DNA of 64,000 nucleotides, from assembly GCA_018062425.1 (NCBI GenBank), contig JAGOSH010000001.1, positions 84,957 to 148,956 on the forward strand. Direction: 5' to 3'. Every line of letters begins with the position of its first letter. Positions within the stretch are counted from its first letter, which is position 1. The position numbers were made by a program, and so were the translations under genes. This stretch comes from Minisyncoccota bacterium. GTDB lineage: Bacteria > Patescibacteriota > Minisyncoccia > Phycocordibacterales > UBA9973. The notes below the pieces were generated by a model, which was not told the origin of the DNA, ran no database searches, and was given only the letters and a program-made list of their open reading frames with translations. Shown here piece by piece: positions 1-64,000 of this stretch.

Positions 1-426
1 CATCTGAAGACCATAATTCACGCATCCCATTTAAAGCATGGGAAAGTGCACTTTTTTTACGTGGCCAAAAACTTGATTCTGGGTTTATGGAAAGCTGCGA
101 GGTTGGAGTTACGAGGTTTGTGGCATACATTAATAAACAAAGAGGTACCAGACATGTCCACTTCTTCTGATACTCTAAAAATAGACAACACATTGAAAAC
201 AGTTTTTGCAGGATCACCCGAAAGTCGTCCAAGGTTTATAAAATGGTTGGACGAACAAGAAGAGAAAGGTGAGTTGGTTTACGGCATCCACGTATCCCAA
301 TCTTCTGTTATGACTTGTTATATCAAAGAATCCGAGCATATGCACATCCGTTTCTTGGATGGTTTTGGTGGTGGTTATACAATGGCTTCTATCCCTCTAA
401 AACAGAAGTTAAAAGACAGGAAATAA
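1..426 (+). CDS. hypothetical protein; the frame is open from base 1, so this is probably the 3' part of a gene starting left of the window
   Basis: Frame 1 has no stop from base 1 to the TAA at 424-426; the track start at 46 is GTG; no motif recognised. Confidence 0.35.
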   Translation, partial: HLKTIIHASHLKHGKVHFFYVAKNLILGLWKAARLELRGLWHTLINKEVPDMSTSSDTLKIDNTLKTVFAGSPESRPRFIKWLDEQEEKGELVYGIHVSQSSVMTCYIKESEHMHIRFLDGFGGGYTMASIPLKQKLKDRK

Positions 427-460
427 AACTTCTTTCATTCTGTTTATAAACAGCGCGTAT

Positions 461-489
461 TTGACAAAACCTTGAAACCGTGCTAGTTT
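461..489 (+). promoter_or_regulatory. sigma70-like promoter TTGACA-17-(TGc)TAGTTT with an inverted repeat in the spacer
   Basis: TTGACA 461-466, TAGTTT 484-489, TG at 481-482; imperfect IR CCTTGAAAC/GTTTCAAAGG spans the spacer and -10. Confidence 0.5.
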
Positions 490-525
490 CAAAGGTATAT
501 CGTTCATTCTTAAAACTTAAAATGC

Positions 526-927
526 ATGAAAAAGTTTTTCTGGGCGATTTCGATTTTTTTAATCATTTTCGCCCCCACTGCACCCTTACAGGCACAAGTG
601 TCTGACTCTTTAATCATCTCTATTTTCGAGATGGCTACAGAAAAACAACCCCTCATAAGCCAAATGGAGGGCGACACCATCGTTGTGGACTCCCTTCCGT
701 TTTTTTGGAAGGTGTCAGTACAAAAGGCTTGTTTTGTTTACAGCAAAGGGGGAAACCGCTTAGCGGTAAACAAAACCGCATGGTACAGCGTCAGTGTACC
801 AAACACAGTTTGCATCCTGTGGAATGCAAGACGGTCCGAAGGGACCATTTATACCCGAGGGTATAACTATGAAATTGAAAAAATTGATAACAAATTCAAA
901 GTTGTTGCAGTTTTTAAAAAAAATTAA
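526..927 (+). CDS. secreted hypothetical protein (signal peptide ending ...APLQAQ)
   Basis: N-terminal hydrophobic signal MKKFFWAISIFLIIFAPTAPLQAQ; own promoter and terminator. Confidence 0.5.
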   Translation: MKKFFWAISIFLIIFAPTAPLQAQVSDSLIISIFEMATEKQPLISQMEGDTIVVDSLPFFWKVSVQKACFVYSKGGNRLAVNKTAWYSVSVPNTVCILWNARRSEGTIYTRGYNYEIEKIDNKFKVVAVFKKN

Positions 928-966
928 GGTCGGCTAGATACAAATCTCGCCGACCTAATTTTTTTT
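927..966 (+). terminator. rho-independent terminator
   Basis: Stem AGGTCGGC/GCCGACCT (8 bp) followed by a T-run at 959-966. Confidence 0.7.
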
Positions 967-1009
967 ATAGTCATTGCGCTGATTTGTTATTACTTATATA
1001 ATTCATCTT

Positions 1010-2536
1010 ATGAAATCTCTCAATTTTGATAAATTATCTGTTGGAAACAAAACCGAAGATGTTGTTAAACATATTCCAAGCGAAGCGAAGGGTCCAGGTG
1101 ATACAGAATCCAATGTTGGTTCCGGAAACGAAGATGTGCTTGAAAAAATGGGCGAAGCCGAACTTGAAAAAGAAATCGGCACTGCTATTGTAAAAATAAG
1201 AGCAAGAGACTTTAAATTTTCTCGTAAGCGACAGGAAAGTTTTGAAAGATTGTTGGCATTAGAAAACAAAAACAAAAAATATTTAGCGCTGGCTTTGTTT
1301 TTCCTAAAAATGGCTCTTGATGGAGCAATTGGTTTAGGGGAAAAAGCACAGGCAGCTACCCCTGCAAACGATAAGAATATGGCCAACCTTAATTGGAACG
1401 TTGATGGTTCTGATGGTCATAGTGGTGGTGATTCCGGTTTTTCTAAAACAGAGGGTGGTGGGAAAGGTCTACACGACCCAATAACCTTTGATATTTCAAA
1501 ATATTTCAAAACTGGTACTTTTGAATATAGAAATGAAAGTGACCGTGAAGCAGCCATAACCTATCTCGAGTATGTAATAGATGGAATGGACGTTATCAAC
1601 TCAGATGTTTCCGAGGTGGTCATAGAAGGTTCGGCTTCTGGGGGTAGGAGTACAGGTGATTCGCCCATTGATAACGCAACACTTGCGCGAGGCAGAGCAG
1701 AAGAAGGCAAAAGAGTATTCATTGAAGCCCTGATGCGTTCAGATAGGTATTCTGAGGCAGAGAAAAGGAGAATCATTGCCAGTATTAAAGTTGTCTCTAT
1801 GGTTAAAGAGCTTACTGCTGACGAGAAAGCTAGATTAACACCACTACAAAAAGAGGAGATGTATGATAAACAACAAGGTGCAACGATAACCATAAAAGCC
1901 AAATTAGAAAGTACTTTCGAAAGGGAAGACGATTTTGCTGGTGTCAGTGTTGTTTTTGGTGATGCTTCCAAGTCGATGACGGACGATTTCGGAGCTGTTG
2001 AAGCTTTTGTAAATAATGTGAATGGAATTCGTCCTCCAGAAGAGAGAATAAATACTATTAAAATTGAAGGTGGCGATACTGAGCAACACCTTCAAACCAT
2101 AATTCATTATCTGAAGAGCGAGGAGGGTAAAAATACCACAGGTAATATGTTTATGATAACTGACGAGGGTCTAAATCAACCCAAAGGCGAAAAAGGCCCC
2201 GAGTATGTAAAAAGATACAAAGCCGAAATTGATGAAGTATTGAAATTGGCAGGAGATAGAAAAATAATAGTAAAATTCCTCAACCCTAAACCACGTATGC
2301 CTGGAGAAAAAAATTACAAGAGGTATCTGATTTTCAATCTACAAGATAAACCACTTGCACTTCAAAGGACAGCTCGCCCAGATGACGCAAGTTCGGAGAC
2401 TGCTTTGTACGCAGAAGAGAGATTAAACATGGATTGTTTCAATAAAATAGAACGCTATAAAGATCAGGGTGACAAAAAGGTAGAAAAAGAAAAAGTTAGC
2501 GGCGATAGAGATTTCCATGGTTTTAAAGGCAACTAA
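1010..2536 (+). CDS. hypothetical protein with OmpA_C-like and vWA/MIDAS-like motifs
   Basis: VVIEGSASGG...NATLARGRAEEG resembles the OmpA C-terminal motif; VVFGDASKSM (DxSxS), GGDTE and MITDEG resemble a MIDAS site; no signal peptide seen. Confidence 0.45.
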   Translation: MKSLNFDKLSVGNKTEDVVKHIPSEAKGPGDTESNVGSGNEDVLEKMGEAELEKEIGTAIVKIRARDFKFSRKRQESFERLLALENKNKKYLALALFFLKMALDGAIGLGEKAQAATPANDKNMANLNWNVDGSDGHSGGDSGFSKTEGGGKGLHDPITFDISKYFKTGTFEYRNESDREAAITYLEYVIDGMDVINSDVSEVVIEGSASGGRSTGDSPIDNATLARGRAEEGKRVFIEALMRSDRYSEAEKRRIIASIKVVSMVKELTADEKARLTPLQKEEMYDKQQGATITIKAKLESTFEREDDFAGVSVVFGDASKSMTDDFGAVEAFVNNVNGIRPPEERINTIKIEGGDTEQHLQTIIHYLKSEEGKNTTGNMFMITDEGLNQPKGEKGPEYVKRYKAEIDEVLKLAGDRKIIVKFLNPKPRMPGEKNYKRYLIFNLQDKPLALQRTARPDDASSETALYAEERLNMDCFNKIERYKDQGDKKVEKEKVSGDRDFHGFKGN

Positions 2537-2601
2537 AAAAGAAAGTTTTCTGTTATAATATACGCGTGATTTAAGAGAATCATAGTGAGTTTATCGAATC
2601 T

Positions 2602-4914
2602 ATGTCAGAAAATTTTAAATTAGCTCTGCGAACATTAAAGAACCAAGTAGCTTCGCTTTTTTTCTTGCTCTTGGTTGTGTCCTCAATAGTTTCTTTTGTA
2701 CTCGGGGCAGCAGTAGATGGAACTATAATTCTGGTAATAATTTCTATTAATGTCTTCCTTGGATTTTTCCAAGAGTTCCGCGCTTCCAAAGCCGCAGAGA
2801 AGTTACTTCATCTAGTTGAAAACAAAGTATACGTCCTGCGTCAAGGAGCTTTGGTGCAGGTAAAAGTCAGCGAACTAACGATAGAAGACATAGTGCACTT
2901 GGTGCCAGGGTCCATAGCTCCTTGCGACCTAGAAGTCATTGAAGCAAACGACGCTACTCTAGATGAGTCTGTTCGCACCGGTGAGACATTGCCCAAAGAA
3001 GTCCTGATGGGGCAGAGCATCTTTGCTGGTTCGGTACTTTCTGAAGGCAAAGTAGTAGCTCGGATAATAGCACTTCCGCAAAACTCATCCTTAACTAAAT
3101 ATGAACAGAAACTACAATCAGTAAAAAAATGGTCCAGCTTCAGTGTTTTTACTGAAAAAGTTATCAAATACGTTTTCGCAGGAGCCTTGGCTGCACTCAT
3201 CATTGTGATGTGTGTGGTTGTTTTTGTTATGGGTAAATACGATTTGCTGGAATACTTCGTCTTTTCAATCGCGATGCTGGTTGGTGTAGTTCCAGAGATG
3301 TTGCCACTGATTGTGAGCATAATCCTTACCCGTGAGTCATTGGTCCTTTCAAATAAAAAAGTAATAGTGAAACGCCTCTCGGCGCTCGAAGGTTTAGGAG
3401 CAGTAGAATTTCTACTAACAGACAAGACGGGAACAATCACCGAGAATAATTTGCGCGTAGCGGCGGTACGAGACCTATATGATTTCTGGGAAATTTCAAA
3501 CTCGATAACCGAGGGGGAATACGAACGTTCAGCTCTGTCGCTTGCCTATGACAATGCGCTCAACTCATCTGTTGGTAAAATAAACTCTGCAACTCAGAAA
3601 ATTGCTCATTTCGAGGCCTTCAGTCGTCATCTGGGTTACGAAGCTTTTGTTTTCGAAGATGGCGCTAAAGCCATCCGAGGTATGCTAGATAAAGTCGTAG
3701 CAGAGTGTCGCGATTTTAAAGAAAAAGGTTTAGTGCTAGATACTGCTCTCGCTTATGAAGAGAAAGGTATGCGGGTAATAGGGTTAGCGTACGGCCGAGC
3801 GGGGGAGTGGATCTTTGCGGGGTTTGTGGCTTTCCACGATCCGGTCAAGAAAACTGCCGCCGAGTCTATCAAGCTTGCTCATGAGCGTGGCATTGCGGTG
3901 AAGATACTCACCGGAGATTCTCGCGCCGTAGCAGAGTCTGTAGCTGAAGAGTTGAAACTTGTTTATGCGGGTAACTTGATAATTTCCCTCGAAGAGAGAA
4001 AGGTGGCGAGTTTGACCGATGAAGAATTACGTAAAGCGGTAGTGTTTGCAAAATGTACCCCCGAGGATAAGTTGGCACTGATTGATAGGTTTATAGCCTT
4101 AGGCCCGGTAGCATTTTTGGGTGATGGTATCAATGATGCTTTGGCACTACGCCGAGCGGATGTGGGCATAGTGGTAGACCATGCCGCAGACATTGCCAAA
4201 GAGTCCGCCGACATCCTGCTATTAGAGAAAGATTTAACCCCAATATTGGAAAGCGTCTCAACTGGACGCAAAGCGCTTCGAAATATATTGGTTTACATTA
4301 TGTATACGTTAGCTGGGAATGCCGGTACTTTCTTTTCATTACTTATCGCTTCATTTTTTTATCCGGTTTTGCCAATGTTGCCAATACAAATACTTTTAAA
4401 TAATTTACTGACAGATTTACCGCTCATACTCATCATCACCGACCATCCGGACGAATATGCACTTAGTCATGCACCACACTTTGAACCAAGGAAAGTAATA
4501 AGAAGAGTTATCATTTTCGGTATAATTTCTAGTATTTTCGATCTGATGTATTTCACCCTGTTTAGCAATGCCAGTGTAGCTGAATTTCAAACAGGATGGT
4601 TCCTGCTTTCAGTGTTCGCCGAGCTTGCGCTCATACTGTCAATTCGTTCGTCTCGTTTTATATTCAAAGCACCAGCCATGTCGGTAGCACTGGCGTTCGG
4701 TATTGTGGTGTCAGCATTATTGCCGTTTGTATTTATTTACAATTCTTATCTAGCCAATATGTTCCACTTCTCAGCATTGCCGGACTACATGCTCATGATC
4801 ATTGTATACTTGGTGCTTACATATATCGCCGCAAACGAAGCCGCAAAATTTGTAATGCATAAAAGGAAACTCTATAACAAACCTAAATCCGTAGAGGACG
4901 TTTTCAGGTTTTAG
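2602..4914 (+). CDS. P-type cation-transporting ATPase (short form)
   Basis: DKTGTITEN phosphorylation site, TGET, TGDS, GDGINDALAL hinge, multiple TM segments. Confidence 0.85.
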   Translation: MSENFKLALRTLKNQVASLFFLLLVVSSIVSFVLGAAVDGTIILVIISINVFLGFFQEFRASKAAEKLLHLVENKVYVLRQGALVQVKVSELTIEDIVHLVPGSIAPCDLEVIEANDATLDESVRTGETLPKEVLMGQSIFAGSVLSEGKVVARIIALPQNSSLTKYEQKLQSVKKWSSFSVFTEKVIKYVFAGALAALIIVMCVVVFVMGKYDLLEYFVFSIAMLVGVVPEMLPLIVSIILTRESLVLSNKKVIVKRLSALEGLGAVEFLLTDKTGTITENNLRVAAVRDLYDFWEISNSITEGEYERSALSLAYDNALNSSVGKINSATQKIAHFEAFSRHLGYEAFVFEDGAKAIRGMLDKVVAECRDFKEKGLVLDTALAYEEKGMRVIGLAYGRAGEWIFAGFVAFHDPVKKTAAESIKLAHERGIAVKILTGDSRAVAESVAEELKLVYAGNLIISLEERKVASLTDEELRKAVVFAKCTPEDKLALIDRFIALGPVAFLGDGINDALALRRADVGIVVDHAADIAKESADILLLEKDLTPILESVSTGRKALRNILVYIMYTLAGNAGTFFSLLIASFFYPVLPMLPIQILLNNLLTDLPLILIITDHPDEYALSHAPHFEPRKVIRRVIIFGIISSIFDLMYFTLFSNASVAEFQTGWFLLSVFAELALILSIRSSRFIFKAPAMSVALAFGIVVSALLPFVFIYNSYLANMFHFSALPDYMLMIIVYLVLTYIAANEAAKFVMHKRKLYNKPKSVEDVFRF

Positions 4915-4988
4915 CTTTTAACTAAACTAGTTTGTATTCTCCGTCCCCACTCGCAATAGAGTGTTAAACGATATGTTATTATACAAAG

Positions 4989-7589
4989 ATGCAAACCCAA
5001 AAGATTGAACAATTGTGGTCCATGTCGACCGAAGAATCCCTAACAAGCCTGGGCTCTGTAGAAAAAGGGCTGGCTGAAGCCGAGGTTGAAAAGAGACTCA
5101 AGCTCTACGGCAAGAATACTTTTAAAAAGAACGAGAAAAAAGGCCCCGTGTCTTTGTTCTTCAAGCAATTCCTAAGTCCATTGATATTCTTGCTTTTAGG
5201 AGCTGCTATCATCACTGGGTATCTTAATGAATGGACCAACACCATAGTTATACTATTTGCGGTGTTTTTGAATGTGGCTATCGGTTTCTACCAGGAATAT
5301 CATGCAGAGAACACTCTGGCTAAACTTACAACATATATCAAAGACCGTACCCGAGTCATCCGGGAAGGCAGAGAAGAAGAAATAGATTCGAGTGAGATTG
5401 TACCGGGCGACATTATTAAACTTGCTTATGGATCTCGTGTTCCAGCGGATGCGCGCATTATTACTGTGAACAACCTGCGCATTGACGAAGCAGTACTTAC
5501 TGGGGAATCTATTCCAATAGAAAAAAAGATTGATGTGGTTCCGATGGGTGCCGAAGTTGCTGAACGTAAAAACATCGCCCATGCCGGGACACTGGTCGTC
5601 GAAGGGTACGCGACTGCTATGGTTTACGCGACAGGTAACTACACAGAAATAGGTAAAATTGCAGGGATTGTTTCGAAAATTGAACGAGCAAAAACCCCAT
5701 TACAAAAAGGTGTCGACAAACTCGCTTGGCTCATATTTATATTAGTGCTCGTGATTGTGCTCGGTATTTGGATGCTGGGTATTTCCCGTGGTGAGCCAGC
5801 ACTTCCAATGTTAGTCCTCTCTGCGGCGGTTGCGGTAGGTGCGGTACCAGAAGCACTGCCCATAGTTTTAACTATGATACTCGCTATTGGCGCTACACGC
5901 ATAGCTCTCAAGCGTGGAGTTGTACGTAAACTCTCTGCAGCAGAGACACTCGGTTCAGCAACACTCATCATGACGGACAAAACCGGGACACTTACTATGG
6001 CGGATATGAAACTCGTTGGAATACATACCTTGGAATCGATGCTTTTGGGTACCGAAAGTGACACAGACTTTTCAGGAGAAGACAAAAAAATACTTGAGCA
6101 AGCACTTCATAACATCGACATCACCTTGGACAATCCAAAAGACACAACCGACAAATGGACATTCCGTGGTAGGCCTTTTGAAATAAACATAGCTAAAGCA
6201 GCACTACGTGAAAGTATCTCACTTGATGAAACATTAGCTCCAGGTTCACAAATATTATTGCCATTTAATTCGACCAACAAATTCTCTGTTGCTCAAGCAG
6301 GGGAGTATTACAGTGTTATGGGTGCACCAGATATCTTGCTCAAACGTTCAAAGGTGTCCAAAGAAGATTATTTGAAACTCGAAACCTGGATAGACCAAAC
6401 TTCTCGTGCTGGTAAAAGGCTAATTGGTATTGCTCGCATGAAAAAACACGGTGCGCATCCATTGGTGGACGACGTAGAAAACTTAGAGTTCCTCGGAGTG
6501 TTGCTGTTTTATGATCCGATTCGTCCAGAGGTACCACAAGCTATCAAAAACATTGAAGCCCATGGTATGAAGATGGTTTTGATTACTGGTGACTTGGTTG
6601 GTACCGCGCTTTCTGTAGCCAAGAGTCTGGATTGGGCGGTGAAAGAAGATCAAGTACTCCTCGGATCTGATTTACGCAAAATGTCTGACGAAGAGTTGTT
6701 GGTGGTAATACCGAACATCAAGATTTTTGCCCGCGTGACCCCAGAAGACAAACTCCGTGTCGGAACGCTGTATCAGAAATTAGGTGAAGTGGTAGCGATG
6801 ACCGGGGATGGGGTGAACGACTCACCAGCGCTCAAAGCGGCAGACATTGGTATTTCGCTGGGCTCAGGTTCGGACGTAGCTAAATCAGCAGCGGACCTGG
6901 TGCTACTGGATGACAATTTCGAAACTATTTCTCTGGCTATAGATGAGGGGCGTAAAATACTCGGCAACATACGTAAATCATTCGTATATTTGATGTCCAA
7001 CTCGCTCGACGAAGTTTTCGTAGTTGGAGGAAGTTTGATTGCTGGGCTAGCATTACCACTTACCGCACTCCAGATTATTTGGGTTAACCTTTTTACCGGG
7101 TCACTTCCTGCGCTCGCGTTTGCTTTTGATGATGATATCGACAGAGAAAAATACAAAGGGCGTGACTTGAGACTGATTTTTACCACTGAGGTAAAAGTTC
7201 TGACTCTGGGTATCGGAATATTGAGTTCACTCTTGTTGTTCCTTCTGTACTACTTCTTGGTGCGTCTAGGTTTACCGATTGAGGTTACTCGTTCGATATT
7301 CTTTGTTTGTTTTTCTTCATATATATTGGCAATTTCATATTCTTTCCGTTCACTACATTCACCAATCTACAAATACAATATATTTGCGAACAAGAAGTTA
7401 AACTGGAGTCTATTGATTGCTGTTGCTATCCTCATTGCAACCATGACGATACCACGAATGCGGGATATTTTTGACTTAGCACCGATGCCAGTTACCTGGT
7501 TGCCGTTTGTTATCTTGTGGTTAGTTCTCAATTTGTTGCTCGTAGAGGGAGCAAAATACGCAGTGCGTAAAACCAAGCATCTTTTTTAA
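4989..7589 (+). CDS. P-type ATPase, Ca2+/cation type IIA-like
   Basis: TGES, DKTGTLT, TGD, MTGDGVNDSPALK, PEALP in TM4; 866 aa. Confidence 0.85.
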   Translation: MQTQKIEQLWSMSTEESLTSLGSVEKGLAEAEVEKRLKLYGKNTFKKNEKKGPVSLFFKQFLSPLIFLLLGAAIITGYLNEWTNTIVILFAVFLNVAIGFYQEYHAENTLAKLTTYIKDRTRVIREGREEEIDSSEIVPGDIIKLAYGSRVPADARIITVNNLRIDEAVLTGESIPIEKKIDVVPMGAEVAERKNIAHAGTLVVEGYATAMVYATGNYTEIGKIAGIVSKIERAKTPLQKGVDKLAWLIFILVLVIVLGIWMLGISRGEPALPMLVLSAAVAVGAVPEALPIVLTMILAIGATRIALKRGVVRKLSAAETLGSATLIMTDKTGTLTMADMKLVGIHTLESMLLGTESDTDFSGEDKKILEQALHNIDITLDNPKDTTDKWTFRGRPFEINIAKAALRESISLDETLAPGSQILLPFNSTNKFSVAQAGEYYSVMGAPDILLKRSKVSKEDYLKLETWIDQTSRAGKRLIGIARMKKHGAHPLVDDVENLEFLGVLLFYDPIRPEVPQAIKNIEAHGMKMVLITGDLVGTALSVAKSLDWAVKEDQVLLGSDLRKMSDEELLVVIPNIKIFARVTPEDKLRVGTLYQKLGEVVAMTGDGVNDSPALKAADIGISLGSGSDVAKSAADLVLLDDNFETISLAIDEGRKILGNIRKSFVYLMSNSLDEVFVVGGSLIAGLALPLTALQIIWVNLFTGSLPALAFAFDDDIDREKYKGRDLRLIFTTEVKVLTLGIGILSSLLLFLLYYFLVRLGLPIEVTRSIFFVCFSSYILAISYSFRSLHSPIYKYNIFANKKLNWSLLIAVAILIATMTIPRMRDIFDLAPMPVTWLPFVILWLVLNLLLVEGAKYAVRKTKHLF

Positions 7590-7647
7590 ACCTTGAAATT
7601 TAAGAAAAATCTGTCATTATAGGGTTTACGAAGTAATACTTCGTTAT

Positions 7648-7720
7648 GGTGCCTATGGTGTAGTGGTAACACAGAAGCTTGTGGAGCTTTTATCTCCGGT
7701 TCGAATCCGGATAGGCACCC
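7648..7720 (+). tRNA. tRNA-His (GTG anticodon at 7681-7683) with encoded G-1
   Basis: Acceptor GTGCCTA/TAGGCAC, extra 5' G at 7648 opposite C, T-arm GGTTCGAATCC, anticodon loop TTGTGGA; CCA not encoded. Confidence 0.9.
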
Positions 7721-7782
7721 CCGCTAAGCGGGGGTGAGGTGTGCTTAGCACACCACCCCAATAAATTTGCTATAATTTCCGC

Positions 7783-8739
7783 ATGAAAAAGATCAAAGCG
7801 GGTTTGCTGATTTCTTTATTTTATTTGCTATCTTATGTGCCGGCTTTGGCGCATGTGAAATGGTTCGTAGAAGAAGAGGAGATCGAAGAAATACCCTGGT
7901 ATAAATTCCTGGATACTCCGGTTATTGTTTGGTCGCTGATTGTAATTGCGGTGGTTGTTTTGGGTTGGTATTTAAATAGAAAAGTTAAAACCCCAAACCG
8001 ACTCATCAAGTTCAACGAAACATACGCGGTGCAGATTCACAGAGGAGCTCAGATGTTGCTCGGTATATTTTTGTTAGTTACCGTAGATTTCTTCTGGAGT
8101 ACCATTGTCACACCGCATGTGTCGATGAACTCACCAGTTCGTTTAGTAATTACTTTGATTCAATACATCATCGGGATGATGTTCCTATTTGGTCTCTCTA
8201 AAAGGATTGCTTCAGGTGCGCTGATGCTTTTGGTACTCATGCTCGGGTATTGGAGCGGGGTAGTAGTGTTTGCAGAGAACTTGCTGCTTTTTTCTCTGGC
8301 GCTTTATTTCTTTATTAAAAGTTTCAAGCCAGACGTTTTGCCAGCGTGGGTTGATGCACACTCGCTCGACATATTACGCATAGGATCTGGTGTTTGCCTG
8401 ATTGTCCTCGCTTTTACCGAGAAACTACTTTTCCCAGAACTTTCACTAGCATTCTTGGCGAGTCACCCTTGGAATTTCATGCAACCGATTTTTCCAGGTT
8501 TTACAGACAGTCTGTTTGTATTGTCTGTAGGTATGAGTGAACTCATATTTGGCCTTTTGTTTACTTTTGGATATTTGACCCGTATTACAACTATTGCGCT
8601 TAGTGTATTTCTGCTTACATCAGCGACTGCGATGTTCGTGTCAGTTGGAGACTGGGAACCTGGGCATGTAGTCATCTACGCTGTAGCAGTATTGTTCTTA
8701 TTCTTTGGTTCTGACACCAAGCCTACAAAGAAAGATTAG
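7783..8739 (+). CDS. polytopic membrane protein, unknown function
   Basis: Signal-like N-terminus and at least 7 hydrophobic segments; TGcTATAAT box 6 nt upstream of the ATG. Confidence 0.6.
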   Translation: MKKIKAGLLISLFYLLSYVPALAHVKWFVEEEEIEEIPWYKFLDTPVIVWSLIVIAVVVLGWYLNRKVKTPNRLIKFNETYAVQIHRGAQMLLGIFLLVTVDFFWSTIVTPHVSMNSPVRLVITLIQYIIGMMFLFGLSKRIASGALMLLVLMLGYWSGVVVFAENLLLFSLALYFFIKSFKPDVLPAWVDAHSLDILRIGSGVCLIVLAFTEKLLFPELSLAFLASHPWNFMQPIFPGFTDSLFVLSVGMSELIFGLLFTFGYLTRITTIALSVFLLTSATAMFVSVGDWEPGHVVIYAVAVLFLFFGSDTKPTKKD

Positions 8740-9769
8740 GTAAGCGTTCCAAGTCTATTGGCTGGGTAAAGTCACCTTTCTCTAGATGGTGGTGCGCGGC
8801 GACACCTATCATGGCGGCGTTGTCGCCATAGAGTTTCTTGTCGGTAGGGTAATGCAGGCGGTAATTCTCGGAAAAGTTTTTTCGGAATTCTTTACGCAGT
8901 GCTAGGTTGGCAGATACTCCGCCTGCCAAGATGATGTCTTTTATTTCAAATTCTTCACCCAAATCTTCCAAGGCTATTTGGGTTTTCTTGACCAAAGACT
9001 CTATGGCAGATTTTTGAAATGAAGCTGCCACGTCGGTGATTATTTTTTTCTTTTCTGTTTTATTCATGCCTTCGGTCAAAACTTTTTGAGTCAGATACAG
9101 AACAGAAGTCTTGAGTCCGGAATAACTGAAATCACAAGACCTGGTTTTCATCATCGGTATCGGGAAGGGGAAGGCGTCCTGGTTTCCATCTTTTGCCAAT
9201 TTTTCAATAATCGGGCCACCGGGGTAACCGATGCCGAGCATTCGAGCTACTTTGTCGTAGGCTTCACCTACGGCGTCGTCGAGTGTTTGCCCGATGATTT
9301 TATATTCGCCATGGTTTTTCATCAGCACTAGTTCGGTGTGTCCACCAGATACCAGTAATGCTAGTAGGGGGAATTCGTAGGTAATTTTCGGATTGCCGGA
9401 TTTGTTTTGGGCTAGGGTCGAATATATGTGTCCCTCCATGTGGTTGATGGCTATCAAGGGTTTGCCTATTTGCACGCTGATCTCTTTGGCTTTTCGGATG
9501 CCGACTTCAAGCGCGATGGCGAGCCCTGGGCCTTGGGTCACTGCTACAGCATCCAAATCCTCTAGTTTTATTTTTGCTCCACGCAAAGCTTCTTTGACCA
9601 CATGCTCAATATTTTCTTGATGCATGGTGCGCGCGATCGAAGGCACGACTCCACCCCATTTTTTATGGAATTCAATCTGAGAAGATATTTTATTCGACAA
9701 AACACGAGTGCCGTTGGTTATGGCAACAGATGTTTCGTCGCAGGATGTGTCGATAGCAAGTATTTTCAT
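8723..9769 (-). CDS. tsaD: tRNA N6-adenosine threonylcarbamoyltransferase TsaD (Kae1/Gcp family)
   Basis: MKILAIDTSCDETS N-terminus, HMEGH metal motif, full-length family architecture. Confidence 0.9.
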   Translation of the reverse strand: MKILAIDTSCDETSVAITNGTRVLSNKISSQIEFHKKWGGVVPSIARTMHQENIEHVVKEALRGAKIKLEDLDAVAVTQGPGLAIALEVGIRKAKEISVQIGKPLIAINHMEGHIYSTLAQNKSGNPKITYEFPLLALLVSGGHTELVLMKNHGEYKIIGQTLDDAVGEAYDKVARMLGIGYPGGPIIEKLAKDGNQDAFPFPIPMMKTRSCDFSYSGLKTSVLYLTQKVLTEGMNKTEKKKIITDVAASFQKSAIESLVKKTQIALEDLGEEFEIKDIILAGGVSANLALRKEFRKNFSENYRLHYPTDKKLYGDNAAMIGVAAHHHLEKGDFTQPIDLERLPNLSL

Positions 9770-9772
9770 AAT

Positions 9773-10936
9773 TTATTCCTTGGCAAAGTCGCTTATGGTA
9801 ATTTTCCGTTCGTTTTCTTTGTCGGTGTGTTCTATTTTAATCCAAACTATTATGGCAGTCTCGGAAACCTTTTCGAAAAACTCAGTGGCCCTATCCGCCC
9901 ATTCGATCGAGAACACATGACCCTCGGATATTTTGTCTACCAACCCCAGTGCTTCGAACTCTGCTTCGACTTCGGTAATCCGCCAAGTATCCAGATGATA
10001 CAACATCGGCTTTTTTTCTCTAGCATAGGATCCTTCCACGGTTTCAATTTGGTATTCTTTCTCTACGATAAAGGTAGGAGACAAAACAGGTTCTTTGATT
10101 CCGAGTTCTTTGGCCACACCTTTGGTGAATTCGGTTTTACCAGCACCGAGCTCTCCCTCGAGCGCCAAGACTACTGACTTGTAGCCCAAATAATGTTTAT
10201 ACTTTCGGATCAGCTCTCGGCCTAGCTCCTGAGTTTGTTCTCCGCTTTCAGTTGTGGTTTCACGTACTTTGGTTAAACGCACATCCCCTTGGCGCAGTAC
10301 TGTTTCTCCACCTCCGGTGGTGTCGACTACGGTGGAGGGTTCTCTTTTTGGTAGGGTACCGGCGTCGATAATGAGGTCAATCAAGTTTTTCTGTTTGTCG
10401 CTCACGTTATTCAAGATGTCGTCTATCGTGTAAGGTTTCTTTTTGTACGAAGCGTTAGCCGAGGTTGCGGTTATAGGTTTCCCGATTTTTTTAACAATGT
10501 CACGTACCAATTCGTAGTCTGGTATGCGCACACCGAGGGTGCCAGTCTCCGACTCCACGCCGTTTGCGACCGTGTGTTTACCACGAGACACTACCGTTAT
10601 CGGTCCCGGCAGAAAGTTTTCATACAAGTTGCGGGCGATGTCGTTTACCTCGACATACTCCTCGGCCATTTCGATCGAGTCGACAGCGATGGAAAGAGGT
10701 TTGCCTTCACGTCTGGTTTTGTACGAGAGTAATTTATCAATAGCTTTTTGTTCTGTAGCCAGGGCCCCGATGCCATAGACTGTCTCGGTAGGGAAAATAA
10801 CCAAACCACCAGAAAGCAGAGTGCTTGCGGCGGTGGCTATTATTTCTTCGGTAGGAGTTTCGGATATTTTTAAAACTTTATGCATCTTTTGCATTCTATA
10901 CAGCTTTAGTTTTTTTATCAAATACCTTAGATACAT
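9773..10936 (-). CDS. fusion protein: TsaC/YrdC-like threonylcarbamoyl-AMP synthase plus TsaE (YjeE) ATPase; likely start at 10885 or 10894
   Basis: N-terminal half has FPTETVYGIGA (YrdC/Sua5); C-terminal half has GELGAGKTEFTKG, SPTF and HLDTWR (TsaE). Confidence 0.8.
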   Translation of the reverse strand: MYLRYLIKKLKLYRMQKMHKVLKISETPTEEIIATAASTLLSGGLVIFPTETVYGIGALATEQKAIDKLLSYKTRREGKPLSIAVDSIEMAEEYVEVNDIARNLYENFLPGPITVVSRGKHTVANGVESETGTLGVRIPDYELVRDIVKKIGKPITATSANASYKKKPYTIDDILNNVSDKQKNLIDLIIDAGTLPKREPSTVVDTTGGGETVLRQGDVRLTKVRETTTESGEQTQELGRELIRKYKHYLGYKSVVLALEGELGAGKTEFTKGVAKELGIKEPVLSPTFIVEKEYQIETVEGSYAREKKPMLYHLDTWRITEVEAEFEALGLVDKISEGHVFSIEWADRATEFFEKVSETAIIVWIKIEHTDKENERKITISDFAKE

Positions 10937-10972
10937 TGTTAATTTCTGCTCCTCTGCTTATAATGAAGAGCA

Positions 10973-12238
10973 ATGAGAAATAGAGTCAAAGAATATTGGA
11001 AAGCTTTGGGTCCCGGACTCACTACTGGTGCCGCCGATGACGATCCGTCGGGTATTGCTACCTACTCACAAGTCGGCGCTTCGCACGGTTTTTCTTTTGC
11101 TTGGCTCTCACTATTTTCTTTTCCGCTGATGGCGGTGGTAAATGAAATGTGCGCCCGTATCGGCATAGTCACTGGAATAGGTTTGGCTGAAAACATAAAA
11201 AGGCACTATTCAAAAACAGTACTGTACATCTGTACCTTTCTTTTGGTGTTTGCCAATGTTTTCAATATTGGGGCTGATTTGGGCGCGATGGGTAAAGCTA
11301 CGGAATTGTTGTTTCCCAAAGCACCTTTCCCTTTGTTAGTGATACTTTTTGCTGTCCTGTCTCTTTTGCTGCAAGTTTTTATTCCATATAGAAAATATTC
11401 TAAATATTTAAAATATTTAACCTTCGCTTTATTCACCTATGTGTTATCCGCCCTCACTCTAGCGATAGATTGGGGTGACGTTCTGTATCACACAATAATT
11501 CCAACCATGAATTTTGGCCGGGATGAAATAATTTTAGTTTGTGCCGTACTGGGTACAACCATAAGCCCGTATCTTTTTTTCTGGCAAACCTCCGTGGAGG
11601 TAGAGGAGCAGATAATGAAGGGTGAAACTACCGAAGAATCTCGTCGACTGAATGTTAGTAAAAAGGAAATAAACGATATGCGTTTGGATGTGTGGTCCGG
11701 CGCTCTCGTTTCTAACCTGGTCATGTTTTCTATTATTGCCGTTTGTGGCGCAGTGTTATTCAAAAATGGAATTACAAATATTGAATCTGCCGAACAAGCC
11801 GCCTTGGCTCTGCGACCATTTGCTGGTGATTTTTCATATTTTCTTTTTACTCTAGGCATTATTGGTACCGGACTTCTGGCGATACCTGTTTTGGCCGGGT
11901 CAGCATCATACGCCGTGTCTGAGTCGCTCAAATGGAAGGAAGGACTTTATTTGAATTTTAAACAAGCGTATTCTTTTTATGGGGTCATAATAGCAGCAGT
12001 GTTACTAGGCATAGGACTTAATTTTATTGGGCTTCACCCCATCAAAACGCTGATCTATTCAGCTGTGCTAAATGGTATCATCGCTCCGATCATGATATTT
12101 TTCATTCTTCGAATCAGTAGCGATGCTAATATCATGAGTGGTTATAAAAACAACCGAATTACCAACATAGTAGGGTGGTTTACATTCCTCATCATGTCTC
12201 TCGTCAGTATTTTTGTGGTTGTCTCTCTTGTTTTGTAA
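10973..12238 (+). CDS. Nramp-family transporter, divergent metal-site motifs
   Basis: DDDPSGIATYSQ in TM1 region and about 11 TM segments; TTGTTA-17-TATAAT promoter 8 nt before the ATG. Confidence 0.75.
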   Translation: MRNRVKEYWKALGPGLTTGAADDDPSGIATYSQVGASHGFSFAWLSLFSFPLMAVVNEMCARIGIVTGIGLAENIKRHYSKTVLYICTFLLVFANVFNIGADLGAMGKATELLFPKAPFPLLVILFAVLSLLLQVFIPYRKYSKYLKYLTFALFTYVLSALTLAIDWGDVLYHTIIPTMNFGRDEIILVCAVLGTTISPYLFFWQTSVEVEEQIMKGETTEESRRLNVSKKEINDMRLDVWSGALVSNLVMFSIIAVCGAVLFKNGITNIESAEQAALALRPFAGDFSYFLFTLGIIGTGLLAIPVLAGSASYAVSESLKWKEGLYLNFKQAYSFYGVIIAAVLLGIGLNFIGLHPIKTLIYSAVLNGIIAPIMIFFILRISSDANIMSGYKNNRITNIVGWFTFLIMSLVSIFVVVSLVL

Positions 12239-12295
12239 AAAGCTGATTTGAGGTTATACTACTTAGAGTTTTATTAATTAAATATTTCAAAAAAC

Positions 12296-12739
12296 ATGAA
12301 AAACAAAATGTGGTTGTGGGTATTAATAGTAATTTTGGTGGTTGCAGGTCTCGTCTATGTGGCAGGGAAAGGCAAAGCACCAACAGAAGAAATCATGCAA
12401 GTAGAAGGAGTAAAAATGACAGTATTACAAGAAGGCTCTGGTGAGGCGGCTAAAGCAGGCGACAAGGTTTCTATGAACTATACCGGAAGGTTAGTTGACG
12501 GCACAGTGTTTGATTCAAACGTAGATCCAAAGTTCAACCACGTAGAACCATTTACCTTTAACCTTGGCGCAGGTGAAGTTATCAAAGGTTGGGACACTGC
12601 GATCGTGGGCATGAAAGCAGGTGAGAAAAGAACTCTTGAAATTGAACCAGCAGCTGCTTATGGGGATCAACCAGTCGGACCAATCCCACCAAATTCAACT
12701 TTGATTTTCGATGTTGAATTAGTTTCTATTAACAATTAA
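12296..12739 (+). CDS. FKBP-type peptidyl-prolyl cis-trans isomerase with N-terminal membrane anchor
   Basis: YTGRLVDGTVFDSN, GEVIKGWD and LIFDVELV motifs. Confidence 0.9.
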   Translation: MKNKMWLWVLIVILVVAGLVYVAGKGKAPTEEIMQVEGVKMTVLQEGSGEAAKAGDKVSMNYTGRLVDGTVFDSNVDPKFNHVEPFTFNLGAGEVIKGWDTAIVGMKAGEKRTLEIEPAAAYGDQPVGPIPPNSTLIFDVELVSINN

Positions 12740-12750
12740 ATATTAAACAT

Positions 12751-13557
12751 ATGATAGATTTAGAACCAGTAAAAAAGGAAAAGATGTTTAAGGCCGTTTT
12801 GGCCTTGGTGGTGATACTTTGTTTTTACTTTGGTATCAAAGGACTGATGCTTCTGTCAGACGATAAAGATAGCGAGGTTAATCAAAACGTTATTACTGTA
12901 ACCGGTCATGGGGAAGTAAATGCAGCTCCAGACTTGGCGACAGTCTACTTTACAGTAGAAGACAGCAAAAATACTCAGAAAGCAGCTAGCGACGAAGTAA
13001 ATACAAAAATGAAGAAGGTGCTAGAGTTTTTGAAAGGTGCAGGTATAGAGGATAAGGATATCAAGACCGAAGCTTACAATTCTTACCCTAAGTATTCACA
13101 AGGAAAACCTTGCCCACCTTACTACAGTGAAGGAATGCTACCTTGTGTCCAAGCTGAAGCAAAAATCATCGGCTACACAGTGTCTCAGAGCATAACTGTA
13201 AAAATCCGTAAGATCGACGATAACCTATCCAAGGTTCTCGATGGCATAAACAGCTTTGGAGTGAGCAATATGTCCGGACCTACCATGACCATCGACGACG
13301 AAGATGGACTCAAAGCAGAAGCTCGCAAAGAGGCTATCAAAGAAGCAAAAGAAAAGGCCAAAGTGCTAGCTCGGGACCTAGGGGTCAGGCTTGGTGACGT
13401 AACCTCTTTCAATGAAAATTCCGGAGGTTATCCGATGTACTACGCCAAAGGTGCCATGGCCTTTGACTCAGTAGCAGAATCTGCCCCAGCCCCACAGATA
13501 CCAAAGGGTGAGAATACTATCTCCTCTGACGTAACCATAACCTACGAAATTAAGTAA
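12751..13557 (+). CDS. SIMPL/DUF541-family protein with N-terminal TM anchor
   Basis: ITVTGHGEV...APDLA and C-terminal GENTISSDVTITYEI are typical of the SIMPL family. Confidence 0.7.
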   Translation: MIDLEPVKKEKMFKAVLALVVILCFYFGIKGLMLLSDDKDSEVNQNVITVTGHGEVNAAPDLATVYFTVEDSKNTQKAASDEVNTKMKKVLEFLKGAGIEDKDIKTEAYNSYPKYSQGKPCPPYYSEGMLPCVQAEAKIIGYTVSQSITVKIRKIDDNLSKVLDGINSFGVSNMSGPTMTIDDEDGLKAEARKEAIKEAKEKAKVLARDLGVRLGDVTSFNENSGGYPMYYAKGAMAFDSVAESAPAPQIPKGENTISSDVTITYEIK

Positions 13558-13571
13558 ATCCTTTACCTGGG

Positions 13572-13600
13572 TTGACTAATTCTCGAAAAAGGAGTATATT
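13572..13600 (+). promoter_or_regulatory. sigma70-like promoter TTGACT-17-TATATT for secE-nusG-rplK
   Basis: TTGACT 13572-13577, TATATT 13595-13600; hairpin AGCCCT/AGGGCT plus T-run follows at 13606-13625. Confidence 0.55.
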
Positions 13601-13645
13601 TAAAGAGCCCTGCGAAGGGCTTTTTAAATAGAAAAAATCAAAATA

Positions 13646-13831
13646 ATGTCAAAAATAACTGAATTTTTAAAAGAAACAAAGACTGAACTCAAGCATGTAT
13701 CATGGCCTACTCGTAGACTAACCATACTCTACACCATAGTTGTGGTGGTACTTTCTGTACTGGTTGCGTATTTCTTGGGATTGTTCGACTTCCTATTCTC
13801 ACTCGGACTTAAACAAATTATTTTCTTTTAA
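13646..13831 (+). CDS. secE: preprotein translocase subunit SecE
   Basis: 61 aa, single C-terminal TM, directly upstream of nusG. Confidence 0.85.
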   Translation: MSKITEFLKETKTELKHVSWPTRRLTILYTIVVVVLSVLVAYFLGLFDFLFSLGLKQIIFF

Positions 13832-13840
13832 TTTTTAAAA

Positions 13841-14386
13841 ATGTCAAAACAAGAAGAACAAGGAAAGAGGAATTGGTACGCTATTCACACCTATGCGGGG
13901 TATGAAAACGTGGTTTTGCGTAACCTAAAACAGCGTATCGAATCTCTAGGTATGAATGAAAAGATTTTCAACGTTATTGTACCAGTTGAGAAAAAGATCA
14001 AGATCAAAGCCGGCAAGCGTGTAGAAGTAGAAGAAAAAATATATCCAGGTTATGTATTGGTGGACATGATTGTGACCGATGATTCTTGGTATGTTGTCCG
14101 CAACACCCCTCGAGTTACAGGCTTCGTGGGTGCAGGGGTTAACCCAGTGCCACTAGCCAAAGAAGAAGTTGATTATCTGTTCCGCAAAATGGAAGGTGGT
14201 CAAGCTAAACACAACATCGACCTGGCTATCGACGAATCTGTACTCATCACCGACGGCCCATTCAAGGACTTGGAAGGCAAGGTAAACTCTGTAGACACTG
14301 AACGAGGCAAGGTCAAGGTATTGGTTTCAATGTTCGGACGAGAAACACCTGTGGAATTAGACTTCTTGCAGGTTAAGAAAATATAA
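13841..14386 (+). CDS. nusG: transcription termination/antitermination factor NusG
   Basis: WYAIHTYAGYENVV NGN domain and C-terminal KOW; conserved secE-nusG-rplK order. Confidence 0.92.
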   Translation: MSKQEEQGKRNWYAIHTYAGYENVVLRNLKQRIESLGMNEKIFNVIVPVEKKIKIKAGKRVEVEEKIYPGYVLVDMIVTDDSWYVVRNTPRVTGFVGAGVNPVPLAKEEVDYLFRKMEGGQAKHNIDLAIDESVLITDGPFKDLEGKVNSVDTERGKVKVLVSMFGRETPVELDFLQVKKI

Positions 14387-14453
14387 ATATTAAATAATTT
14401 AACTCGCTTCTAAGTTAAATTATGTACCAGATTTAAAAAGTAATAAAAAAGAT

Positions 14454-14876
14454 ATGGCAAAGAAAGTAACAAAAAAAATTAAATTACAGATAGAGGCTGG
14501 TAAAGCAACTCCAGCTGGAAAGCTTGGTCCCGCACTCGGACAGGCAGGTATTAACATCGGCGACTTCGTTACCAAGTTCAACGCTGCTACCCAAAAAATG
14601 GCTGGACATGTTGTTTCAGTAGTTATCTCTGTTTTCGATGACCGCAGTTATGATTTCATAGTTAAAACTCCTCCTGCAACAGGACTCATCCTCAAGGCTG
14701 CTGGTATAGCCAAGGGCTCCGGCAAGAATGCAGTTTCCAAAGTGGGCAAGATCACTCGCGCACAAGCACTTGAAATCGCTAACTTCAAAGGAACTGATAT
14801 AAACGCAAAAGACGACGAAGGCAAGATCGCTATCATCGCTGGCTCTGCTCGAAGTATGGGCATAACCGTAGAATAA
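14454..14876 (+). CDS. rplK: 50S ribosomal protein L11
   Basis: [26 protein letters not shown] sequence. Confidence 0.95.
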
Positions 14877-14893
14877 ATTTTTGTAAATAAAAT

Positions 14894-14921
14894 AAAAAAC
14901 CTCTCAGACGAGAGGTTTTTT
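14894..14921. terminator. bidirectional rho-independent terminator between rplK and dcd
   Basis: A-run, stem AACCTCTC/GAGAGGTT, T-run. Confidence 0.75.
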
Positions 14922-14925
14922 ATTT

Positions 14926-15462
14926 TTAGAATTCGTTCTTCCACATCATGGATTCTTTGGGTAGGTGTTCTTGGTTAGCGTATTTTGGATTTTTCTTTTT
15001 GCCGTAAAGTCTTTCTGCTTTGCCGTCGACAACATAATAAATCATTTGACCCACCGGCATACCAGCATAGACTCTAACCGGTTTTGAAACAGAAAGTTCG
15101 AGTGTCCAATATCCGCAAAACCCCACATCACCCTTGCCGGCTGTGGCGTGGATGTCTATGCCGAGCCTTCCAGTAGAAGATTTGCCTTCAAGGAAGGGAA
15201 CATGTTTATGTGTTTCGGTGTATTCTTCGGTAGATCCTAGGTACAGTTGTCCCGGCTTCAAAACATAACCATTTTTAGGAATTACAAAATGCTTTATTTT
15301 GTTATGCTTTTTGGCATCGAGGGTCTTGTCTACATACTGAGCTAAATGCTTAGACAGGTGTACGTCATAAGAATTACCACCCATGTTTTCTATATTAAAT
15401 GGTTTAAGCACTATACTACCTTTTTTAATTTCGGCTAAGATTTTTTTATCTGAAAGTATCAT
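14926..15462 (-). CDS. dcd: dCTP deaminase
   Basis: MILSDKKILAEI N-terminus, 178 aa, dUTPase-like fold family. Confidence 0.8.
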   Translation of the reverse strand: MILSDKKILAEIKKGSIVLKPFNIENMGGNSYDVHLSKHLAQYVDKTLDAKKHNKIKHFVIPKNGYVLKPGQLYLGSTEEYTETHKHVPFLEGKSSTGRLGIDIHATAGKGDVGFCGYWTLELSVSKPVRVYAGMPVGQMIYYVVDGKAERLYGKKKNPKYANQEHLPKESMMWKNEF

Positions 15463-15483
15463 GGTACAAGTCTGGCATATTAT

Positions 15484-16839
15484 TTATTTCAGCACAATAT
15501 CATGCTCTCCACGTTTGATATCGAAACGGTCTATCTCCGGATCCAAATGCATCACTAGACCCGATTTACCGAAAAGCTCTGACAATGTATCCGCCAGCAT
15601 TTTGGCCTTTTTACGTAGCGTTGGATGCACGAATTGGGTTGCCCGCAGTTCCGCCAGGTATACCAACGCCGGCAAGTTACCGGTTAATCGGTTTGAAATT
15701 TTGTATCCCATGGCGACATAGTATTGCCTTTCTTCTTTTGAAACTTCGAGGGTGTTAACTTTGTCTTCCTGTGTTTTTAAAAATGTTTTTGCTTTGTCTT
15801 GGAGTTCTGCTGGTAGTTCATCCAAGTACCAACTCTCGAAACCAATATCCATGGTAAGTAGTGGCATGCGCTGAGTCACCGCACGATGTCTTTGGAGGTC
15901 GCGGAAGGATCCAAAGTCGAGCAAGAATTCAAATTGCAGATTGCCGGCTTCTGCTAGGTGCCTAGGTAGTTCGGTTTTTGGAGGCCTGCTCGATAGGGTT
16001 TCTTTTTGCAAGAGATTTGTATCAACCGCGTTGTTAACCAATTTAAATTCCGGAGAATCAGCTTTGTGATAATAGTAATCATTCTTCATCCAATACTCGT
16101 TGTACGCTTCGGTGGCTTCGTAGTGTTTGTGTCCGAATGAATTTGGAAATGCTAGAAGTAGCGCTGCCTCTACGGCCTCGGCTGTATTTCGGACTTCGGG
16201 TAGGGGATGATGACGTATCAGAGCAATCTTGTCTGCTGCTTGGCGGAGGTTGGTATGCCAGGCCAGGTTCGTGGTTGATCCAGCTGGCAGGAAGCCACGC
16301 AAGATATCAAAGGCTCGAGCGTTAATGGCTTTGTTGTAAATATTTTCTTTCTCGTCGGCGCCGATGGGGAACTGTTGTTTCAAGTATTCTACTGTTGGTC
16401 CCATTGCTTCTATATAAAAACTTCTATAACTCTCTAGTATTTCTTCACCTTCTTTGGTCCCCAAAGGGTTCTTGAATGGTTGAATTTGGAAATCAATATA
16501 TCTGGTAGAAGATTCTTGGCCGGAATAAAGCGCCCAGTCTTGGATGGCCTTGGCGGTGAGCATGGAAACTCCTTCGATAAAAATAGAAACGGTTCCGCAG
16601 TCACCGATGGATTTGTGCCCGTAGCCGACGTAGAAATTTTTCATGAAATTCTCCGCTCCTTTCTCGGCTAGAATTTTCAAATGACTTTCGAGTCCGCCGA
16701 TGGAACGGGAATGGAGGGCTTGGAGCATGGCTTCGGATTCGGGATTGATGGTGGAACCAGTGTCGAGGATTATGACGATACCCCCGCCTTTGATTTCTAC
16801 TTTAGAGTGCTTTAAATCAACAATATTTTTATCAGACAT
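15484..16839 (-). CDS. long-form flavin-dependent thymidylate synthase (ThyX)-like protein; track ORF extends to 16932
   Basis: GHKSIGDCG...IEGVS, YSGQESSTRY and LQRHR resemble split ThyX motifs; TATAAT lies 6 nt before the ATG at 16839. Confidence 0.55.
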   Translation of the reverse strand: MSDKNIVDLKHSKVEIKGGGIVIILDTGSTINPESEAMLQALHSRSIGGLESHLKILAEKGAENFMKNFYVGYGHKSIGDCGTVSIFIEGVSMLTAKAIQDWALYSGQESSTRYIDFQIQPFKNPLGTKEGEEILESYRSFYIEAMGPTVEYLKQQFPIGADEKENIYNKAINARAFDILRGFLPAGSTTNLAWHTNLRQAADKIALIRHHPLPEVRNTAEAVEAALLLAFPNSFGHKHYEATEAYNEYWMKNDYYYHKADSPEFKLVNNAVDTNLLQKETLSSRPPKTELPRHLAEAGNLQFEFLLDFGSFRDLQRHRAVTQRMPLLTMDIGFESWYLDELPAELQDKAKTFLKTQEDKVNTLEVSKEERQYYVAMGYKISNRLTGNLPALVYLAELRATQFVHPTLRKKAKMLADTLSELFGKSGLVMHLDPEIDRFDIKRGEHDIVLK

Positions 16840-16876
16840 AGGGACATTATATCTTTTATCTACCAACCACCAAAGT

Positions 16877-16905
16877 TTGACAAAATACAGCAAACGTGTT
16901 AGTTT
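16877..16905 (+). promoter_or_regulatory. sigma70-like promoter TTGACA-17-(TGt)TAGTTT
   Basis: TTGACA 16877-16882, TAGTTT 16900-16905; 26 of 35 positions are identical to the promoter at 461. Confidence 0.4.
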
Positions 16906-17039
16906 CCAAGCAAATGTTTTGATCTTTGACAAGGGAGTGTCTAAGTAAAATAATAAATTTTTTGATTAGTACTGGTTATTTTTAATGTAATATTCAGAGA
17001 ATTTGTTATTTTTCTTTTTCACTAAAACGGTTAAACACC

Positions 17040-17516
17040 ATGTTAAAAACATTGCTCTTATCCTTGCTCATCGGCCTTATGCCTATTTTCCTCAATGCAC
17101 AGGCCATTGTCACGGAAGAAGTAGATACTTCCGGTAAAATTACGCGTAGGTTATTGGAAGAACATCTTGTCGTCACAGCAGCAGCACTCCCGGATGGTGC
17201 CGTCAAACTGATTGTCTCGAACCGTTTCAACGACTATGTATGGCTTAAAGAAGGGGCCGAAGTGTTGGATCGGCAAATCAGTTTCCTTGCCGATGAAATT
17301 TTCCGCTATAAGACCGAGTTGAAAGAGGCTAAAAAAATGCTTGCGCAACTCAAAAAACAAAAGGCGGAAAAAAGCGAACAACAAGCCCAGGCATTGGTCG
17401 TGAAGGGGATCGAAAAACAAGTCACCAAGCTCAAGGCCGATCGCAAGTTATTAAAGATCGCAAAACGACCCTATGGCAAAGCCCTCGCCGCGGCCAATCG
17501 GCACAAACCGCAGTAG
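17040..17516 (+). CDS. secreted coiled-coil hypothetical protein (signal ending ...FLNAQA)
   Basis: Signal peptide plus Lys/Glu/Gln-rich heptad-like C-terminal half. Confidence 0.5.
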   Translation: MLKTLLLSLLIGLMPIFLNAQAIVTEEVDTSGKITRRLLEEHLVVTAAALPDGAVKLIVSNRFNDYVWLKEGAEVLDRQISFLADEIFRYKTELKEAKKMLAQLKKQKAEKSEQQAQALVVKGIEKQVTKLKADRKLLKIAKRPYGKALAAANRHKPQ

Positions 17517-17611
17517 TAATCATTGCTCCTTTCTAAATCTTTTAAAATCATTTAAAACACCAGAATACGCCAGTACATAAGTACCCGTGTCCTGGTGTTT
17601 TCTGTTTTTAG

Positions 17612-17640
17612 TTGACAATTTTTGTAATCAATGCTACTCT
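17612..17640 (+). promoter_or_regulatory. sigma70-like promoter TTGACA-17-(TGc)TACTCT for the DEAD-box helicase
   Basis: TTGACA 17612-17617, TACTCT 17635-17640. Confidence 0.5.
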
Positions 17641-17739
17641 TGGAGCATCATTCTCACTCTTAATTAACGAGACTGACGATTGTGGAAATCATCTATGACT
17701 TTTGTGTCTAGGGATCGATATCCATGACACAAAAAATAT

Positions 17740-19098
17740 ATGATTAAAACACGCAGTAACGCGCGACCTGCATTTTCAGGTTCACGCACAGCTCGCCCGG
17801 CGAGCAAACCTTCCAGTTTTGGAAGTAAACCTTCTTCTTTTGGAAGAAGTAAACCAGCCAGTTCTACTGGCGGTACATTTAGAAAAAGTTTTAGCAGTGC
17901 ACCACGTAGTGGGGGATTTCACAGTTCCAGGCCTCCTTTCCAAAGAGGTGGATTTAAAAAGTCTGGTGGTGGTGGAGGCCGCGGCAAGGGTCGTGGTGAC
18001 AGAATAGACTTTTCTCGCTTTATCCAAAAAGCAGTACACGTAGAAGAGAAGCCATACATAGCCAAACACACATTTGCAGACTTTCCGTTTGAAGCTCAAC
18101 TCCATAAAAATATTGCAAAGAAGGGTTATTCTAATCCTCGACCAATCCAAGACCAATCTATCAATGCAGTCCTAGAAGGTAAAGACGTTTTTGGTATGGC
18201 GAACACTGGTACCGGCAAGACCGCGGCGTTCCTTTTGCCTTTGATAAACAAAGTTATGAAAAACAAGACTCAAAAAGTCTTGGTGCTTGCTCCTACTCGT
18301 GAGCTTGCAATCCAGATCGAGGATGAGTTGCGCTCACTGGCTACTGGCTCAGGACTCTACGGAGTCTGTGTTGTTGGAGGTATGCCGATCAACAAGCAAA
18401 TCGATGAAATAAAAAGGGGAGTTCAATTTGTTATCGGTACTCCAGGACGTGTAACTGACTTAATCAAAAGAAAGATTCTAGACTTAACTCCTTATAAATA
18501 CGTCGTGCTTGATGAAGCTGACCGAATGCTCGATATGGGATTCCGTGATGACATGGTTTTCATCTTAGACAAGACCTCAGCTGACAGGCAGACACTTTTC
18601 TTCTCAGCGACACTCTCACCAGAGATAAAAAAACTGACAGCAGACTTTCTGAAGGATCCAGTATTTATTTCTGTGGTTTCAGGCGAGACCGCCAAGAACA
18701 TAGACCAAGATGTAATACGCGTAAAGAACGAACAGAAATTCGATAAACTTTGCGAAGTCTTGAAAGAAGAAGGCACCGACAAGATTTTGATTTTCCGAGA
18801 AATGAAACACGCTGTGGATTCCTTGACCAAGGACCTGCACAAAGTTGGTTTCAAGGTTGGATGCATCCATGGTGACAAACGAAGCCGGGAGCGTATTCGT
18901 ACTTTGGATTTTTTCAAAAAAGACCAGATCAATATTCTCATCGCTACTGATGTAGCGGCACGAGGACTCGATATTCCAGATGTAACCCACGTCATAAACT
19001 ACGATGTGCCCCAGACTTATGACACCTATGTGCACCGTATTGGCCGTACTGGCCGTTCGGGCAAGAAGGGAACCGCGCTTACTTTCGTGCCAGCTTAG
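17740..19098 (+). CDS. DEAD-box ATP-dependent RNA helicase with about 95-aa N-terminal Ser/Arg/Gly/Lys-rich tail
   Basis: Q-motif PRPIQ, AxTGTGKT, PTRELA, DEAD, SAT, HRIGRTGR. Confidence 0.92.
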   Translation: MIKTRSNARPAFSGSRTARPASKPSSFGSKPSSFGRSKPASSTGGTFRKSFSSAPRSGGFHSSRPPFQRGGFKKSGGGGGRGKGRGDRIDFSRFIQKAVHVEEKPYIAKHTFADFPFEAQLHKNIAKKGYSNPRPIQDQSINAVLEGKDVFGMANTGTGKTAAFLLPLINKVMKNKTQKVLVLAPTRELAIQIEDELRSLATGSGLYGVCVVGGMPINKQIDEIKRGVQFVIGTPGRVTDLIKRKILDLTPYKYVVLDEADRMLDMGFRDDMVFILDKTSADRQTLFFSATLSPEIKKLTADFLKDPVFISVVSGETAKNIDQDVIRVKNEQKFDKLCEVLKEEGTDKILIFREMKHAVDSLTKDLHKVGFKVGCIHGDKRSRERIRTLDFFKKDQINILIATDVAARGLDIPDVTHVINYDVPQTYDTYVHRIGRTGRSGKKGTALTFVPA

Positions 19099-19258
19099 TT
19101 TAAAAAAGCGAAATTATCAAAATTTTCGAGGGTATAGGAAAAAATCCCCAGACCATTCAAAAATTTTATAATTTCGCTTTTTCTCAAAAGAATAAAAAAA
19201 CACCCCAAGGAGGTGTTTTTTTATTGACATTGAATTCAGGTAAGAGTACTCTGAGGGT

Positions 19259-19436
19259 AAATTTTCCTTCTTCACTTTCAACGAGTAATAACATGGTTAA
19301 CCTTAAGAATTATCCCGGCGTAAAACCCAAAACCACAACAATTAGGGTTCCAACAGAGACCCGTCCAAAAAGATAACATACTCCCTCCTCCTTCAACAAA
19401 GAAAGCGACCCTCCTGGTAGGGTCGCATTTTTTTTG
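19259..19436 (+). other. candidate independent small transcript (sRNA or 27-aa basic micropeptide mRNA)
   Basis: Promoter TTGACA 19224-19229 -17- TACTCT 19247-19252; strong terminator GCGACCCT/AGGGTCGC plus T8 at 19405-19436. Confidence 0.3.
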
Positions 19437-19546
19437 TTTTGAGTTTTTGATTTGACAAATCATGATTATATATGTATACTGATTTTGAATCGAAGAACGC
19501 ACGGCGCGTTCTTTTTTATTGTTGTACATTTAAAAATTTATTCTCA

Positions 19547-19963
19547 ATGAGGAAAGAAAAGTCCATTTACAACCTCTCTCCAGGTTGGTTGATGCATCGG
19601 TTAACCTTGAAAACAGTTAATAAAAACAAGGATTTGTTTAATGAAATTTGCGTATTGGTTTCAAGACGATTGCAGGAGAAAAAAAGGATTTATAAAAATC
19701 CTTTTCCTCCCGGTGATTATCTGGTATCAATAACCATTCATAAAACGACCTTTGACGGATTAATTTTCAAGGATAAATACAAAGACCCTGCTATTTTGTC
19801 AGGAAACAAAAAACCCCTTGTTGTTTTCAGTATTGAGGTTCTAAAAGGAAACCAGGTCAATTTAGTTGACCTACAATCAAAGTCTTCAAAATTTGCTCCA
19901 ATTACATGCAAAGAAATTTGTGTACTGGTTTTAAACCAAATGGGATTCAAAGTTTCAAACTGA
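19547..19963 (+). CDS. hypothetical protein (start taken at an internal ATG of the track ORF 19472..19963)
   Basis: Own promoter (19452-19480) and terminator (19996-20030); no motif recognised; internal EICVLV repeat. Confidence 0.3.
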   Translation: MRKEKSIYNLSPGWLMHRLTLKTVNKNKDLFNEICVLVSRRLQEKKRIYKNPFPPGDYLVSITIHKTTFDGLIFKDKYKDPAILSGNKKPLVVFSIEVLKGNQVNLVDLQSKSSKFAPITCKEICVLVLNQMGFKVSN

Positions 19964-20045
19964 ATAATAATCACTTCAAACTCGCATAAATAATTTGGCC
20001 GGCGCTCAATCGAGAGCATCGGCCATTTTTAATTTTCGTTATAAA

Positions 20046-20076
20046 TCAAAAAACCACCCGAGAGGGTGGTTTTTTG
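20046..20076. terminator. bidirectional terminator
   Basis: A-run, stem AACCACCC/GGGTGGTT, T-run. Confidence 0.7.
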
Positions 20077-20088
20077 ATTTGAGTTTAT

Positions 20089-20337
20089 TTATTTTGCCTT
20101 TATGAGTCCAGCTTTCAGGAGGGTAGCGTAGGCGCCGTTTTTCTTGAGAGTTTTAAACCCACGAGTGGTAGCTTCTACCATAACAGTTTTGCCGAGTTCA
20201 GCTACGAATACTCGCTTTTTTTGCATATTAGTATGCTTCCTGACCTTGCCGGTAGGGTTGAATTTGGTGGCACGAGTACGGTTAGAATAACCGCCGCCCA
20301 CTATACTTGTCTTTTTGGTTATTGCACAGGTTTTCAT
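20089..20337 (-). CDS. rpmB: 50S ribosomal protein L28
   Basis: CAITKKTSIVGGGYSNRTRATKFNPTGK... is typical of L28. Confidence 0.88.
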   Translation of the reverse strand: MKTCAITKKTSIVGGGYSNRTRATKFNPTGKVRKHTNMQKKRVFVAELGKTVMVEATTRGFKTLKKNGAYATLLKAGLIKAK

Positions 20338-20368
20338 AACGATGAGTGCATGCTATCATAAAGTTTAC

Positions 20369-20986
20369 ATGGATGCAATAGATACAATCTTTTACCTTGC
20401 CATACTGATCATGTCGGTGGTTATCCACGAAGTGTCTCATGGTTTCATGGCGGAATACTTTGGCGACAAGACTGCTCGTTTGGCTGGCCGGCTGACGCTG
20501 AATCCTGTGGCTCATTTGGACTTGTTTGGTTCAATTATTCTGCCGGCGATACTGTATTTCACCACTGGATTTGCTTTTGGTTGGGCTAGACCGGTACCAT
20601 ACAATCCGGCAAATCTACGAAACGAAAAATGGGGAACCATAGCCGTAGCTGCTGCTGGAGTACTGGCCAACCTTTTCATTGCTCTGTTCTTTGGACTTCT
20701 TCTGCGTTTTCTGTGGCCTGTTTTCCCGACCGAGAAACTGATCGGGTTCGTGTCTTCTATCGTCATCGTAAACTTGGCTTTGGCGTTCTTTAACCTTGTG
20801 CCCATTCCACCTCTCGATGGATCCAAGATACTTTTCAACCTTTTGCCAGGGCGCTTTGCTCAAATATTAGCAACCATTGAACAGTATTCTTTCTTTATTT
20901 TAATCTTGTTTATATTCATGTTTTCACAATATCTAGCCCCTGTTATTTTCGGTAGTTTCAAGCTCATAACTGGGCTGGGGCTCTAG
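20369..20986 (+). CDS. site-2 protease family (peptidase M50) membrane metalloprotease
   Basis: HEVSHG zinc motif and NLVPIPPLDG motif; TGcTATCAT lies 9 nt before the ATG at 20369. Confidence 0.8.
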   Translation: MDAIDTIFYLAILIMSVVIHEVSHGFMAEYFGDKTARLAGRLTLNPVAHLDLFGSIILPAILYFTTGFAFGWARPVPYNPANLRNEKWGTIAVAAAGVLANLFIALFFGLLLRFLWPVFPTEKLIGFVSSIVIVNLALAFFNLVPIPPLDGSKILFNLLPGRFAQILATIEQYSFFILILFIFMFSQYLAPVIFGSFKLITGLGL

Positions 20987-20991
20987 GGGTA

Positions 20992-21020
20992 TTGCAATTT
21001 TTCGAAACCTATAGTAGATT
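20992..21020 (+). promoter_or_regulatory. sigma70-like promoter TTGCAA-17-TAGATT for rpsL-rpsG
   Basis: TTGCAA 20992-20997, TAGATT 21015-21020. Confidence 0.5.
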
Positions 21021-21078
21021 ACCTCTGTGCCATACAGAGTCTTCGGACTCTTTTAATTTATAGCGATATAGACAAGGA

Positions 21079-21501
21079 ATGCCAACAATCAACCAATTAG
21101 TTAGAAAAAACAGACGAACACCAAAAGGTAAAGACAAGACCGTTGCTTTAACTCGCGGATTTAATGTGCTCAAGAACAAGCCTGTGTATTATTCTTCACC
21201 TTTCAAAAGAGGTGTATGTACAAAGGTAACCACCACCACTCCAAAGAAACCAAACTCAGCTCTCCGAAAGATTGCCCGCGTCAGACTTACCAACGGCTTG
21301 GAAGTTACTGCCTACATCCCAGGTGAAGGACACAATTTGCAGGAACACTCAGTGGTTATGCTACGAGGTGGTCGTGTAAAGGACTTGATCGGAGTACGTT
21401 ACCACATAGTTCGTGGTGTGCTCGATACCCAAGGTGTTGAAAAGAGACGACAAGGACGATCCCTATACGGTAATAAGAAACCTAAAAAAGATAAAAAATA
21501 A
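21079..21501 (+). CDS. rpsL: 30S ribosomal protein S12
   Basis: [10 protein letters not shown]... sequence. Confidence 0.97.
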
Positions 21502-21520
21502 TTCAAAAATAATATAAGCC

Positions 21521-21991
21521 ATGCGACGCAAAGTTAAAAATCGAAATATAGTAGGCAAGGACTTCGTTTACAACTCAGAAAAGCTCGAGAAGTTTATCAA
21601 CTACGTCATGTGGTCTGGTAAAAAAGAAACTGCTCGAAAAGTTGTGTACCAAGCTTTTGAAGTTATCAAAGAGAAGACCGGAAATCCAAATCCACTCGAA
21701 GTATTCGACTTGGCTATGAAAAACGCTGGACCGCTTACCGAAGTTCGTTCCAAGCGTATCGGTGGTGCAAACTACCAGGTTCCACGTGAAGTTCGTGCTG
21801 AAAGGAGATTGGCGCTAGCTATGAGATGGATTCGTGATGCAGCTCGAGGCAAGAAAGGCGTACCAATGCACATGAAACTCGCTGATGAATTGATAGCTGC
21901 TTCAAAGAACGAAGGTGCTGCTGTAAAGAAGAAAGACGATACTCACAAAATGGCAGACGCCAACAAAGCCTTCGCTCACTTCGCTTGGTAA
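21521..21991 (+). CDS. rpsG: 30S ribosomal protein S7
   Basis: GGANYQVPREVR motif; follows rpsL. Confidence 0.95.
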   Translation: MRRKVKNRNIVGKDFVYNSEKLEKFINYVMWSGKKETARKVVYQAFEVIKEKTGNPNPLEVFDLAMKNAGPLTEVRSKRIGGANYQVPREVRAERRLALAMRWIRDAARGKKGVPMHMKLADELIAASKNEGAAVKKKDDTHKMADANKAFAHFAW

Positions 21992-22011
21992 TCTAAATTT
22001 TAAATACTCAC

Positions 22012-22041
22012 AAAAGCCCCTCTGTGGGGCTTTTGTTTTTT
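22012..22041 (+). terminator. rho-independent terminator after rpsG
   Basis: Stem AAAAGCCCC/GGGGCTTTT plus T-run. Confidence 0.75.
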
Positions 22042-22069
22042 ATCTTTATAAGATACAATTTGAATCATA

Positions 22070-23065
22070 ATGCCGGAATTCGATCCGGGGAAAAGAGATT
22101 TTTTAAAGAAGAGTCTTCTCACTACAGGAGCGTTTCTTTTTAAGACCAATTCAACAGTTGCTAAAACTATTGAAAAAACAACTAGGCCATCTAATATGGA
22201 ACAGTTAGGAGACAAAACAACCCTTACTGATTCTGGAGAAAAATTCACTAACGGTGAACATGTATTTAGAGTTAATTTTAAACCAGAGGGTGCAACAGAA
22301 AGTAAAGACGTCGGAGAATTGTGGCCTGTGGGATTGATGAACTTTGTTACCAGAGAAACAGACCCAGACTTATTTCAGTTGGACATGGAAAATTTGTTAA
22401 AAAAAGCTGGAGGAGTAGCTACCTCTCCAGATGGAATGACAAAGGCAGCAAATGGATATGTTTTAGAAGGTAGGTCGCTTGCTCACGGTGAAGTAGTTGA
22501 AGGTAACGGTCAAGAGGTGCCTAGGTACGGTATCGTAGTTTTGGATAATAGGGGTAAAATAACTAAGTTTACTCACGGAGCCGAGTTAGCAACTTATGAT
22601 GCACAAGGTAACGTAACAGAAAAATCAAAATTCGATAAACTTTTTTCTGAAGTTAAGAGTGCCGGAGGAAGTTTGTTTTTCTTGCCAAGCATAATGAGAA
22701 CCTATGGAGGAGAAGTAAAAAAGTTAGAAAATGAAACTATGTTAGAACAGGTGCTCGTCAGGAGGCTTGAACCAGCTGTTGATGGTAATGGAAGACGTCT
22801 ATCTGGGGCAGAGCCCGTGGAAACTTATAAAGTTGTACGCTTTGATCCAATGATTTCATACAAGAATGCTATACGCACACTCGAGGGTTTGAACAGGCAA
22901 AACTCTGACGGTACTATGTCTGCTACCACCCATATATTTATGCTAGATGGAGGACAAGATTGGGACAGGGCTGCGAAAAAGTTGAGTACAAACAATGGAG
23001 AAGAAGTAGTTGTTTTATCAGAAGGGAAGAAAGACCTTGCTACGGCTGCTCTAGTTTTTTATTAA
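22070..23065 (+). CDS. hypothetical exported protein with Tat-like (KR) signal
   Basis: PEFDPGKRDFLKKSLLTTGAFLF N-terminus; weak resemblance (FMLDGGQDW) to phosphodiester glycosidase/DUF2233 proteins. Confidence 0.5.
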   Translation: MPEFDPGKRDFLKKSLLTTGAFLFKTNSTVAKTIEKTTRPSNMEQLGDKTTLTDSGEKFTNGEHVFRVNFKPEGATESKDVGELWPVGLMNFVTRETDPDLFQLDMENLLKKAGGVATSPDGMTKAANGYVLEGRSLAHGEVVEGNGQEVPRYGIVVLDNRGKITKFTHGAELATYDAQGNVTEKSKFDKLFSEVKSAGGSLFFLPSIMRTYGGEVKKLENETMLEQVLVRRLEPAVDGNGRRLSGAEPVETYKVVRFDPMISYKNAIRTLEGLNRQNSDGTMSATTHIFMLDGGQDWDRAAKKLSTNNGEEVVVLSEGKKDLATAALVFY

Positions 23066-23158
23066 AGGCTCCACGGTCATTTCAAAATTTGTCTACTCTT
23101 TACAAGATGACAGATGTTACAAGACCTCCGCTCACTCTGTGTGGTAGACTAAAAGGGG

Positions 23159-25225
23159 ATGCTATCTAAACTTACATTTCAAATAACAACTGCGCTCGGG
23201 GCTTTTTTACTTTTTCTTGCTGAGCCTTTTCTGGCTAAATTTATTACACCAATTGTCGGGGGGTCATTTTCAGTTTGGTCTGCAACAATTGCTTTTTTTA
23301 CCATAGCTCTTTTTTTAGGTTATGTATATGCGTATTCAATTCTTAGGTTAAGCAAAAGTTGGCAGATAGGGGTCCACGGTACATTGGTCTTGTTGTCACT
23401 CGGGTCACTTTTTTCGGGATATCTTTTGTGGGGTTTACCCCTCCTGCCCACTACTAACTTTTTACCAATTCAAAATTGGACTCCCTTTCTTTCAGTGTTT
23501 GTTTTGCTTTCATATTCTATATTAATTCCATTTATTCTTTTGTCATCGACGACTATATTACTCCAACGCTGGCAATCTTCGATTAAGGAAATAGAAGCTA
23601 ATCCCTACCGTCTTTATTCAATATCAAACATTGCCTCATTTGTTGCCCTGGGCAGTTTTCCTTTTCTGTTTGAGCTTTTTATGCCAATGTCGACCCTGTC
23701 CTTTTTCTGGAGTGCGTTTTTTATATTGTATGTAGTATGTCTTTTGTTAGCCATGCGAACATTTGCGAAGAAAGCAGTGATCATCGAGGCACCTACCCAA
23801 GATAGTAACGAGAACCATCCTACAACCAAACAGATTCTGTACTGGCTCGGATATTCCGCACTAGGCACATGGATTCTTGTTTCGGTTACCACTAGCCTTA
23901 ACCAGGGGATTAGTGGCTTTCCATTGTTATCAATCATCCCGTTAGCATTATATTTACTTACCTTTGTAATTGTGTTTCGGGGAGTTTCATTTCCTCCTGT
24001 TTTGGCACCCATAATAATTTTGTCTATTCTCTTGAGCCTACCCATAGAGATACACCTTTGGACAGTGATAGTCCTATCACTCCTCACTTTTCTTTTTTTT
24101 GCGTGTTTTTTCTTACACGAAGCAATATATAAAACAAGGCCAACCATAAAATATCTACCAACATTTTACCTTGTGGTTGCAGGTGGGGGAGCGTTGGGAA
24201 GTTTTCTGGGGAGTATCGTAGCACCTCTAATATTTCCAGACCTGTACGAAACTTTTATAGGCATGCTTGTAGTCATGTTCCTCATAATTCCGACATTAAA
24301 AGGATTAATGATGCAAACTGGATTTAATAAAAAAAGGTCCGGCGCGATTAAGGCTTTGTTGGTTTTTGTATACTTAATGATTATTGCCTCATTTATATTT
24401 CCAAGATTTGGAAAGAATTCAGAAGTACCAACCAGAACTTTTTACGGAATTTATAAAATATATGAGACCAAAGAAGACGTTGGGTCAATGCGGAAATTAA
24501 TTTCCGGGGACATTATTCACGGATCACAATTCACTGATGCGGCACGAAGTGCGGTACCCACTACGTACTATAGTCAAAAAAGCGGAGTAGGAATCGCCCT
24601 TCTTAACATTCGCCAGAATCCAAAATCTGTGGGTGTCGTTGGTCTGGGTACAGGCACCATGAGCGCCTATTGCGGTAGCAATGACCGATTTCGCTTTTAT
24701 GAAATTGACCCAGCTGTTGCCTTAATCGCCAGAAATAAATTCTCATTTATTAGCGATTGCGAAAACAGATCAGGTGTTGTTGAAATAATTATTGGCGATG
24801 CACGCCAATCCTTAGAGAGAGAAGAGGGTAACAATTTTGACATGCTTATTGTTGATGCGTTTACAGACGATGCTATACCCACACATCTTTTGACCCAAGA
24901 ATCTTTTGTAACCTACAAAAAGCATTTGAAAGATACCGGGGTACTCGCAGTGCATGTTTCAAATAAATTCCTAAGTTTAGATCCCATAGTTCTAGGTACT
25001 GCAAAGTCCATAGGTTATTCTGCTCGAGTTATTAAATATATACAACCATCCCCCGAAGAAAGTAAGCTTGGAGCAACAGGATCGAAGTGGGTAATTCTCG
25101 GAAGTGAGGCCTTCCTAAAGGAAGCATTTCCAAACACTGTGTACCCAACAACACCAATAGGTGATCCTTGGACGGATGATAAAAACAGTATCCTACCGGC
25201 GTTTTTAGAAAAAAAGAAGTTTTAA
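23159..25225 (+). CDS. fused polytopic membrane domain / spermidine synthase-like methyltransferase-fold protein
   Basis: About 12 TM segments, then VGVVGLGTGTMSAY and DMLIVDAFTDDAIPTHL (PABS-like). Confidence 0.65.
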   Translation: MLSKLTFQITTALGAFLLFLAEPFLAKFITPIVGGSFSVWSATIAFFTIALFLGYVYAYSILRLSKSWQIGVHGTLVLLSLGSLFSGYLLWGLPLLPTTNFLPIQNWTPFLSVFVLLSYSILIPFILLSSTTILLQRWQSSIKEIEANPYRLYSISNIASFVALGSFPFLFELFMPMSTLSFFWSAFFILYVVCLLLAMRTFAKKAVIIEAPTQDSNENHPTTKQILYWLGYSALGTWILVSVTTSLNQGISGFPLLSIIPLALYLLTFVIVFRGVSFPPVLAPIIILSILLSLPIEIHLWTVIVLSLLTFLFFACFFLHEAIYKTRPTIKYLPTFYLVVAGGGALGSFLGSIVAPLIFPDLYETFIGMLVVMFLIIPTLKGLMMQTGFNKKRSGAIKALLVFVYLMIIASFIFPRFGKNSEVPTRTFYGIYKIYETKEDVGSMRKLISGDIIHGSQFTDAARSAVPTTYYSQKSGVGIALLNIRQNPKSVGVVGLGTGTMSAYCGSNDRFRFYEIDPAVALIARNKFSFISDCENRSGVVEIIIGDARQSLEREEGNNFDMLIVDAFTDDAIPTHLLTQESFVTYKKHLKDTGVLAVHVSNKFLSLDPIVLGTAKSIGYSARVIKYIQPSPEESKLGATGSKWVILGSEAFLKEAFPNTVYPTTPIGDPWTDDKNSILPAFLEKKKF

Positions 25226-25255
25226 GCAATATTTTGCAAATATCCTTGCTTTTAT

Positions 25256-25284
25256 TTGCAAAAAAGGGGTTTGTGGGGTATAGT
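25256..25284 (+). promoter_or_regulatory. sigma70-like promoter TTGCAA-17-TATAGT for fusA
   Basis: TTGCAA 25256-25261, TATAGT 25279-25284. Confidence 0.55.
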
Positions 25285-25328
25285 GACGGAAGCGCTAGAC
25301 GCGCTTTTTTATTAGTTAAATTACAATT

Positions 25329-27479
25329 ATGGAAAGAGATTACCCACTAGAGAAAGTTAGAAATTTTGGAATTATTGCGCATATCGATGCTGGTAAGACT
25401 ACCACCACCGAGCGTGTTTTATTTTATACAGGTGTGTCCCACAAAATCGGTGAAGTTCACGATGGTGAAACTACAACCGACTGGATGGAACAGGAACGAG
25501 AGCGAGGTATCACTATTACTTCTGCTGCAGTTACTTGTTTCTGGACACCGACCTACGCGGCTCCAACAGACAAGAAGTTGAAACACCGTTTCAACATCAT
25601 CGATACCCCTGGGCACATCGACTTTACAGTGGAAGTGAAAAGATCTCTTCGAGTACTCGACGGAGCAGTGGTTGTGTTCGACGGTGTGGCCGGTGTAGAG
25701 CCACAGTCTGAAACCAACTGGCGTTATGCTGACGAAGCTAACGTTCCTCGTATCTGCTTCATCAATAAGCTCGACCGAACTGGCGCGTCTTTTGAACACT
25801 CCTACAAAACGATTTTGGATCGTTTGACCAAAAAAGCTGTCCGTATGCAAATCCCAATCGGGCTTGAAGAAAAGCACGATGGTGTTATCGATCTCCTTAA
25901 AATGAAGGCGTATTACTTTGAAGGAGAAATGGGTAATACTGTAATAGAAAAAGAAATCCCAGAAGAATACAAAAAAGAAGCAGAAGGTTACCACAATGAA
26001 CTTGTAGAAAAAATTGTTGAAAACGATGAAGCTCTGATGACCGAATACCTGGAAGGTATTGTGCCAGGTTATGACACTTTGAAAAAAGTTCTCCGTAAGG
26101 CTGTAATCGCAAACGCAATATTCCCAGTGTACGCAGGTTCGGCGCTCAAGAACAAAGGTGTTCAGCTTGTACTCGACGCTGTGGTTGACTATCTACCAGC
26201 TCCTACTGATATCCCACCTATCCCTGGTATCGACCCTAATACTGACGAGCCAACAGAGCGCAAAGCTTCTGACTCAGAGCCTTTTTCTGCTCTTGCTTTC
26301 AAAGTCGCTACTGACCCATTCGTAGGACAAATCATTTTCTTCCGTGTTTACTCTGGTTCTCTTTCAGCTGGAAGTTATGTTTACAATCCTCGTACACGAA
26401 ACAAAGAAAGAATCGGACGTATCTTGCGTATGCATGCGAACGACCGGGAAGAAGTAAAGAAAGTTTACGCTGGTGAAATCGCAGCAGCGGTAGGACTCAA
26501 AGATACCATTACTTCCGACACTATTTGTGACGAAGCAGCTCCAGTAGAACTAAACCGTATCGTTTTCCCTGAACCAGTTATCTCTCTACGTATTGAACCA
26601 AAGACAAAAGCTGACCAAGAAAAAATGGGTATGGCATTAAACCGTCTAGCTCAAGAAGACCCAACTTTCAGAGTTACTACTGATCAAGAAACAGGGGAGA
26701 CCATCATCGCTGGTATGGGTGAACTACACTTGGAAATCATTGTTGATCGTATGAAACGCGAGTTTACTGTCGAAGCAAACGTAGGTAAGCCGCAAGTTGC
26801 ATACAGAGAGACTATCAATGGCACTGCTGAAACAGAAGGAAAATACATCAAGCAGTCTGGTGGACGTGGTAACTACGGTCACGTAAAGATCAAGGTAAAG
26901 CCGATGGTAGCATTAACCAAAGAAGAGATAGAAGATCTACCAAAGAACACCAAACGTTCTGAAGCTTTCGAATTCATCAACAGCATCAAAGGAGGTGCTA
27001 TTCCTCAGGAATACATCGCTCCTTGTGAAAAAGGATTTAAAGAAGGTCTCGACCGTGGTATCCTCGCTGGGTTTAAAATGGTAAACGTTTCAGTAGAGCT
27101 ATGGGATGGATCTTTCCACGAAGTGGACTCCAACGAAATGGCTTTCAAAATCGCAGCTTCTATGGCAATCCAAGACGCATGTCGTGCTGCTCGCCCAGTA
27201 ATCCTCGAGCCGATGATGAAGGTTGAAGTTGTAACCCCAGATAAATTCATGGGTGACGTCACCGGTAACCTATCTTCAAAGCGTGGAATCATCGAGGGCC
27301 TAGAAGACCGTGGTATGAACAAGGTTGTGAAGGCTATAGTCCCTCTTTCTGAAATGTTTGGATACATGACCGGACTACGTTCTATGACCGAAGGCCGAGC
27401 ATCATTCACCATGGAGTTCACTCGTTACGATATTGTTCCAAACAACGTAGCAGATACAATCATCGCAGCTCGTAAGTAA
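25329..27479 (+). CDS. fusA: translation elongation factor G
   Basis: [25 protein letters not shown]-domain motifs; 716 aa. Confidence 0.97.
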
Positions 27480-27491
27480 GTATTTAATCAT

Positions 27492-27512
27492 CCCTGCCTG
27501 TCGCAGGCAGGG
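27492..27512. repeat. GC-rich palindromic element CCCTGCCTG-TCG-CAGGCAGGG
   Basis: 9-bp perfect stem, 3-nt loop, 12 nt after the fusA stop, no T-run; core shared with 29148-29169. Confidence 0.6.
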
Positions 27513-27547
27513 CGCTAGAAAGTAATTAGTGGTATAATCTAAATAAT

Positions 27548-29125
27548 ATGTTAAACAGTCTTAAAAATCTTCTAAAAAAGAAGAAGGTGCTTGTGTTGGG
27601 CGGGGTAATAGTTGCCGTAGTGCTTGTTTTTGTATTCAAAAACGGTAATGGAGAAAGTTTTTCAACCATCAGTCCTGCTTTTGGAACTTTGACTCGCAGT
27701 GTCCAAGCAACTGGCCAAGTGGTTTCTTCGACTGACCTGGATTTATCTTTTGCTAAATCAGGCATAGTGAGCTCGGTGAATGTAAAAGTTGGTGACAAGG
27801 TCAGGAGAGGTCAAGTGTTGGCAAGTCTCGATTCCGGAAGCGACAGGGCAGCCGTCACCAAAGCCAAGGCATCGGTTCTGGGAGCTCAAGCAAAACTCAA
27901 AAAAATAATCGAAGGTTCTTCAAACGAAGAGATTGCCTTGGCGCGAGTTAATTTGGAGAATGCAAAACAAGATTTAAAAAACACCGAAAATACTCAAACA
28001 ACCTTGGTCAAAAATGCTTACAGCAAATTAATGAATTCGACCCCGGAAGCAGTACCCCAAGATTCGCTTGGTGCTATCGCTACTGCACCAACCATAAGTG
28101 GTACTTATAAACTAGGAACCGAAGGTAAAATAAGTATCAGCGTGTACAGTTCGGGTAATGGGATCATGTTTTCTGTTGCCGGTTTGGTGACGGGTTCAGG
28201 TTCTGTAAATTCTACCAATCCACAACCACTTGGTGATTCTGGTTTGTATGTTTTATTTAGTACTACTACAAATTTGAGCGGTACTAACTGGGTGGTTAAC
28301 CTTCCAAACAAGAAAGCCACTGACTACCTAGCAAACGAAAGCGCATACTTGGCTGCACAGAATACCCAAAGTGCTGCTATTGCTTCTGCTCAGTCTCTGG
28401 TTAATCAACGCGAAGCAGAGCTCAACATTAAACTAGCTTCTGCACGAGATTCGGACATAGAACTAGCCCAAGCAGACGTCCTGTCCGCCCAGGGTGAGCT
28501 AGAGCGTGCACAAGCGTCTTACAGCGACAACCTGATCATAGCTCCAGAAAATGGCACCATAACAAAAGTTGAAACAAAATACGGTGAGTTGGCTAGCACT
28601 AATGTGTCAGCCATAACCCTCGAAGATATAGAGAATTTATACATTGAAGCTGATATCAACGAATCAAACATTGCTTCGATAAAAGCAGGTCAAAGTGTGG
28701 ACACAACTTTTGATGCCATCGGTAAAGACAGAATATTCAAAGGAACTATTTCACAAGTTGATCCGTCTTCGGTTACAACCGAAGGGGTTGTTAATTACAA
28801 AATAAAAGTTTCCATCGGAGAAGAGAATTTCACTATTCGTCCTGGAATGAACGCCGAGATCAGTATTTTGATTCAAAACATAGAGAACGTTATTTCTGTT
28901 CCTAACGCAGCTATCATACAAAGTGATGAGTTGATCGTAGAGGACAACAGTGTTCCACACGTATACGTCCCAGGGCCACAATACAAAAAATATCTGAATG
29001 TTGTAACCGGTGATAAATACAAAAAAGTTGAAGTTAAAACAGGTGTGGTGGGAGACGGCAACATGGTGGAAATCTTATCTGGAATAACCAAAGAAGATAA
29101 AATCGCAATCGTTGAAGAAAAATAA
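27548..29125 (+). CDS. HlyD/MacA-family membrane-fusion (periplasmic adaptor-like) protein
   Basis: N-terminal TM, biotinyl-lipoyl-like VKVGDKVRRGQVLASLD, coiled-coil region, beta-barrel C-terminus. Confidence 0.75.
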   Translation: MLNSLKNLLKKKKVLVLGGVIVAVVLVFVFKNGNGESFSTISPAFGTLTRSVQATGQVVSSTDLDLSFAKSGIVSSVNVKVGDKVRRGQVLASLDSGSDRAAVTKAKASVLGAQAKLKKIIEGSSNEEIALARVNLENAKQDLKNTENTQTTLVKNAYSKLMNSTPEAVPQDSLGAIATAPTISGTYKLGTEGKISISVYSSGNGIMFSVAGLVTGSGSVNSTNPQPLGDSGLYVLFSTTTNLSGTNWVVNLPNKKATDYLANESAYLAAQNTQSAAIASAQSLVNQREAELNIKLASARDSDIELAQADVLSAQGELERAQASYSDNLIIAPENGTITKVETKYGELASTNVSAITLEDIENLYIEADINESNIASIKAGQSVDTTFDAIGKDRIFKGTISQVDPSSVTTEGVVNYKIKVSIGEENFTIRPGMNAEISILIQNIENVISVPNAAIIQSDELIVEDNSVPHVYVPGPQYKKYLNVVTGDKYKKVEVKTGVVGDGNMVEILSGITKEDKIAIVEEK

Positions 29126-30417
29126 TGAAATCAAGTAAAGAAAATTTACCTGCCTACCGGCAGGCAGGTTTCAATAGAAATATAAAAGTTGGCTGGTTTT
29201 TGGCCAAGCGGGAACTCAAGCGGGCTAATAAATGGACCACAGGTCTTATCGTAGCCGTGATGACTTTGACGTTTTTGAACCTGGTTGTTGTCTCTGGAAT
29301 TCTAATAGGACTTATTCAAGGTTCTGAAGATGCTCAGAAAAAATACGCAATTGGTGATATTGTTATTTCTCCTTTTCTAAATAGAAACGTAATTCTACAA
29401 ACCCCAGAAGTTGAAAGTATAGTAAAAACTATTCCAGGGTACAGAAACCATACTGTGAGGTATTCAGGTTCAGCTCGAGTAGAAGACACCTATAGACAGA
29501 CAACAAAACCAGGAGAGAAAAAAGGTGGCGCCGGGGCGCCAATATTGGGTATTGACCCAGTTCTCGAAGATAAGTTTTCTGGAGTTTCAAAATTTGTTCT
29601 ACGAGGTGAATATTTGAATGCATCTGATGCAGACAGTATATTGATTGGTAAAAACTTTCTTTACGAATTCACTCCAATTGATGCTCCTGGATTTGAAAGT
29701 TTGAAAAACACCAATGTTGGTTCTAGGGTGAAACTTACTTCCGGTAACATAGAAAAAGAATATTTCGTCAAAGGAATTCTAAGTTCCAAGGTAGATACTT
29801 TTGACTTCTCAGTGGTGATGCTCGCTAGTGAAGCTAGAAAATTATCTAGTCAGACTGACTTAAATGCTGGATCCATTGCTATCCAATTGCAACCAGGAAC
29901 TGATCCTAATCTAGCTAAAAAGTTTTTGATAGACAGTGGGGTAGAAGAGTGGGCGCGAGTGCAAACTGCCGAAGAGGCGTTTCCTAAATTCTTGAAAGAT
30001 ATCAAAGCAACTTTTGGTATCCTAGGGTCAGCGATTTCCGGCATAGGTTTGGTGGTTGCTTCAATTACGATCTTTATTGTGATTTTTGTTAACGCTATTA
30101 CTCGCAGACGATATATTGGAATATTGAAGGGTATTGGTATAAACAAACAAGCTATATTGTTCTCGTATATGTATCAAGCAACCATATATGCTTCACTGGG
30201 TATTTTATTAGGCATGATGTTAATATTTGGTTTCATTAAACCTTATTTTGCTGAAAACCCAATAAACTTTCCTTTCTCAGACGGAATACTGGTAGCTACT
30301 TTGTCCGGAACTTTCACCAGAGCTTTTATCTTGCTAGTGACGACTATGATTGCCGGATACATACCAGCGCGAATAGTTATAAAACAAAATACATTATCAG
30401 CAATCTTGGGAAGATAA
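29125..30417 (+). CDS. ABC transporter permease, FtsX/MacB-like
   Basis: N-terminal TM, large extracytoplasmic loop, three C-terminal TM segments (FtsX domain). Confidence 0.8.
   Translation: MKSSKENLPAYRQAGFNRNIKVGWFLAKRELKRANKWTTGLIVAVMTLTFLNLVVVSGILIGLIQGSEDAQKKYAIGDIVISPFLNRNVILQTPEVESIVKTIPGYRNHTVRYSGSARVEDTYRQTTKPGEKKGGAGAPILGIDPVLEDKFSGVSKFVLRGEYLNASDADSILIGKNFLYEFTPIDAPGFESLKNTNVGSRVKLTSGNIEKEYFVKGILSSKVDTFDFSVVMLASEARKLSSQTDLNAGSIAIQLQPGTDPNLAKKFLIDSGVEEWARVQTAEEAFPKFLKDIKATFGILGSAISGIGLVVASITIFIVIFVNAITRRRYIGILKGIGINKQAILFSYMYQATIYASLGILLGMMLIFGFIKPYFAENPINFPFSDGILVATLSGTFTRAFILLVTTMIAGYIPARIVIKQNTLSAILGR
29148..29169. repeat. GC-rich palindromic element ACCTGCC...GGCAGGCAGGT inside the 5' end of the permease ORF
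   Basis: CCTGCC at 29149-29154, GGCAGGCAGG at 29159-29168; encodes LPAYRQAG. Confidence 0.55.
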
Positions 30418-30420
30418 AAC

Positions 30421-31095
30421 ATGATTCAAGTTAAAAATTTAAGCAAAATATTTCAAAGTGGAGATGCGCAAATAATTGCTTTAAACAATCTTACTTTTTC
30501 TGTACCAGAAGGGCAGTTCTTGACCGTCACAGGGAAATCAGGTAGTGGTAAATCAACACTGCTTTACCAACTAGGATTGCTAGATTTGCCAACCTCTGGG
30601 GAGGTGTATATAGATGGTATCGAATACACCAAGCTGGAAGAGAACGCTCGCACAGTATCAAGGCTAAATGACTTGGGGTATATCTTCCAAGATTATGCTA
30701 TTTTACCTTCACTCACTGCGCTTGAGAACACAATGCTGCCTCTCCTGATGCAGGGTTATGATATGAAAGAATCAGAAGAGAAAGCTAAAAAGGCTTTGGA
30801 TAAAGTTGGATTGCTAGATCGTATGAACAACCTACCTTCTGCGTTATCTGGTGGGCAGCAACAGCGTGTGTCTATCGCGCGCGCGATATCCCATGAGCCC
30901 AAAATTATATTTGCCGACGAACCGACAGCTAACCTGGACTCGGAGACTTCGAAACATGTGATTGACGCTTTTGTAAAACTAAACAAAGAAGGCCAGACCA
31001 TCATCATGGTAACTCACGAAGAAGAATATGCTCGTCTAGCTGACCGCACCATCACTATGGCGGACGGAAACATCGTCTCGGATGTTTTGAACTAA
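30421..31095 (+). CDS. ABC transporter ATP-binding protein (MacB/LolD-like)
   Basis: GKSGSGKST Walker A, LSGGQQQRVSIARA signature, IFADEPT Walker B. Confidence 0.92.
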   Translation: MIQVKNLSKIFQSGDAQIIALNNLTFSVPEGQFLTVTGKSGSGKSTLLYQLGLLDLPTSGEVYIDGIEYTKLEENARTVSRLNDLGYIFQDYAILPSLTALENTMLPLLMQGYDMKESEEKAKKALDKVGLLDRMNNLPSALSGGQQQRVSIARAISHEPKIIFADEPTANLDSETSKHVIDAFVKLNKEGQTIIMVTHEEEYARLADRTITMADGNIVSDVLN

Positions 31096-31194
31096 ACTTT
31101 GATTTTCCACACAGACTGGTTGTGTTATGGGTTTTTATAAGAGACAATACAGTAGTGAAAGAGTGCGGGGGATTATTTTATCTAATATTGATTC

Positions 31195-32043
31195 ATGAAA
31201 AAATATATTAAACTTTTTTTACTCATTTTAGTTTTATTACCTTTTTCTGCTACAGCTTATGAACTCCAGCCGTATTACGTACAAAAAATTGATGAGATCG
31301 AAAGTAAAATAACCGTCAAAGATAGATACGGTAAGTTTTACGTACTAACATATGGTCCTGAATGTAGTGGATGGTGGACGTATACGGGGCAGAGAATATA
31401 CATCAACGCTAGAGGGCCATTCCTAGACGGTGTGGAAGACGAAATATTTCTAAATGACTTAGGAATTCGAGCTTGTCCTGTTCGGAAAGTTTCTTATGTC
31501 AAAGGCGGTCCTGGTTATTACGTGATACACCAAAGTAGTATCTGTCCGGACCACGGCTTCATTTCGCCAGTCGATGCCAATATGTGTGAGTGCACCTCTG
31601 GATATAAATTCGATATTGACCGGCACATTTGTGTCCCTTTCAAAACGAACGATCAAATTTGTAAAGAAAGATTCGGTCTTTACAGTGTCTGGGACGGTAC
31701 TTTTGACCAGAAACATGCGCTTAATTGTATCTGTAAAACAGGCTTTATCTGGAATCAGAGTAAGACAGCCTGCGTCAGAGACAAGGTTGCCACTAACAGT
31801 GTTGGAGCGGTAGCCAAAACAGATATACAAACCACAAACGAAACACCAGGTGCTGCTCTGGGAGATAGTGCTGAGAGCGCAGAGAACGTACAAACAGAAA
31901 CAGAAACAATCTTAACCAATAATACTCAGAATAATACTCAAAGAGCACCTTGGTACAAGACATTTTTAGGAATGGTAATTATATTGGTAGTGGTGATGCT
32001 CGTTGTATACAATTTAGTAAAAGCCTACAAAAATCGACAGTAG
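31195..32043 (+). CDS. secreted Cys-rich protein with EGF-like repeats and C-terminal TM anchor
   Basis: Signal peptide; CECTSGYKFD..HICV and CICKTGFIWN..ACV repeats; C-terminal hydrophobic segment. Confidence 0.55.
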   Translation: MKKYIKLFLLILVLLPFSATAYELQPYYVQKIDEIESKITVKDRYGKFYVLTYGPECSGWWTYTGQRIYINARGPFLDGVEDEIFLNDLGIRACPVRKVSYVKGGPGYYVIHQSSICPDHGFISPVDANMCECTSGYKFDIDRHICVPFKTNDQICKERFGLYSVWDGTFDQKHALNCICKTGFIWNQSKTACVRDKVATNSVGAVAKTDIQTTNETPGAALGDSAESAENVQTETETILTNNTQNNTQRAPWYKTFLGMVIILVVVMLVVYNLVKAYKNRQ

Positions 32044-32296
32044 TAAATATATTTGACATTTCCTAACATAAAGGTTAATTTTGATTAAATTCTTTCACTA
32101 AATCTTTCTTTGTTGTATGGGAAAAGCAGACGCAATCTATAAAGCCTGTATGGGCTTTCTTATTCTCGTGTTTTTCAGTTTCGCCTTGTACGTTGGCTTT
32201 CATTATTAGCCTTTCGGTAAAAAAAGGTTTCTTAATAACCTAAAAACTTCACAATGTGTGAAAAATATTGAGCGGGTAGTTTCCGTTATAAAACTG

Positions 32297-32320
32297 CCCA
32301 TCTTTTAGATGGGTTTTTTT
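32297..32320 (+). terminator. rho-independent terminator
   Basis: Stem CCCATCT/AGATGGG plus T7. Confidence 0.7.
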
Positions 32321-32478
32321 ATTTGGAAATTTCACATTGACAAATCATGTAATTTTTATAAGATAAAAATATGTTTACCAAAAGTAACCAATATATGCTG
32401 ATTAAGATTTCTACCCGAACCACCGCTTGGGGCGTTACTTTTGCTTTAGCTTAATCCAGAACAATAATCTAAACCAAA

Positions 32479-32520
32479 AGCAGCTCTCCAAGCCCTAGGC
32501 CTGGAGAGCTGCTTTGTTCT
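32479..32520 (+). terminator. rho-independent terminator (12-bp stem)
   Basis: AGCAGCTCTCCA/TGGAGAGCTGCT followed by TTTGTTCTTT. Confidence 0.65.
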
Positions 32521-32588
32521 TTAAGCTCTTTGACACTTTTTCTAACCTTTCGGCCTAAAAGCCGAATACAAACCCAACCCGCTTTGTT

Positions 32589-32972
32589 ATGAAAAACATA
32601 GCAATATTCTGCTTATTGTTCGCATGTATTAGCGCTTCTGCCCAAAATATTCTTCTGGGCGAAAATGCTTATGTTGAATTTTTGCACCATGACACTATTA
32701 AGATAGAGTTGTATAACTTGTACACTTTCTCTGTACTGAAAAAAGATAAAATCAGAGTAGAAAAAATGCAATATGCTTACAACAAAGCAACGAAGGGCTT
32801 GGTCGTCATAAAATCAAGCATAGTAGTCAACGAATCTGATGTCCCTGAAAACATCTGTGAGTTCACATTCAAGAGTGATGACATATTGGTTAAGGCTTAT
32901 AGAAAGCCTACACATTGTTTTCTCTTGCTGATGAATAAGGCCTACACCCATTTTGGGATTGCGCTTAGGTAA
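32589..32972 (+). CDS. small secreted hypothetical protein (signal ending ...ISASAQN)
   Basis: Signal peptide; shares its upstream element with the next gene. Confidence 0.5.
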   Translation: MKNIAIFCLLFACISASAQNILLGENAYVEFLHHDTIKIELYNLYTFSVLKKDKIRVEKMQYAYNKATKGLVVIKSSIVVNESDVPENICEFTFKSDDILVKAYRKPTHCFLLLMNKAYTHFGIALR

Positions 32973-33031
32973 AAATACATCAAATTTTTCTAACTCTTCG
33001 GTTAATCCGAATACAAAAGCTTCATCACATT

Positions 33032-34498
33032 ATGAAAAAGCTAAATCTAACCCTCGCTTTTTTAGTCGCAGTTGACTGTATTTCCGCTCAAGATTTACCA
33101 TTGCAAAACCAACCTGGAAACAATGTCCAACCGCGTGGCGATTGCATTGAGGTATTGAATACCTCACAATTCTTCGCCGGTGAATTCGGTGGAGGGCAAG
33201 GAACTTCTTCTGTTTGTTTTTCATTCCCGTCCACATGTGGAGCGGAAGGCAGGATGAACTCAAATTCAGTTGTGGACTTCCTACAGTTCTCGGTTGGTAG
33301 TGATACTTCAGGTGTTATTGGGGTTGGTTCGTCAGGCTTCGGTGATCTTGAATATCTTTCGGTTGGTCAGGTAGTTCTTCTGCCATTTGATTTTTCACCA
33401 CCGCGGGCGTTTGAAGGACCGATTCACATTGACGTTGGGTCTGATGGATTCATTGTTGAAAAACTTTCAGATGGCTTAACTGGGGATATGTTTTTTACAG
33501 TTAGTTTACAGAATTTCTCTATAACCTTGTTGTCAAACAGGAGTCATTTCACCAACTACAGCATTGAGTGTAAGCCGCTCAATGTATGCGCTGATTATGT
33601 CGGTGTTCAGTATGCCGTGGCTTGCCCAGGGAAGGACTTATTTCTTGTGTCTAAATGTTATGACTCCGATTACAAGACAATTTGGATTAATCCAGAGGGC
33701 GACACCATTATCTGCGAACTGGATACCCTGCGTGTAAATGACCCAGTTTCTGTCGGAGCATATCAATGGATAACCCCATGCAACAAGGGGTATGTGTTGG
33801 TTTACAACCCAGACTCGGTTAGAATCGAAAATCGGCAAATTTTTTGCTCAAGCAAGCAAAAACTTTTTTTGCCAACTGGCCTGAAGGGTAATTGGTCAAA
33901 TGGGGTAGAAAACTCAAACTACATTCAGGTAACAAGTCCTGGTACTTACTGGGTAAATGTTTCAAACTGCATACAGGATTCAATAGCTGTAGATATAATT
34001 TTTGAGGATCTTGATTTGGACTTACATTTCGTTCCAGACGTGGATACAATACTGTTCTTTCAAGAACTAAAAGTTATTCCTGAAGCAATATCTGGTACAA
34101 CATTTACTTGGCAAAAAGATGGTCAACCTGTCTGGGGTTACTATGGAACAGGACTCTATACCATAACCGGCACCTATGACGAATGTCGAGAGCAGGATAC
34201 GATTCTGGTGATTCCGGAACTTTTTTCTGAATGCGATTGGCCTGTATATAAGCCTACTGTGTTTTCGCCAAACAGTGATGGGGTAAACGACCTGTTTCAA
34301 GTTTTTGGGCCCGACGGTTCGGTATCTAAGATATGGGTGTACGACAGGTGGGGAGGGCTCATGTATTCTGGTGAGGCTTGGGATGGTACCTGGGAAAGCA
34401 AAGAGCTCAAGCCCGGTGTTTATACATTTAAGGCACGGGTTGTTTGGGGTTTTGAAGAATGTTCACGTATCTATGGTGATGTTACCTTAATTCGGTAA
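33032..34498 (+). CDS. secreted protein with T9SS type-B (gliding-motility-associated) C-terminal sorting domain
   Basis: Signal ...DCISAQD; C-terminus VFSPNSDGVNDLF..WVYDRWGGLMYSGEAWDGTW..PGVYTFKARV..GDVTLIR. Confidence 0.8.
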   Translation: MKKLNLTLAFLVAVDCISAQDLPLQNQPGNNVQPRGDCIEVLNTSQFFAGEFGGGQGTSSVCFSFPSTCGAEGRMNSNSVVDFLQFSVGSDTSGVIGVGSSGFGDLEYLSVGQVVLLPFDFSPPRAFEGPIHIDVGSDGFIVEKLSDGLTGDMFFTVSLQNFSITLLSNRSHFTNYSIECKPLNVCADYVGVQYAVACPGKDLFLVSKCYDSDYKTIWINPEGDTIICELDTLRVNDPVSVGAYQWITPCNKGYVLVYNPDSVRIENRQIFCSSKQKLFLPTGLKGNWSNGVENSNYIQVTSPGTYWVNVSNCIQDSIAVDIIFEDLDLDLHFVPDVDTILFFQELKVIPEAISGTTFTWQKDGQPVWGYYGTGLYTITGTYDECREQDTILVIPELFSECDWPVYKPTVFSPNSDGVNDLFQVFGPDGSVSKIWVYDRWGGLMYSGEAWDGTWESKELKPGVYTFKARVVWGFEECSRIYGDVTLIR

Positions 34499-34613
34499 AT
34501 CAAAAATTGAATAAAAATGGAAAATATAACCTAGGCCCGGGATTGCGAAAAGCAAGACTGGGCCTATAAACGTTTTACCCAGGTTTTACCCAGTTTTTCA
34601 GGCGAAAGGGTGT

Positions 34614-34641
34614 TTGACATTAAAAATTTATCTGCTAATAT
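34614..34641 (+). promoter_or_regulatory. strong sigma70-like promoter TTGACA-16-TAATAT for tuf and the S10 operon
   Basis: TTGACA 34614-34619, TAATAT 34636-34641. Confidence 0.6.
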
Positions 34642-34787
34642 GAACCGTAACTGCACTTTCGCAGTTTTTTCGTTCCTAATTAATAAAATTATAAGTAATT
34701 GTATTAGTAGCAGGGCCTTGGTAAATTCTCGTATATTGAGTCCCAGTTATTAATGAACCCCGACGCCAGAGGCGCGGGAAAAATCAT

Positions 34788-35984
34788 ATGGCAGCAGAAG
34801 AATTTAAAAGAGATAAGCCACACGTAAACGTAGGTACCATTGGTCACGTTGACCACGGAAAGACCACTTTAACAGCGGCTATTTTGAATTGTCTTAACTT
34901 GGCAGGTAACACTGTTCGCATGAAGAGTGTTGACCAAATCGACGGTGCTCCAGAAGAAAAAGCTCGTGGTATTACCATCAACATCTCCCACAACGAGTAC
35001 GAAACAGCTGCTCGTCACTACGCTCACATCGATGCTCCTGGTCACGCTGACTACATCAAGAACATGATCACCGGTGCCGCTCAAATGGACGGTGCTATCC
35101 TTGTGGTTGCTGCAACTGACGGTGCTATGCCTCAGACTCGTGAACACGTTCTCTTGGCAAAGCAGGTTGGTGTGCCAAAAATCATTGTTTTCCTTAACAA
35201 ATGCGACATGGTTGACGACAAAGACATGATCGATATGGTTGAAGAAGAAATCCGTGAACTCCTTACAAAACAAGGCTTTGATGGTGCTAACGCTCCGGTT
35301 ATCCGTGGTTCAGCTCTTAAGGGTCTTGAAGCTACTTCAGCCGATGATGAGTGGGCAAAGAAAATCCTTGAACTTACTAACGCTCTTGATACTTACATTC
35401 CTGTACCAGAACGTGATGTTGCAAAGCCATTCTTGATGCCTGTTGAAGACATATTCTCAATCGAAGGCCGTGGTACTGTTGTAACTGGTAAAATCGAAAG
35501 AGGTGTCGTAAAGGTAGGTGAAGAAATCGAAATCGTTGGTGTTAAAGCTACTCAGAAAACTACTGTTACTGGTATCGAAATGTTCAACAAGAACTTGCAA
35601 GAAGGTATGGCTGGAGACAACGCTGGAATCCTTCTCCGAGGCTTGAAGAAAGACGACATTACTCGTGGACAGGTTCTCTGCAAGCCAGGTACTACCACTC
35701 CTCACGACAACTTTACTGCTGAAATCTACGTTCTAAAGAAGGAAGAAGGTGGCCGACACACTCCATTCTTTAAGGGTTACAAGCCTCAGTTCTACGTTCG
35801 AACTACAGACGTGACTGGTGAAGTTACTCTACAAGAAGGAACTGAAATGGTTATGCCTGGAGATACTGTAAAGATAACTGTTAAATTGGTTACTCCAGTT
35901 GCTCTAGAAGAACAACAGAGATTTGCTATCCGTGAAGGTGGTAAGACTGTAGGTGCTGGTGTAGTAACAAAAATATTAGGCTAA
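34788..35984 (+). CDS. tuf: translation elongation factor Tu
   Basis: [25 protein letters not shown] motifs. Confidence 0.98.
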
Positions 35985-36012
35985 ACCAATTCGAACATAT
36001 TAGATTAAATTC

Positions 36013-36384
36013 ATGGCGAAAGAAGCAACAACTAAAAAAAGAAAGACCGAATCGAAAGTAGTAGGTAAAAAGGACGAAAAAGTGGTGCTTCGCATACGAG
36101 TGCGAGCCTACGAAAGTAAAATCCTTGATGCATCCGTGAAGCAAATCATCGACACAGCTATCCGTCATGATGCCCAAGTATTAGGTCCTGTACCGCTACC
36201 AACTGAGATAAAGAAATATACTGTGAATCGAGCTTCTTTCGTATACAAGAATGCTCGTGAGCAGTTTGAAATCCGAGTGCACAAAAGACTTATTGACATA
36301 GTTAATCCAAATCCGAAGACTGTCGAAGCGCTGACCAACTTGTCTCTCCCATCCGGAGTTGATATTGATGTAAAGATGCTCTAA
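36013..36384 (+). CDS. rpsJ: 30S ribosomal protein S10 (with Lys-rich N-terminal extension)
   Basis: RIRVRAYESKILD...LPTEIKKYTV sequence. Confidence 0.95.
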   Translation: MAKEATTKKRKTESKVVGKKDEKVVLRIRVRAYESKILDASVKQIIDTAIRHDAQVLGPVPLPTEIKKYTVNRASFVYKNAREQFEIRVHKRLIDIVNPNPKTVEALTNLSLPSGVDIDVKML

Positions 36385-36403
36385 ACATTCTATAAAGAAA
36401 ATC

Positions 36404-37018
36404 ATGAAATTTATTCTGGGAACAAAAGAAGAAATGACCGAGTATTTTACCGAAGAAGGTAAGGTAGTTCCTGTCACCGTAGTCGCAACCACTCCAAACA
36501 CTGTTACACAGGTTAAGACAAAGGAAAAAGACGGTTACAACGCCTTACAGCTCGGTTTCGGTGCAAAGAACGAAAAGAACATCACAAAACCACAGAAAGG
36601 TCACTTGAAAGGACTACCAAACTTCAAATTCTTACGTGAATTTCGCGTAAATGAAGCTCCAAAAGAAAACGTCGGAGACGTACTAAACGTAGCAGATGTT
36701 TTTGTAGCAGGGGAGAAAGTAGTTGTCTCTGGTGTTTCTAAAGGTAAAGGTTTCCAAGGCGTTGTGAAGCGTCATGGTTTCCATGGTGGTCCACGAACTC
36801 ACGGTCAGAAACACTCAGAACGCGAGGCTGGATCTATCGGTGGAGGTTTGCGTACCCATGTTCCAAAAGGTATGCGTATGGCCGGCCGTATGGGATCTGA
36901 CAGAATAACTCAAAAGAATTTGGAAGTCGTAGCCGTAGACAGTGAGAATAATTTGATCTTAATTAAGGGAGCGCTTCCAGGTCGCCGCGGTACCCTACTT
37001 GAAATAGTTGCAAAATAA
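36404..37018 (+). CDS. rplC: 50S ribosomal protein L3
   Basis: GKGFQGVVKRHGF motif; operon order. Confidence 0.95.
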   Translation: MKFILGTKEEMTEYFTEEGKVVPVTVVATTPNTVTQVKTKEKDGYNALQLGFGAKNEKNITKPQKGHLKGLPNFKFLREFRVNEAPKENVGDVLNVADVFVAGEKVVVSGVSKGKGFQGVVKRHGFHGGPRTHGQKHSEREAGSIGGGLRTHVPKGMRMAGRMGSDRITQKNLEVVAVDSENNLILIKGALPGRRGTLLEIVAK

Positions 37019-37020
37019 AA

Positions 37021-37683
37021 ATGGAAGCAAATATATACAATCAAAAAGGTGAGGTAGCAGGTAAATTAACCCTGCCAGAGCGAGTATTCGCTGCAAAATG
37101 GCGCAGTGACTTGGTTCACCAAGTAGTAGAAGGTATGCGTTCTAACAAGCGTGCTGGTACTGCTGATACCAAAGGCCGAGGAGAAGTCAGTGGTGGTGGT
37201 AAGAAGCCATGGAAACAAAAGGGTACTGGTAGAGCTCGTCACGGATCTTCCCGAAGTCCAATCTGGGTTGGTGGTGGTGTAACACACGGTCCACTTGCTG
37301 AGAAGAACTACAAGAAGAAAATTTCCAAGAAAATGCGAGCTCAAGCACTGTTCTCTGTATTGTCACGCAAGTTCAAAGATGGAGAAGTGCTATTTGTTGA
37401 TACTTTGACATTGAGCAAAATCAAAACCAAAGACGCTATTACTGTTGTAGAAAAGTTGGGTAAGGCATCTGGTTGGAAAGATTTGGCAACTGCTAAAAAG
37501 ACCAAGGCCCTAGTAGCACTGCATGCCAGAAACGAGAGCGCTGAAAAAAGTTACCGAAACATCCCTGCGTTAGAGACTTCTTTCATAAAGAATCTAAATC
37601 CGCTTGAAGTTTTGAATCATAAATACTTAATAATTGAAAATCCAGAAGAGTCGGTTAAATTTCTCGACACTCGCGGAGTATAA
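37021..37683 (+). CDS. rplD: 50S ribosomal protein L4
   Basis: GGGKKPWKQKGTGRARHGS motif. Confidence 0.95.
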   Translation: MEANIYNQKGEVAGKLTLPERVFAAKWRSDLVHQVVEGMRSNKRAGTADTKGRGEVSGGGKKPWKQKGTGRARHGSSRSPIWVGGGVTHGPLAEKNYKKKISKKMRAQALFSVLSRKFKDGEVLFVDTLTLSKIKTKDAITVVEKLGKASGWKDLATAKKTKALVALHARNESAEKSYRNIPALETSFIKNLNPLEVLNHKYLIIENPEESVKFLDTRGV

Positions 37684-37685
37684 AT

Positions 37686-38015
37686 ATGGCAAAAGAAAAG
37701 AAAACAAAAGAAAAGACCAAGGACAAGAAGGACGAAAAGAAGGTATTAACACTTCCGTTGCTTTCTCCTAGAGTTACTGAAAAAGCTTCTATGCTCTCTG
37801 AAGGGAACATATACACTTTCAACGTACACCGAAATGCAAACAAGAGTGAAGTAGCCAAAGCTGTTTTTGCTAGTTTCAAAGTGAAACCAACACGAGTAAA
37901 CATCCTTTCAATCAAAAAGAAAGCGGTAAAAGTTCGTGGCAAAATAGGTGTTCGTGGTGGTGGACGCAAAGCAGTTGTTTATTTAAAGAAAGGGGATAAA
38001 ATCGAATTTGTGTAA
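37686..38015 (+). CDS. rplW: 50S ribosomal protein L23 (Lys-rich N-terminal extension)
   Basis: LLSPRVTEKAS...YTFNV sequence; operon order. Confidence 0.9.
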   Translation: MAKEKKTKEKTKDKKDEKKVLTLPLLSPRVTEKASMLSEGNIYTFNVHRNANKSEVAKAVFASFKVKPTRVNILSIKKKAVKVRGKIGVRGGGRKAVVYLKKGDKIEFV

Positions 38016-38029
38016 TTTAATACAAGAAT

Positions 38030-38869
38030 ATGAAAAAATACCGACCAACAAGTAAATCACGTCGAAATATGACCACTGTTACATACCGTGGTGTCATTAC
38101 CAAGTCAAAACCAGAGAAGTCTCTGACTTCAGGTTTCAAGCGTGGTGTGGGCCGAAACAATGCTGGCCGTATTACTACTCGCCACAAAGGTTCTGGTCAC
38201 AAGCGTCTGTTCCGAGAAGTAGACTTTCTATACGACAAATTCAATATTCCAGCTAAGATCACAAGCGTAGAATACGATCCAAACCGAAGTGCGTTCATCG
38301 GCCTTGCCGTATATCGCGATGGTGAAAAGCGTTATGTTATCGTACCAAAATCAATCCGCCCAGGTGATACTTTCGTTGTTTCAGACAAGGCTGATTTGGC
38401 TCCAGGTAACCGCATGATGTTGAAGAACATACCTGTAGGTACCTTTGTCTACAATATCGAACTAAAACCTAAGGGTGGTGCCAAGATTGCTCGCTCTGCA
38501 GGTATCGCAGCTCAAGTAGTAGCAAATGCTGAAGGGTACACCAACATAAAAATGCCTTCAACTGAGGTACGTAAAGTAAACGAAAACTGTTTCGCTTCAA
38601 TCGGTAATGTCTCCAACGAAGAACACCATCTCGAAAACTTAGGTAAAGCAGGACGTTCAAGATGGAAAGGAATTCGCCCTACTGTTCGTGGCTCCGCTAT
38701 GAACCCAGTAGACCACCCATACGGTGGAGGTGAAGGACGACAAGGACGTGGAACCAAGCGACCAAAGACTATGTGGGGTAAAGTTACTGGAGGACGGAAG
38801 ACACGATCTCCAAAGAAGTACTCAAACGTATTTATCGTATCTCGCAGAAAGGTTGGAAAGAAGAAATAA
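38030..38869 (+). CDS. rplB: 50S ribosomal protein L2
   Basis: GSAMNPVDHPYGGGEG motif. Confidence 0.97.
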   Translation: MKKYRPTSKSRRNMTTVTYRGVITKSKPEKSLTSGFKRGVGRNNAGRITTRHKGSGHKRLFREVDFLYDKFNIPAKITSVEYDPNRSAFIGLAVYRDGEKRYVIVPKSIRPGDTFVVSDKADLAPGNRMMLKNIPVGTFVYNIELKPKGGAKIARSAGIAAQVVANAEGYTNIKMPSTEVRKVNENCFASIGNVSNEEHHLENLGKAGRSRWKGIRPTVRGSAMNPVDHPYGGGEGRQGRGTKRPKTMWGKVTGGRKTRSPKKYSNVFIVSRRKVGKKK

Positions 38870-38887
38870 ACTCAATAATATAATAAT

Positions 38888-38910
38888 AAAATCCCCTAAT
38901 AGGGGATTTT
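38888..38910. terminator. bidirectional terminator between rplB and the TrmB-like gene
   Basis: AAAATCCCCT/AGGGGATTTT 10-bp stem, 3-nt loop. Confidence 0.7.
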
Positions 38911-38911
38911 A

Positions 38912-39658
38912 TTATTTGAGGAGATTCCAAATCATGTCGAATTTCTCTTCTTCTGAGTGGCTGATGTCCTCACTTTCTATAACAATAGACATGAGTTCAT
39001 TCTTGGTTGTTACAATAACCACCTTGCCAGGCGCAATAAATACATTGGAAGTTAATTTGAAACCCTTGGGTACGTATTTTACCTCGCGGAGCTCTGTTGC
39101 GTTATTGGTCTGAATGAGCTGGCTTTCTTCACCCTGATAGCAGATCATCCGGTAATGAATATTCTTTTTCATGCGGGTTGGTACGAAATACTCAACATCG
39201 TATTTAAGACCAATGAATTTATAAGCCTCGTTCAGTGACCCAATGTGGCGGATAGTGGTGTTAGGGCGCTCAAGTAATTCCTCGGCTACTTTTTCAAAAC
39301 CACTAACCCCGTAATACATGCGAACGGTGGGCTTTTTTTTATTTTCATCTCGCATAGAGGCGATTATTTCCGGGACTATTTTTTCGAATTCTTTTGATTG
39401 TTCAGTAATGCGTTTAGATAGAGCAGTGGGGTGGAGTGCTCGCGCCTTTTTAGATCTGTTTGGTCCAAAGCATACTGCAAAACCGCGTTTCTCCAAGCGT
39501 TCAATGATGTGGTGGGTGGTTATTCTGTTTAACTTTGCTTCTTTGGCTATGTCGCTTATCAACGCTTCGCCAATGTTCACCATCGCTAAATACACCTTGG
39601 ATTCATTGGCCGAGAAACCGAAATTCTCTAGTATTGATTTAATTTCTTTTATTTTCAT
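38912..39658 (-). CDS. TrmB-family winged-helix transcriptional regulator (track ORF extends to 39685)
   Basis: N-terminus FGFSANESKVYLAMVNIGEALISDIAKEAKLNRITTHHIIERLEKRGF; TrmB-like C-terminal domain length. Confidence 0.7.
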   Translation of the reverse strand: MKIKEIKSILENFGFSANESKVYLAMVNIGEALISDIAKEAKLNRITTHHIIERLEKRGFAVCFGPNRSKKARALHPTALSKRITEQSKEFEKIVPEIIASMRDENKKKPTVRMYYGVSGFEKVAEELLERPNTTIRHIGSLNEAYKFIGLKYDVEYFVPTRMKKNIHYRMICYQGEESQLIQTNNATELREVKYVPKGFKLTSNVFIAPGKVVIVTTKNELMSIVIESEDISHSEEEKFDMIWNLLK

Positions 39659-39663
39659 ATATC

Positions 39664-39682
39664 TTGTACAAAATTTGTACAA
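39664..39682. promoter_or_regulatory. putative operator: two palindromic TTGTACAA boxes 11 bp apart
   Basis: TTGTACAA at 39664-39671 and 39675-39682, immediately upstream of the TrmB-like start; further TGTAC cores at 39740-39745 and 39772-39777. Confidence 0.45.
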
Positions 39683-39838
39683 CATTAATATGTTTACTAT
39701 ACCACAAAAGTCTTTATTTACAAGGCCCTATTAAAGAACTTGTACTTTTTTACATTAAGTTAACATAATCATGTACAGAAAAATATATAATTATATATTG
39801 ATTTTGAACAACATTCCTTAACAAAAAAACATGTCATC

Positions 39839-40024
39839 ATGGCAAAGAAAAATCAAATAGACTCTAAAACACAGGAGCAGATCGATGCACTGCGCCAGGT
39901 GTTCGAAGCTCTAATTTATGTGCCACTAGATGTCCTCGACGACAAAGTGGAGGACATCAAGGAAGAAAATAAAAAAAAGGAACAAAATAAAAAAAAGTCA
40001 TTTTGGGAGGATTTTGATGATTAA
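39839..40024 (+). CDS. small acidic hypothetical protein (61 aa)
   Basis: Divergent from the TrmB-like gene; followed by a 12-bp-stem terminator. Confidence 0.35.
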   Translation: MAKKNQIDSKTQEQIDALRQVFEALIYVPLDVLDDKVEDIKEENKKKEQNKKKSFWEDFDD

Positions 40025-40038
40025 CCATCATCTCAATC

Positions 40039-40077
40039 AAGACACGCTTGGTATAATATCAAGCGTGTCTTTTTTTT
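40039..40077 (+). terminator. rho-independent terminator
   Basis: AAGACACGCTTG/CAAGCGTGTCTT plus T8. Confidence 0.8.
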
Positions 40078-40103
40078 GTGTAAAGTTAATTCAGGCGGGA
40101 CAT

Positions 40104-40131
40104 TTGACTTTTATTTATATTTTGGTAGTAT
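40104..40131 (+). promoter_or_regulatory. sigma70-like promoter TTGACT-16-TAGTAT re-starting the S10 operon at rpsS
   Basis: TTGACT 40104-40109, TAGTAT 40126-40131. Confidence 0.55.
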
Positions 40132-40173
40132 GAGGCGAAGCTCGATTCAGAGCTTTTTGTTTACTTAAATTAC

Positions 40174-40530
40174 ATGACCAGATCAATAAAAAAAGGACCA
40201 TACGTTGACCCACGAGTACTTAAAAAGGTAATCGGTAAAACCCCGCTTCAAACTCCACCGATTAAGACTTGGATCAGAGCTAGCCAAATCTCTCCAGAAT
40301 TAGTGGGCTTTACTTTTGCTGTATATAACGGCAAGACATTTATCGAAGTTTTAATAACCGAAGACATGATCGGTCACCGTCTGGGCGAATTTTCACCAAC
40401 CAAGAAATTTATCAAACATGGAGGTAAGATGCAGAAAGAGCTTGAACAAAAGAAGAAAGAGTCTGAAATAGCTCAAGCTAAGGCTGCCTCTACTACAACC
40501 GCAGCATCTGCTACTGCTAAGAAAAAATAA
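40174..40530 (+). CDS. rpsS: 30S ribosomal protein S19 (C-terminal extension)
   Basis: MTRSIKKGPYVD...GHRLGEFSPTK sequence. Confidence 0.96.
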   Translation: MTRSIKKGPYVDPRVLKKVIGKTPLQTPPIKTWIRASQISPELVGFTFAVYNGKTFIEVLITEDMIGHRLGEFSPTKKFIKHGGKMQKELEQKKKESEIAQAKAASTTTAASATAKKK

Positions 40531-40533
40531 AAC

Positions 40534-40971
40534 ATGAAAGCTTACCTCAAAAATTACAGACAGTCTCCACGTAAAGTACGATTGGTTGCAAGTTTAGTAA
40601 CAGGGAAAAAAGTTTCCGATGCTATTGTGGCACTTGAATTTTTGCCAAAGCGAGCAAGTCTACCGATAAAGAAATTACTCCTTTCAGCATTGGCTAACGC
40701 TAAAGCGCAGGGTAAGGAGGAAGCATCCCTTTTCATCAAAGAACTTCGAGTGGACAAAGGTATCGTCATGAAACGCATGATGCCTCGTGCTATGGGACGT
40801 GGTGCTAGAATCAACAAGCGCACTAGTCATGTAAACGTATTACTTGCTGAAAAAACCGCTAAATTACCGAAAGCTAAAAAGGGAGCTAAAAAAGAAAAAA
40901 CCGAAGTTAAAAAAGAAATTAAAAGTAGTAGTAAAGCGAAAAAGCCGGCCAAAGCTTCCGCGAGCAAGTAA
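40534..40971 (+). CDS. rplV: 50S ribosomal protein L22 (Lys-rich C-terminal extension)
   Basis: RQSPRKVRLVA...PRAMGRGARINKRTSH sequence. Confidence 0.95.
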   Translation: MKAYLKNYRQSPRKVRLVASLVTGKKVSDAIVALEFLPKRASLPIKKLLLSALANAKAQGKEEASLFIKELRVDKGIVMKRMMPRAMGRGARINKRTSHVNVLLAEKTAKLPKAKKGAKKEKTEVKKEIKSSSKAKKPAKASASK

Positions 40972-40973
40972 TT

Positions 40974-41648
40974 ATGTCTAAAATAGTTCACCCATATGCA
41001 CATAGGTTAGTAATACTCAGAGACTGGAAATCCAGATGGTTTGCTGATACCAAAAAATATGTTACCTATCTAAAAGGGGACGTGTTGCTCCGTGAATGGT
41101 TAGAAAAGAAACTCCGTGGGCTTTATGTGTCTTCAATTGAAATCGAACGAAACCGCAAGATGACTCGTTTTATCTTGAAAACTTCACGACCAGGTTTACT
41201 CATCGGTCGTTCAGGTGAAGGTGCCACAAAACTCAAGGAGGAAATATTGAAAAAGATGGACAAGCTAGGTTTGCCAAAGGGTGAAGACTTCAAGCTAGAA
41301 GTAGTAGAAGTAACAAATCCAGAAGCTGACGCCTCTATTGTAGCCTACATGGTTGCTGAGGGCTTGGAGAAGCGTATGCCATACCGCAGAGTCATGAAAC
41401 AGACAGTTGAGAAGGTTATGGCAACCCAGGGCGTAGAAGGAGTACGTATAGTGCTCTCTGGCCGATTGGGAGGTGCTGAAATTGCCCGAACCGAAGAGTT
41501 GAAACGAGGATCTATTCCACTGCAGACTTTCCGAGCTGACATTGATTTTAAAAGAGAACGAGCTGTCCTTTCCTACGGTACTATCGGTATCAAGGTTTGG
41601 ATTTATCGAGGTAAGATTTTTGCCAAGAAAGAAGGCGTAACACAATAA
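40974..41648 (+). CDS. rpsC: 30S ribosomal protein S3
   Basis: KH domain GLLIGRSGEG and RLGGAEIAR motif. Confidence 0.96.
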   Translation: MSKIVHPYAHRLVILRDWKSRWFADTKKYVTYLKGDVLLREWLEKKLRGLYVSSIEIERNRKMTRFILKTSRPGLLIGRSGEGATKLKEEILKKMDKLGLPKGEDFKLEVVEVTNPEADASIVAYMVAEGLEKRMPYRRVMKQTVEKVMATQGVEGVRIVLSGRLGGAEIARTEELKRGSIPLQTFRADIDFKRERAVLSYGTIGIKVWIYRGKIFAKKEGVTQ

Positions 41649-41652
41649 TCCC

Positions 41653-42078
41653 ATGTTAATTCCTAAAAAAGTAAAATTTAGAAAGTGGCAGAGTGGCCGT
41701 TCAAAAACAAAGCTGACTACTCCTGAGACCAGGGGTACCAAGGTTTCTTTTGGATCTTTTGGACTGAAAGCCATATCCGGAGCACGAGTTAAATCAAATC
41801 AGATTGAATCTGCTCGAAAAGTTATTTCTCGAACATTGACCAAGACTGGTAAATACTGGGTTCGTATTTTTCCAGACCGACCTTATACACAGAAGGCAGC
41901 ACAGGTAGGTATGGGTAAGGGTAAAGGTGATCCACAAGGATATGTTTTTGAAGTACAACCAGGACGAGTTATATTTGAAGTTGACGGTGTAGATGCAGTA
42001 ACCGCTCACGAAGCATTACGAAAAGCCGGTAGCAAACTCCCTGTTAAAACCAAAGTAGTTGCCCGTATAAATAAATAA
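41653..42078 (+). CDS. rplP: 50S ribosomal protein L16
   Basis: [11 protein letters not shown]...MGKGKG sequence. Confidence 0.96.
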
Positions 42079-42083
42079 TAGTT

Positions 42084-42344
42084 ATGCCAAAGAAAAAAGT
42101 AGAACAAAATAATAGTAAGGTAAAGGGTACACTCGAGGGAGTGGTTGTATCAAACAAGATGCAAAAAACCATTGTCGTGGAAGTTTCCCGTTTTGTAAAG
42201 CACCCAAAATATGGTAAATACTACCAAATCAGCAAGAGCTACAAAGCGCACGACGAGGAGAACAAGCATAAAGTTGGCGAGAAAGTTTTAATCGTACCGA
42301 CCCGACCTATTTCCAAAGATAAAAGATTTAAAGTTGTAGAATAA
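42084..42344 (+). CDS. rpsQ: 30S ribosomal protein S17
   Basis: [23 protein letters not shown] sequence. Confidence 0.93.
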
Positions 42345-42348
42345 TATT

Positions 42349-42720
42349 ATGATTCAACACGGAACATTAGTTAAAATAACAGATAACTCAGGCGGAACAT
42401 TGGGCCAAGTTTTCAAAGTGCTCGGTTCTTCCAAGAAGCGTTATGCTGGTTTGGGTGAGAAAGTAATCATCGCTGTTAAAATCGCTACTCCTCGTAAAGC
42501 AGTAAAAAAGAAGGATGTACACCAAGCAGTAGTGGTCCGAACTCGCAGTGCTTACAGACGTAAGGATGGTTCATACATCAGATTTGATGACAACGCTGTA
42601 GTGTTGTTGGAAAAAGGTAAGCTTGATCCAAAAGCAGGACGCGTATTCGGTCCAATTCCACGTGAACTTTCTGAAAAAGGTTATCAAAAGATAGTTTCTT
42701 TGGCACCAGAAGTTATATAA
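42349..42720 (+). CDS. rplN: 50S ribosomal protein L14
   Basis: MIQHGTLVKITDNSG sequence. Confidence 0.96.
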   Translation: MIQHGTLVKITDNSGGTLGQVFKVLGSSKKRYAGLGEKVIIAVKIATPRKAVKKKDVHQAVVVRTRSAYRRKDGSYIRFDDNAVVLLEKGKLDPKAGRVFGPIPRELSEKGYQKIVSLAPEVI

Positions 42721-42758
42721 AAATCCCAGACGCCCAACGTCTGGAGTAAAATAAAAAA

Positions 42759-43064
42759 ATGAAATTCAAAAAAGGAGACAATGTAATAGTGACCACAGGT
42801 AAAGATAAGGGCAAGAAGGGAACCATAATCCGGACTCTTCCTGACAAAAACAAAGTGGTAGTTGAGGGCCTAAATCTTACCAAGAAGCATCAGCGTCCAC
42901 GTAAATCTGGCGAAAAGGGTAGTACCATTACTCTCGCTATGCCGATCAACGTTTCAAACGTTATGGCAGTAGATCCAAAAACCGGAAAGGCTTCTCGTAT
43001 TGGCTACAAAATGGTCGGGGATAAAAAAGTTAGAATCGCAAAGAAAAGCGGTCAGGAAATATAA
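42759..43064 (+). CDS. rplX: 50S ribosomal protein L24
   Basis: KKGDNVIVTTGKDKGKKG KOW motif. Confidence 0.93.
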   Translation: MKFKKGDNVIVTTGKDKGKKGTIIRTLPDKNKVVVEGLNLTKKHQRPRKSGEKGSTITLAMPINVSNVMAVDPKTGKASRIGYKMVGDKKVRIAKKSGQEI

Positions 43065-43073
43065 AACAACAAC

Positions 43074-43634
43074 ATGGCATACCAAACAGTAAAAGAAAAA
43101 GAAGTGATGGCCTACAGCGTAATGAAAGACGCTTTTGGTTACAAAAATAAAATGTCTGCTCCACATCTTGTAAAAGTTGTGTTAAATGTTGGTACTGGTA
43201 CCTACATGAAAAAAGACAAGAATCGAAACACCGAAATAGCAAAACGTCTAGCCAAGATAACTGGCCAGAAACCAGCACTCCGTGGTGCCAAGAAATCTAT
43301 CGCTACCTTCAAAATCAGACAAGGTGACCCAGTAGGTATAGTGGTGACTCTTCGAGGTTCTCAGATGTACGGTTTCTTGGAGAAGCTTTTCAACGTTGCG
43401 CTACCTAGAACCAAGGACTTTCGAGGATTGAACAAGACTGCGGTAGACAATATCGGTAACCTAACCATCGGCATCAAAGAACACACCATTTTCCCAGAAA
43501 CAGCAGATGAGGACATAAAGGACGTTTTCGGCTTGGCTATGACACTAGTGTCTACTGCTAAGAATAAAAAAGAAGCTACAACTTTCTTCGAGGTACTAGG
43601 TGTGCCTTTCAAGAAAGATGAAGCCAGGAAATAG
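43074..43634 (+). CDS. rplE: 50S ribosomal protein L5
   Basis: KVVLNVGTG...TLRG..MY.FLEKL sequence. Confidence 0.95.
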   Translation: MAYQTVKEKEVMAYSVMKDAFGYKNKMSAPHLVKVVLNVGTGTYMKKDKNRNTEIAKRLAKITGQKPALRGAKKSIATFKIRQGDPVGIVVTLRGSQMYGFLEKLFNVALPRTKDFRGLNKTAVDNIGNLTIGIKEHTIFPETADEDIKDVFGLAMTLVSTAKNKKEATTFFEVLGVPFKKDEARK

Positions 43635-43635
43635 T

Positions 43636-43663
43636 TTGACATTATCAGGAATTTTGTTAGTAT
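43636..43663 (+). promoter_or_regulatory. internal sigma70-like promoter TTGACA-16-TAGTAT upstream of rpsN
   Basis: TTGACA 43636-43641, TAGTAT 43658-43663. Confidence 0.45.
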
Positions 43664-43781
43664 AAGGCGCAAGGTAATAGTTTTTGCTTAATCCGTTTTT
43701 CTCCTCCGACGCTCTGGTGTCCAGAGGTTCGGAGAAAAAAAACGAGATATTGCAAAATAGAATACCTAATATTATTTACAT

Positions 43782-43967
43782 ATGGCAAAAACATCAGTCA
43801 TCGCACGATCGCAAAAGAAACCAAAGTTTTCTACCCGAACAAAAAACAGGTGTTTTCGCTGTGGCCGAGGTAAGGGGTTTATGAGAGACTTCAGTTTATG
43901 CAGAATTTGTTTCCGTGAACAGGCCAACGAAGGTAATTTGCCTGGAGTTAGGAAGTCTAGCTGGTAA
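43782..43967 (+). CDS. rpsN: 30S ribosomal protein S14, zinc-binding type Z (61 aa)
   Basis: CFRCGRGKG...CRICFRE CxxC pairs. Confidence 0.93.
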   Translation: MAKTSVIARSQKKPKFSTRTKNRCFRCGRGKGFMRDFSLCRICFREQANEGNLPGVRKSSW

Positions 43968-43978
43968 TCAAAAAAACT

Positions 43979-44368
43979 ATGGATAAAATTTCAAACATGA
44001 TCATATCGATAAAGAACGCCGGAGCTCGTGGACACGAGTCAACGTCGATACCTTTCTCGAAACTAAAAAACGCAATCGCAGACTGTCTCGTCAAAGAAGG
44101 TTACTTGTCTTATGCAGAGAAGAAAGTAAAGAAAGGCAAAAACGAACTTGAGCTCGGGCTTATCTACCACGAAGGTGGCCGACCAAAGATTTCACACGTA
44201 GAACGTATATCCAAGTCTTCTCGCCGAGTTTATTTCGGTATGAAAGACATCAATAAAGTTCGCTCAGGTACTGGTCTCTTGGTCCTCTCAACTCCAAAAG
44301 GAATATTGAGTGGAGGAGCTGCCCGTAAAGAACAAGTCGGAGGAGAAGCATTATTTAAAATTTGGTAA
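43979..44368 (+). CDS. rpsH: 30S ribosomal protein S8
   Basis: ISNMIISIKNA...GGEALFKIW sequence. Confidence 0.95.
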   Translation: MDKISNMIISIKNAGARGHESTSIPFSKLKNAIADCLVKEGYLSYAEKKVKKGKNELELGLIYHEGGRPKISHVERISKSSRRVYFGMKDINKVRSGTGLLVLSTPKGILSGGAARKEQVGGEALFKIW

Positions 44369-44377
44369 ATCATCATC

Positions 44378-44911
44378 ATGTCAAGAATTGGAAAAAAAGA
44401 AATAAAGATACCAAATGGAGTAAAAATTGCGCTCGATGCAGGTGTTTTGACAGTTACTGGTCCAAAGGGTTCTATCAAGAAAATTTTTAGAGACGATATT
44501 GCTATCAACATAGCTGCTGATTTGGTTACACTCGCTACCAAAAGAAACGATAAATTCTCGAAAGCTCTCTGGGGTACTTACGCATCACACATCATGAACA
44601 TGGTGGCTGGAGTAGAAAACCCATATCAAAAGAAACTAATCCTAGAAGGAGTTGGTTTCAAATCAGAAGTAAAAGGCAAGGAATTGCATTTGGCCCTGGG
44701 CTTCTCTCATCCTGTAGTTGTAGCTATACCAGAAGGTCTTACTGTAACCGCTGAGAAGAACAACATCACCGTAGTAGGAGTAGACAAGGAACTTGTAGGT
44801 TCATTCACCGCAGCACTTCGCGCAAAGAAGAAACCAGAACCATACAAGGGTAAGGGCTTCCGTTACCACGATGAAGTAATAAGACGTAAGCAAGGTAAGA
44901 AAACAGCTTAA
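44378..44911 (+). CDS. rplF: 50S ribosomal protein L6
   Basis: MSRIGKKEIKIP...EPYKGKGFRY sequence. Confidence 0.95.
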   Translation: MSRIGKKEIKIPNGVKIALDAGVLTVTGPKGSIKKIFRDDIAINIAADLVTLATKRNDKFSKALWGTYASHIMNMVAGVENPYQKKLILEGVGFKSEVKGKELHLALGFSHPVVVAIPEGLTVTAEKNNITVVGVDKELVGSFTAALRAKKKPEPYKGKGFRYHDEVIRRKQGKKTA

Positions 44912-44924
44912 GGAATAACAAGTT

Positions 44925-45266
44925 ATGAAAAACAAAGTATCAAAAAGATTACGTTTAAAGAGTAAAATCCGAGCAAAGGTTTCCGGAGTAACATTGCGCC
45001 CTCGCTTGTCTGTTTTCCGATCCAACAAATTCATTTATGCACAGGTTATTGATGACACTAAAGGTAAAACTCTAGTTTCAGCAAGTGATGTGAAAGTAGA
45101 AAAAGGTACCAAACTAGAGCGAGCCAAGGCTGTAGGAGAGAACGTAGCTAAGCTAGCAATTGCCGCAAAAATAAACGAAGTTGTTTTCGATCGAAATGGT
45201 TTCAAATATACTGGCCGAATCAAGTTAGTAGCAGATGCTGCTCGTGCTGCCGGATTAAAATTTTAA
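44925..45266 (+). CDS. rplR: 50S ribosomal protein L18
   Basis: [20 protein letters not shown] sequence. Confidence 0.95.
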
Positions 45267-45275
45267 TAATTTAGT

Positions 45276-45833
45276 ATGGATAAAAAAGACGGAAAAAAGA
45301 ATAATCACAAAGCTTCCTTCGCAAGACCGAAGCCTGAGTTTGACCAAAAGATTGTAAGCATCCGACGTGTTACTCGTGTGGTTGCTGGTGGCCGACGATT
45401 TTCTTTTTCAGTAGCGCTCGTAGCCGGAGATAGAAAGGGTGGTGTGGGACTTGGCCTTGGTAAGGCAGGAGATACATCACTAGCTATCAACAAAGCCCTT
45501 CGTGATGCAAAGAAAAACATGATCAAGCTCAACTTGACTAAAACTCAATCCATTCCTCATGAAGTTTATGCTAAATACGGAAGTTCCAAGATTGTCATCA
45601 TGCCGAACAAAGGACGAGGATTGGTGGCAGGAACAGTTATCCGTGATATCCTAAAGCTAGCTGGAGTTCGTGATATAACCGCAAAGGTTTTGGGTGGTAC
45701 TAAGAACAAACTAAACAACTCCAAGGCAGTTATGGAAGCACTCAAGGAAGTAGCCACCAAGTACGAGAAAACAGTGAAGCCTTTGGGTGATGCACCTGCA
45801 AAGACTTTGGCTGAAAGTGAGGCTAGTAATTAA
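45276..45833 (+). CDS. rpsE: 30S ribosomal protein S5
   Basis: IRRVTRVVAGGRRFSF and GLGLGKAGD motifs. Confidence 0.95.
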   Translation: MDKKDGKKNNHKASFARPKPEFDQKIVSIRRVTRVVAGGRRFSFSVALVAGDRKGGVGLGLGKAGDTSLAINKALRDAKKNMIKLNLTKTQSIPHEVYAKYGSSKIVIMPNKGRGLVAGTVIRDILKLAGVRDITAKVLGGTKNKLNNSKAVMEALKEVATKYEKTVKPLGDAPAKTLAESEASN

Positions 45834-45844
45834 TTTTTCACGCT

Positions 45845-46138
45845 ATGCAAATCAACGAATTAAAAAGGAAACACAAGAATAAAAAAGACCGACTTATCGG
45901 TCGTGGGGGAAAGCACGCCAAGACTTCTGGTCGTGGTGGTAAAGGACAAACAGCTCGTGCTGGAAACAAGCGCCGACCGGAACTTCGCGATATAATTAAG
46001 AAACTACCAAAGTTGAGAGGTTACCGTTTTAACTCTAGGATTGGGGACAAGGTAGTAGAAGCCAAGCCCGAAGAGAAGTTCAGTGAAATTAGAAAGAGAA
46101 CTGGTATGAAGGGTGGCAAAATAGTCATCAAAAAGTAA
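45845..46138 (+). CDS. rplO: 50S ribosomal protein L15, unusually short (97 aa)
   Basis: GRGGKHAKTSGRGGKGQTARAG motif; stop overlaps the secY start. Confidence 0.8.
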   Translation: MQINELKRKHKNKKDRLIGRGGKHAKTSGRGGKGQTARAGNKRRPELRDIIKKLPKLRGYRFNSRIGDKVVEAKPEEKFSEIRKRTGMKGGKIVIKK

Positions 46139-47409
46139 TGCAAAATTTCTGGGGAAAAATTAAATTAATCTGGACCGATGTATCGCTCCGCAAGCGAGTT
46201 TTATTTGTACTCAGTTTTCTAATTATTTTTCGTCTTCTAGCCGCTATTCCAATACCAGGTATTGATACCGCTCAGTTGAATCGTTTCCTAACCAACAACC
46301 AATTTTTTGGCATATTAAATCTGTTCTCTGGTGGTGGTCTTTCTACACTTTCGATAATAATGCTCGGTGTTGGTCCATATATTACCAGCTCGATCATCAT
46401 GCAACTTCTGACTGTTATGGTTCCTTCCTTAAAGCGCATGTACCACGAAGAAGGTGAGCTTGGACGCAAGAAATTTACTCAATATTCCAGAATGATAACT
46501 GTGCCCCTAGCAGCTATTCAGGGCTACAGCTTGCTGATGATTTTAACAAACCAAGGTATCTTGGCTAACCTAACATCCTTTGAGCAGGTTACTAACCTCA
46601 TAATGATTATAGCTGGTTCAATATTGATCATGTGGCTCGGTGAACTTATGTCAGAGTTTGGTATTGGTAACGGAGTATCTATCATCATATTTGCTGGTAT
46701 CGTGGCTGCTTTGCCTTCACATGTCGCTCAACTCATATTTACTTTTGATGTTTCTCAAATCCCACTTTACATAGCTTTCGTCCTTGTAGGAATTTTGGTT
46801 ATAGCCGGGGTAGTAGTAGTGACCGAAGCCGAAAGACCAATACAGGTTACCTATGCCAAGCGTGTACGCGGTAACAAGATGTATGGAGGTGGTTCAACTT
46901 ATGTTCCACTTCGAGTGAACATGGCTGGTGTTATGCCAATCATCTTTGCGCTGTCTATTCTTCTTTTCCCAACCATGATCGGAAGTGCTCTTACTAACGC
47001 AAGCAACCCAACCATAGCCAAGATCGGTGCAGCTCTAGCAGGTTTTTCTCAAACTTCAGTCCTCTACGGAATTCTGTATTTTATTTTGGTGTTTGTGTTT
47101 ACTTATTTCTATACAGCTGTCACTTTCGATCCACAAGCCTTGTCAGAGAATTTACAGAAAAACGGAGCTTTCGTTCCAGGAATTCGCCCAGGTGCTTCAA
47201 CTGCTAGTTATATTTCAAAAGTTTTGACTCGAATAACTTTGCTCGGTGCAGTTTTCCTTGGATTTATTGCAGTGTTACCTATAATCATGCAAAGTGTTAC
47301 TGGTATTACTTCTCTAGCTTTAGGTGGTACAGCTCTCCTTATCGTAGTTTCTGTGGTACTTGATTTGATCAAAAAGATTGACGCTCAAGTCTCAATGCGA
47401 GAATACTAA
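46138..47409 (+). CDS. secY: preprotein translocase subunit SecY
   Basis: 10-TM architecture; GILNLFSGGGLS and GIGNGVSIIIFAGI motifs. Confidence 0.96.
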   Translation: MQNFWGKIKLIWTDVSLRKRVLFVLSFLIIFRLLAAIPIPGIDTAQLNRFLTNNQFFGILNLFSGGGLSTLSIIMLGVGPYITSSIIMQLLTVMVPSLKRMYHEEGELGRKKFTQYSRMITVPLAAIQGYSLLMILTNQGILANLTSFEQVTNLIMIIAGSILIMWLGELMSEFGIGNGVSIIIFAGIVAALPSHVAQLIFTFDVSQIPLYIAFVLVGILVIAGVVVVTEAERPIQVTYAKRVRGNKMYGGGSTYVPLRVNMAGVMPIIFALSILLFPTMIGSALTNASNPTIAKIGAALAGFSQTSVLYGILYFILVFVFTYFYTAVTFDPQALSENLQKNGAFVPGIRPGASTASYISKVLTRITLLGAVFLGFIAVLPIIMQSVTGITSLALGGTALLIVVSVVLDLIKKIDAQVSMREY

Positions 47410-47415
47410 AACTAT

Positions 47416-47480
47416 AAAAAACCATTAAATTTTTTGCTTACGTACCAAGGTATCCTCAGCAAAAAATTTAATGGTTTTTT
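47416..47480. terminator. bidirectional terminator, 22-bp perfect inverted repeat
   Basis: AAAAAACCATTAAATTTTTTGC at 47416-47437 pairs with 47459-47480. Confidence 0.8.
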
Positions 47481-47503
47481 TACGTCTAACTAGTCCTTTT
47501 TAT

Positions 47504-48106
47504 TTAGCCATTTTTTCTAAACTTTTCTATCTCTTTTAGAATGTCTTTGTGAACCTTAGCAATTGGCTGGTTGCCATTTATGACGCGCATGATGCCTAGT
47601 TTTTGATAGTACTTTACGGTTTTACCCACTTGGTCTTTGTGCCACTTTATCCTAGTTGCGATCAGCTTCTTTTCATCTAGAACTTTATAGATTTCACTCA
47701 CATTGCTAGCTTTGCGGGCGAATGACCGTTTGTAGACTTCTTTGTCTGCTAATTTGATATAGAAAGCCAGTAGCTTTTCTTTCTTTTCGTTCACTACTAA
47801 TTTTTTTATCAGCTGAGCTTCAGGTTTCAATCTGCCCCCTAGGAACAGGAGGTTTTTGTTTTTTGGTTGTTTTTTGATTTCTCTAACCAGGAATTGCTGA
47901 AGCAATACAGTAGGCAAGGGATGGCCTTTCCCGGTTGTTCGTCTGGCCCAGTCGCCGTTTTTACTTTTTTCTTTGAGTAGTTTTCTGCTATACACCCCAG
48001 TCTCTACTAGTTGTAGGGGGAATTTCTTGGTCAATAGAGCGGTCTGGGTATCTTTGCCAGAAGCTATCATGCCCAGTAGAACGATGTTGAAATCAAGTTT
48101 TTTCAT
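47504..48106 (-). CDS. adenylate-kinase-like nucleoside monophosphate kinase paralog
   Basis: P-loop LLGMIASGKDTQ; AK-family length; divergent from adk. Confidence 0.55.
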   Translation of the reverse strand: MKKLDFNIVLLGMIASGKDTQTALLTKKFPLQLVETGVYSRKLLKEKSKNGDWARRTTGKGHPLPTVLLQQFLVREIKKQPKNKNLLFLGGRLKPEAQLIKKLVVNEKKEKLLAFYIKLADKEVYKRSFARKASNVSEIYKVLDEKKLIATRIKWHKDQVGKTVKYYQKLGIMRVINGNQPIAKVHKDILKEIEKFRKNG

Positions 48107-48190
48107 GCCTAATTAAAGCATATTTTTTAAAAATTTACACCCAAAAGGCAATTTGATTTTAAGGCCTAAATCCTGTATTGTAGAGAGCGT

Positions 48191-48787
48191 ATGGATAAAA
48201 CTAAAACGTTTATATTCTTTGGAATTGCTGGGGCCGGAAAGGGCACCCAGATGGAACTTCTACAGAATTATATAACCAAATTAGATGGCAAAGAGTTCGT
48301 CTATGCTGGAACTGGGGCGGGCTTCAGAAAGCTTGTAGGGAGTGGTCTACATGTTTCCAAACTTATTCAAACTACACTAGACGAAGGCAGACTGATGCCT
48401 GATTTTTTTGCTACCTCAATAGTATCTGATATTTTGATAAACGAGCTTGATGAAAACAAACATTTGATTTTGGATGGTTATCCTCGAACCCTAAGGCAGG
48501 CAAATGAGTTCATAGACATGATGAGTTTCTTTGTCCGGGGAGAAGTTGATGTAATTTATATAGAAATCAGTAAAGAAGAATCGCTCAAACGCAATTTGCT
48601 ACGCGGTCGCAGTGACGATACAGAAGAAGGCCTCAGCAAGCGTTATGATGAATACGTGGCGAACGTCCTGCCTACAATCGAATACATGGAAAAACAAAAA
48701 GGTTATACCTTTCACAAGGTTAACGGTGAGCATCCCATAGAAGAAGTTCATCAAGCTATTATTAGTTCGCTAAACATAAAGTCATAA
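48191..48787 (+). CDS. adk: adenylate kinase
   Basis: FFGIAGAGKGTQ P-loop, LILDGYPRT motif; position after secY. Confidence 0.88.
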   Translation: MDKTKTFIFFGIAGAGKGTQMELLQNYITKLDGKEFVYAGTGAGFRKLVGSGLHVSKLIQTTLDEGRLMPDFFATSIVSDILINELDENKHLILDGYPRTLRQANEFIDMMSFFVRGEVDVIYIEISKEESLKRNLLRGRSDDTEEGLSKRYDEYVANVLPTIEYMEKQKGYTFHKVNGEHPIEEVHQAIISSLNIKS

Positions 48788-48789
48788 AA

Positions 48790-49473
48790 ATGAATTCAGA
48801 AAAAGTTGTGATATCGTTGGGTGGGTCGTTGATTGTTCCAGAAAAAGTCGATACTAACTTTCTAAAAGACTTCAAGGAATTAATTCTAGCTGAAGTAGAC
48901 AATGGTAAAGAATTCATAATCGTGTGTGGTGGAGGGAACACTAATCGTCTGTACAACAAAGCAGCACAGGAAATAGCTAGTCCGTCGACAGAGGATTTAG
49001 ATTGGATTGGTATCGCTACCATAATGCTAAACGCAGAGTTCTTGCGAGTAGTTTTCGGGGATAAGGCCTATGAGAAGGCTATACCTGACTTGCTCAAAAT
49101 ACCCACAACAGACAAACCAATAATCATCGGAGGCGCGCTTGAGCCAGGACACAGCTCAGATTTAGATACAGTACAGGCTGCTAGATCAACTGGTGTTAAA
49201 ACCATCATTAACCTATCCAACACTGACTACGTTTATGACAGCGACCCTAGGACGAATCCGGACGCTAAAAAAATAGAGAAGATATCCTGGGCTGAATACA
49301 GAAAGTTGATTCCAAAAGAATGGACAGCAAAATTGAATTCACCTTTTGATCCAATTGCTTCCGAAATAGCCGAAAGGGAAGGCATAACCGTAGTAACTAT
49401 GAACGGCAAAAATATCGAAAATCTAAAGAAATGTTTACGTGGAGAAGAATTTGTCGGGACCAAGATTTACTAA
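48790..49473 (+). CDS. amino-acid-kinase-fold UMP kinase, archaeal-type PyrH-like
   Basis: VVISLGGSLIV, IIVCGGGNTNR and GHSSDLD motifs. Confidence 0.65.
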   Translation: MNSEKVVISLGGSLIVPEKVDTNFLKDFKELILAEVDNGKEFIIVCGGGNTNRLYNKAAQEIASPSTEDLDWIGIATIMLNAEFLRVVFGDKAYEKAIPDLLKIPTTDKPIIIGGALEPGHSSDLDTVQAARSTGVKTIINLSNTDYVYDSDPRTNPDAKKIEKISWAEYRKLIPKEWTAKLNSPFDPIASEIAEREGITVVTMNGKNIENLKKCLRGEEFVGTKIY

Positions 49474-49486
49474 GACGATAATCAAG

Positions 49487-50260
49487 ATGCGAGGAATCAT
49501 AATTAAAAGTCAAAAAGAAATAGAGAATCTGCGTGTAGCTGGTAAACACTTGGCGCAAGTTTTACAAAAAGTAAAAGCTAAGGTAGTCCCGGGAGTTTCC
49601 ACCAAAGAGCTCGACGCCTATGCAGAAAAACTAATTCGCGAACTGGGAGACGTGCCAGCTTTTTTAAACTACAAACCTGAAGGTGCAGTGAGTCCTTTTC
49701 CGGCTACACTATGCGTATCGGTGAATGACGAAGTAGTACACGGCATACCTAAAGCAAATCGTATCCTAAAAGAAGGGGATATAATCTCGATTGATCTTGG
49801 GCTCAAGCACGAAGGAGTCTTCACTGATCATGCAATGACTGTGCCAGTGGGCAAGGTGAGCGAACCGTTAAAAAAATTGCTCGAAGTTACTGAAAAAGCC
49901 ATGCTGGCAGGTATAGCAGCAGCGCAGGCTGGATACTATACCGGAGACATTGGTGCTGCGGTGGAAGGTTTTGTAAAGCCATATAAATACGGAATAGTAG
50001 AAGTCTTGGCTGGTCACGGAGTGGGTAGGTATATTCACGAAGATCCGTATATCCCAAATTTCGGTAAACCAGGAACCGGTGCCAAACTTGTGCCAGGTAT
50101 GGTCATAGCCATCGAGCCGATGTTAAACCTAGGCACCAAAAATGTTGTCATTGACGATGACGATTGGACTTTCAAAACCGCAGATGGAAAACTCAGCGCT
50201 CATTTTGAACACACAGTACTCATAACCGAAAACGGTCCAGAGATTTTAACCTTACCTTAG
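49487..50260 (+). CDS. map: type I methionine aminopeptidase (track ORF starts at 49439)
   Basis: VHGIP, DLG..H.G.F.D, IEPM and EHTVLIT metal-site motifs. Confidence 0.93.
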   Translation: MRGIIIKSQKEIENLRVAGKHLAQVLQKVKAKVVPGVSTKELDAYAEKLIRELGDVPAFLNYKPEGAVSPFPATLCVSVNDEVVHGIPKANRILKEGDIISIDLGLKHEGVFTDHAMTVPVGKVSEPLKKLLEVTEKAMLAGIAAAQAGYYTGDIGAAVEGFVKPYKYGIVEVLAGHGVGRYIHEDPYIPNFGKPGTGAKLVPGMVIAIEPMLNLGTKNVVIDDDDWTFKTADGKLSAHFEHTVLITENGPEILTLP

Positions 50261-50294
50261 TTCACTTAAACTTTTTTGATGTATAATAGGTAGA

Positions 50295-53072
50295 ATGGAT
50301 TCGTTTTCTTTTAAAGGAATGCCAAAATTTAAAACTCCAGAAGAGGAGTTGGCTTTTTTGCGTGCACACGTAGCTGAAAAGGAGCAGGCTCTCATTGATA
50401 AGGGCCACTTTGAAAGTGCTAAAGAAAACGCAATTACCAGCACTATTTTAGAATACAAAAATGTGCCAGCGCAAGAAGCAGTCCACAAAGACAACCTGAT
50501 CCAAGAAAAAGAACAAGAAGGAATCGTACTAAAGTTAAAACCCGAGACCCATGATACTGTCATGGAAGAACTTTTGGGATTGCTTATAACAAAAGGCATC
50601 AGGAATGCTCTGGCTATTGTGGAATCAATGAATAATCCCCACGTAGACGATGACTTCCATAGGATACTTATTCAATATCTAAAAACTGGCCAATTGGCTG
50701 GTCTGCTCAAAGAAGGTACACCACTTTGGAAGTCACTAAACATGACACTTTTCGAAGTCACCTTACCACCACCGCACGACGAAGCCAGTAAATCAAAAGG
50801 ATTCAAAGAATTTATCGGAGCAATGGAGCAATTCTATGCTGGTATGCATTCGATCTCGGATGAGCCTAGAAATCTAAAAGAGAATTACTTTACACTAGAA
50901 ATTGCGCTATCGAGTTCTTCTGACGAGGTTATCATCTACGCGGCTGTTCCCAACAAACATTTGGCGTTGTTCGAGAAACAAGTTTTGGCTTTTTACCAAG
51001 ACGCTAAGGTTGTGGAGTCGACTAACGACTACAACATCTTCAACGATAACGGAGCGTCTGCTGGAGCGTATGGGGCCTTTGTTGAAAATTCTATTTTACC
51101 GATAAAGACATACGACAGCATCGACCACGATCCGATGAATACTATTTTGAATGTCTTCTCGAAACTAAAGACCAAGGGTGAGGGCGCGGCTATTCAGCTA
51201 GTTGTAGCACCAGCTGGAAATAAATTTATTCACGATTTCACCGAAATACTTCGTGATGTAAAAAAAGGTGATTCTATAAAACACGCTTCAAATAATTTTT
51301 ATAAGTTCCATTATGCTCTGTTCAATGCCGGGAAAGAGTTTTTTATGGACTCTAATAAGAAAGGTGAAGATGCTCCGATGCCAGGCAGGAGAACCGTGGA
51401 TGAAGGCGCGGCCGAGAAGATTTCTAATAAAATGAAAGCCAGCATCATGAAAGCAAATTTACGCGTCATTGCCTCTGCTGACACCAAAGAACGGGCAGAC
51501 GGAATACTAGCAGAAATAGAATCATCTTTTAACCAGTTCAACGAGCCAGCCAGCAATTCTTTTGTTTTTGAAAAGTTAAAGGGTAGTGATTTGAAGAAAC
51601 TTTTCCATGAATATTCTTATCGTGCTTTTAACGCAGATAAAACTTTGCCGATGAACTTAAAGGAGTTGGCCTCGGTTTTCCATTTCCCAGTAGGTATCGG
51701 CAGTCAACCAGCACTCAAGGAAGCCAAGGCTGGTATGGCGCCAGCACCTGTTGAATTGAGTGTTTTGGGTAGTAGTGACGGAATTATTTTGGGAGTGAAT
51801 GAATACCGTGGCAAAGAAACTACCATTCGAATGACCAAAGAAGACAGAATGCGACACATGTATGTTATCGGTCAGACTGGTACTGGTAAAACCACAATCC
51901 TAAAAAACATGATTTACCAAGATATCCAAAATGGTGATGGATGTTGTTTCATTGACCCGCACGGTACTGACATTCAGGATATACTTTCCTATGTTCCGAA
52001 AGAGCGCATAGATGACGTTATCTATTTCGACCCGGCATATACTGCGCGTCCGATGGGGCTTAATATGTTGGAGTACGATCCGAATTATCCAGAACAGAAA
52101 ACCTTTGTGGTGAACGAACTTATGGGTATATTCAACAAACTCTTCGACATGAAGGTGGGTGGTGGTGCTATGTTCGAACAGTACTTCCGAAACAGTGCTT
52201 TCCTGGTGATGGAAGACCCAGAATCCGGTTCTACTATGCTCGAGATTACTCGGGTATTGGCAGACAAAAAGTTCCGTGACATGAAACTGGCCAAGTGTAA
52301 GAACCCTATCATCAAGCAATTCTGGATTTCGGCGGAGGAGACTACAGGGGACCAGTCGTTGGCTAACTTCGTGCCGTATATTTCTTCTAAATTCGATAAC
52401 TTCATTTCCAACGATATTATGCGTCCGGTGGTTCTGCAACAAAATTCTGTGTTCAACTTCAGAAAAATAATGGATGAGAAGAAAATCCTTCTAGTGAATT
52501 TGTCCAAAGGAAGGCTGGGGGACATCAACGCGAATTTGATTGGTCTCGTGCTGGTTGGTAAAATCCAGATGGCGGCACTTTCTCGGGTGGATATGTTCGG
52601 AAAACCGATGAATGATTTCTATCTTTACATCGATGAATTCCAGAACGTCACCACAGACTCTATTGCGTCTATTTTATCTGAAGCTCGTAAATACAGACTT
52701 TCGCTTACTATTGCTCACCAATACATTTCTCAGCTCGAGGAAAGTATCAAGAATGCTGTTTTTGGTAACGTCGGTTCAATGGCTATATATCGTATTTCCA
52801 CCGAGGATGCCAACTTTGTCGAGCCTAAATTCAAACCTACTTTTTCCGCTAATGACATTACCAAGCTCGACAACTTTAATTCATATGTGAGTATGTTGGT
52901 CGGAGGACAGCCAGTGAAGCCTTTCTCCATGACTTCACACTGGAGTTTGGTAGCAAAAGGGAACAAAGAAGTCGTTGATGCCCTCAAAGAGCTATCTTAC
53001 ATGAAGTATGGCCGCCCACGTGAAGAAGTGGAGGAGGAAATAATGGGTAGATTTAACTCTTCGATGCAGTAG
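50295..53072 (+). CDS. VirD4/TraG/TraD-like (type IV coupling protein family) P-loop NTPase with a large novel N-terminal domain
   Basis: GQTGTGKTT Walker A, CCFIDPHG, YLYIDEFQN Walker B, ARKYRLSLTIAHQYISQL; no TM segment seen. Confidence 0.6.
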   Translation: MDSFSFKGMPKFKTPEEELAFLRAHVAEKEQALIDKGHFESAKENAITSTILEYKNVPAQEAVHKDNLIQEKEQEGIVLKLKPETHDTVMEELLGLLITKGIRNALAIVESMNNPHVDDDFHRILIQYLKTGQLAGLLKEGTPLWKSLNMTLFEVTLPPPHDEASKSKGFKEFIGAMEQFYAGMHSISDEPRNLKENYFTLEIALSSSSDEVIIYAAVPNKHLALFEKQVLAFYQDAKVVESTNDYNIFNDNGASAGAYGAFVENSILPIKTYDSIDHDPMNTILNVFSKLKTKGEGAAIQLVVAPAGNKFIHDFTEILRDVKKGDSIKHASNNFYKFHYALFNAGKEFFMDSNKKGEDAPMPGRRTVDEGAAEKISNKMKASIMKANLRVIASADTKERADGILAEIESSFNQFNEPASNSFVFEKLKGSDLKKLFHEYSYRAFNADKTLPMNLKELASVFHFPVGIGSQPALKEAKAGMAPAPVELSVLGSSDGIILGVNEYRGKETTIRMTKEDRMRHMYVIGQTGTGKTTILKNMIYQDIQNGDGCCFIDPHGTDIQDILSYVPKERIDDVIYFDPAYTARPMGLNMLEYDPNYPEQKTFVVNELMGIFNKLFDMKVGGGAMFEQYFRNSAFLVMEDPESGSTMLEITRVLADKKFRDMKLAKCKNPIIKQFWISAEETTGDQSLANFVPYISSKFDNFISNDIMRPVVLQQNSVFNFRKIMDEKKILLVNLSKGRLGDINANLIGLVLVGKIQMAALSRVDMFGKPMNDFYLYIDEFQNVTTDSIASILSEARKYRLSLTIAHQYISQLEESIKNAVFGNVGSMAIYRISTEDANFVEPKFKPTFSANDITKLDNFNSYVSMLVGGQPVKPFSMTSHWSLVAKGNKEVVDALKELSYMKYGRPREEVEEEIMGRFNSSMQ

Positions 53073-53137
53073 GTCTTTATTTGAATAATCACAGCATATC
53101 TGCTAAGATAGCGGTATTATTAACTATTTTTAAAGTT

Positions 53138-53653
53138 ATGCAGTTAGAACGTACACTTATTGTTTTTAAACCAGATGCTGTGTCTCGTGGGGTTGTTGGA
53201 GAAATTTTGGCTCGTTTTGAAAAAGTCGGGCTTAAAATTATTGGATCAAAAATGTTGAAACCAGATTATGATCACTTCTTTCATCACTACGAAAACATTG
53301 GCAAAGTTATATCTCGTCGCGGTCAGAAAGTTTTTGATATAACACTTGAAATGATGACCGCTGGTCCTGTTATTGCTTTTGTGCTTGAAGGTATTGAAGC
53401 AGCAGCTCTTGTACGCAAGATGGTTGGTGCCACTGAACCAAAGTCTGCATTGCCAGGGACTATTCGTGGAGATTATTCACACATTAGTTACGGTTATGCA
53501 GATCAAAACGAGGTAGGTATACCTAATTTGATTCACGCGTCTGGTGATGCAGAAGAGGCGAAACAAGAAATCGCTCACTGGTTCTCAGAAAATGAATTAT
53601 TTGATTACGAAACAGTGCACGAGAAGTTTACTCAAGTAAAAAAGAGAAACTAG
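53138..53653 (+). CDS. ndk: nucleoside diphosphate kinase (track ORF starts at TTG 53081)
   Basis: ERTLIVFKPDAV, GATEP..A.PGTIRGD and NLIHAS motifs. Confidence 0.92.
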   Translation: MQLERTLIVFKPDAVSRGVVGEILARFEKVGLKIIGSKMLKPDYDHFFHHYENIGKVISRRGQKVFDITLEMMTAGPVIAFVLEGIEAAALVRKMVGATEPKSALPGTIRGDYSHISYGYADQNEVGIPNLIHASGDAEEAKQEIAHWFSENELFDYETVHEKFTQVKKRN

Positions 53654-53740
53654 TTTCCTGTTGTCAACTTGTTTTTTAAATATTTTGTGTTTTTTTGAAA
53701 AATTTTCTTGCAAAATTTTTTACAGGATGTAATATGAAAG

Positions 53741-53908
53741 TAGGGTTATTTCAAATTATTACCTAGAACACTAATCTTCGGGAGGTTCGATCGGATGTGA
53801 CCTTGGTCACACACGTCTACCACCCACTTAGCTTAAAACGCTATGGTAATAAGTTAGAGATAGCCCTAAGAAGCAACCACCCATAGATAAATTCAGGGTG
53901 GTTTTTTC
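53741..53908 (+). ncRNA. stand-alone structured RNA, 6S-RNA-like architecture (unclassified)
   Basis: Promoter TTGCAA 53708-53713 -16- TAATAT 53730-53735; about 22-bp closing helix 53741-53766/53841-53868; central bubble; apical helix GTGACC/GGTCAC; terminator AACCACCC/GGGTGGTT plus T-run at 53875-53908. Confidence 0.45.
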
Positions 53909-53944
53909 TTTTGTGCCATTTATTTTAAATGATATAATTTTAAT

Positions 53945-54364
53945 ATGGACAAGAGGAAGCTTTTCAATCGGCAAGCATTACTGGTGGCAATCATTGCTCT
54001 TGTTAATTATGGCGCTATCAAGTTCCATTGGTACTATTCATTGTGGTGGTTTGATATGCCGATGCACTTTTTGGGTGGTATGTGGGTAGCCATGTTGTTA
54101 GCTTGGTATTTATCAGATGACCGGTTTTCAACTGATTCAGTAGGGCGGGTTATATTAGGTGCTTTTATAGTAGGTTTGTCTTGGGAAGTTTTCGAACTTT
54201 TGCTAAATGAGCAATTTGTACAGAACGCCTATGACCTGCCGGATACATTATCAGATATTTTCTTTGACCTCTCGGGAGCATTTACGGCAGTATTTTACGT
54301 AGCTTTACGTATTATGAATATTCCGGAAAGTGGGTTAAAATTCTACAATGCAGAAAAAAGTTAA
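53945..54364 (+). CDS. small polytopic membrane protein
   Basis: 4 hydrophobic segments; TGaTATAAT lies 6 nt before the ATG. Confidence 0.55.
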   Translation: MDKRKLFNRQALLVAIIALVNYGAIKFHWYYSLWWFDMPMHFLGGMWVAMLLAWYLSDDRFSTDSVGRVILGAFIVGLSWEVFELLLNEQFVQNAYDLPDTLSDIFFDLSGAFTAVFYVALRIMNIPESGLKFYNAEKS

Positions 54365-55712
54365 CATACAGTTTTGGGGTGGGGCTGGTTCGGTTACTGG
54401 CTCCAATTTTCTTTTAGAAATCGACGGTAAAAAAATCCTGATAGACTGTGGGCTCAATCAGGGTACCAAGATGGCGGACGATATAAACTGGGAGCCGTTT
54501 CAATACGCAGTTAATACTGTGGATATTCTTTTTGTTACTCACGCCCATGTTGACCACCTGGGTCGGGTGCCTAAACTAATTAGTGAAGGTTTCCAGGGGA
54601 AAATATATTCAACTCTACCAACCAAGTCACTTGCTCAGCCAATGATCGAGGACACGGCTTTTATTTTAGGGCACAACAGAGAATTCGACCTTGCAGAAAT
54701 TTATTCGGAAAGTAATATAAAAACCTCACTGTCTTTGTGGGAGGGTTTTCCTTATTACGAAAAGATTCAGATAACCGACAACTTATCTTTTACTTTCTAT
54801 AATGCTGGTCACATACTTGGCTCAGCTATGATTTTGTTTACCTACAACGGCAAAAATATTTTGTTCACTGGAGACCTGGGTAATAGCCCTTCGCCAATAT
54901 TGCCAGATACAGACAAGGTAGAAGGTGTGGACTATTTGATCATGGAATCCGTCTACGGAGATCGTAACCACGAGTCACGAGATGAGCGCAAGAAACTGTT
55001 AGAGTCGGTTATCGAAGACAACTTCAAACAAAAGGGTACACTACTCATACCCACCTTTTCTCTCGAGCGTTCCCAAGAACTTCTTTTTGAGCTCAATGAC
55101 TTGGTAGAGAATAGACGAATTCCGATCATGCCGATTTTCTTTGATTCACCGCTCGCCATAAAATTGACTGAAATCTTCAAGCAATACAAAGAATACTTTA
55201 ATGAAAGTGCCAAAGCCGCCATGGTTCACGACAAATACATTTTTGACTTTCCTGGGCTCCACACAACGCTCAAGACCGAAGAGTCAAAGGTTATTTTCAA
55301 ATACCCAGATCCGAAAGTCATCATCGCTGGTAGTGGTATGTCCTCTGGGGGGCGTATTGTGCACCACGAGAAAGAACACTTACCAAATCCAAACAACACC
55401 ATACTACTAACTGGTTACCAGTCTGCGGGAACATTGGGCAGGCTCATTCAAGAAGGGGTCAAGACTATTCGTATCGCCGGGGAAGAAGTAAAGGTCAAGG
55501 CCAAAGTAGTAACTATTATGGGTTACTCTGGACACAAAGATTCAGACGCACTGATTAACTTTGTAGAAGAAATGCAGGAGACACTCAAAAAAGTTTTTGT
55601 GGTCATGGGTGAACCGAAGTCTTCTTTGTTCCTAGCGCAAAAACTGAAAGACAACCTGGGTCTCGATGCCGAGACTCCAAACATGGGGGACAGTGTTACC
55701 TTGGAGTGGTAA
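54348..55712 (+). CDS. MBL-fold beta-CASP family (RNA-metabolising) metallo-hydrolase
   Basis: HAHVDHLG motif, beta-CASP-length insert, C-terminal GYSGHKD. Confidence 0.8.
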   Translation: MQKKVNIQFWGGAGSVTGSNFLLEIDGKKILIDCGLNQGTKMADDINWEPFQYAVNTVDILFVTHAHVDHLGRVPKLISEGFQGKIYSTLPTKSLAQPMIEDTAFILGHNREFDLAEIYSESNIKTSLSLWEGFPYYEKIQITDNLSFTFYNAGHILGSAMILFTYNGKNILFTGDLGNSPSPILPDTDKVEGVDYLIMESVYGDRNHESRDERKKLLESVIEDNFKQKGTLLIPTFSLERSQELLFELNDLVENRRIPIMPIFFDSPLAIKLTEIFKQYKEYFNESAKAAMVHDKYIFDFPGLHTTLKTEESKVIFKYPDPKVIIAGSGMSSGGRIVHHEKEHLPNPNNTILLTGYQSAGTLGRLIQEGVKTIRIAGEEVKVKAKVVTIMGYSGHKDSDALINFVEEMQETLKKVFVVMGEPKSSLFLAQKLKDNLGLDAETPNMGDSVTLEW

Positions 55713-55730
55713 AAGTAATATAATAAAGAA

Positions 55731-56336
55731 ATGGATATTTCAAAAACTAACTCATATGATAAACACGGACACCAGCAGTTAAAGATCTGTGTTTCTGGTG
55801 CAGCTGAGACTGGACACTGTGGTATCGACGCGCTCGACAAAGCGAAAGAACTCGGCCGAGAAATTGCATTGTCTGGTGCAGTGCTATTAACCGGGGCAAC
55901 GACTGGATTTCCGCTTTGGGTAGCTATGGGTGCCAAAGAAGCAGGTGGGTTTGTAATAGGTTTCTCACCAGCAGCCAACGAACACGAACATGTGGAGGTT
56001 TACAAACTACCGCTTGATTATACAGATTTAATCATCTACACAGGTTTCGGCTACCCCGGACGCGATCTGCTACTGACTCGTTCGGCTGACGCTGTTATCT
56101 GTGGCTGTGGACGCATTGGCACTATTCACGAATTCACCGTGGCCTTCGAAGACAGGAAACCTATAGGCATCTACAAGGGTCCTTGGGAAATGGGAGACGA
56201 ACTTGAAAACATATTAGAGAAAAGTCACCGCACTGACGACAAGATAGTAGTTAGCGACGACGCCAAGAAAATAGTAGGGGACCTAACAGCCTTCGTCAAA
56301 CAAAACAAGATATCAGAATACAAGGTAACTAAATAA
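55731..56336 (+). CDS. LOG/SLOG-like Rossmann protein (TIGR00725-like)
   Basis: ICVSGAAETGHCG, LLTGATTG and ADAVICGCGRIGTIHEF motifs. Confidence 0.5.
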   Translation: MDISKTNSYDKHGHQQLKICVSGAAETGHCGIDALDKAKELGREIALSGAVLLTGATTGFPLWVAMGAKEAGGFVIGFSPAANEHEHVEVYKLPLDYTDLIIYTGFGYPGRDLLLTRSADAVICGCGRIGTIHEFTVAFEDRKPIGIYKGPWEMGDELENILEKSHRTDDKIVVSDDAKKIVGDLTAFVKQNKISEYKVTK

Positions 56337-56345
56337 AAGATATAT

Positions 56346-57329
56346 ATGGGCAAAGAAGGCTTTTCAAATAGCAGGAGAAATTTTTTAAAAACAGGCTTTA
56401 CTTTACTGGCTGGAGCTGCGGCACTTTCTGCTTTACCTCAATTGGCTGCTTGTGAAAGAATTGATGAAAAGGAACAAATAAAAAAGTTCTTTAAAGAATA
56501 TAATGAAAAATACCCCACTATAGGAGACAAAATAATCGAGCAAAAATCTTGGTTTTTGAAATATATGGATTCTCCAATCTACAAGAAGTTATTAACTGAA
56601 GAGATAAAAAAAGACACGCCCCATTGGGATGAGTGGGGAGAGTTCGGAGAATGGGTAGAATATAACATAAAAGGAAGAAGGTCTTTGGTTGAAAATGTTA
56701 TTTTTGTATCTAAAGACGATCCAGGTGACCATAGGAAGTTATATGCTAAAAGAATTGCAACAGAAGAAATGTACAGACAAGACTTAGTCCCGATTAATAA
56801 CGGGATCAATGAAGATCCCGGCTCGCCTCGATACCCACAAGAAGTGAGTTTGGTTGTTATAAATATTGAAAGCCACGATCAAAGTAACCCAAATCCTTTT
56901 TGGAATAATACAGTTTTTTGTCACGAACTTCACCATGCTGCTGTTAAAAACGATGATTTGATATTAGTATCGACTTCAGATAGATTCCAAAAAAAATTAG
57001 CTAAAATACAGCTTAAAGATGGGCTTGAGTCATCTTATACTGAGTATGTATTGGACCCCGGAGAAAACATGGCCGCGATAATTGAAGCAAGAAAAGCTCT
57101 ACACGATTTGGGGAAGATGGATGGTTTTAAAGATAAATTTACGGAGGGGCACATAGAATATTTAAAAAAATATGCAAAGGATATATTCCTTGAATCTACG
57201 GTTATGACCAGCTTCCTTTTTAGTGATTATATGAAAAATAACCATATATCCAACAAAAACTTATCAGACATGATGAACAACTTCGCTGGTCTGTCTGCCC
57301 CTGAAGACTCGAACTCTAGAATGAGCTAA
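56346..57329 (+). CDS. Tat-signal lipoprotein-like putative HExxH metalloprotein (paralog A)
   Basis: SRRNFLK twin-arginine motif, LAAC lipobox-like, FCHELHH, C-terminal EDSNSRMS. Confidence 0.6.
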   Translation: MGKEGFSNSRRNFLKTGFTLLAGAAALSALPQLAACERIDEKEQIKKFFKEYNEKYPTIGDKIIEQKSWFLKYMDSPIYKKLLTEEIKKDTPHWDEWGEFGEWVEYNIKGRRSLVENVIFVSKDDPGDHRKLYAKRIATEEMYRQDLVPINNGINEDPGSPRYPQEVSLVVINIESHDQSNPNPFWNNTVFCHELHHAAVKNDDLILVSTSDRFQKKLAKIQLKDGLESSYTEYVLDPGENMAAIIEARKALHDLGKMDGFKDKFTEGHIEYLKKYAKDIFLESTVMTSFLFSDYMKNNHISNKNLSDMMNNFAGLSAPEDSNSRMS

Positions 57330-57361
57330 ATAACCTCCTAAAGCATACGTCACTTAATACC

Positions 57362-58375
57362 ATGAAAACACCTGAATTTTCACCAGAACGAAGAAAGTTT
57401 CTAAGGAATTCTTTAGAAGCGACTGCAGCGGTTGTGCTAGCTCCAGCAGAGAAGGTGACCAGGTTATTTGAAAACAAAGAGGAAGATTTAGAACAAAAAC
57501 ACATAAAGGATTGCATTGCTGAATACAATAAAAAGTATCCAGAAATAAAAGATAAAATTAGAGAACAGAAAAAATGGTTTTTAAGGTACATGGATTCTGA
57601 TTTGTATAAAAAGCTTTTGGCTAAAGAGATGGAGAGAGCTTTAGGTGTTTTGGCTGAATCCAGCGACAGTGAGAAGAAAACCCTGAAAGAGTTCGTGAAT
57701 TCTGAGTTGAAAGATAGAAAATTGAAAGTAAAAAATATAAAATTTTTTATAGATCATACAATAGAAGGTAGTATTGATGCTTACACAACAATATTGAATA
57801 TTAATGATATTTCCGATCTTAGTAGAGTAGAATATCTCGGCAACAGAGAGGACCTGCCAAAAGAAGAGAGTTTTATGGGGGTTGTAGTTAACGAAATACC
57901 TTTCAATTCAGATTGTCTGAATAACTTCGAAGGGGTCAGTGTTTTTTGTCACGAATTGCATCATATTTCTCTAACAAAAATAAAATCTGCAGAGACGCAG
58001 CCGGTAAAAAAAACTGATGATATTTTTAAAGACAAACTTTTGCAAAGTAGTTTAGATAGCACTCAGGTTGGATCTGGTAAAGAGGCGTATGTTCTAAGCA
58101 CAGCAGAGAATATGGCTAGAATCATAGCTGTACGTAAAACTTTGTTCCAGCTGGGGAAGATGAAGTCTTTTAAAGATGAATTTACTGAAAAACATATTGA
58201 GTATATAAAGAAATACCTCGATGATTTGTTCCCAAAGACATCCTTTATTCGTTATCTTTTTAGTGGGGAGCTTAAAAAAGAAAATAAAGCTATCGACAAT
58301 CAAACACTGCTTGAATTAATGAACAGTTTTGCTGATGTTTTTGAATCTGAAGATCTAAATAGTAGAATGAGCTAA
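57362..58375 (+). CDS. Tat-signal putative HExxH metalloprotein (paralog B)
   Basis: ERRKFLR, FCHELHH, C-terminal EDLNSRMS; collinear similarity to 56346..57329. Confidence 0.6.
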   Translation: MKTPEFSPERRKFLRNSLEATAAVVLAPAEKVTRLFENKEEDLEQKHIKDCIAEYNKKYPEIKDKIREQKKWFLRYMDSDLYKKLLAKEMERALGVLAESSDSEKKTLKEFVNSELKDRKLKVKNIKFFIDHTIEGSIDAYTTILNINDISDLSRVEYLGNREDLPKEESFMGVVVNEIPFNSDCLNNFEGVSVFCHELHHISLTKIKSAETQPVKKTDDIFKDKLLQSSLDSTQVGSGKEAYVLSTAENMARIIAVRKTLFQLGKMKSFKDEFTEKHIEYIKKYLDDLFPKTSFIRYLFSGELKKENKAIDNQTLLELMNSFADVFESEDLNSRMS

Positions 58376-58376
58376 T

Positions 58377-58406
58377 TAAAAAACCCTCGCATAACGAGGG
58401 TTTTTT
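58377..58406. terminator. bidirectional terminator
   Basis: AAACCCTCG/CGAGGGTTT flanked by A-run and T-run. Confidence 0.75.
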
Positions 58407-58416
58407 AATTTAGAGT

Positions 58417-58761
58417 TTATTTTAATTTCGCTAGGACTCTTTTGAATGTCTCTGGAGAGTTCTCGGCCAAGTCGGCTAGGATCTTGCGATCGAGGGCGAT
58501 GCTTTTCTTCTTCAGGGCATCTATCAGCTTGGAGTAGGTGAGGCCGCTTTCACGAGAAGCTGCATTGATCTTTAGGTTCCAAAGTTTACGGAAATCAGCC
58601 TTCTTGTCTTTGCGATGAGCAAAAGCGTAGGTACCAGCGTGTAGTAGACCTTCTTTAGCCTGACGTTCCTTGGTGCTACGGCCATGACGAAAACCTTTGG
58701 CCTGCTTTAGGATACTTCTCCTTCTTTTTAATGCGTGAACTCCTTTCTTTACTCTTGTCAT
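58417..58761 (-). CDS. rplT: 50S ribosomal protein L20
   Basis: MTRVKKGVHALKRRR... sequence. Confidence 0.95.
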   Translation of the reverse strand: MTRVKKGVHALKRRRSILKQAKGFRHGRSTKERQAKEGLLHAGTYAFAHRKDKKADFRKLWNLKINAASRESGLTYSKLIDALKKKSIALDRKILADLAENSPETFKRVLAKLK

Positions 58762-58804
58762 GTTTTTTAAAAATTACTAATTAATTATCAGTTGATTTCT
58801 CTTT

Positions 58805-58990
58805 CTAGGAGAAAGGCATCAAGTGGCTTTTTGGCTTATTCTTCATTTTGAAGTTAACACCTTTCTTGCCGGCTAACTGTGTGCCACGTGACTGCTTGGC
58901 GTTGAAATGGTTAAAACCAGGCTTACGTCCGATCAACTTTCCATTCTTGGTCAGCTTAAGTCTCTTTGTGTATGATTTGTTTGTTTTCAT
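58805..58990 (-). CDS. rpmI: 50S ribosomal protein L35
   Basis: KTNKSYTKRLKLTKNGK sequence; infC-rpmI-rplT order. Confidence 0.9.
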   Translation of the reverse strand: MKTNKSYTKRLKLTKNGKLIGRKPGFNHFNAKQSRGTQLAGKKGVNFKMKNKPKSHLMPFS

Positions 58991-59026
58991 CCCGATAATA
59001 AAACTTGCCTAAAATTTAATAATAAA

Positions 59027-59533
59027 TTATTTCGCTTTTTCTATTGCAACCGCAAGTCCTTTTGGACCTCTTTTGTAATTCTCGGATATTTTGTAGTTCC
59101 CAGTAATCAAATGAAGTACTCGGTCGAGGCGTTCCCGAAGGAATTTGTCGTCCATGTACTTGGCTCGGCCGGCTAGGAAAAGTTCTATCTTTATCCTGTG
59201 TCCTTCCTCAAGCCATTTCGAAGCAGTTCTCGCTTTCAGTCCCAAATCGTGGTCACCGGTACCTATTTTAATCTGGATAGATTTGGTTTCGGTTGGTTTC
59301 GAACCTTGTTTGGTTTTCTTTAGCTTCTTGCTTTGCTCGTATTGATACTTGCCGAAATTCATAATTTTCGCCACTGGCGGGTTCGCCATAGGAGAAATTT
59401 CAATCAAATCAAGCCCTACTTTCTCAGCTTCCATCAAGGCCTCTTTGAGGCTCAAGACGCCGAAATTTTCATTATCAGCACCTATGACTCGAAGTTCTGC
59501 CGCTCGTATTTGATTGTTGATTCGTTCACGCAA
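59027..59533 (-). CDS. infC: translation initiation factor IF-3 (TTG start)
   Basis: INNQIRAAELRVIG...; the start codon is TTG on the minus strand at 59533-59531. Confidence 0.92.
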   Translation of the reverse strand: MRERINNQIRAAELRVIGADNENFGVLSLKEALMEAEKVGLDLIEISPMANPPVAKIMNFGKYQYEQSKKLKKTKQGSKPTETKSIQIKIGTGDHDLGLKARTASKWLEEGHRIKIELFLAGRAKYMDDKFLRERLDRVLHLITGNYKISENYKRGPKGLAVAIEKAK

Positions 59534-59557
59534 GTTAAATTAGCTAAAGCTAGGTAG

Positions 59558-59586
59558 ATATTAGCCTAACTTTCCATAAAAGTCAA
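59558..59586 (-). promoter_or_regulatory. sigma70-like promoter TTGACT-17-TAATAT for infC-rpmI-rplT
   Basis: Minus-strand TTGACT (plus 59581-59586) and TAATAT (plus 59558-59563). Confidence 0.55.
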
Positions 59587-59603
59587 CCAAAATTAAGCAC
59601 TCG

Positions 59604-60365
59604 TTAGGAACTCATTTCCTTGATGATTTGGTCCATCAGGAGGCCAGCAGGGAGGCGGTCACCCAATAGGGGTACGAAATAGTCACCCTCAACTCGGGTT
59701 TGGTCAGCGGATACCGACACCCCGGCGGCATCGATCATCTCTTTATCGTTTAAATTATCCCCAATAGCTAGGACCTGGTCCTTGGAGAGTCCCAAGTGTT
59801 TGGTGAAGGTATTAAGCCCGATGGCCTTGTTTTGGATACCTTTGACCCCGATGTCATAGGCTTCGCCGTTCCAGATGCTGTATAGGTTGTCATAGGCGCC
59901 GACTATCTCCTCGATCTCGGTGACTCGCTTGTCGCAGTGGATGGTGATGATGAATTCTTTTGGTTCGAAGCCTTTTACTTCTTCGTAACGTTCCTCAATA
60001 CCGCGCAGTTTGAGAAAAGCATCTTTCAGGTATTCGAAACTGTTCACGTGTTGAATAATTTCTCCTTTGTGCCAGGTAGCACTGCCGTTTTCATAAGTCA
60101 GGCTGGTGAAGGGAAGTATGTCGCGGAAAATGTCTTGGAGCATGTACAGTCCACGTCCGGAATTTATGTTGACCAGGAATCCAAGTTCGTGCAATTTCTT
60201 GATTTGCTCTATTTCCTCTGGGCCTATGTGTTTGGTTTCCAGTGTAGTCGTATTGTTCCTTTGTTTTATATTGGTTCCACGGTGTACCAATACACCGTCC
60301 ACATCAAAAACAACCAGTTTAATATTTTTCAAAACATCTTTCGTTAGTTCTTCAATTGGTTTCAT
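59604..60365 (-). CDS. HAD-superfamily hydrolase (IIB/Cof-like phosphatase)
   Basis: VVFDVDGVLV motif I, GDNLNDKEM motif IV. Confidence 0.75.
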   Translation of the reverse strand: MKPIEELTKDVLKNIKLVVFDVDGVLVHRGTNIKQRNNTTTLETKHIGPEEIEQIKKLHELGFLVNINSGRGLYMLQDIFRDILPFTSLTYENGSATWHKGEIIQHVNSFEYLKDAFLKLRGIEERYEEVKGFEPKEFIITIHCDKRVTEIEEIVGAYDNLYSIWNGEAYDIGVKGIQNKAIGLNTFTKHLGLSKDQVLAIGDNLNDKEMIDAAGVSVSADQTRVEGDYFVPLLGDRLPAGLLMDQIIKEMSS

Positions 60366-60436
60366 GGTTGAATTATAACACTTCGATTATAAAAATGAGA
60401 AAGGCCACGGGAGTGTCCAGTGGACTCTCTCGTGGC

Positions 60437-60694
60437 CTAAAAAATATTGAAAATACAAACGGCCAGTGAAATTACGGCGCCAAGGGCGCTGAAACCCGCT
60501 GCAACGAACCAGTCGTCGCGGTTATCTGTGCGAACGGTTTTCTTACCTTTTTTTCTGAGATATGTAAACTCCTCAGTGTAGGTAAACACCACTGTTTTCC
60601 ATTGGATTTTTGTTTTTAAACCCTTTTGGTAGAAAAAAAATGATGCGACAGCAAGAATAACTGTCAGGATTGCGGAAAAAATTATGGTAGCCAT
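60437..60694 (-). CDS. small two-TM membrane protein
   Basis: Hydrophobic N- and C-terminal segments; 85 aa. Confidence 0.4.
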   Translation of the reverse strand: MATIIFSAILTVILAVASFFFYQKGLKTKIQWKTVVFTYTEEFTYLRKKGKKTVRTDNRDDWFVAAGFSALGAVISLAVCIFNIF

Positions 60695-60866
60695 CGTTGT
60701 TGTATGGTTGGTTGTGAATGTGGTTCAAAGAGCCGAAAGGGGAGGAATACAGCTACTTAAACCACATCCAAAATCATTTTGGAAAGAGCCTTAATCCCCG
60801 CACAATATCATGCTTTATGAGAAAAGTCAATAGGTAGGGTGTCTTTAGCAATGCTAGTATTACTAC

Positions 60867-61310
60867 ATGGCGACATATGCTGAAAACAAAAGAGCCCGGT
60901 TTGATTACGAGATCCAGGAGAAATACGAATGCGGTATCGAACTTTTGGGTACCGAGGTCAAAGCCGTCCGTAGTGGCAAAGTCTCCCTCTTGGGGTCTTT
61001 CGTCATCATCCGCGGAGGAGAAGCGTTTCTGATTAACGCTAATTTTCAACCATACCAAGAAGCCAATGCACCAAAGGATTATGACCCACTTCGAAATCGC
61101 AAACTACTTTTGACCAAAAAAGAAATCCGAGAATTGGCCGACACCGAGAAAAACAAAAGTTTGACGATAGTGGCTATTTCGTTGTATAGTAAAAACCGCA
61201 AAATCAAAATGGATATTGCGGTGGCGCGAGGTAAAAAGAAGTTCGACAAACGCGAAACTATCAAGAAGCGTGAAACGGATATAGAGCTTCGCCGTCAGTA
61301 TAAGAGGTAG
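60867..61310 (+). CDS. smpB: SsrA-binding protein SmpB
   Basis: ENKRARFDYEI... sequence; immediately upstream of the tmRNA. Confidence 0.95.
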   Translation: MATYAENKRARFDYEIQEKYECGIELLGTEVKAVRSGKVSLLGSFVIIRGGEAFLINANFQPYQEANAPKDYDPLRNRKLLLTKKEIRELADTEKNKSLTIVAISLYSKNRKIKMDIAVARGKKKFDKRETIKKRETDIELRRQYKR

Positions 61311-61329
61311 AACGTTGATAAAAAAATAT

Positions 61330-61711
61330 GGGACTGCAAGGCATAGACAGTAAGCCGTCGTGCTAGCAATGCATGTCGAGGATGAACGCACGCTCGTTAA
61401 TAAGCGTTCAAAGCCTAATTGCAAAATTAGCATCAGCTAAAGTATCTTCATACTTCAGTATGAAGGACTTTACTCCAGCGTACGCTTTAGCGTAACTGGC
61501 GTCTTCTCCATCGACTTCCGATGCATGGATGAAGGTGTAATATTATCGGGATAAGGAAGTACCTGCTCACACACTTCACGAAAATTTAGAGCTCGACCGA
61601 AAGATATTTTGTTCGTTTAATAATCTTTTGGTTTAAACATTTAAACCAACTAAACATGTAGATTTGCTGGCGCACCCTTTCTGCACGGGGATTCAATTTC
61701 CCCCAGTTCCA
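61330..61711 (+). ncRNA. ssrA: tmRNA (ssrA), one-piece
   Basis: Acceptor GGGACTG/CAGTTCC with a G3-U70 pair, T-arm GGGGATTCAATTTCCCC, internal tag frame ending ...PAYALA-TAA at 61493-61495. Confidence 0.85.
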
Positions 61712-61716
61712 CAACC

Positions 61717-61750
61717 AAAAAAGAATTACCTGAACGGTGATTCTTTTTTT
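61717..61750 (+). terminator. rho-independent terminator after ssrA
   Basis: Stem 61717-61730/61736-61749 plus T7. Confidence 0.7.
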
Positions 61751-61803
61751 GTGTGCATAAAAATAAACTTTAAATTTATGATTTTTTGTGGCATACTCAT
61801 GCC

Positions 61804-62442
61804 ATGAAGATAAAAGAAAGGTATGAAAAGTACCAGATAATGCCAACACTGGCTGAACATATGTTACGGGTGGGAGCTGTTGCTAAGATACTAACTAGCC
61901 AAATTAAGGAATCAGGCTTTCCATCGAAAGAAATCATCTCTGCCTGTCTACTTCATGACATGGGTAATATTGTAAAATTTGATCTGGATAACGTCCCTGC
62001 GGGATTGGACATTCCCAACATAGAACATTGGAAAGAAGTTCAAAAAAAAGTGATAGACCAATATGGACTGGATGAACACGATGCTACTTATCAAATGGCC
62101 AAAGATATGGGTGTTTCTAAGGTAACATTAGACGCAATTTCTAACTGTGGTACCGCTAAAGCTAAAAAAGTTTTAGAAGAAAAAAGTATCCCTGCAATGT
62201 TTGTAACATATTCTGACTATCATGTTGCCCCAACTGAAATAGTTACGCCCGAAGATCGTTTAAACAATATTCTCATCAGGTATAAAAATACCCCCAAGTA
62301 TGAGGGGTATGTCAGAGACGGTAACAATGTTTTAGAGATTGCTCATTACTTAGAAAAGCAATACTCGCTGGATAAACAGCAAGTTAATGAAATATCTGTA
62401 AAAACTGTCGTTTCAGAACTCCTCGAATGGGAATTGGTATAA
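61804..62442 (+). CDS. HD-domain phosphohydrolase (track ORF starts at 61786)
   Basis: H...LLHDMGN motif; TGgCATACT lies 6 nt before the ATG at 61804. Confidence 0.65.
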   Translation: MKIKERYEKYQIMPTLAEHMLRVGAVAKILTSQIKESGFPSKEIISACLLHDMGNIVKFDLDNVPAGLDIPNIEHWKEVQKKVIDQYGLDEHDATYQMAKDMGVSKVTLDAISNCGTAKAKKVLEEKSIPAMFVTYSDYHVAPTEIVTPEDRLNNILIRYKNTPKYEGYVRDGNNVLEIAHYLEKQYSLDKQQVNEISVKTVVSELLEWELV

Positions 62443-62513
62443 GTTAAAAGTATCACAAGCACCTTTTTGCCGGCTATAGTTTGGGTTATTATTTTGTGTT
62501 ACAATTCATTAAT

Positions 62514-63029
62514 ATGGCAATAAATCAAAAACCAGATGTACATAATCTTATAATGTGTACCAATATTTTTATAAGGAAAGATGGCAAGTGGCTTCTCATG
62601 AAACGTTCGCCTCAAAAGAAATTTGCTCCAGATGTTGTGCATCCTTTTGGGGGCAAAATAGATCTCAACGAAAATCCTTTTCTTGGGGCTAAACGAGAAA
62701 TATTAGAGGAAACTGGCCTGCAAGTTAAAAACATTAAATTAGAAGCTGTAATTCTTGAAATTACACCCGTAAAAGATCGAGACGAAAATTGGCTAATTTT
62801 CCACTTTTCTGCTGACTACGACTCAGGAGAACTTATTGAAAGCGAGGAAGGTTTGCCTGTATTTTTGACTGATGAAGAAGTTAAAAAAGAAAAACTATTC
62901 CCATCTGTAAGAGTTATGATTGATAATATTATTAATCCGTCTGATGGCACAGCTTTTGCAACAGTATCTTACAATGAAGATGGAAGTGTTAATACATCAA
63001 CACTTAAACTAGACATTTGTTCACTTTGA
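62514..63029 (+). CDS. NUDIX hydrolase (track ORF starts at TTG 62481)
   Basis: Nudix box GGKIDLNENPFLGAKREILEETGL. Confidence 0.85.
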   Translation: MAINQKPDVHNLIMCTNIFIRKDGKWLLMKRSPQKKFAPDVVHPFGGKIDLNENPFLGAKREILEETGLQVKNIKLEAVILEITPVKDRDENWLIFHFSADYDSGELIESEEGLPVFLTDEEVKKEKLFPSVRVMIDNIINPSDGTAFATVSYNEDGSVNTSTLKLDICSL

Positions 63030-63092
63030 TCAATAACCTTAACACGGTTCACGATTTCAGAATCTGAAGTTTTTGTGTTAATATACCCCGGT

Positions 63093-64000
63093 ATGAATCT
63101 AAATTTTTTGAATAAAGACGAGGAAAAAGGGAAGGGTAAGAAGAAGGGCAAAGAACCGAAGTTTTTCGGCAGTATTGCCTCGACCATTTTCATTTTCATG
63201 ATATTAACTGGCCTTTATTTGGCGCTCTCCGGTAGTGGGGAGAAAAAGGAAGCTCTAGTACCTATCTCCGAAGTTGCTCAAAGTGTTACTCGCGGGGAAG
63301 TGCAAGACATCTTGGTTGAAGGCGAGAAACTTTCCGTAACCTTCACCAACGGATCCATCAAAGAATCCAAAAAAGAACCCGAAGCATCGCTCTCGGAAAC
63401 ACTCGCTAATTACGGAGCGACCAAAGAAGAACTATCGAAAGTTAAAATAGAAATAAAAAATGAATCTGGTTTCGGCTACTGGCTAGGCAGTATTTTGCCT
63501 TTTGCTTTACCGATACTTTTCATAATTTTTTTCTTCTGGTATTTATCCCGCTCGGTGAAGGGTGCAGGCATGCAGGCATTTACCTTCGGGCAATCCAAAG
63601 CTCGCATCACGGACCCGAATGACAAAAATAATAAAGTTACCTTCAAAGACGTAGCCGGTTGCAAGGAAGCTAAAGAAGAATTGAAAGAAATTGTAGACTT
63701 TCTAAAGAGTCCAAAAAAATTCCTAGATATCGGAGCGCGGATTCCAAAAGGTGTCATGCTCACTGGTGGACCGGGTACTGGTAAAACTCTGCTAGCGCGA
63801 GCTGTAGCCGGGGAAGCGTCAGTACCATTTTTCCACTTGTCCGGTTCCGAATTCGTAGAGATGTTCGTTGGTGTTGGTGCGTCCCGCGTACGTGACCTAT
63901 TCAAAATGGCTAAGCGTGCAGCACCAGCTATCATATTCGTCGACGAAATAGACGCCATCGGCCGAACCCGTGGTGGAGGCTTTGGTGGTGGAAACGATGA
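63093..64000 (+). CDS. ftsH: ATP-dependent zinc metalloprotease FtsH, 5' partial (runs off the window)
   Basis: Two TM segments, then [17 protein letters not shown] Walker A and IIFVDEIDA Walker B; open to the end of the window. Confidence 0.93.

Follow-up and report, generated by a model that had tools for sequence, protein, structure and literature searches.

Two adjacent genes within the 64-kb window (the whole stretch of DNA analysed here), which we call A and B, raise the question of what two similar proteins that each combine a twin-arginine-type N-terminus with an HExxH site may do in a Paceibacteria lineage. The reading that we favour, with some reserve and from sequence and predicted structure, is that both are extracytoplasmic zinc-dependent metallopeptidase-like enzymes, probably exported by the Tat system and acting on the cell envelope. 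The pair and the elements that define it are as follows.

56346..57329, + strand: paralog A, 327 aa, A-type subfamily (MBP6866327.1)
57303..57326, + strand: C-terminal tail of A, EDSNSRMS, directly before the stop codon
57362..58375, + strand: paralog B, 337 aa, B-type subfamily (locus tag KBC12_02165)
58349..58372, + strand: C-terminal tail of B, EDLNSRMS, directly before the stop codon (pLDDT about 34)
58378..58406, no strand assigned: hairpin flanked by A and T runs, where the genes B and rplT converge (dG -19.8 kcal/mol)

In the NCBI record, A bears the name 'twin-arginine translocation signal domain-containing protein' (MBP6866327.1). The initial annotation had taken the adjacent, collinear A and B for paralogs, and they are indeed true paralogs of one family, aligning over their full length at about 37-38% identity (38% in BLASTP, E 1e-53). 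Every motif it had listed for them was found in place: the arginine pair, the HExxH site, the tails, and a conserved block that reads YNEKYP or YNKKYP, together with WFL-x-YMDS-x-x-YKKLL, and is present in both proteins. Outside the pair, A is 46% identical to P0006, and B is 51-60% identical to P0002, P0003 and P0004.

The codons of A and B differ synonymously at the arginine pair and in the tail (AGG AGA versus CGA AGA, GAC/GAT, AAC/AAT, TCT/AGT), so these elements are conserved at the protein level and not through recent gene conversion, which is thereby ruled out as the cause of the identical tails. Relatives hold only one copy, either A-type or B-type, in the same syntenic slot between a SLOG/LDcluster4 gene and rplT. 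This comparison shows that the pair descends from an old tandem duplication of which related genomes keep one type in the same slot. The hairpin downstream of B (folding dG -19.8 kcal/mol, z -7.8 against shuffles) is probably a bidirectional terminator between B and rplT.

A rare family with relatives in phage virions

An exhaustive profile search of 1.84 billion (1.84e9) representative proteins returned 10 matches, one of which was spurious (P0010, a protein of 3310 aa with DUF11/DUF7507 repeats that does not match the wider profile). Word-indexed protein searches gave few proteins (four with B as the query, one with A, and five with a nine-sequence alignment), and the distant members were found only through the exhaustive profile search. 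The family has no match in Pfam, NCBIfam or the PDB sequence profiles, and scanning a genome collection with the family alignment returned no match either. A scanned collection of viral contigs contained no relative of A or B, and the phage protein gp041 (see below), used as a query there, found itself alone. The family is thus very rare, unnamed and so far undescribed. Beyond Paceibacteria, its only relatives are a handful of proteins from Bacteroidota and others from the virions of Bacteroidota phages. Like A and B, the Bacteroidota members consist of a single domain.

The homology to phage proteins is a new result, missed by the initial annotation. All six proteins scanned (A, B, P0007, P0008, P0011 and the phage protein P0009) match phrog_24249, annotated 'tail protein', with E-values from 1.5e-11 to 5.9e-4, and tail proteins of the Cellulophaga phages phi4:1 and phi17:2 were found by tblastn. 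When the AF2 model was compared to BFVD with Foldseek, it matched proteins of phi14:2 (E 3.6e-5), phi4:1 (E 4.6e-5) and crAss-like phages, with probabilities of 0.98-1.0. The phi4:1 protein gp041, a virion protein confirmed by MS/MS, begins with a PF18013 tail lysozyme domain (E 5e-32) that is followed by two copies of the domain found in A and B. Two copies are also present in P0009, which lies within the block of virion genes in a crAss-like phage.

In the comparison with the PHROG members (phi4:1 gp041, phi17:2, phi14:2), the C-terminal 130 or so of the 739 profile positions align with the region from HExxH to MNN-x-A in the scanned members, and the Foldseek alignment covers about 280 columns with a probability of 1.0. 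The phage protein differs from A and B in its length of 739 residues, its N-terminal tail lysozyme and its two domain copies, and also in having neither a signal peptide nor an NSRMS tail.

HExxH signature and predicted fold

The putative catalytic elements of A and B are listed below.

56922..56936, + strand: HELHH (HExxH) of A, residues 193-197, invariant in homologues
57063..57074, + strand: ENMA of A, with the invariant Glu E240 as proposed third zinc ligand, invariant in 10 copies
57950..57964, + strand: HELHH (HExxH) of B, residues 197-201, inside the predicted helix 190-204
58106..58117, + strand: ENMA of B, with the invariant Glu E249 at the start of the predicted helix 247-264, a candidate 'glutamate helix'

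The initial annotation had named a lack of HExxH conservation in homologues as grounds for refutation; the motif is invariant in every homologue found (10 of 10 domain copies). The ten copies, cellular and phage, are just 18-39% identical to B, and only seven residues are invariant in all of them: the H, E and H of the motif, E249, R258, N321 and A324 (B numbering), the last two being the N and A of MNN-x-A. Between HExxH and the glutamate lies a spacer of about 47-48 residues, with an insert that is modelled at low confidence.

The AF2 model (pLDDT 76, pTM 0.77) predicts, in this order, a long helix (102-125), four strands (127-131, 140-146, 156-159 and 170-177), the helix 190-204 that carries HExxH, and the helix 247-264 that starts from E249. 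This order of helices and strands is the one described for the zincin peptidase domains of phage 'polyvalent' proteins, where a small beta-sheet is likewise followed by a helix with HExxH and then by one with a conserved Glu (PMC5512222). Specific to the family of A and B, and unlike the polyvalent-protein domains, are W-x-L-x-Y-x-x-S-x-x-Y and MNN-x-A.

The initial annotation had looked to HMM and structure searches to place the HExxH fold, and these named no known family: there was no significant match to a known zincin or peptidase family in Pfam, NCBIfam, the PDB sequence profiles or, with both models, Foldseek against the PDB. The weak fold matches that carry functional names (E about 0.5-3) are mostly zincins, comprising selecase, anthrax lethal factor, SprT-like proteins, an M34 endopeptidase and a crAss 'metallopeptidase domain' protein; selecase was the top fold match of the first model, a match that is not significant.

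Gluzincins, which are thermolysin-type enzymes with minimal forms in selecase and proabylysin, bind zinc through HExxH plus a glutamate. As read from the sequence, HExxH and the downstream Glu of A and B form a gluzincin-like signature, with the same HExxH...E ligand pattern and an E-x-x-A on the following helix. The family departs from the gluzincins in giving no significant sequence or fold match to them, in its spacer with the low-confidence insert, and in a large N-terminal helical region (residues 43-125) that is specific to it. Judging from conservation, the two histidines of HExxH would hold zinc in a gluzincin-type core together with the Glu about 48 residues further on (E249 of B, in the long helix that follows), and the Glu of HExxH would act as the general base.

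The same domain could instead be a non-catalytic module that serves structure or binding in virions and on cell surfaces, with His and Glu residues that are structural. The phage relatives of A and B are annotated as structural or tail proteins only, and the failure of sequence and fold searches to reach a known peptidase points the same way. Yet the H, E and H and the downstream E are among just seven residues shared by every cellular and phage copy at an overall identity of about 20%, and they lie on the helices expected for a zincin, a pattern typical of an active site. We regard a non-catalytic domain as very improbable.

N-terminal signals and C-terminal tail

The terminal elements, together with another protein of the window that bears on them, are the following.

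56370..56390, + strand: SRRNFLK of A, residues 9-15, then the G/A-rich core TGFTLLAGAAALSALPQLAAC
56442..56453, + strand: lipobox-like LAAC of A, residues 33-36, which fits [LVI][ASTVI][GAS]C by eye
57386..57406, + strand: ERRKFLR of B, residues 9-15, then the short core ATAAVVLAPA, with possible A-x-A cleavage between APA and E (residues 27-30)
22070..23065, + strand: unrelated protein of 331 aa with an N-terminus, MPEFDPGKRDFLKKSL, resembling that of B; outside the family, with no Pfam or NCBIfam match

Near the N-terminus, both SRRNFLK of A and ERRKFLR of B follow the Tat consensus S/T-R-R-x-F-L-K. The six close members, which are just 33-60% identical overall, all retain the arginine pair and the F/A-[LI]-[KR] after it, five of them in one alignment and the sixth, P0006, in a second. 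A scores above the cut-off of TIGR01409 (18.1 bits against 16.7) and below that of PF10518 (10.9 against 22.7). B has no match to TIGR01409 or PF10518, and no Tat model scores it above its cut-off. The signal cores reach 1.4-1.9 in their best 12-residue hydrophobicity (1.86 in A), compared to about 2.0-3.6 for Sec-type signals of the same window; they end in LP, AP, TP or VP followed by K or R, and the uncharged core of B is just 10 residues long. The Tat-like character that had been proposed for these N-termini is therefore supported by the arginine motifs, by the TIGR01409 score of A and by cores whose hydrophobicity is below that of the window's Sec signals. At the matching position, lipoprotein-type signals occur in two distant members, P0007 and P0008, and a signal-like N-terminus with RKRFLK in a third, P0011; this indicates that the family is extracytoplasmic.

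No tatA or tatC was found in the 64-kb window or in the roughly 9 kb past its end (about 73 kb in all), using phmmer queries of TatA and TatC from E. coli and B. subtilis, a TatA motif, and a scan for proteins of about 250 aa with six membrane segments. A Tat route had been considered unexpected in a minimal genome. However, MAGs of Paceibacteria, Microgenomatia and Saccharimonadia have already been reported to encode TatA and TatC (PMC9166423, main text), so Tat export in this lineage would be unsurprising, and the Tat aspect alone is not new. From the sequence signals, A and B would most likely be exported in folded form through TatA and TatC, possibly with zinc already loaded. The logic of such export recalls E. 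coli AmiA and AmiC, Tat-exported zinc cell-wall hydrolases of the amidase_3 type that lack HExxH; the likeness lies in a twin-arginine signal on a zinc-dependent extracytoplasmic enzyme, and the proteins are not homologous to A and B.

Export through Sec, with membrane anchoring or tethering by an uncleaved N-terminal helix, has to be weighed here, since the arginine pair might reflect no more than a lineage habit of the N-region. Such a route would agree with the lack of tat genes in the 73 kb around the locus, with the failure of B to pass any Tat model, with the ordinary lipoprotein or Sec signals of distant members, and with the KEGG Tat module, which is marked absent or incomplete in all CPR classes (supplementary table, PMC9166423). 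The protein at 22070 adds to this, as it shares the PEF-x-P-x-x-R-x-FL N-terminus but has KR instead of RR. A Sec route nevertheless sits less well with the retention of RR and F/A-[LI]-[KR] in six such divergent sequences, with cores clearly less hydrophobic than Sec signals of the same genome, with the TIGR01409 score of A and with the reported presence of both TatA and TatC in Paceibacteria. We consider Sec export or anchoring unlikely and retain Tat export as the probable route.

The resemblance of the 22070 protein to B, pointed out in the initial annotation, is a real similarity (MPEFDPGKRDFLKKSL compared to MKTPEFSPERRKFLRNSL), and its N-terminus has a weakly hydrophobic core of 10 residues. 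No homologues of this protein were found in a scan of the genome collection. Recent DNA exchange as the source of the likeness was ruled out, as the DNA alignment shows only scattered identity.

Two other features proposed for the pair stood in part. The lipobox-like LAAC of A is present at residues 33-36, but its closest relative, P0006, has no Cys at this position. A might conceivably be lipid-anchored through this lipobox, with B either released or tethered through its signal peptide. The C-terminal tail is conserved, with N-x-R invariant in close homologues, but it is the tag of one clade (six Paceibacteria sequences only) and not of the whole family, being lost in distant members and in the phage copies. 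The low pLDDT of the tail of B suggests disorder, and a disordered N-[STG]-R-[MIW]-[SG]-COOH could, speculatively, be a latency or docking element.

Possible target and origin

Bacteroidota phages carry the domain in their virion proteins, often as two copies and in one case joined to a tail lysozyme, which makes the cell envelope the most likely target of A and B, whether peptidoglycan peptide stems or surface proteins. We infer this from domain co-occurrence in phage proteins only, and the envelope attacked could belong either to the bacterium itself or to a host cell that it is attached to.

The same architecture lends itself to another reading, in which the domain processes proteins and does not attack walls: in the phage it would cut its own virion carrier, and in the bacterium its own or its partner's secreted proteins. 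The zincin peptidase domains of polyvalent proteins have been proposed to cut their carrier proteins into functional units; they are found in phage proteins that sit in the virion or are ejected, often in at least two copies and beside or fused to lysozyme domains (PMC5512222; Iyer, Burroughs, Anand, de Souza & Aravind, 2017). Exactly that layout is seen in gp041 and P0009. A and B, unlike the polyvalent proteins, are single-domain cellular proteins with export signals, and in them, as in the Bacteroidota members, there is nothing obvious to release. Moreover, PF18818, the Pfam model of the polyvalent-protein zincin peptidase domain, was not among the Pfam matches of A, B, P0007, P0008, P0011, P0009 or gp041 at E thresholds of 0.1 to 1. 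A processing role thus appears somewhat unlikely, and we keep the envelope as the preferred target.

A bolder scenario, which we offer as a long shot, is that the Paceibacteria lineage acquired, from Bacteroidota or phages that infect them, a virion-type zincin domain able to breach envelopes, added a Tat signal and the latency or docking tail N-S-R-M-S-COOH, and uses both copies to open the wall of an attached Bacteroidota host. A gene with a T9SS-type sorting domain lies in the same 64-kb window; were the Bacteroidota-host reading true, this gene would be another trace of the partnership.

CPR bacteria live attached to other cells, and the enzymes that work at this interface are mostly unknown. 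A and B provide a concrete candidate for such an envelope-active enzyme, from an unnamed family with a zinc-protease-type signature that is probably exported in a Paceibacteria lineage. The family also gives a functional lead for the functionally unannotated 'structural/tail' proteins of Cellulophaga and crAss-like phages, and the kinship of A and B with these phage proteins hints that genes have passed between a CPR lineage and Bacteroidota or the phages of Bacteroidota.

Tandem paralogs of a very small family

Two adjacent ORFs, A and, 3' of it, B, are separated by 32 nt and align over their full length with 38% identity (E 1e-53), which bears out the collinear paralogy proposed in the initial annotation. 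Every motif listed there was found where expected, namely the RR motifs, LAAC, YN[EK]KYP, the WFL-x-YMDS-x-x-YKKLL block, HELHH and the tails. The features of the pair are as follows:

56346..57329, + strand: paralog A, ORF of 327 aa
57362..58375, + strand: paralog B, ORF of 337 aa (locus tag KBC12_02165)
A residues 9-15, + strand: Tat-type motif SRRNFLK
B residues 9-15, + strand: Tat-type motif ERRKFLR
A residues 33-36, + strand: LAAC
A residues 193-197 and B residues 197-201, + strand: HELHH
Immediately 5' of the stop codon, + strand: tail EDSNSRMS (A) or EDLNSRMS (B)
58378-58406: strong hairpin flanked by an A-run and a T-run, at the 3' end of the A/B genes (folding dG -19.8, z -7.8)

The codons of the RR and tail residues differ synonymously between A and B; their identity is therefore kept by selection at the protein level, and recent gene conversion is ruled out as its source.

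On the same strand 5' of A lie a beta-CASP metallo-beta-lactamase gene and then an SLOG/LDcluster4 gene, 9 nt from A, and the hairpin is common to the A/B side and the convergent rplT-rpmI-infC genes. A DUF2238 gene (53945-54364, +) overlaps the start of the beta-CASP gene (54348-55712, +) by 17 nt, and the very short same-strand gaps from the DUF2238 gene (53945) through B suggest a single transcription unit. The 925-aa protein at 50295-53072 (+), with DUF8128 and a faint TrwB-like ATP-binding match, keeps its synteny in every related Patescibacteria contig examined. Elsewhere in the window, smpB (60867-61310) is directly followed by the tmRNA gene (61330-61714; Rfam RF00023, 126.7 bits), and tandem genes for large P-type cation ATPases (770 and 866 aa; 2602-7589, +) by tRNA-His (7648-7722).

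In NCBI, A and B come from Candidatus Pacebacteria MAG GCA_017991565.1, A being named 'twin-arginine translocation signal domain-containing protein'; neither has a Pfam domain. The family has extremely few members: a profile read against all 1.84 billion representative proteins (E <= 1e-3) gave 10 matches. Of these, five are close and full-length (A, B, P0002, P0004, P0006), three are full-length but distant, at ~22% identity (P0007, P0008, P0011), one is a phage protein of 1286 aa (P0009), and P0010 is spurious; P0003, the remaining close member, was recovered by a word-indexed search. The close members split into a B-type (B, P0002, P0003, P0004; 45-60% identical) and an A-type (A, P0006; 46% identical). 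In related Patescibacteria genomes the identical slot, between LDcluster4 and rplT, holds just one copy, B-type in one genome and A-type in another; the tandem therefore goes back to an old duplication, after which other lineages retained one of the two copies.

A conserved core with zincin-like topology

The HExxH site proved to be kept throughout the family: its H, E and H are invariant in all ten domain copies, cellular and phage, of our alignment. The sole other invariant positions are a Glu 47-48 residues C-terminal of HExxH, within [DS]P-x-E-x-x-A-R, an Arg nine residues past this Glu, and the N and A of a C-terminal MNN-x-A. His278 of FTE-x-H was rejected as a candidate ligand because the phage copies have Gln there.

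An AF2 model from nine sequences (pLDDT 76, pTM 0.77) consists of a long helix (102-125), strands at 127-131, 140-146, 156-159 and 170-177, and then two helices; HExxH lies on helix 190-204, and the next helix, 247-264, begins at E249. This order is that published for zincin peptidase domains, in which a small sheet is followed by the HExxH helix and then by the Glu-ligand helix (PMC5512222). No significant match to a known peptidase family was found in Pfam, NCBIfam, PDB sequence profiles or Foldseek against the PDB. The weak fold matches with a functional name are mostly zincins, including selecase, anthrax lethal factor, SprT-like proteins, an M34 peptidase and a crAss 'metallopeptidase domain' protein. 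On the strength of motif and topology, we call the family zincin-like rather than a proven member of the superfamily. Judged from their sequences, A and B would bind zinc and be catalytically active.

Homology to phage virion proteins

The phage connection of this family is a new result. The last ~130 positions of the PHROG profile phrog_24249 ('tail protein') are matched by each of the six proteins scanned, five of them cellular members and the sixth P0009 from phage, with E-values ranging from 1.5e-11 (P0011) to 5.9e-4 (A), and 1.5e-4 for B. With P0011 as query, tblastn retrieved tail or structural proteins of Cellulophaga phages phi4:1 and phi17:2. Against predicted viral structures, Foldseek matched our model to structural proteins of phi14:2 (E 3.6e-5) and phi4:1 (E 4.6e-5), with about 280 aligned columns, and also to three crAss-like phage proteins (probabilities 0.98-1.0). 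The phi4:1 protein gp041 (739 aa), detected by MS/MS in virions, is made up of a PF18013 phage tail lysozyme domain (E 5e-32) and, after it, two domain copies containing the family N-terminal motif FMLDYIQSDKYSERL and the C-terminal motif LMNNIA. P0009 has two domain copies as well; in its crAss-like phage, the gene lies among giant virion genes and close to a CrAss_Ring_1 gene. On this contig (L015, Logan SRR23126118), P0009 also carries several short basic repeats (GGRILKSK-like) and a C-terminus matching DUF5754 and phrog_220 ('minor head protein and DNA pilot'), and the neighbouring giant genes (1698, 1352 and >4500 aa) have no Pfam match.

T9SS is a Bacteroidota system, and the T9SS-sorted product of the gene next to P0008 points to a Bacteroidota origin for this member. 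Together with this context, the PHROG, tblastn and Foldseek matches place the domain in a Paceibacteria clade, in a small number of other bacteria, among them Bacteroidota, and in Bacteroidota phages.

A T9SS signature also occurs within the window. The signal peptides of three ORFs at 31195-34498 (+; 282, 127 and 488 aa) are very hydrophobic, and two of these peptides end in SAQ; the 488-aa protein (33032-34498, +) has a type B sorting domain (PF13585 CHU_C, 36.3 bits, cut-off 27; TIGR04131, 41.2 bits, cut-off 35). They are flanked by an ABC transporter gene on one side and tuf on the other, two genes that lie next to each other in another CPR genome (L010), and the segment looks like a ~3.7-kb insertion from Bacteroidota.

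Export signals and the C-terminal tail

The N-terminal F-S/N-x-x-R-R-x-F/A-[LI]-[KR] is kept in 6/6 close members. Paralog A scores 18.1 against a cut-off of 16.7 in TIGR01409 and does not reach the cut-off of the Pfam Tat model; B is below both. Signal cores of the close members are G/A/T-rich, with a best 12-residue hydrophobicity of 1.4-1.9, lower than in the Sec-type signals of the window (about 2.0-3.6), and end in Pro with basic residues after it, all classical Tat traits. At the matching position, P0007 and P0008, both distant members, carry ordinary lipoprotein signals and P0011 an RKRFLK signal-like N-terminus, so the family is extracytoplasmic. No tatA or tatC was found in the 64-kb window or in about 9 kb past its end. 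A Tat route, initially regarded as unexpected, would not be novel, since MAGs of Paceibacteria, Microgenomatia and Saccharimonadia were already reported to have TatA plus TatC (PMC9166423; in one of its supplementary tables the full KEGG Tat module is marked incomplete); tatBC was reported in one Saccharibacteria genome (PMC6031116). Tat export of A and B is plausible from their N-termini.

The likeness to an unrelated 331-aa protein (22070..23065, +) was confirmed: it shares PEF-x-P-x-x-R-x-FL-x-x-SL with B, has KR in place of RR and a very weak core, and belongs to no detectable family. This exported protein lies in the slot 3' of rpsL-rpsG (21079-27479), followed by a 688-aa protein for which 13 membrane segments are predicted and then fusA. 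The P0007 gene sits between rpsG and fusA in L010 (7003-11196); in these genomes, genes for secreted or membrane proteins seem to have inserted repeatedly into the str operon.

The tail, N-[STG]-R-[MIW]-[SG]-COOH with acidic residues before it, is kept in six Paceibacteria members but absent from distant members and phage copies. It is modelled with low confidence (pLDDT about 34), has no membrane segment and matches no sorting signal that we know of; no further ORF in the window ends in an NSRMS-type tail. In some minimal gluzincins a C-terminal tail blocks the active site, the sole prompt for our guess that this one might act in latency or docking.

Paralogy, motif conservation and HExxH thus stand from the earlier interpretation, while Tat as a surprise and the tail as a family-wide trait do not. 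Any role of the tail or in host interaction is speculative. We consider A and B most likely to be exported zincin-like metallopeptidases of a rare family that phage virion proteins share, with the cell envelope as their probable target.
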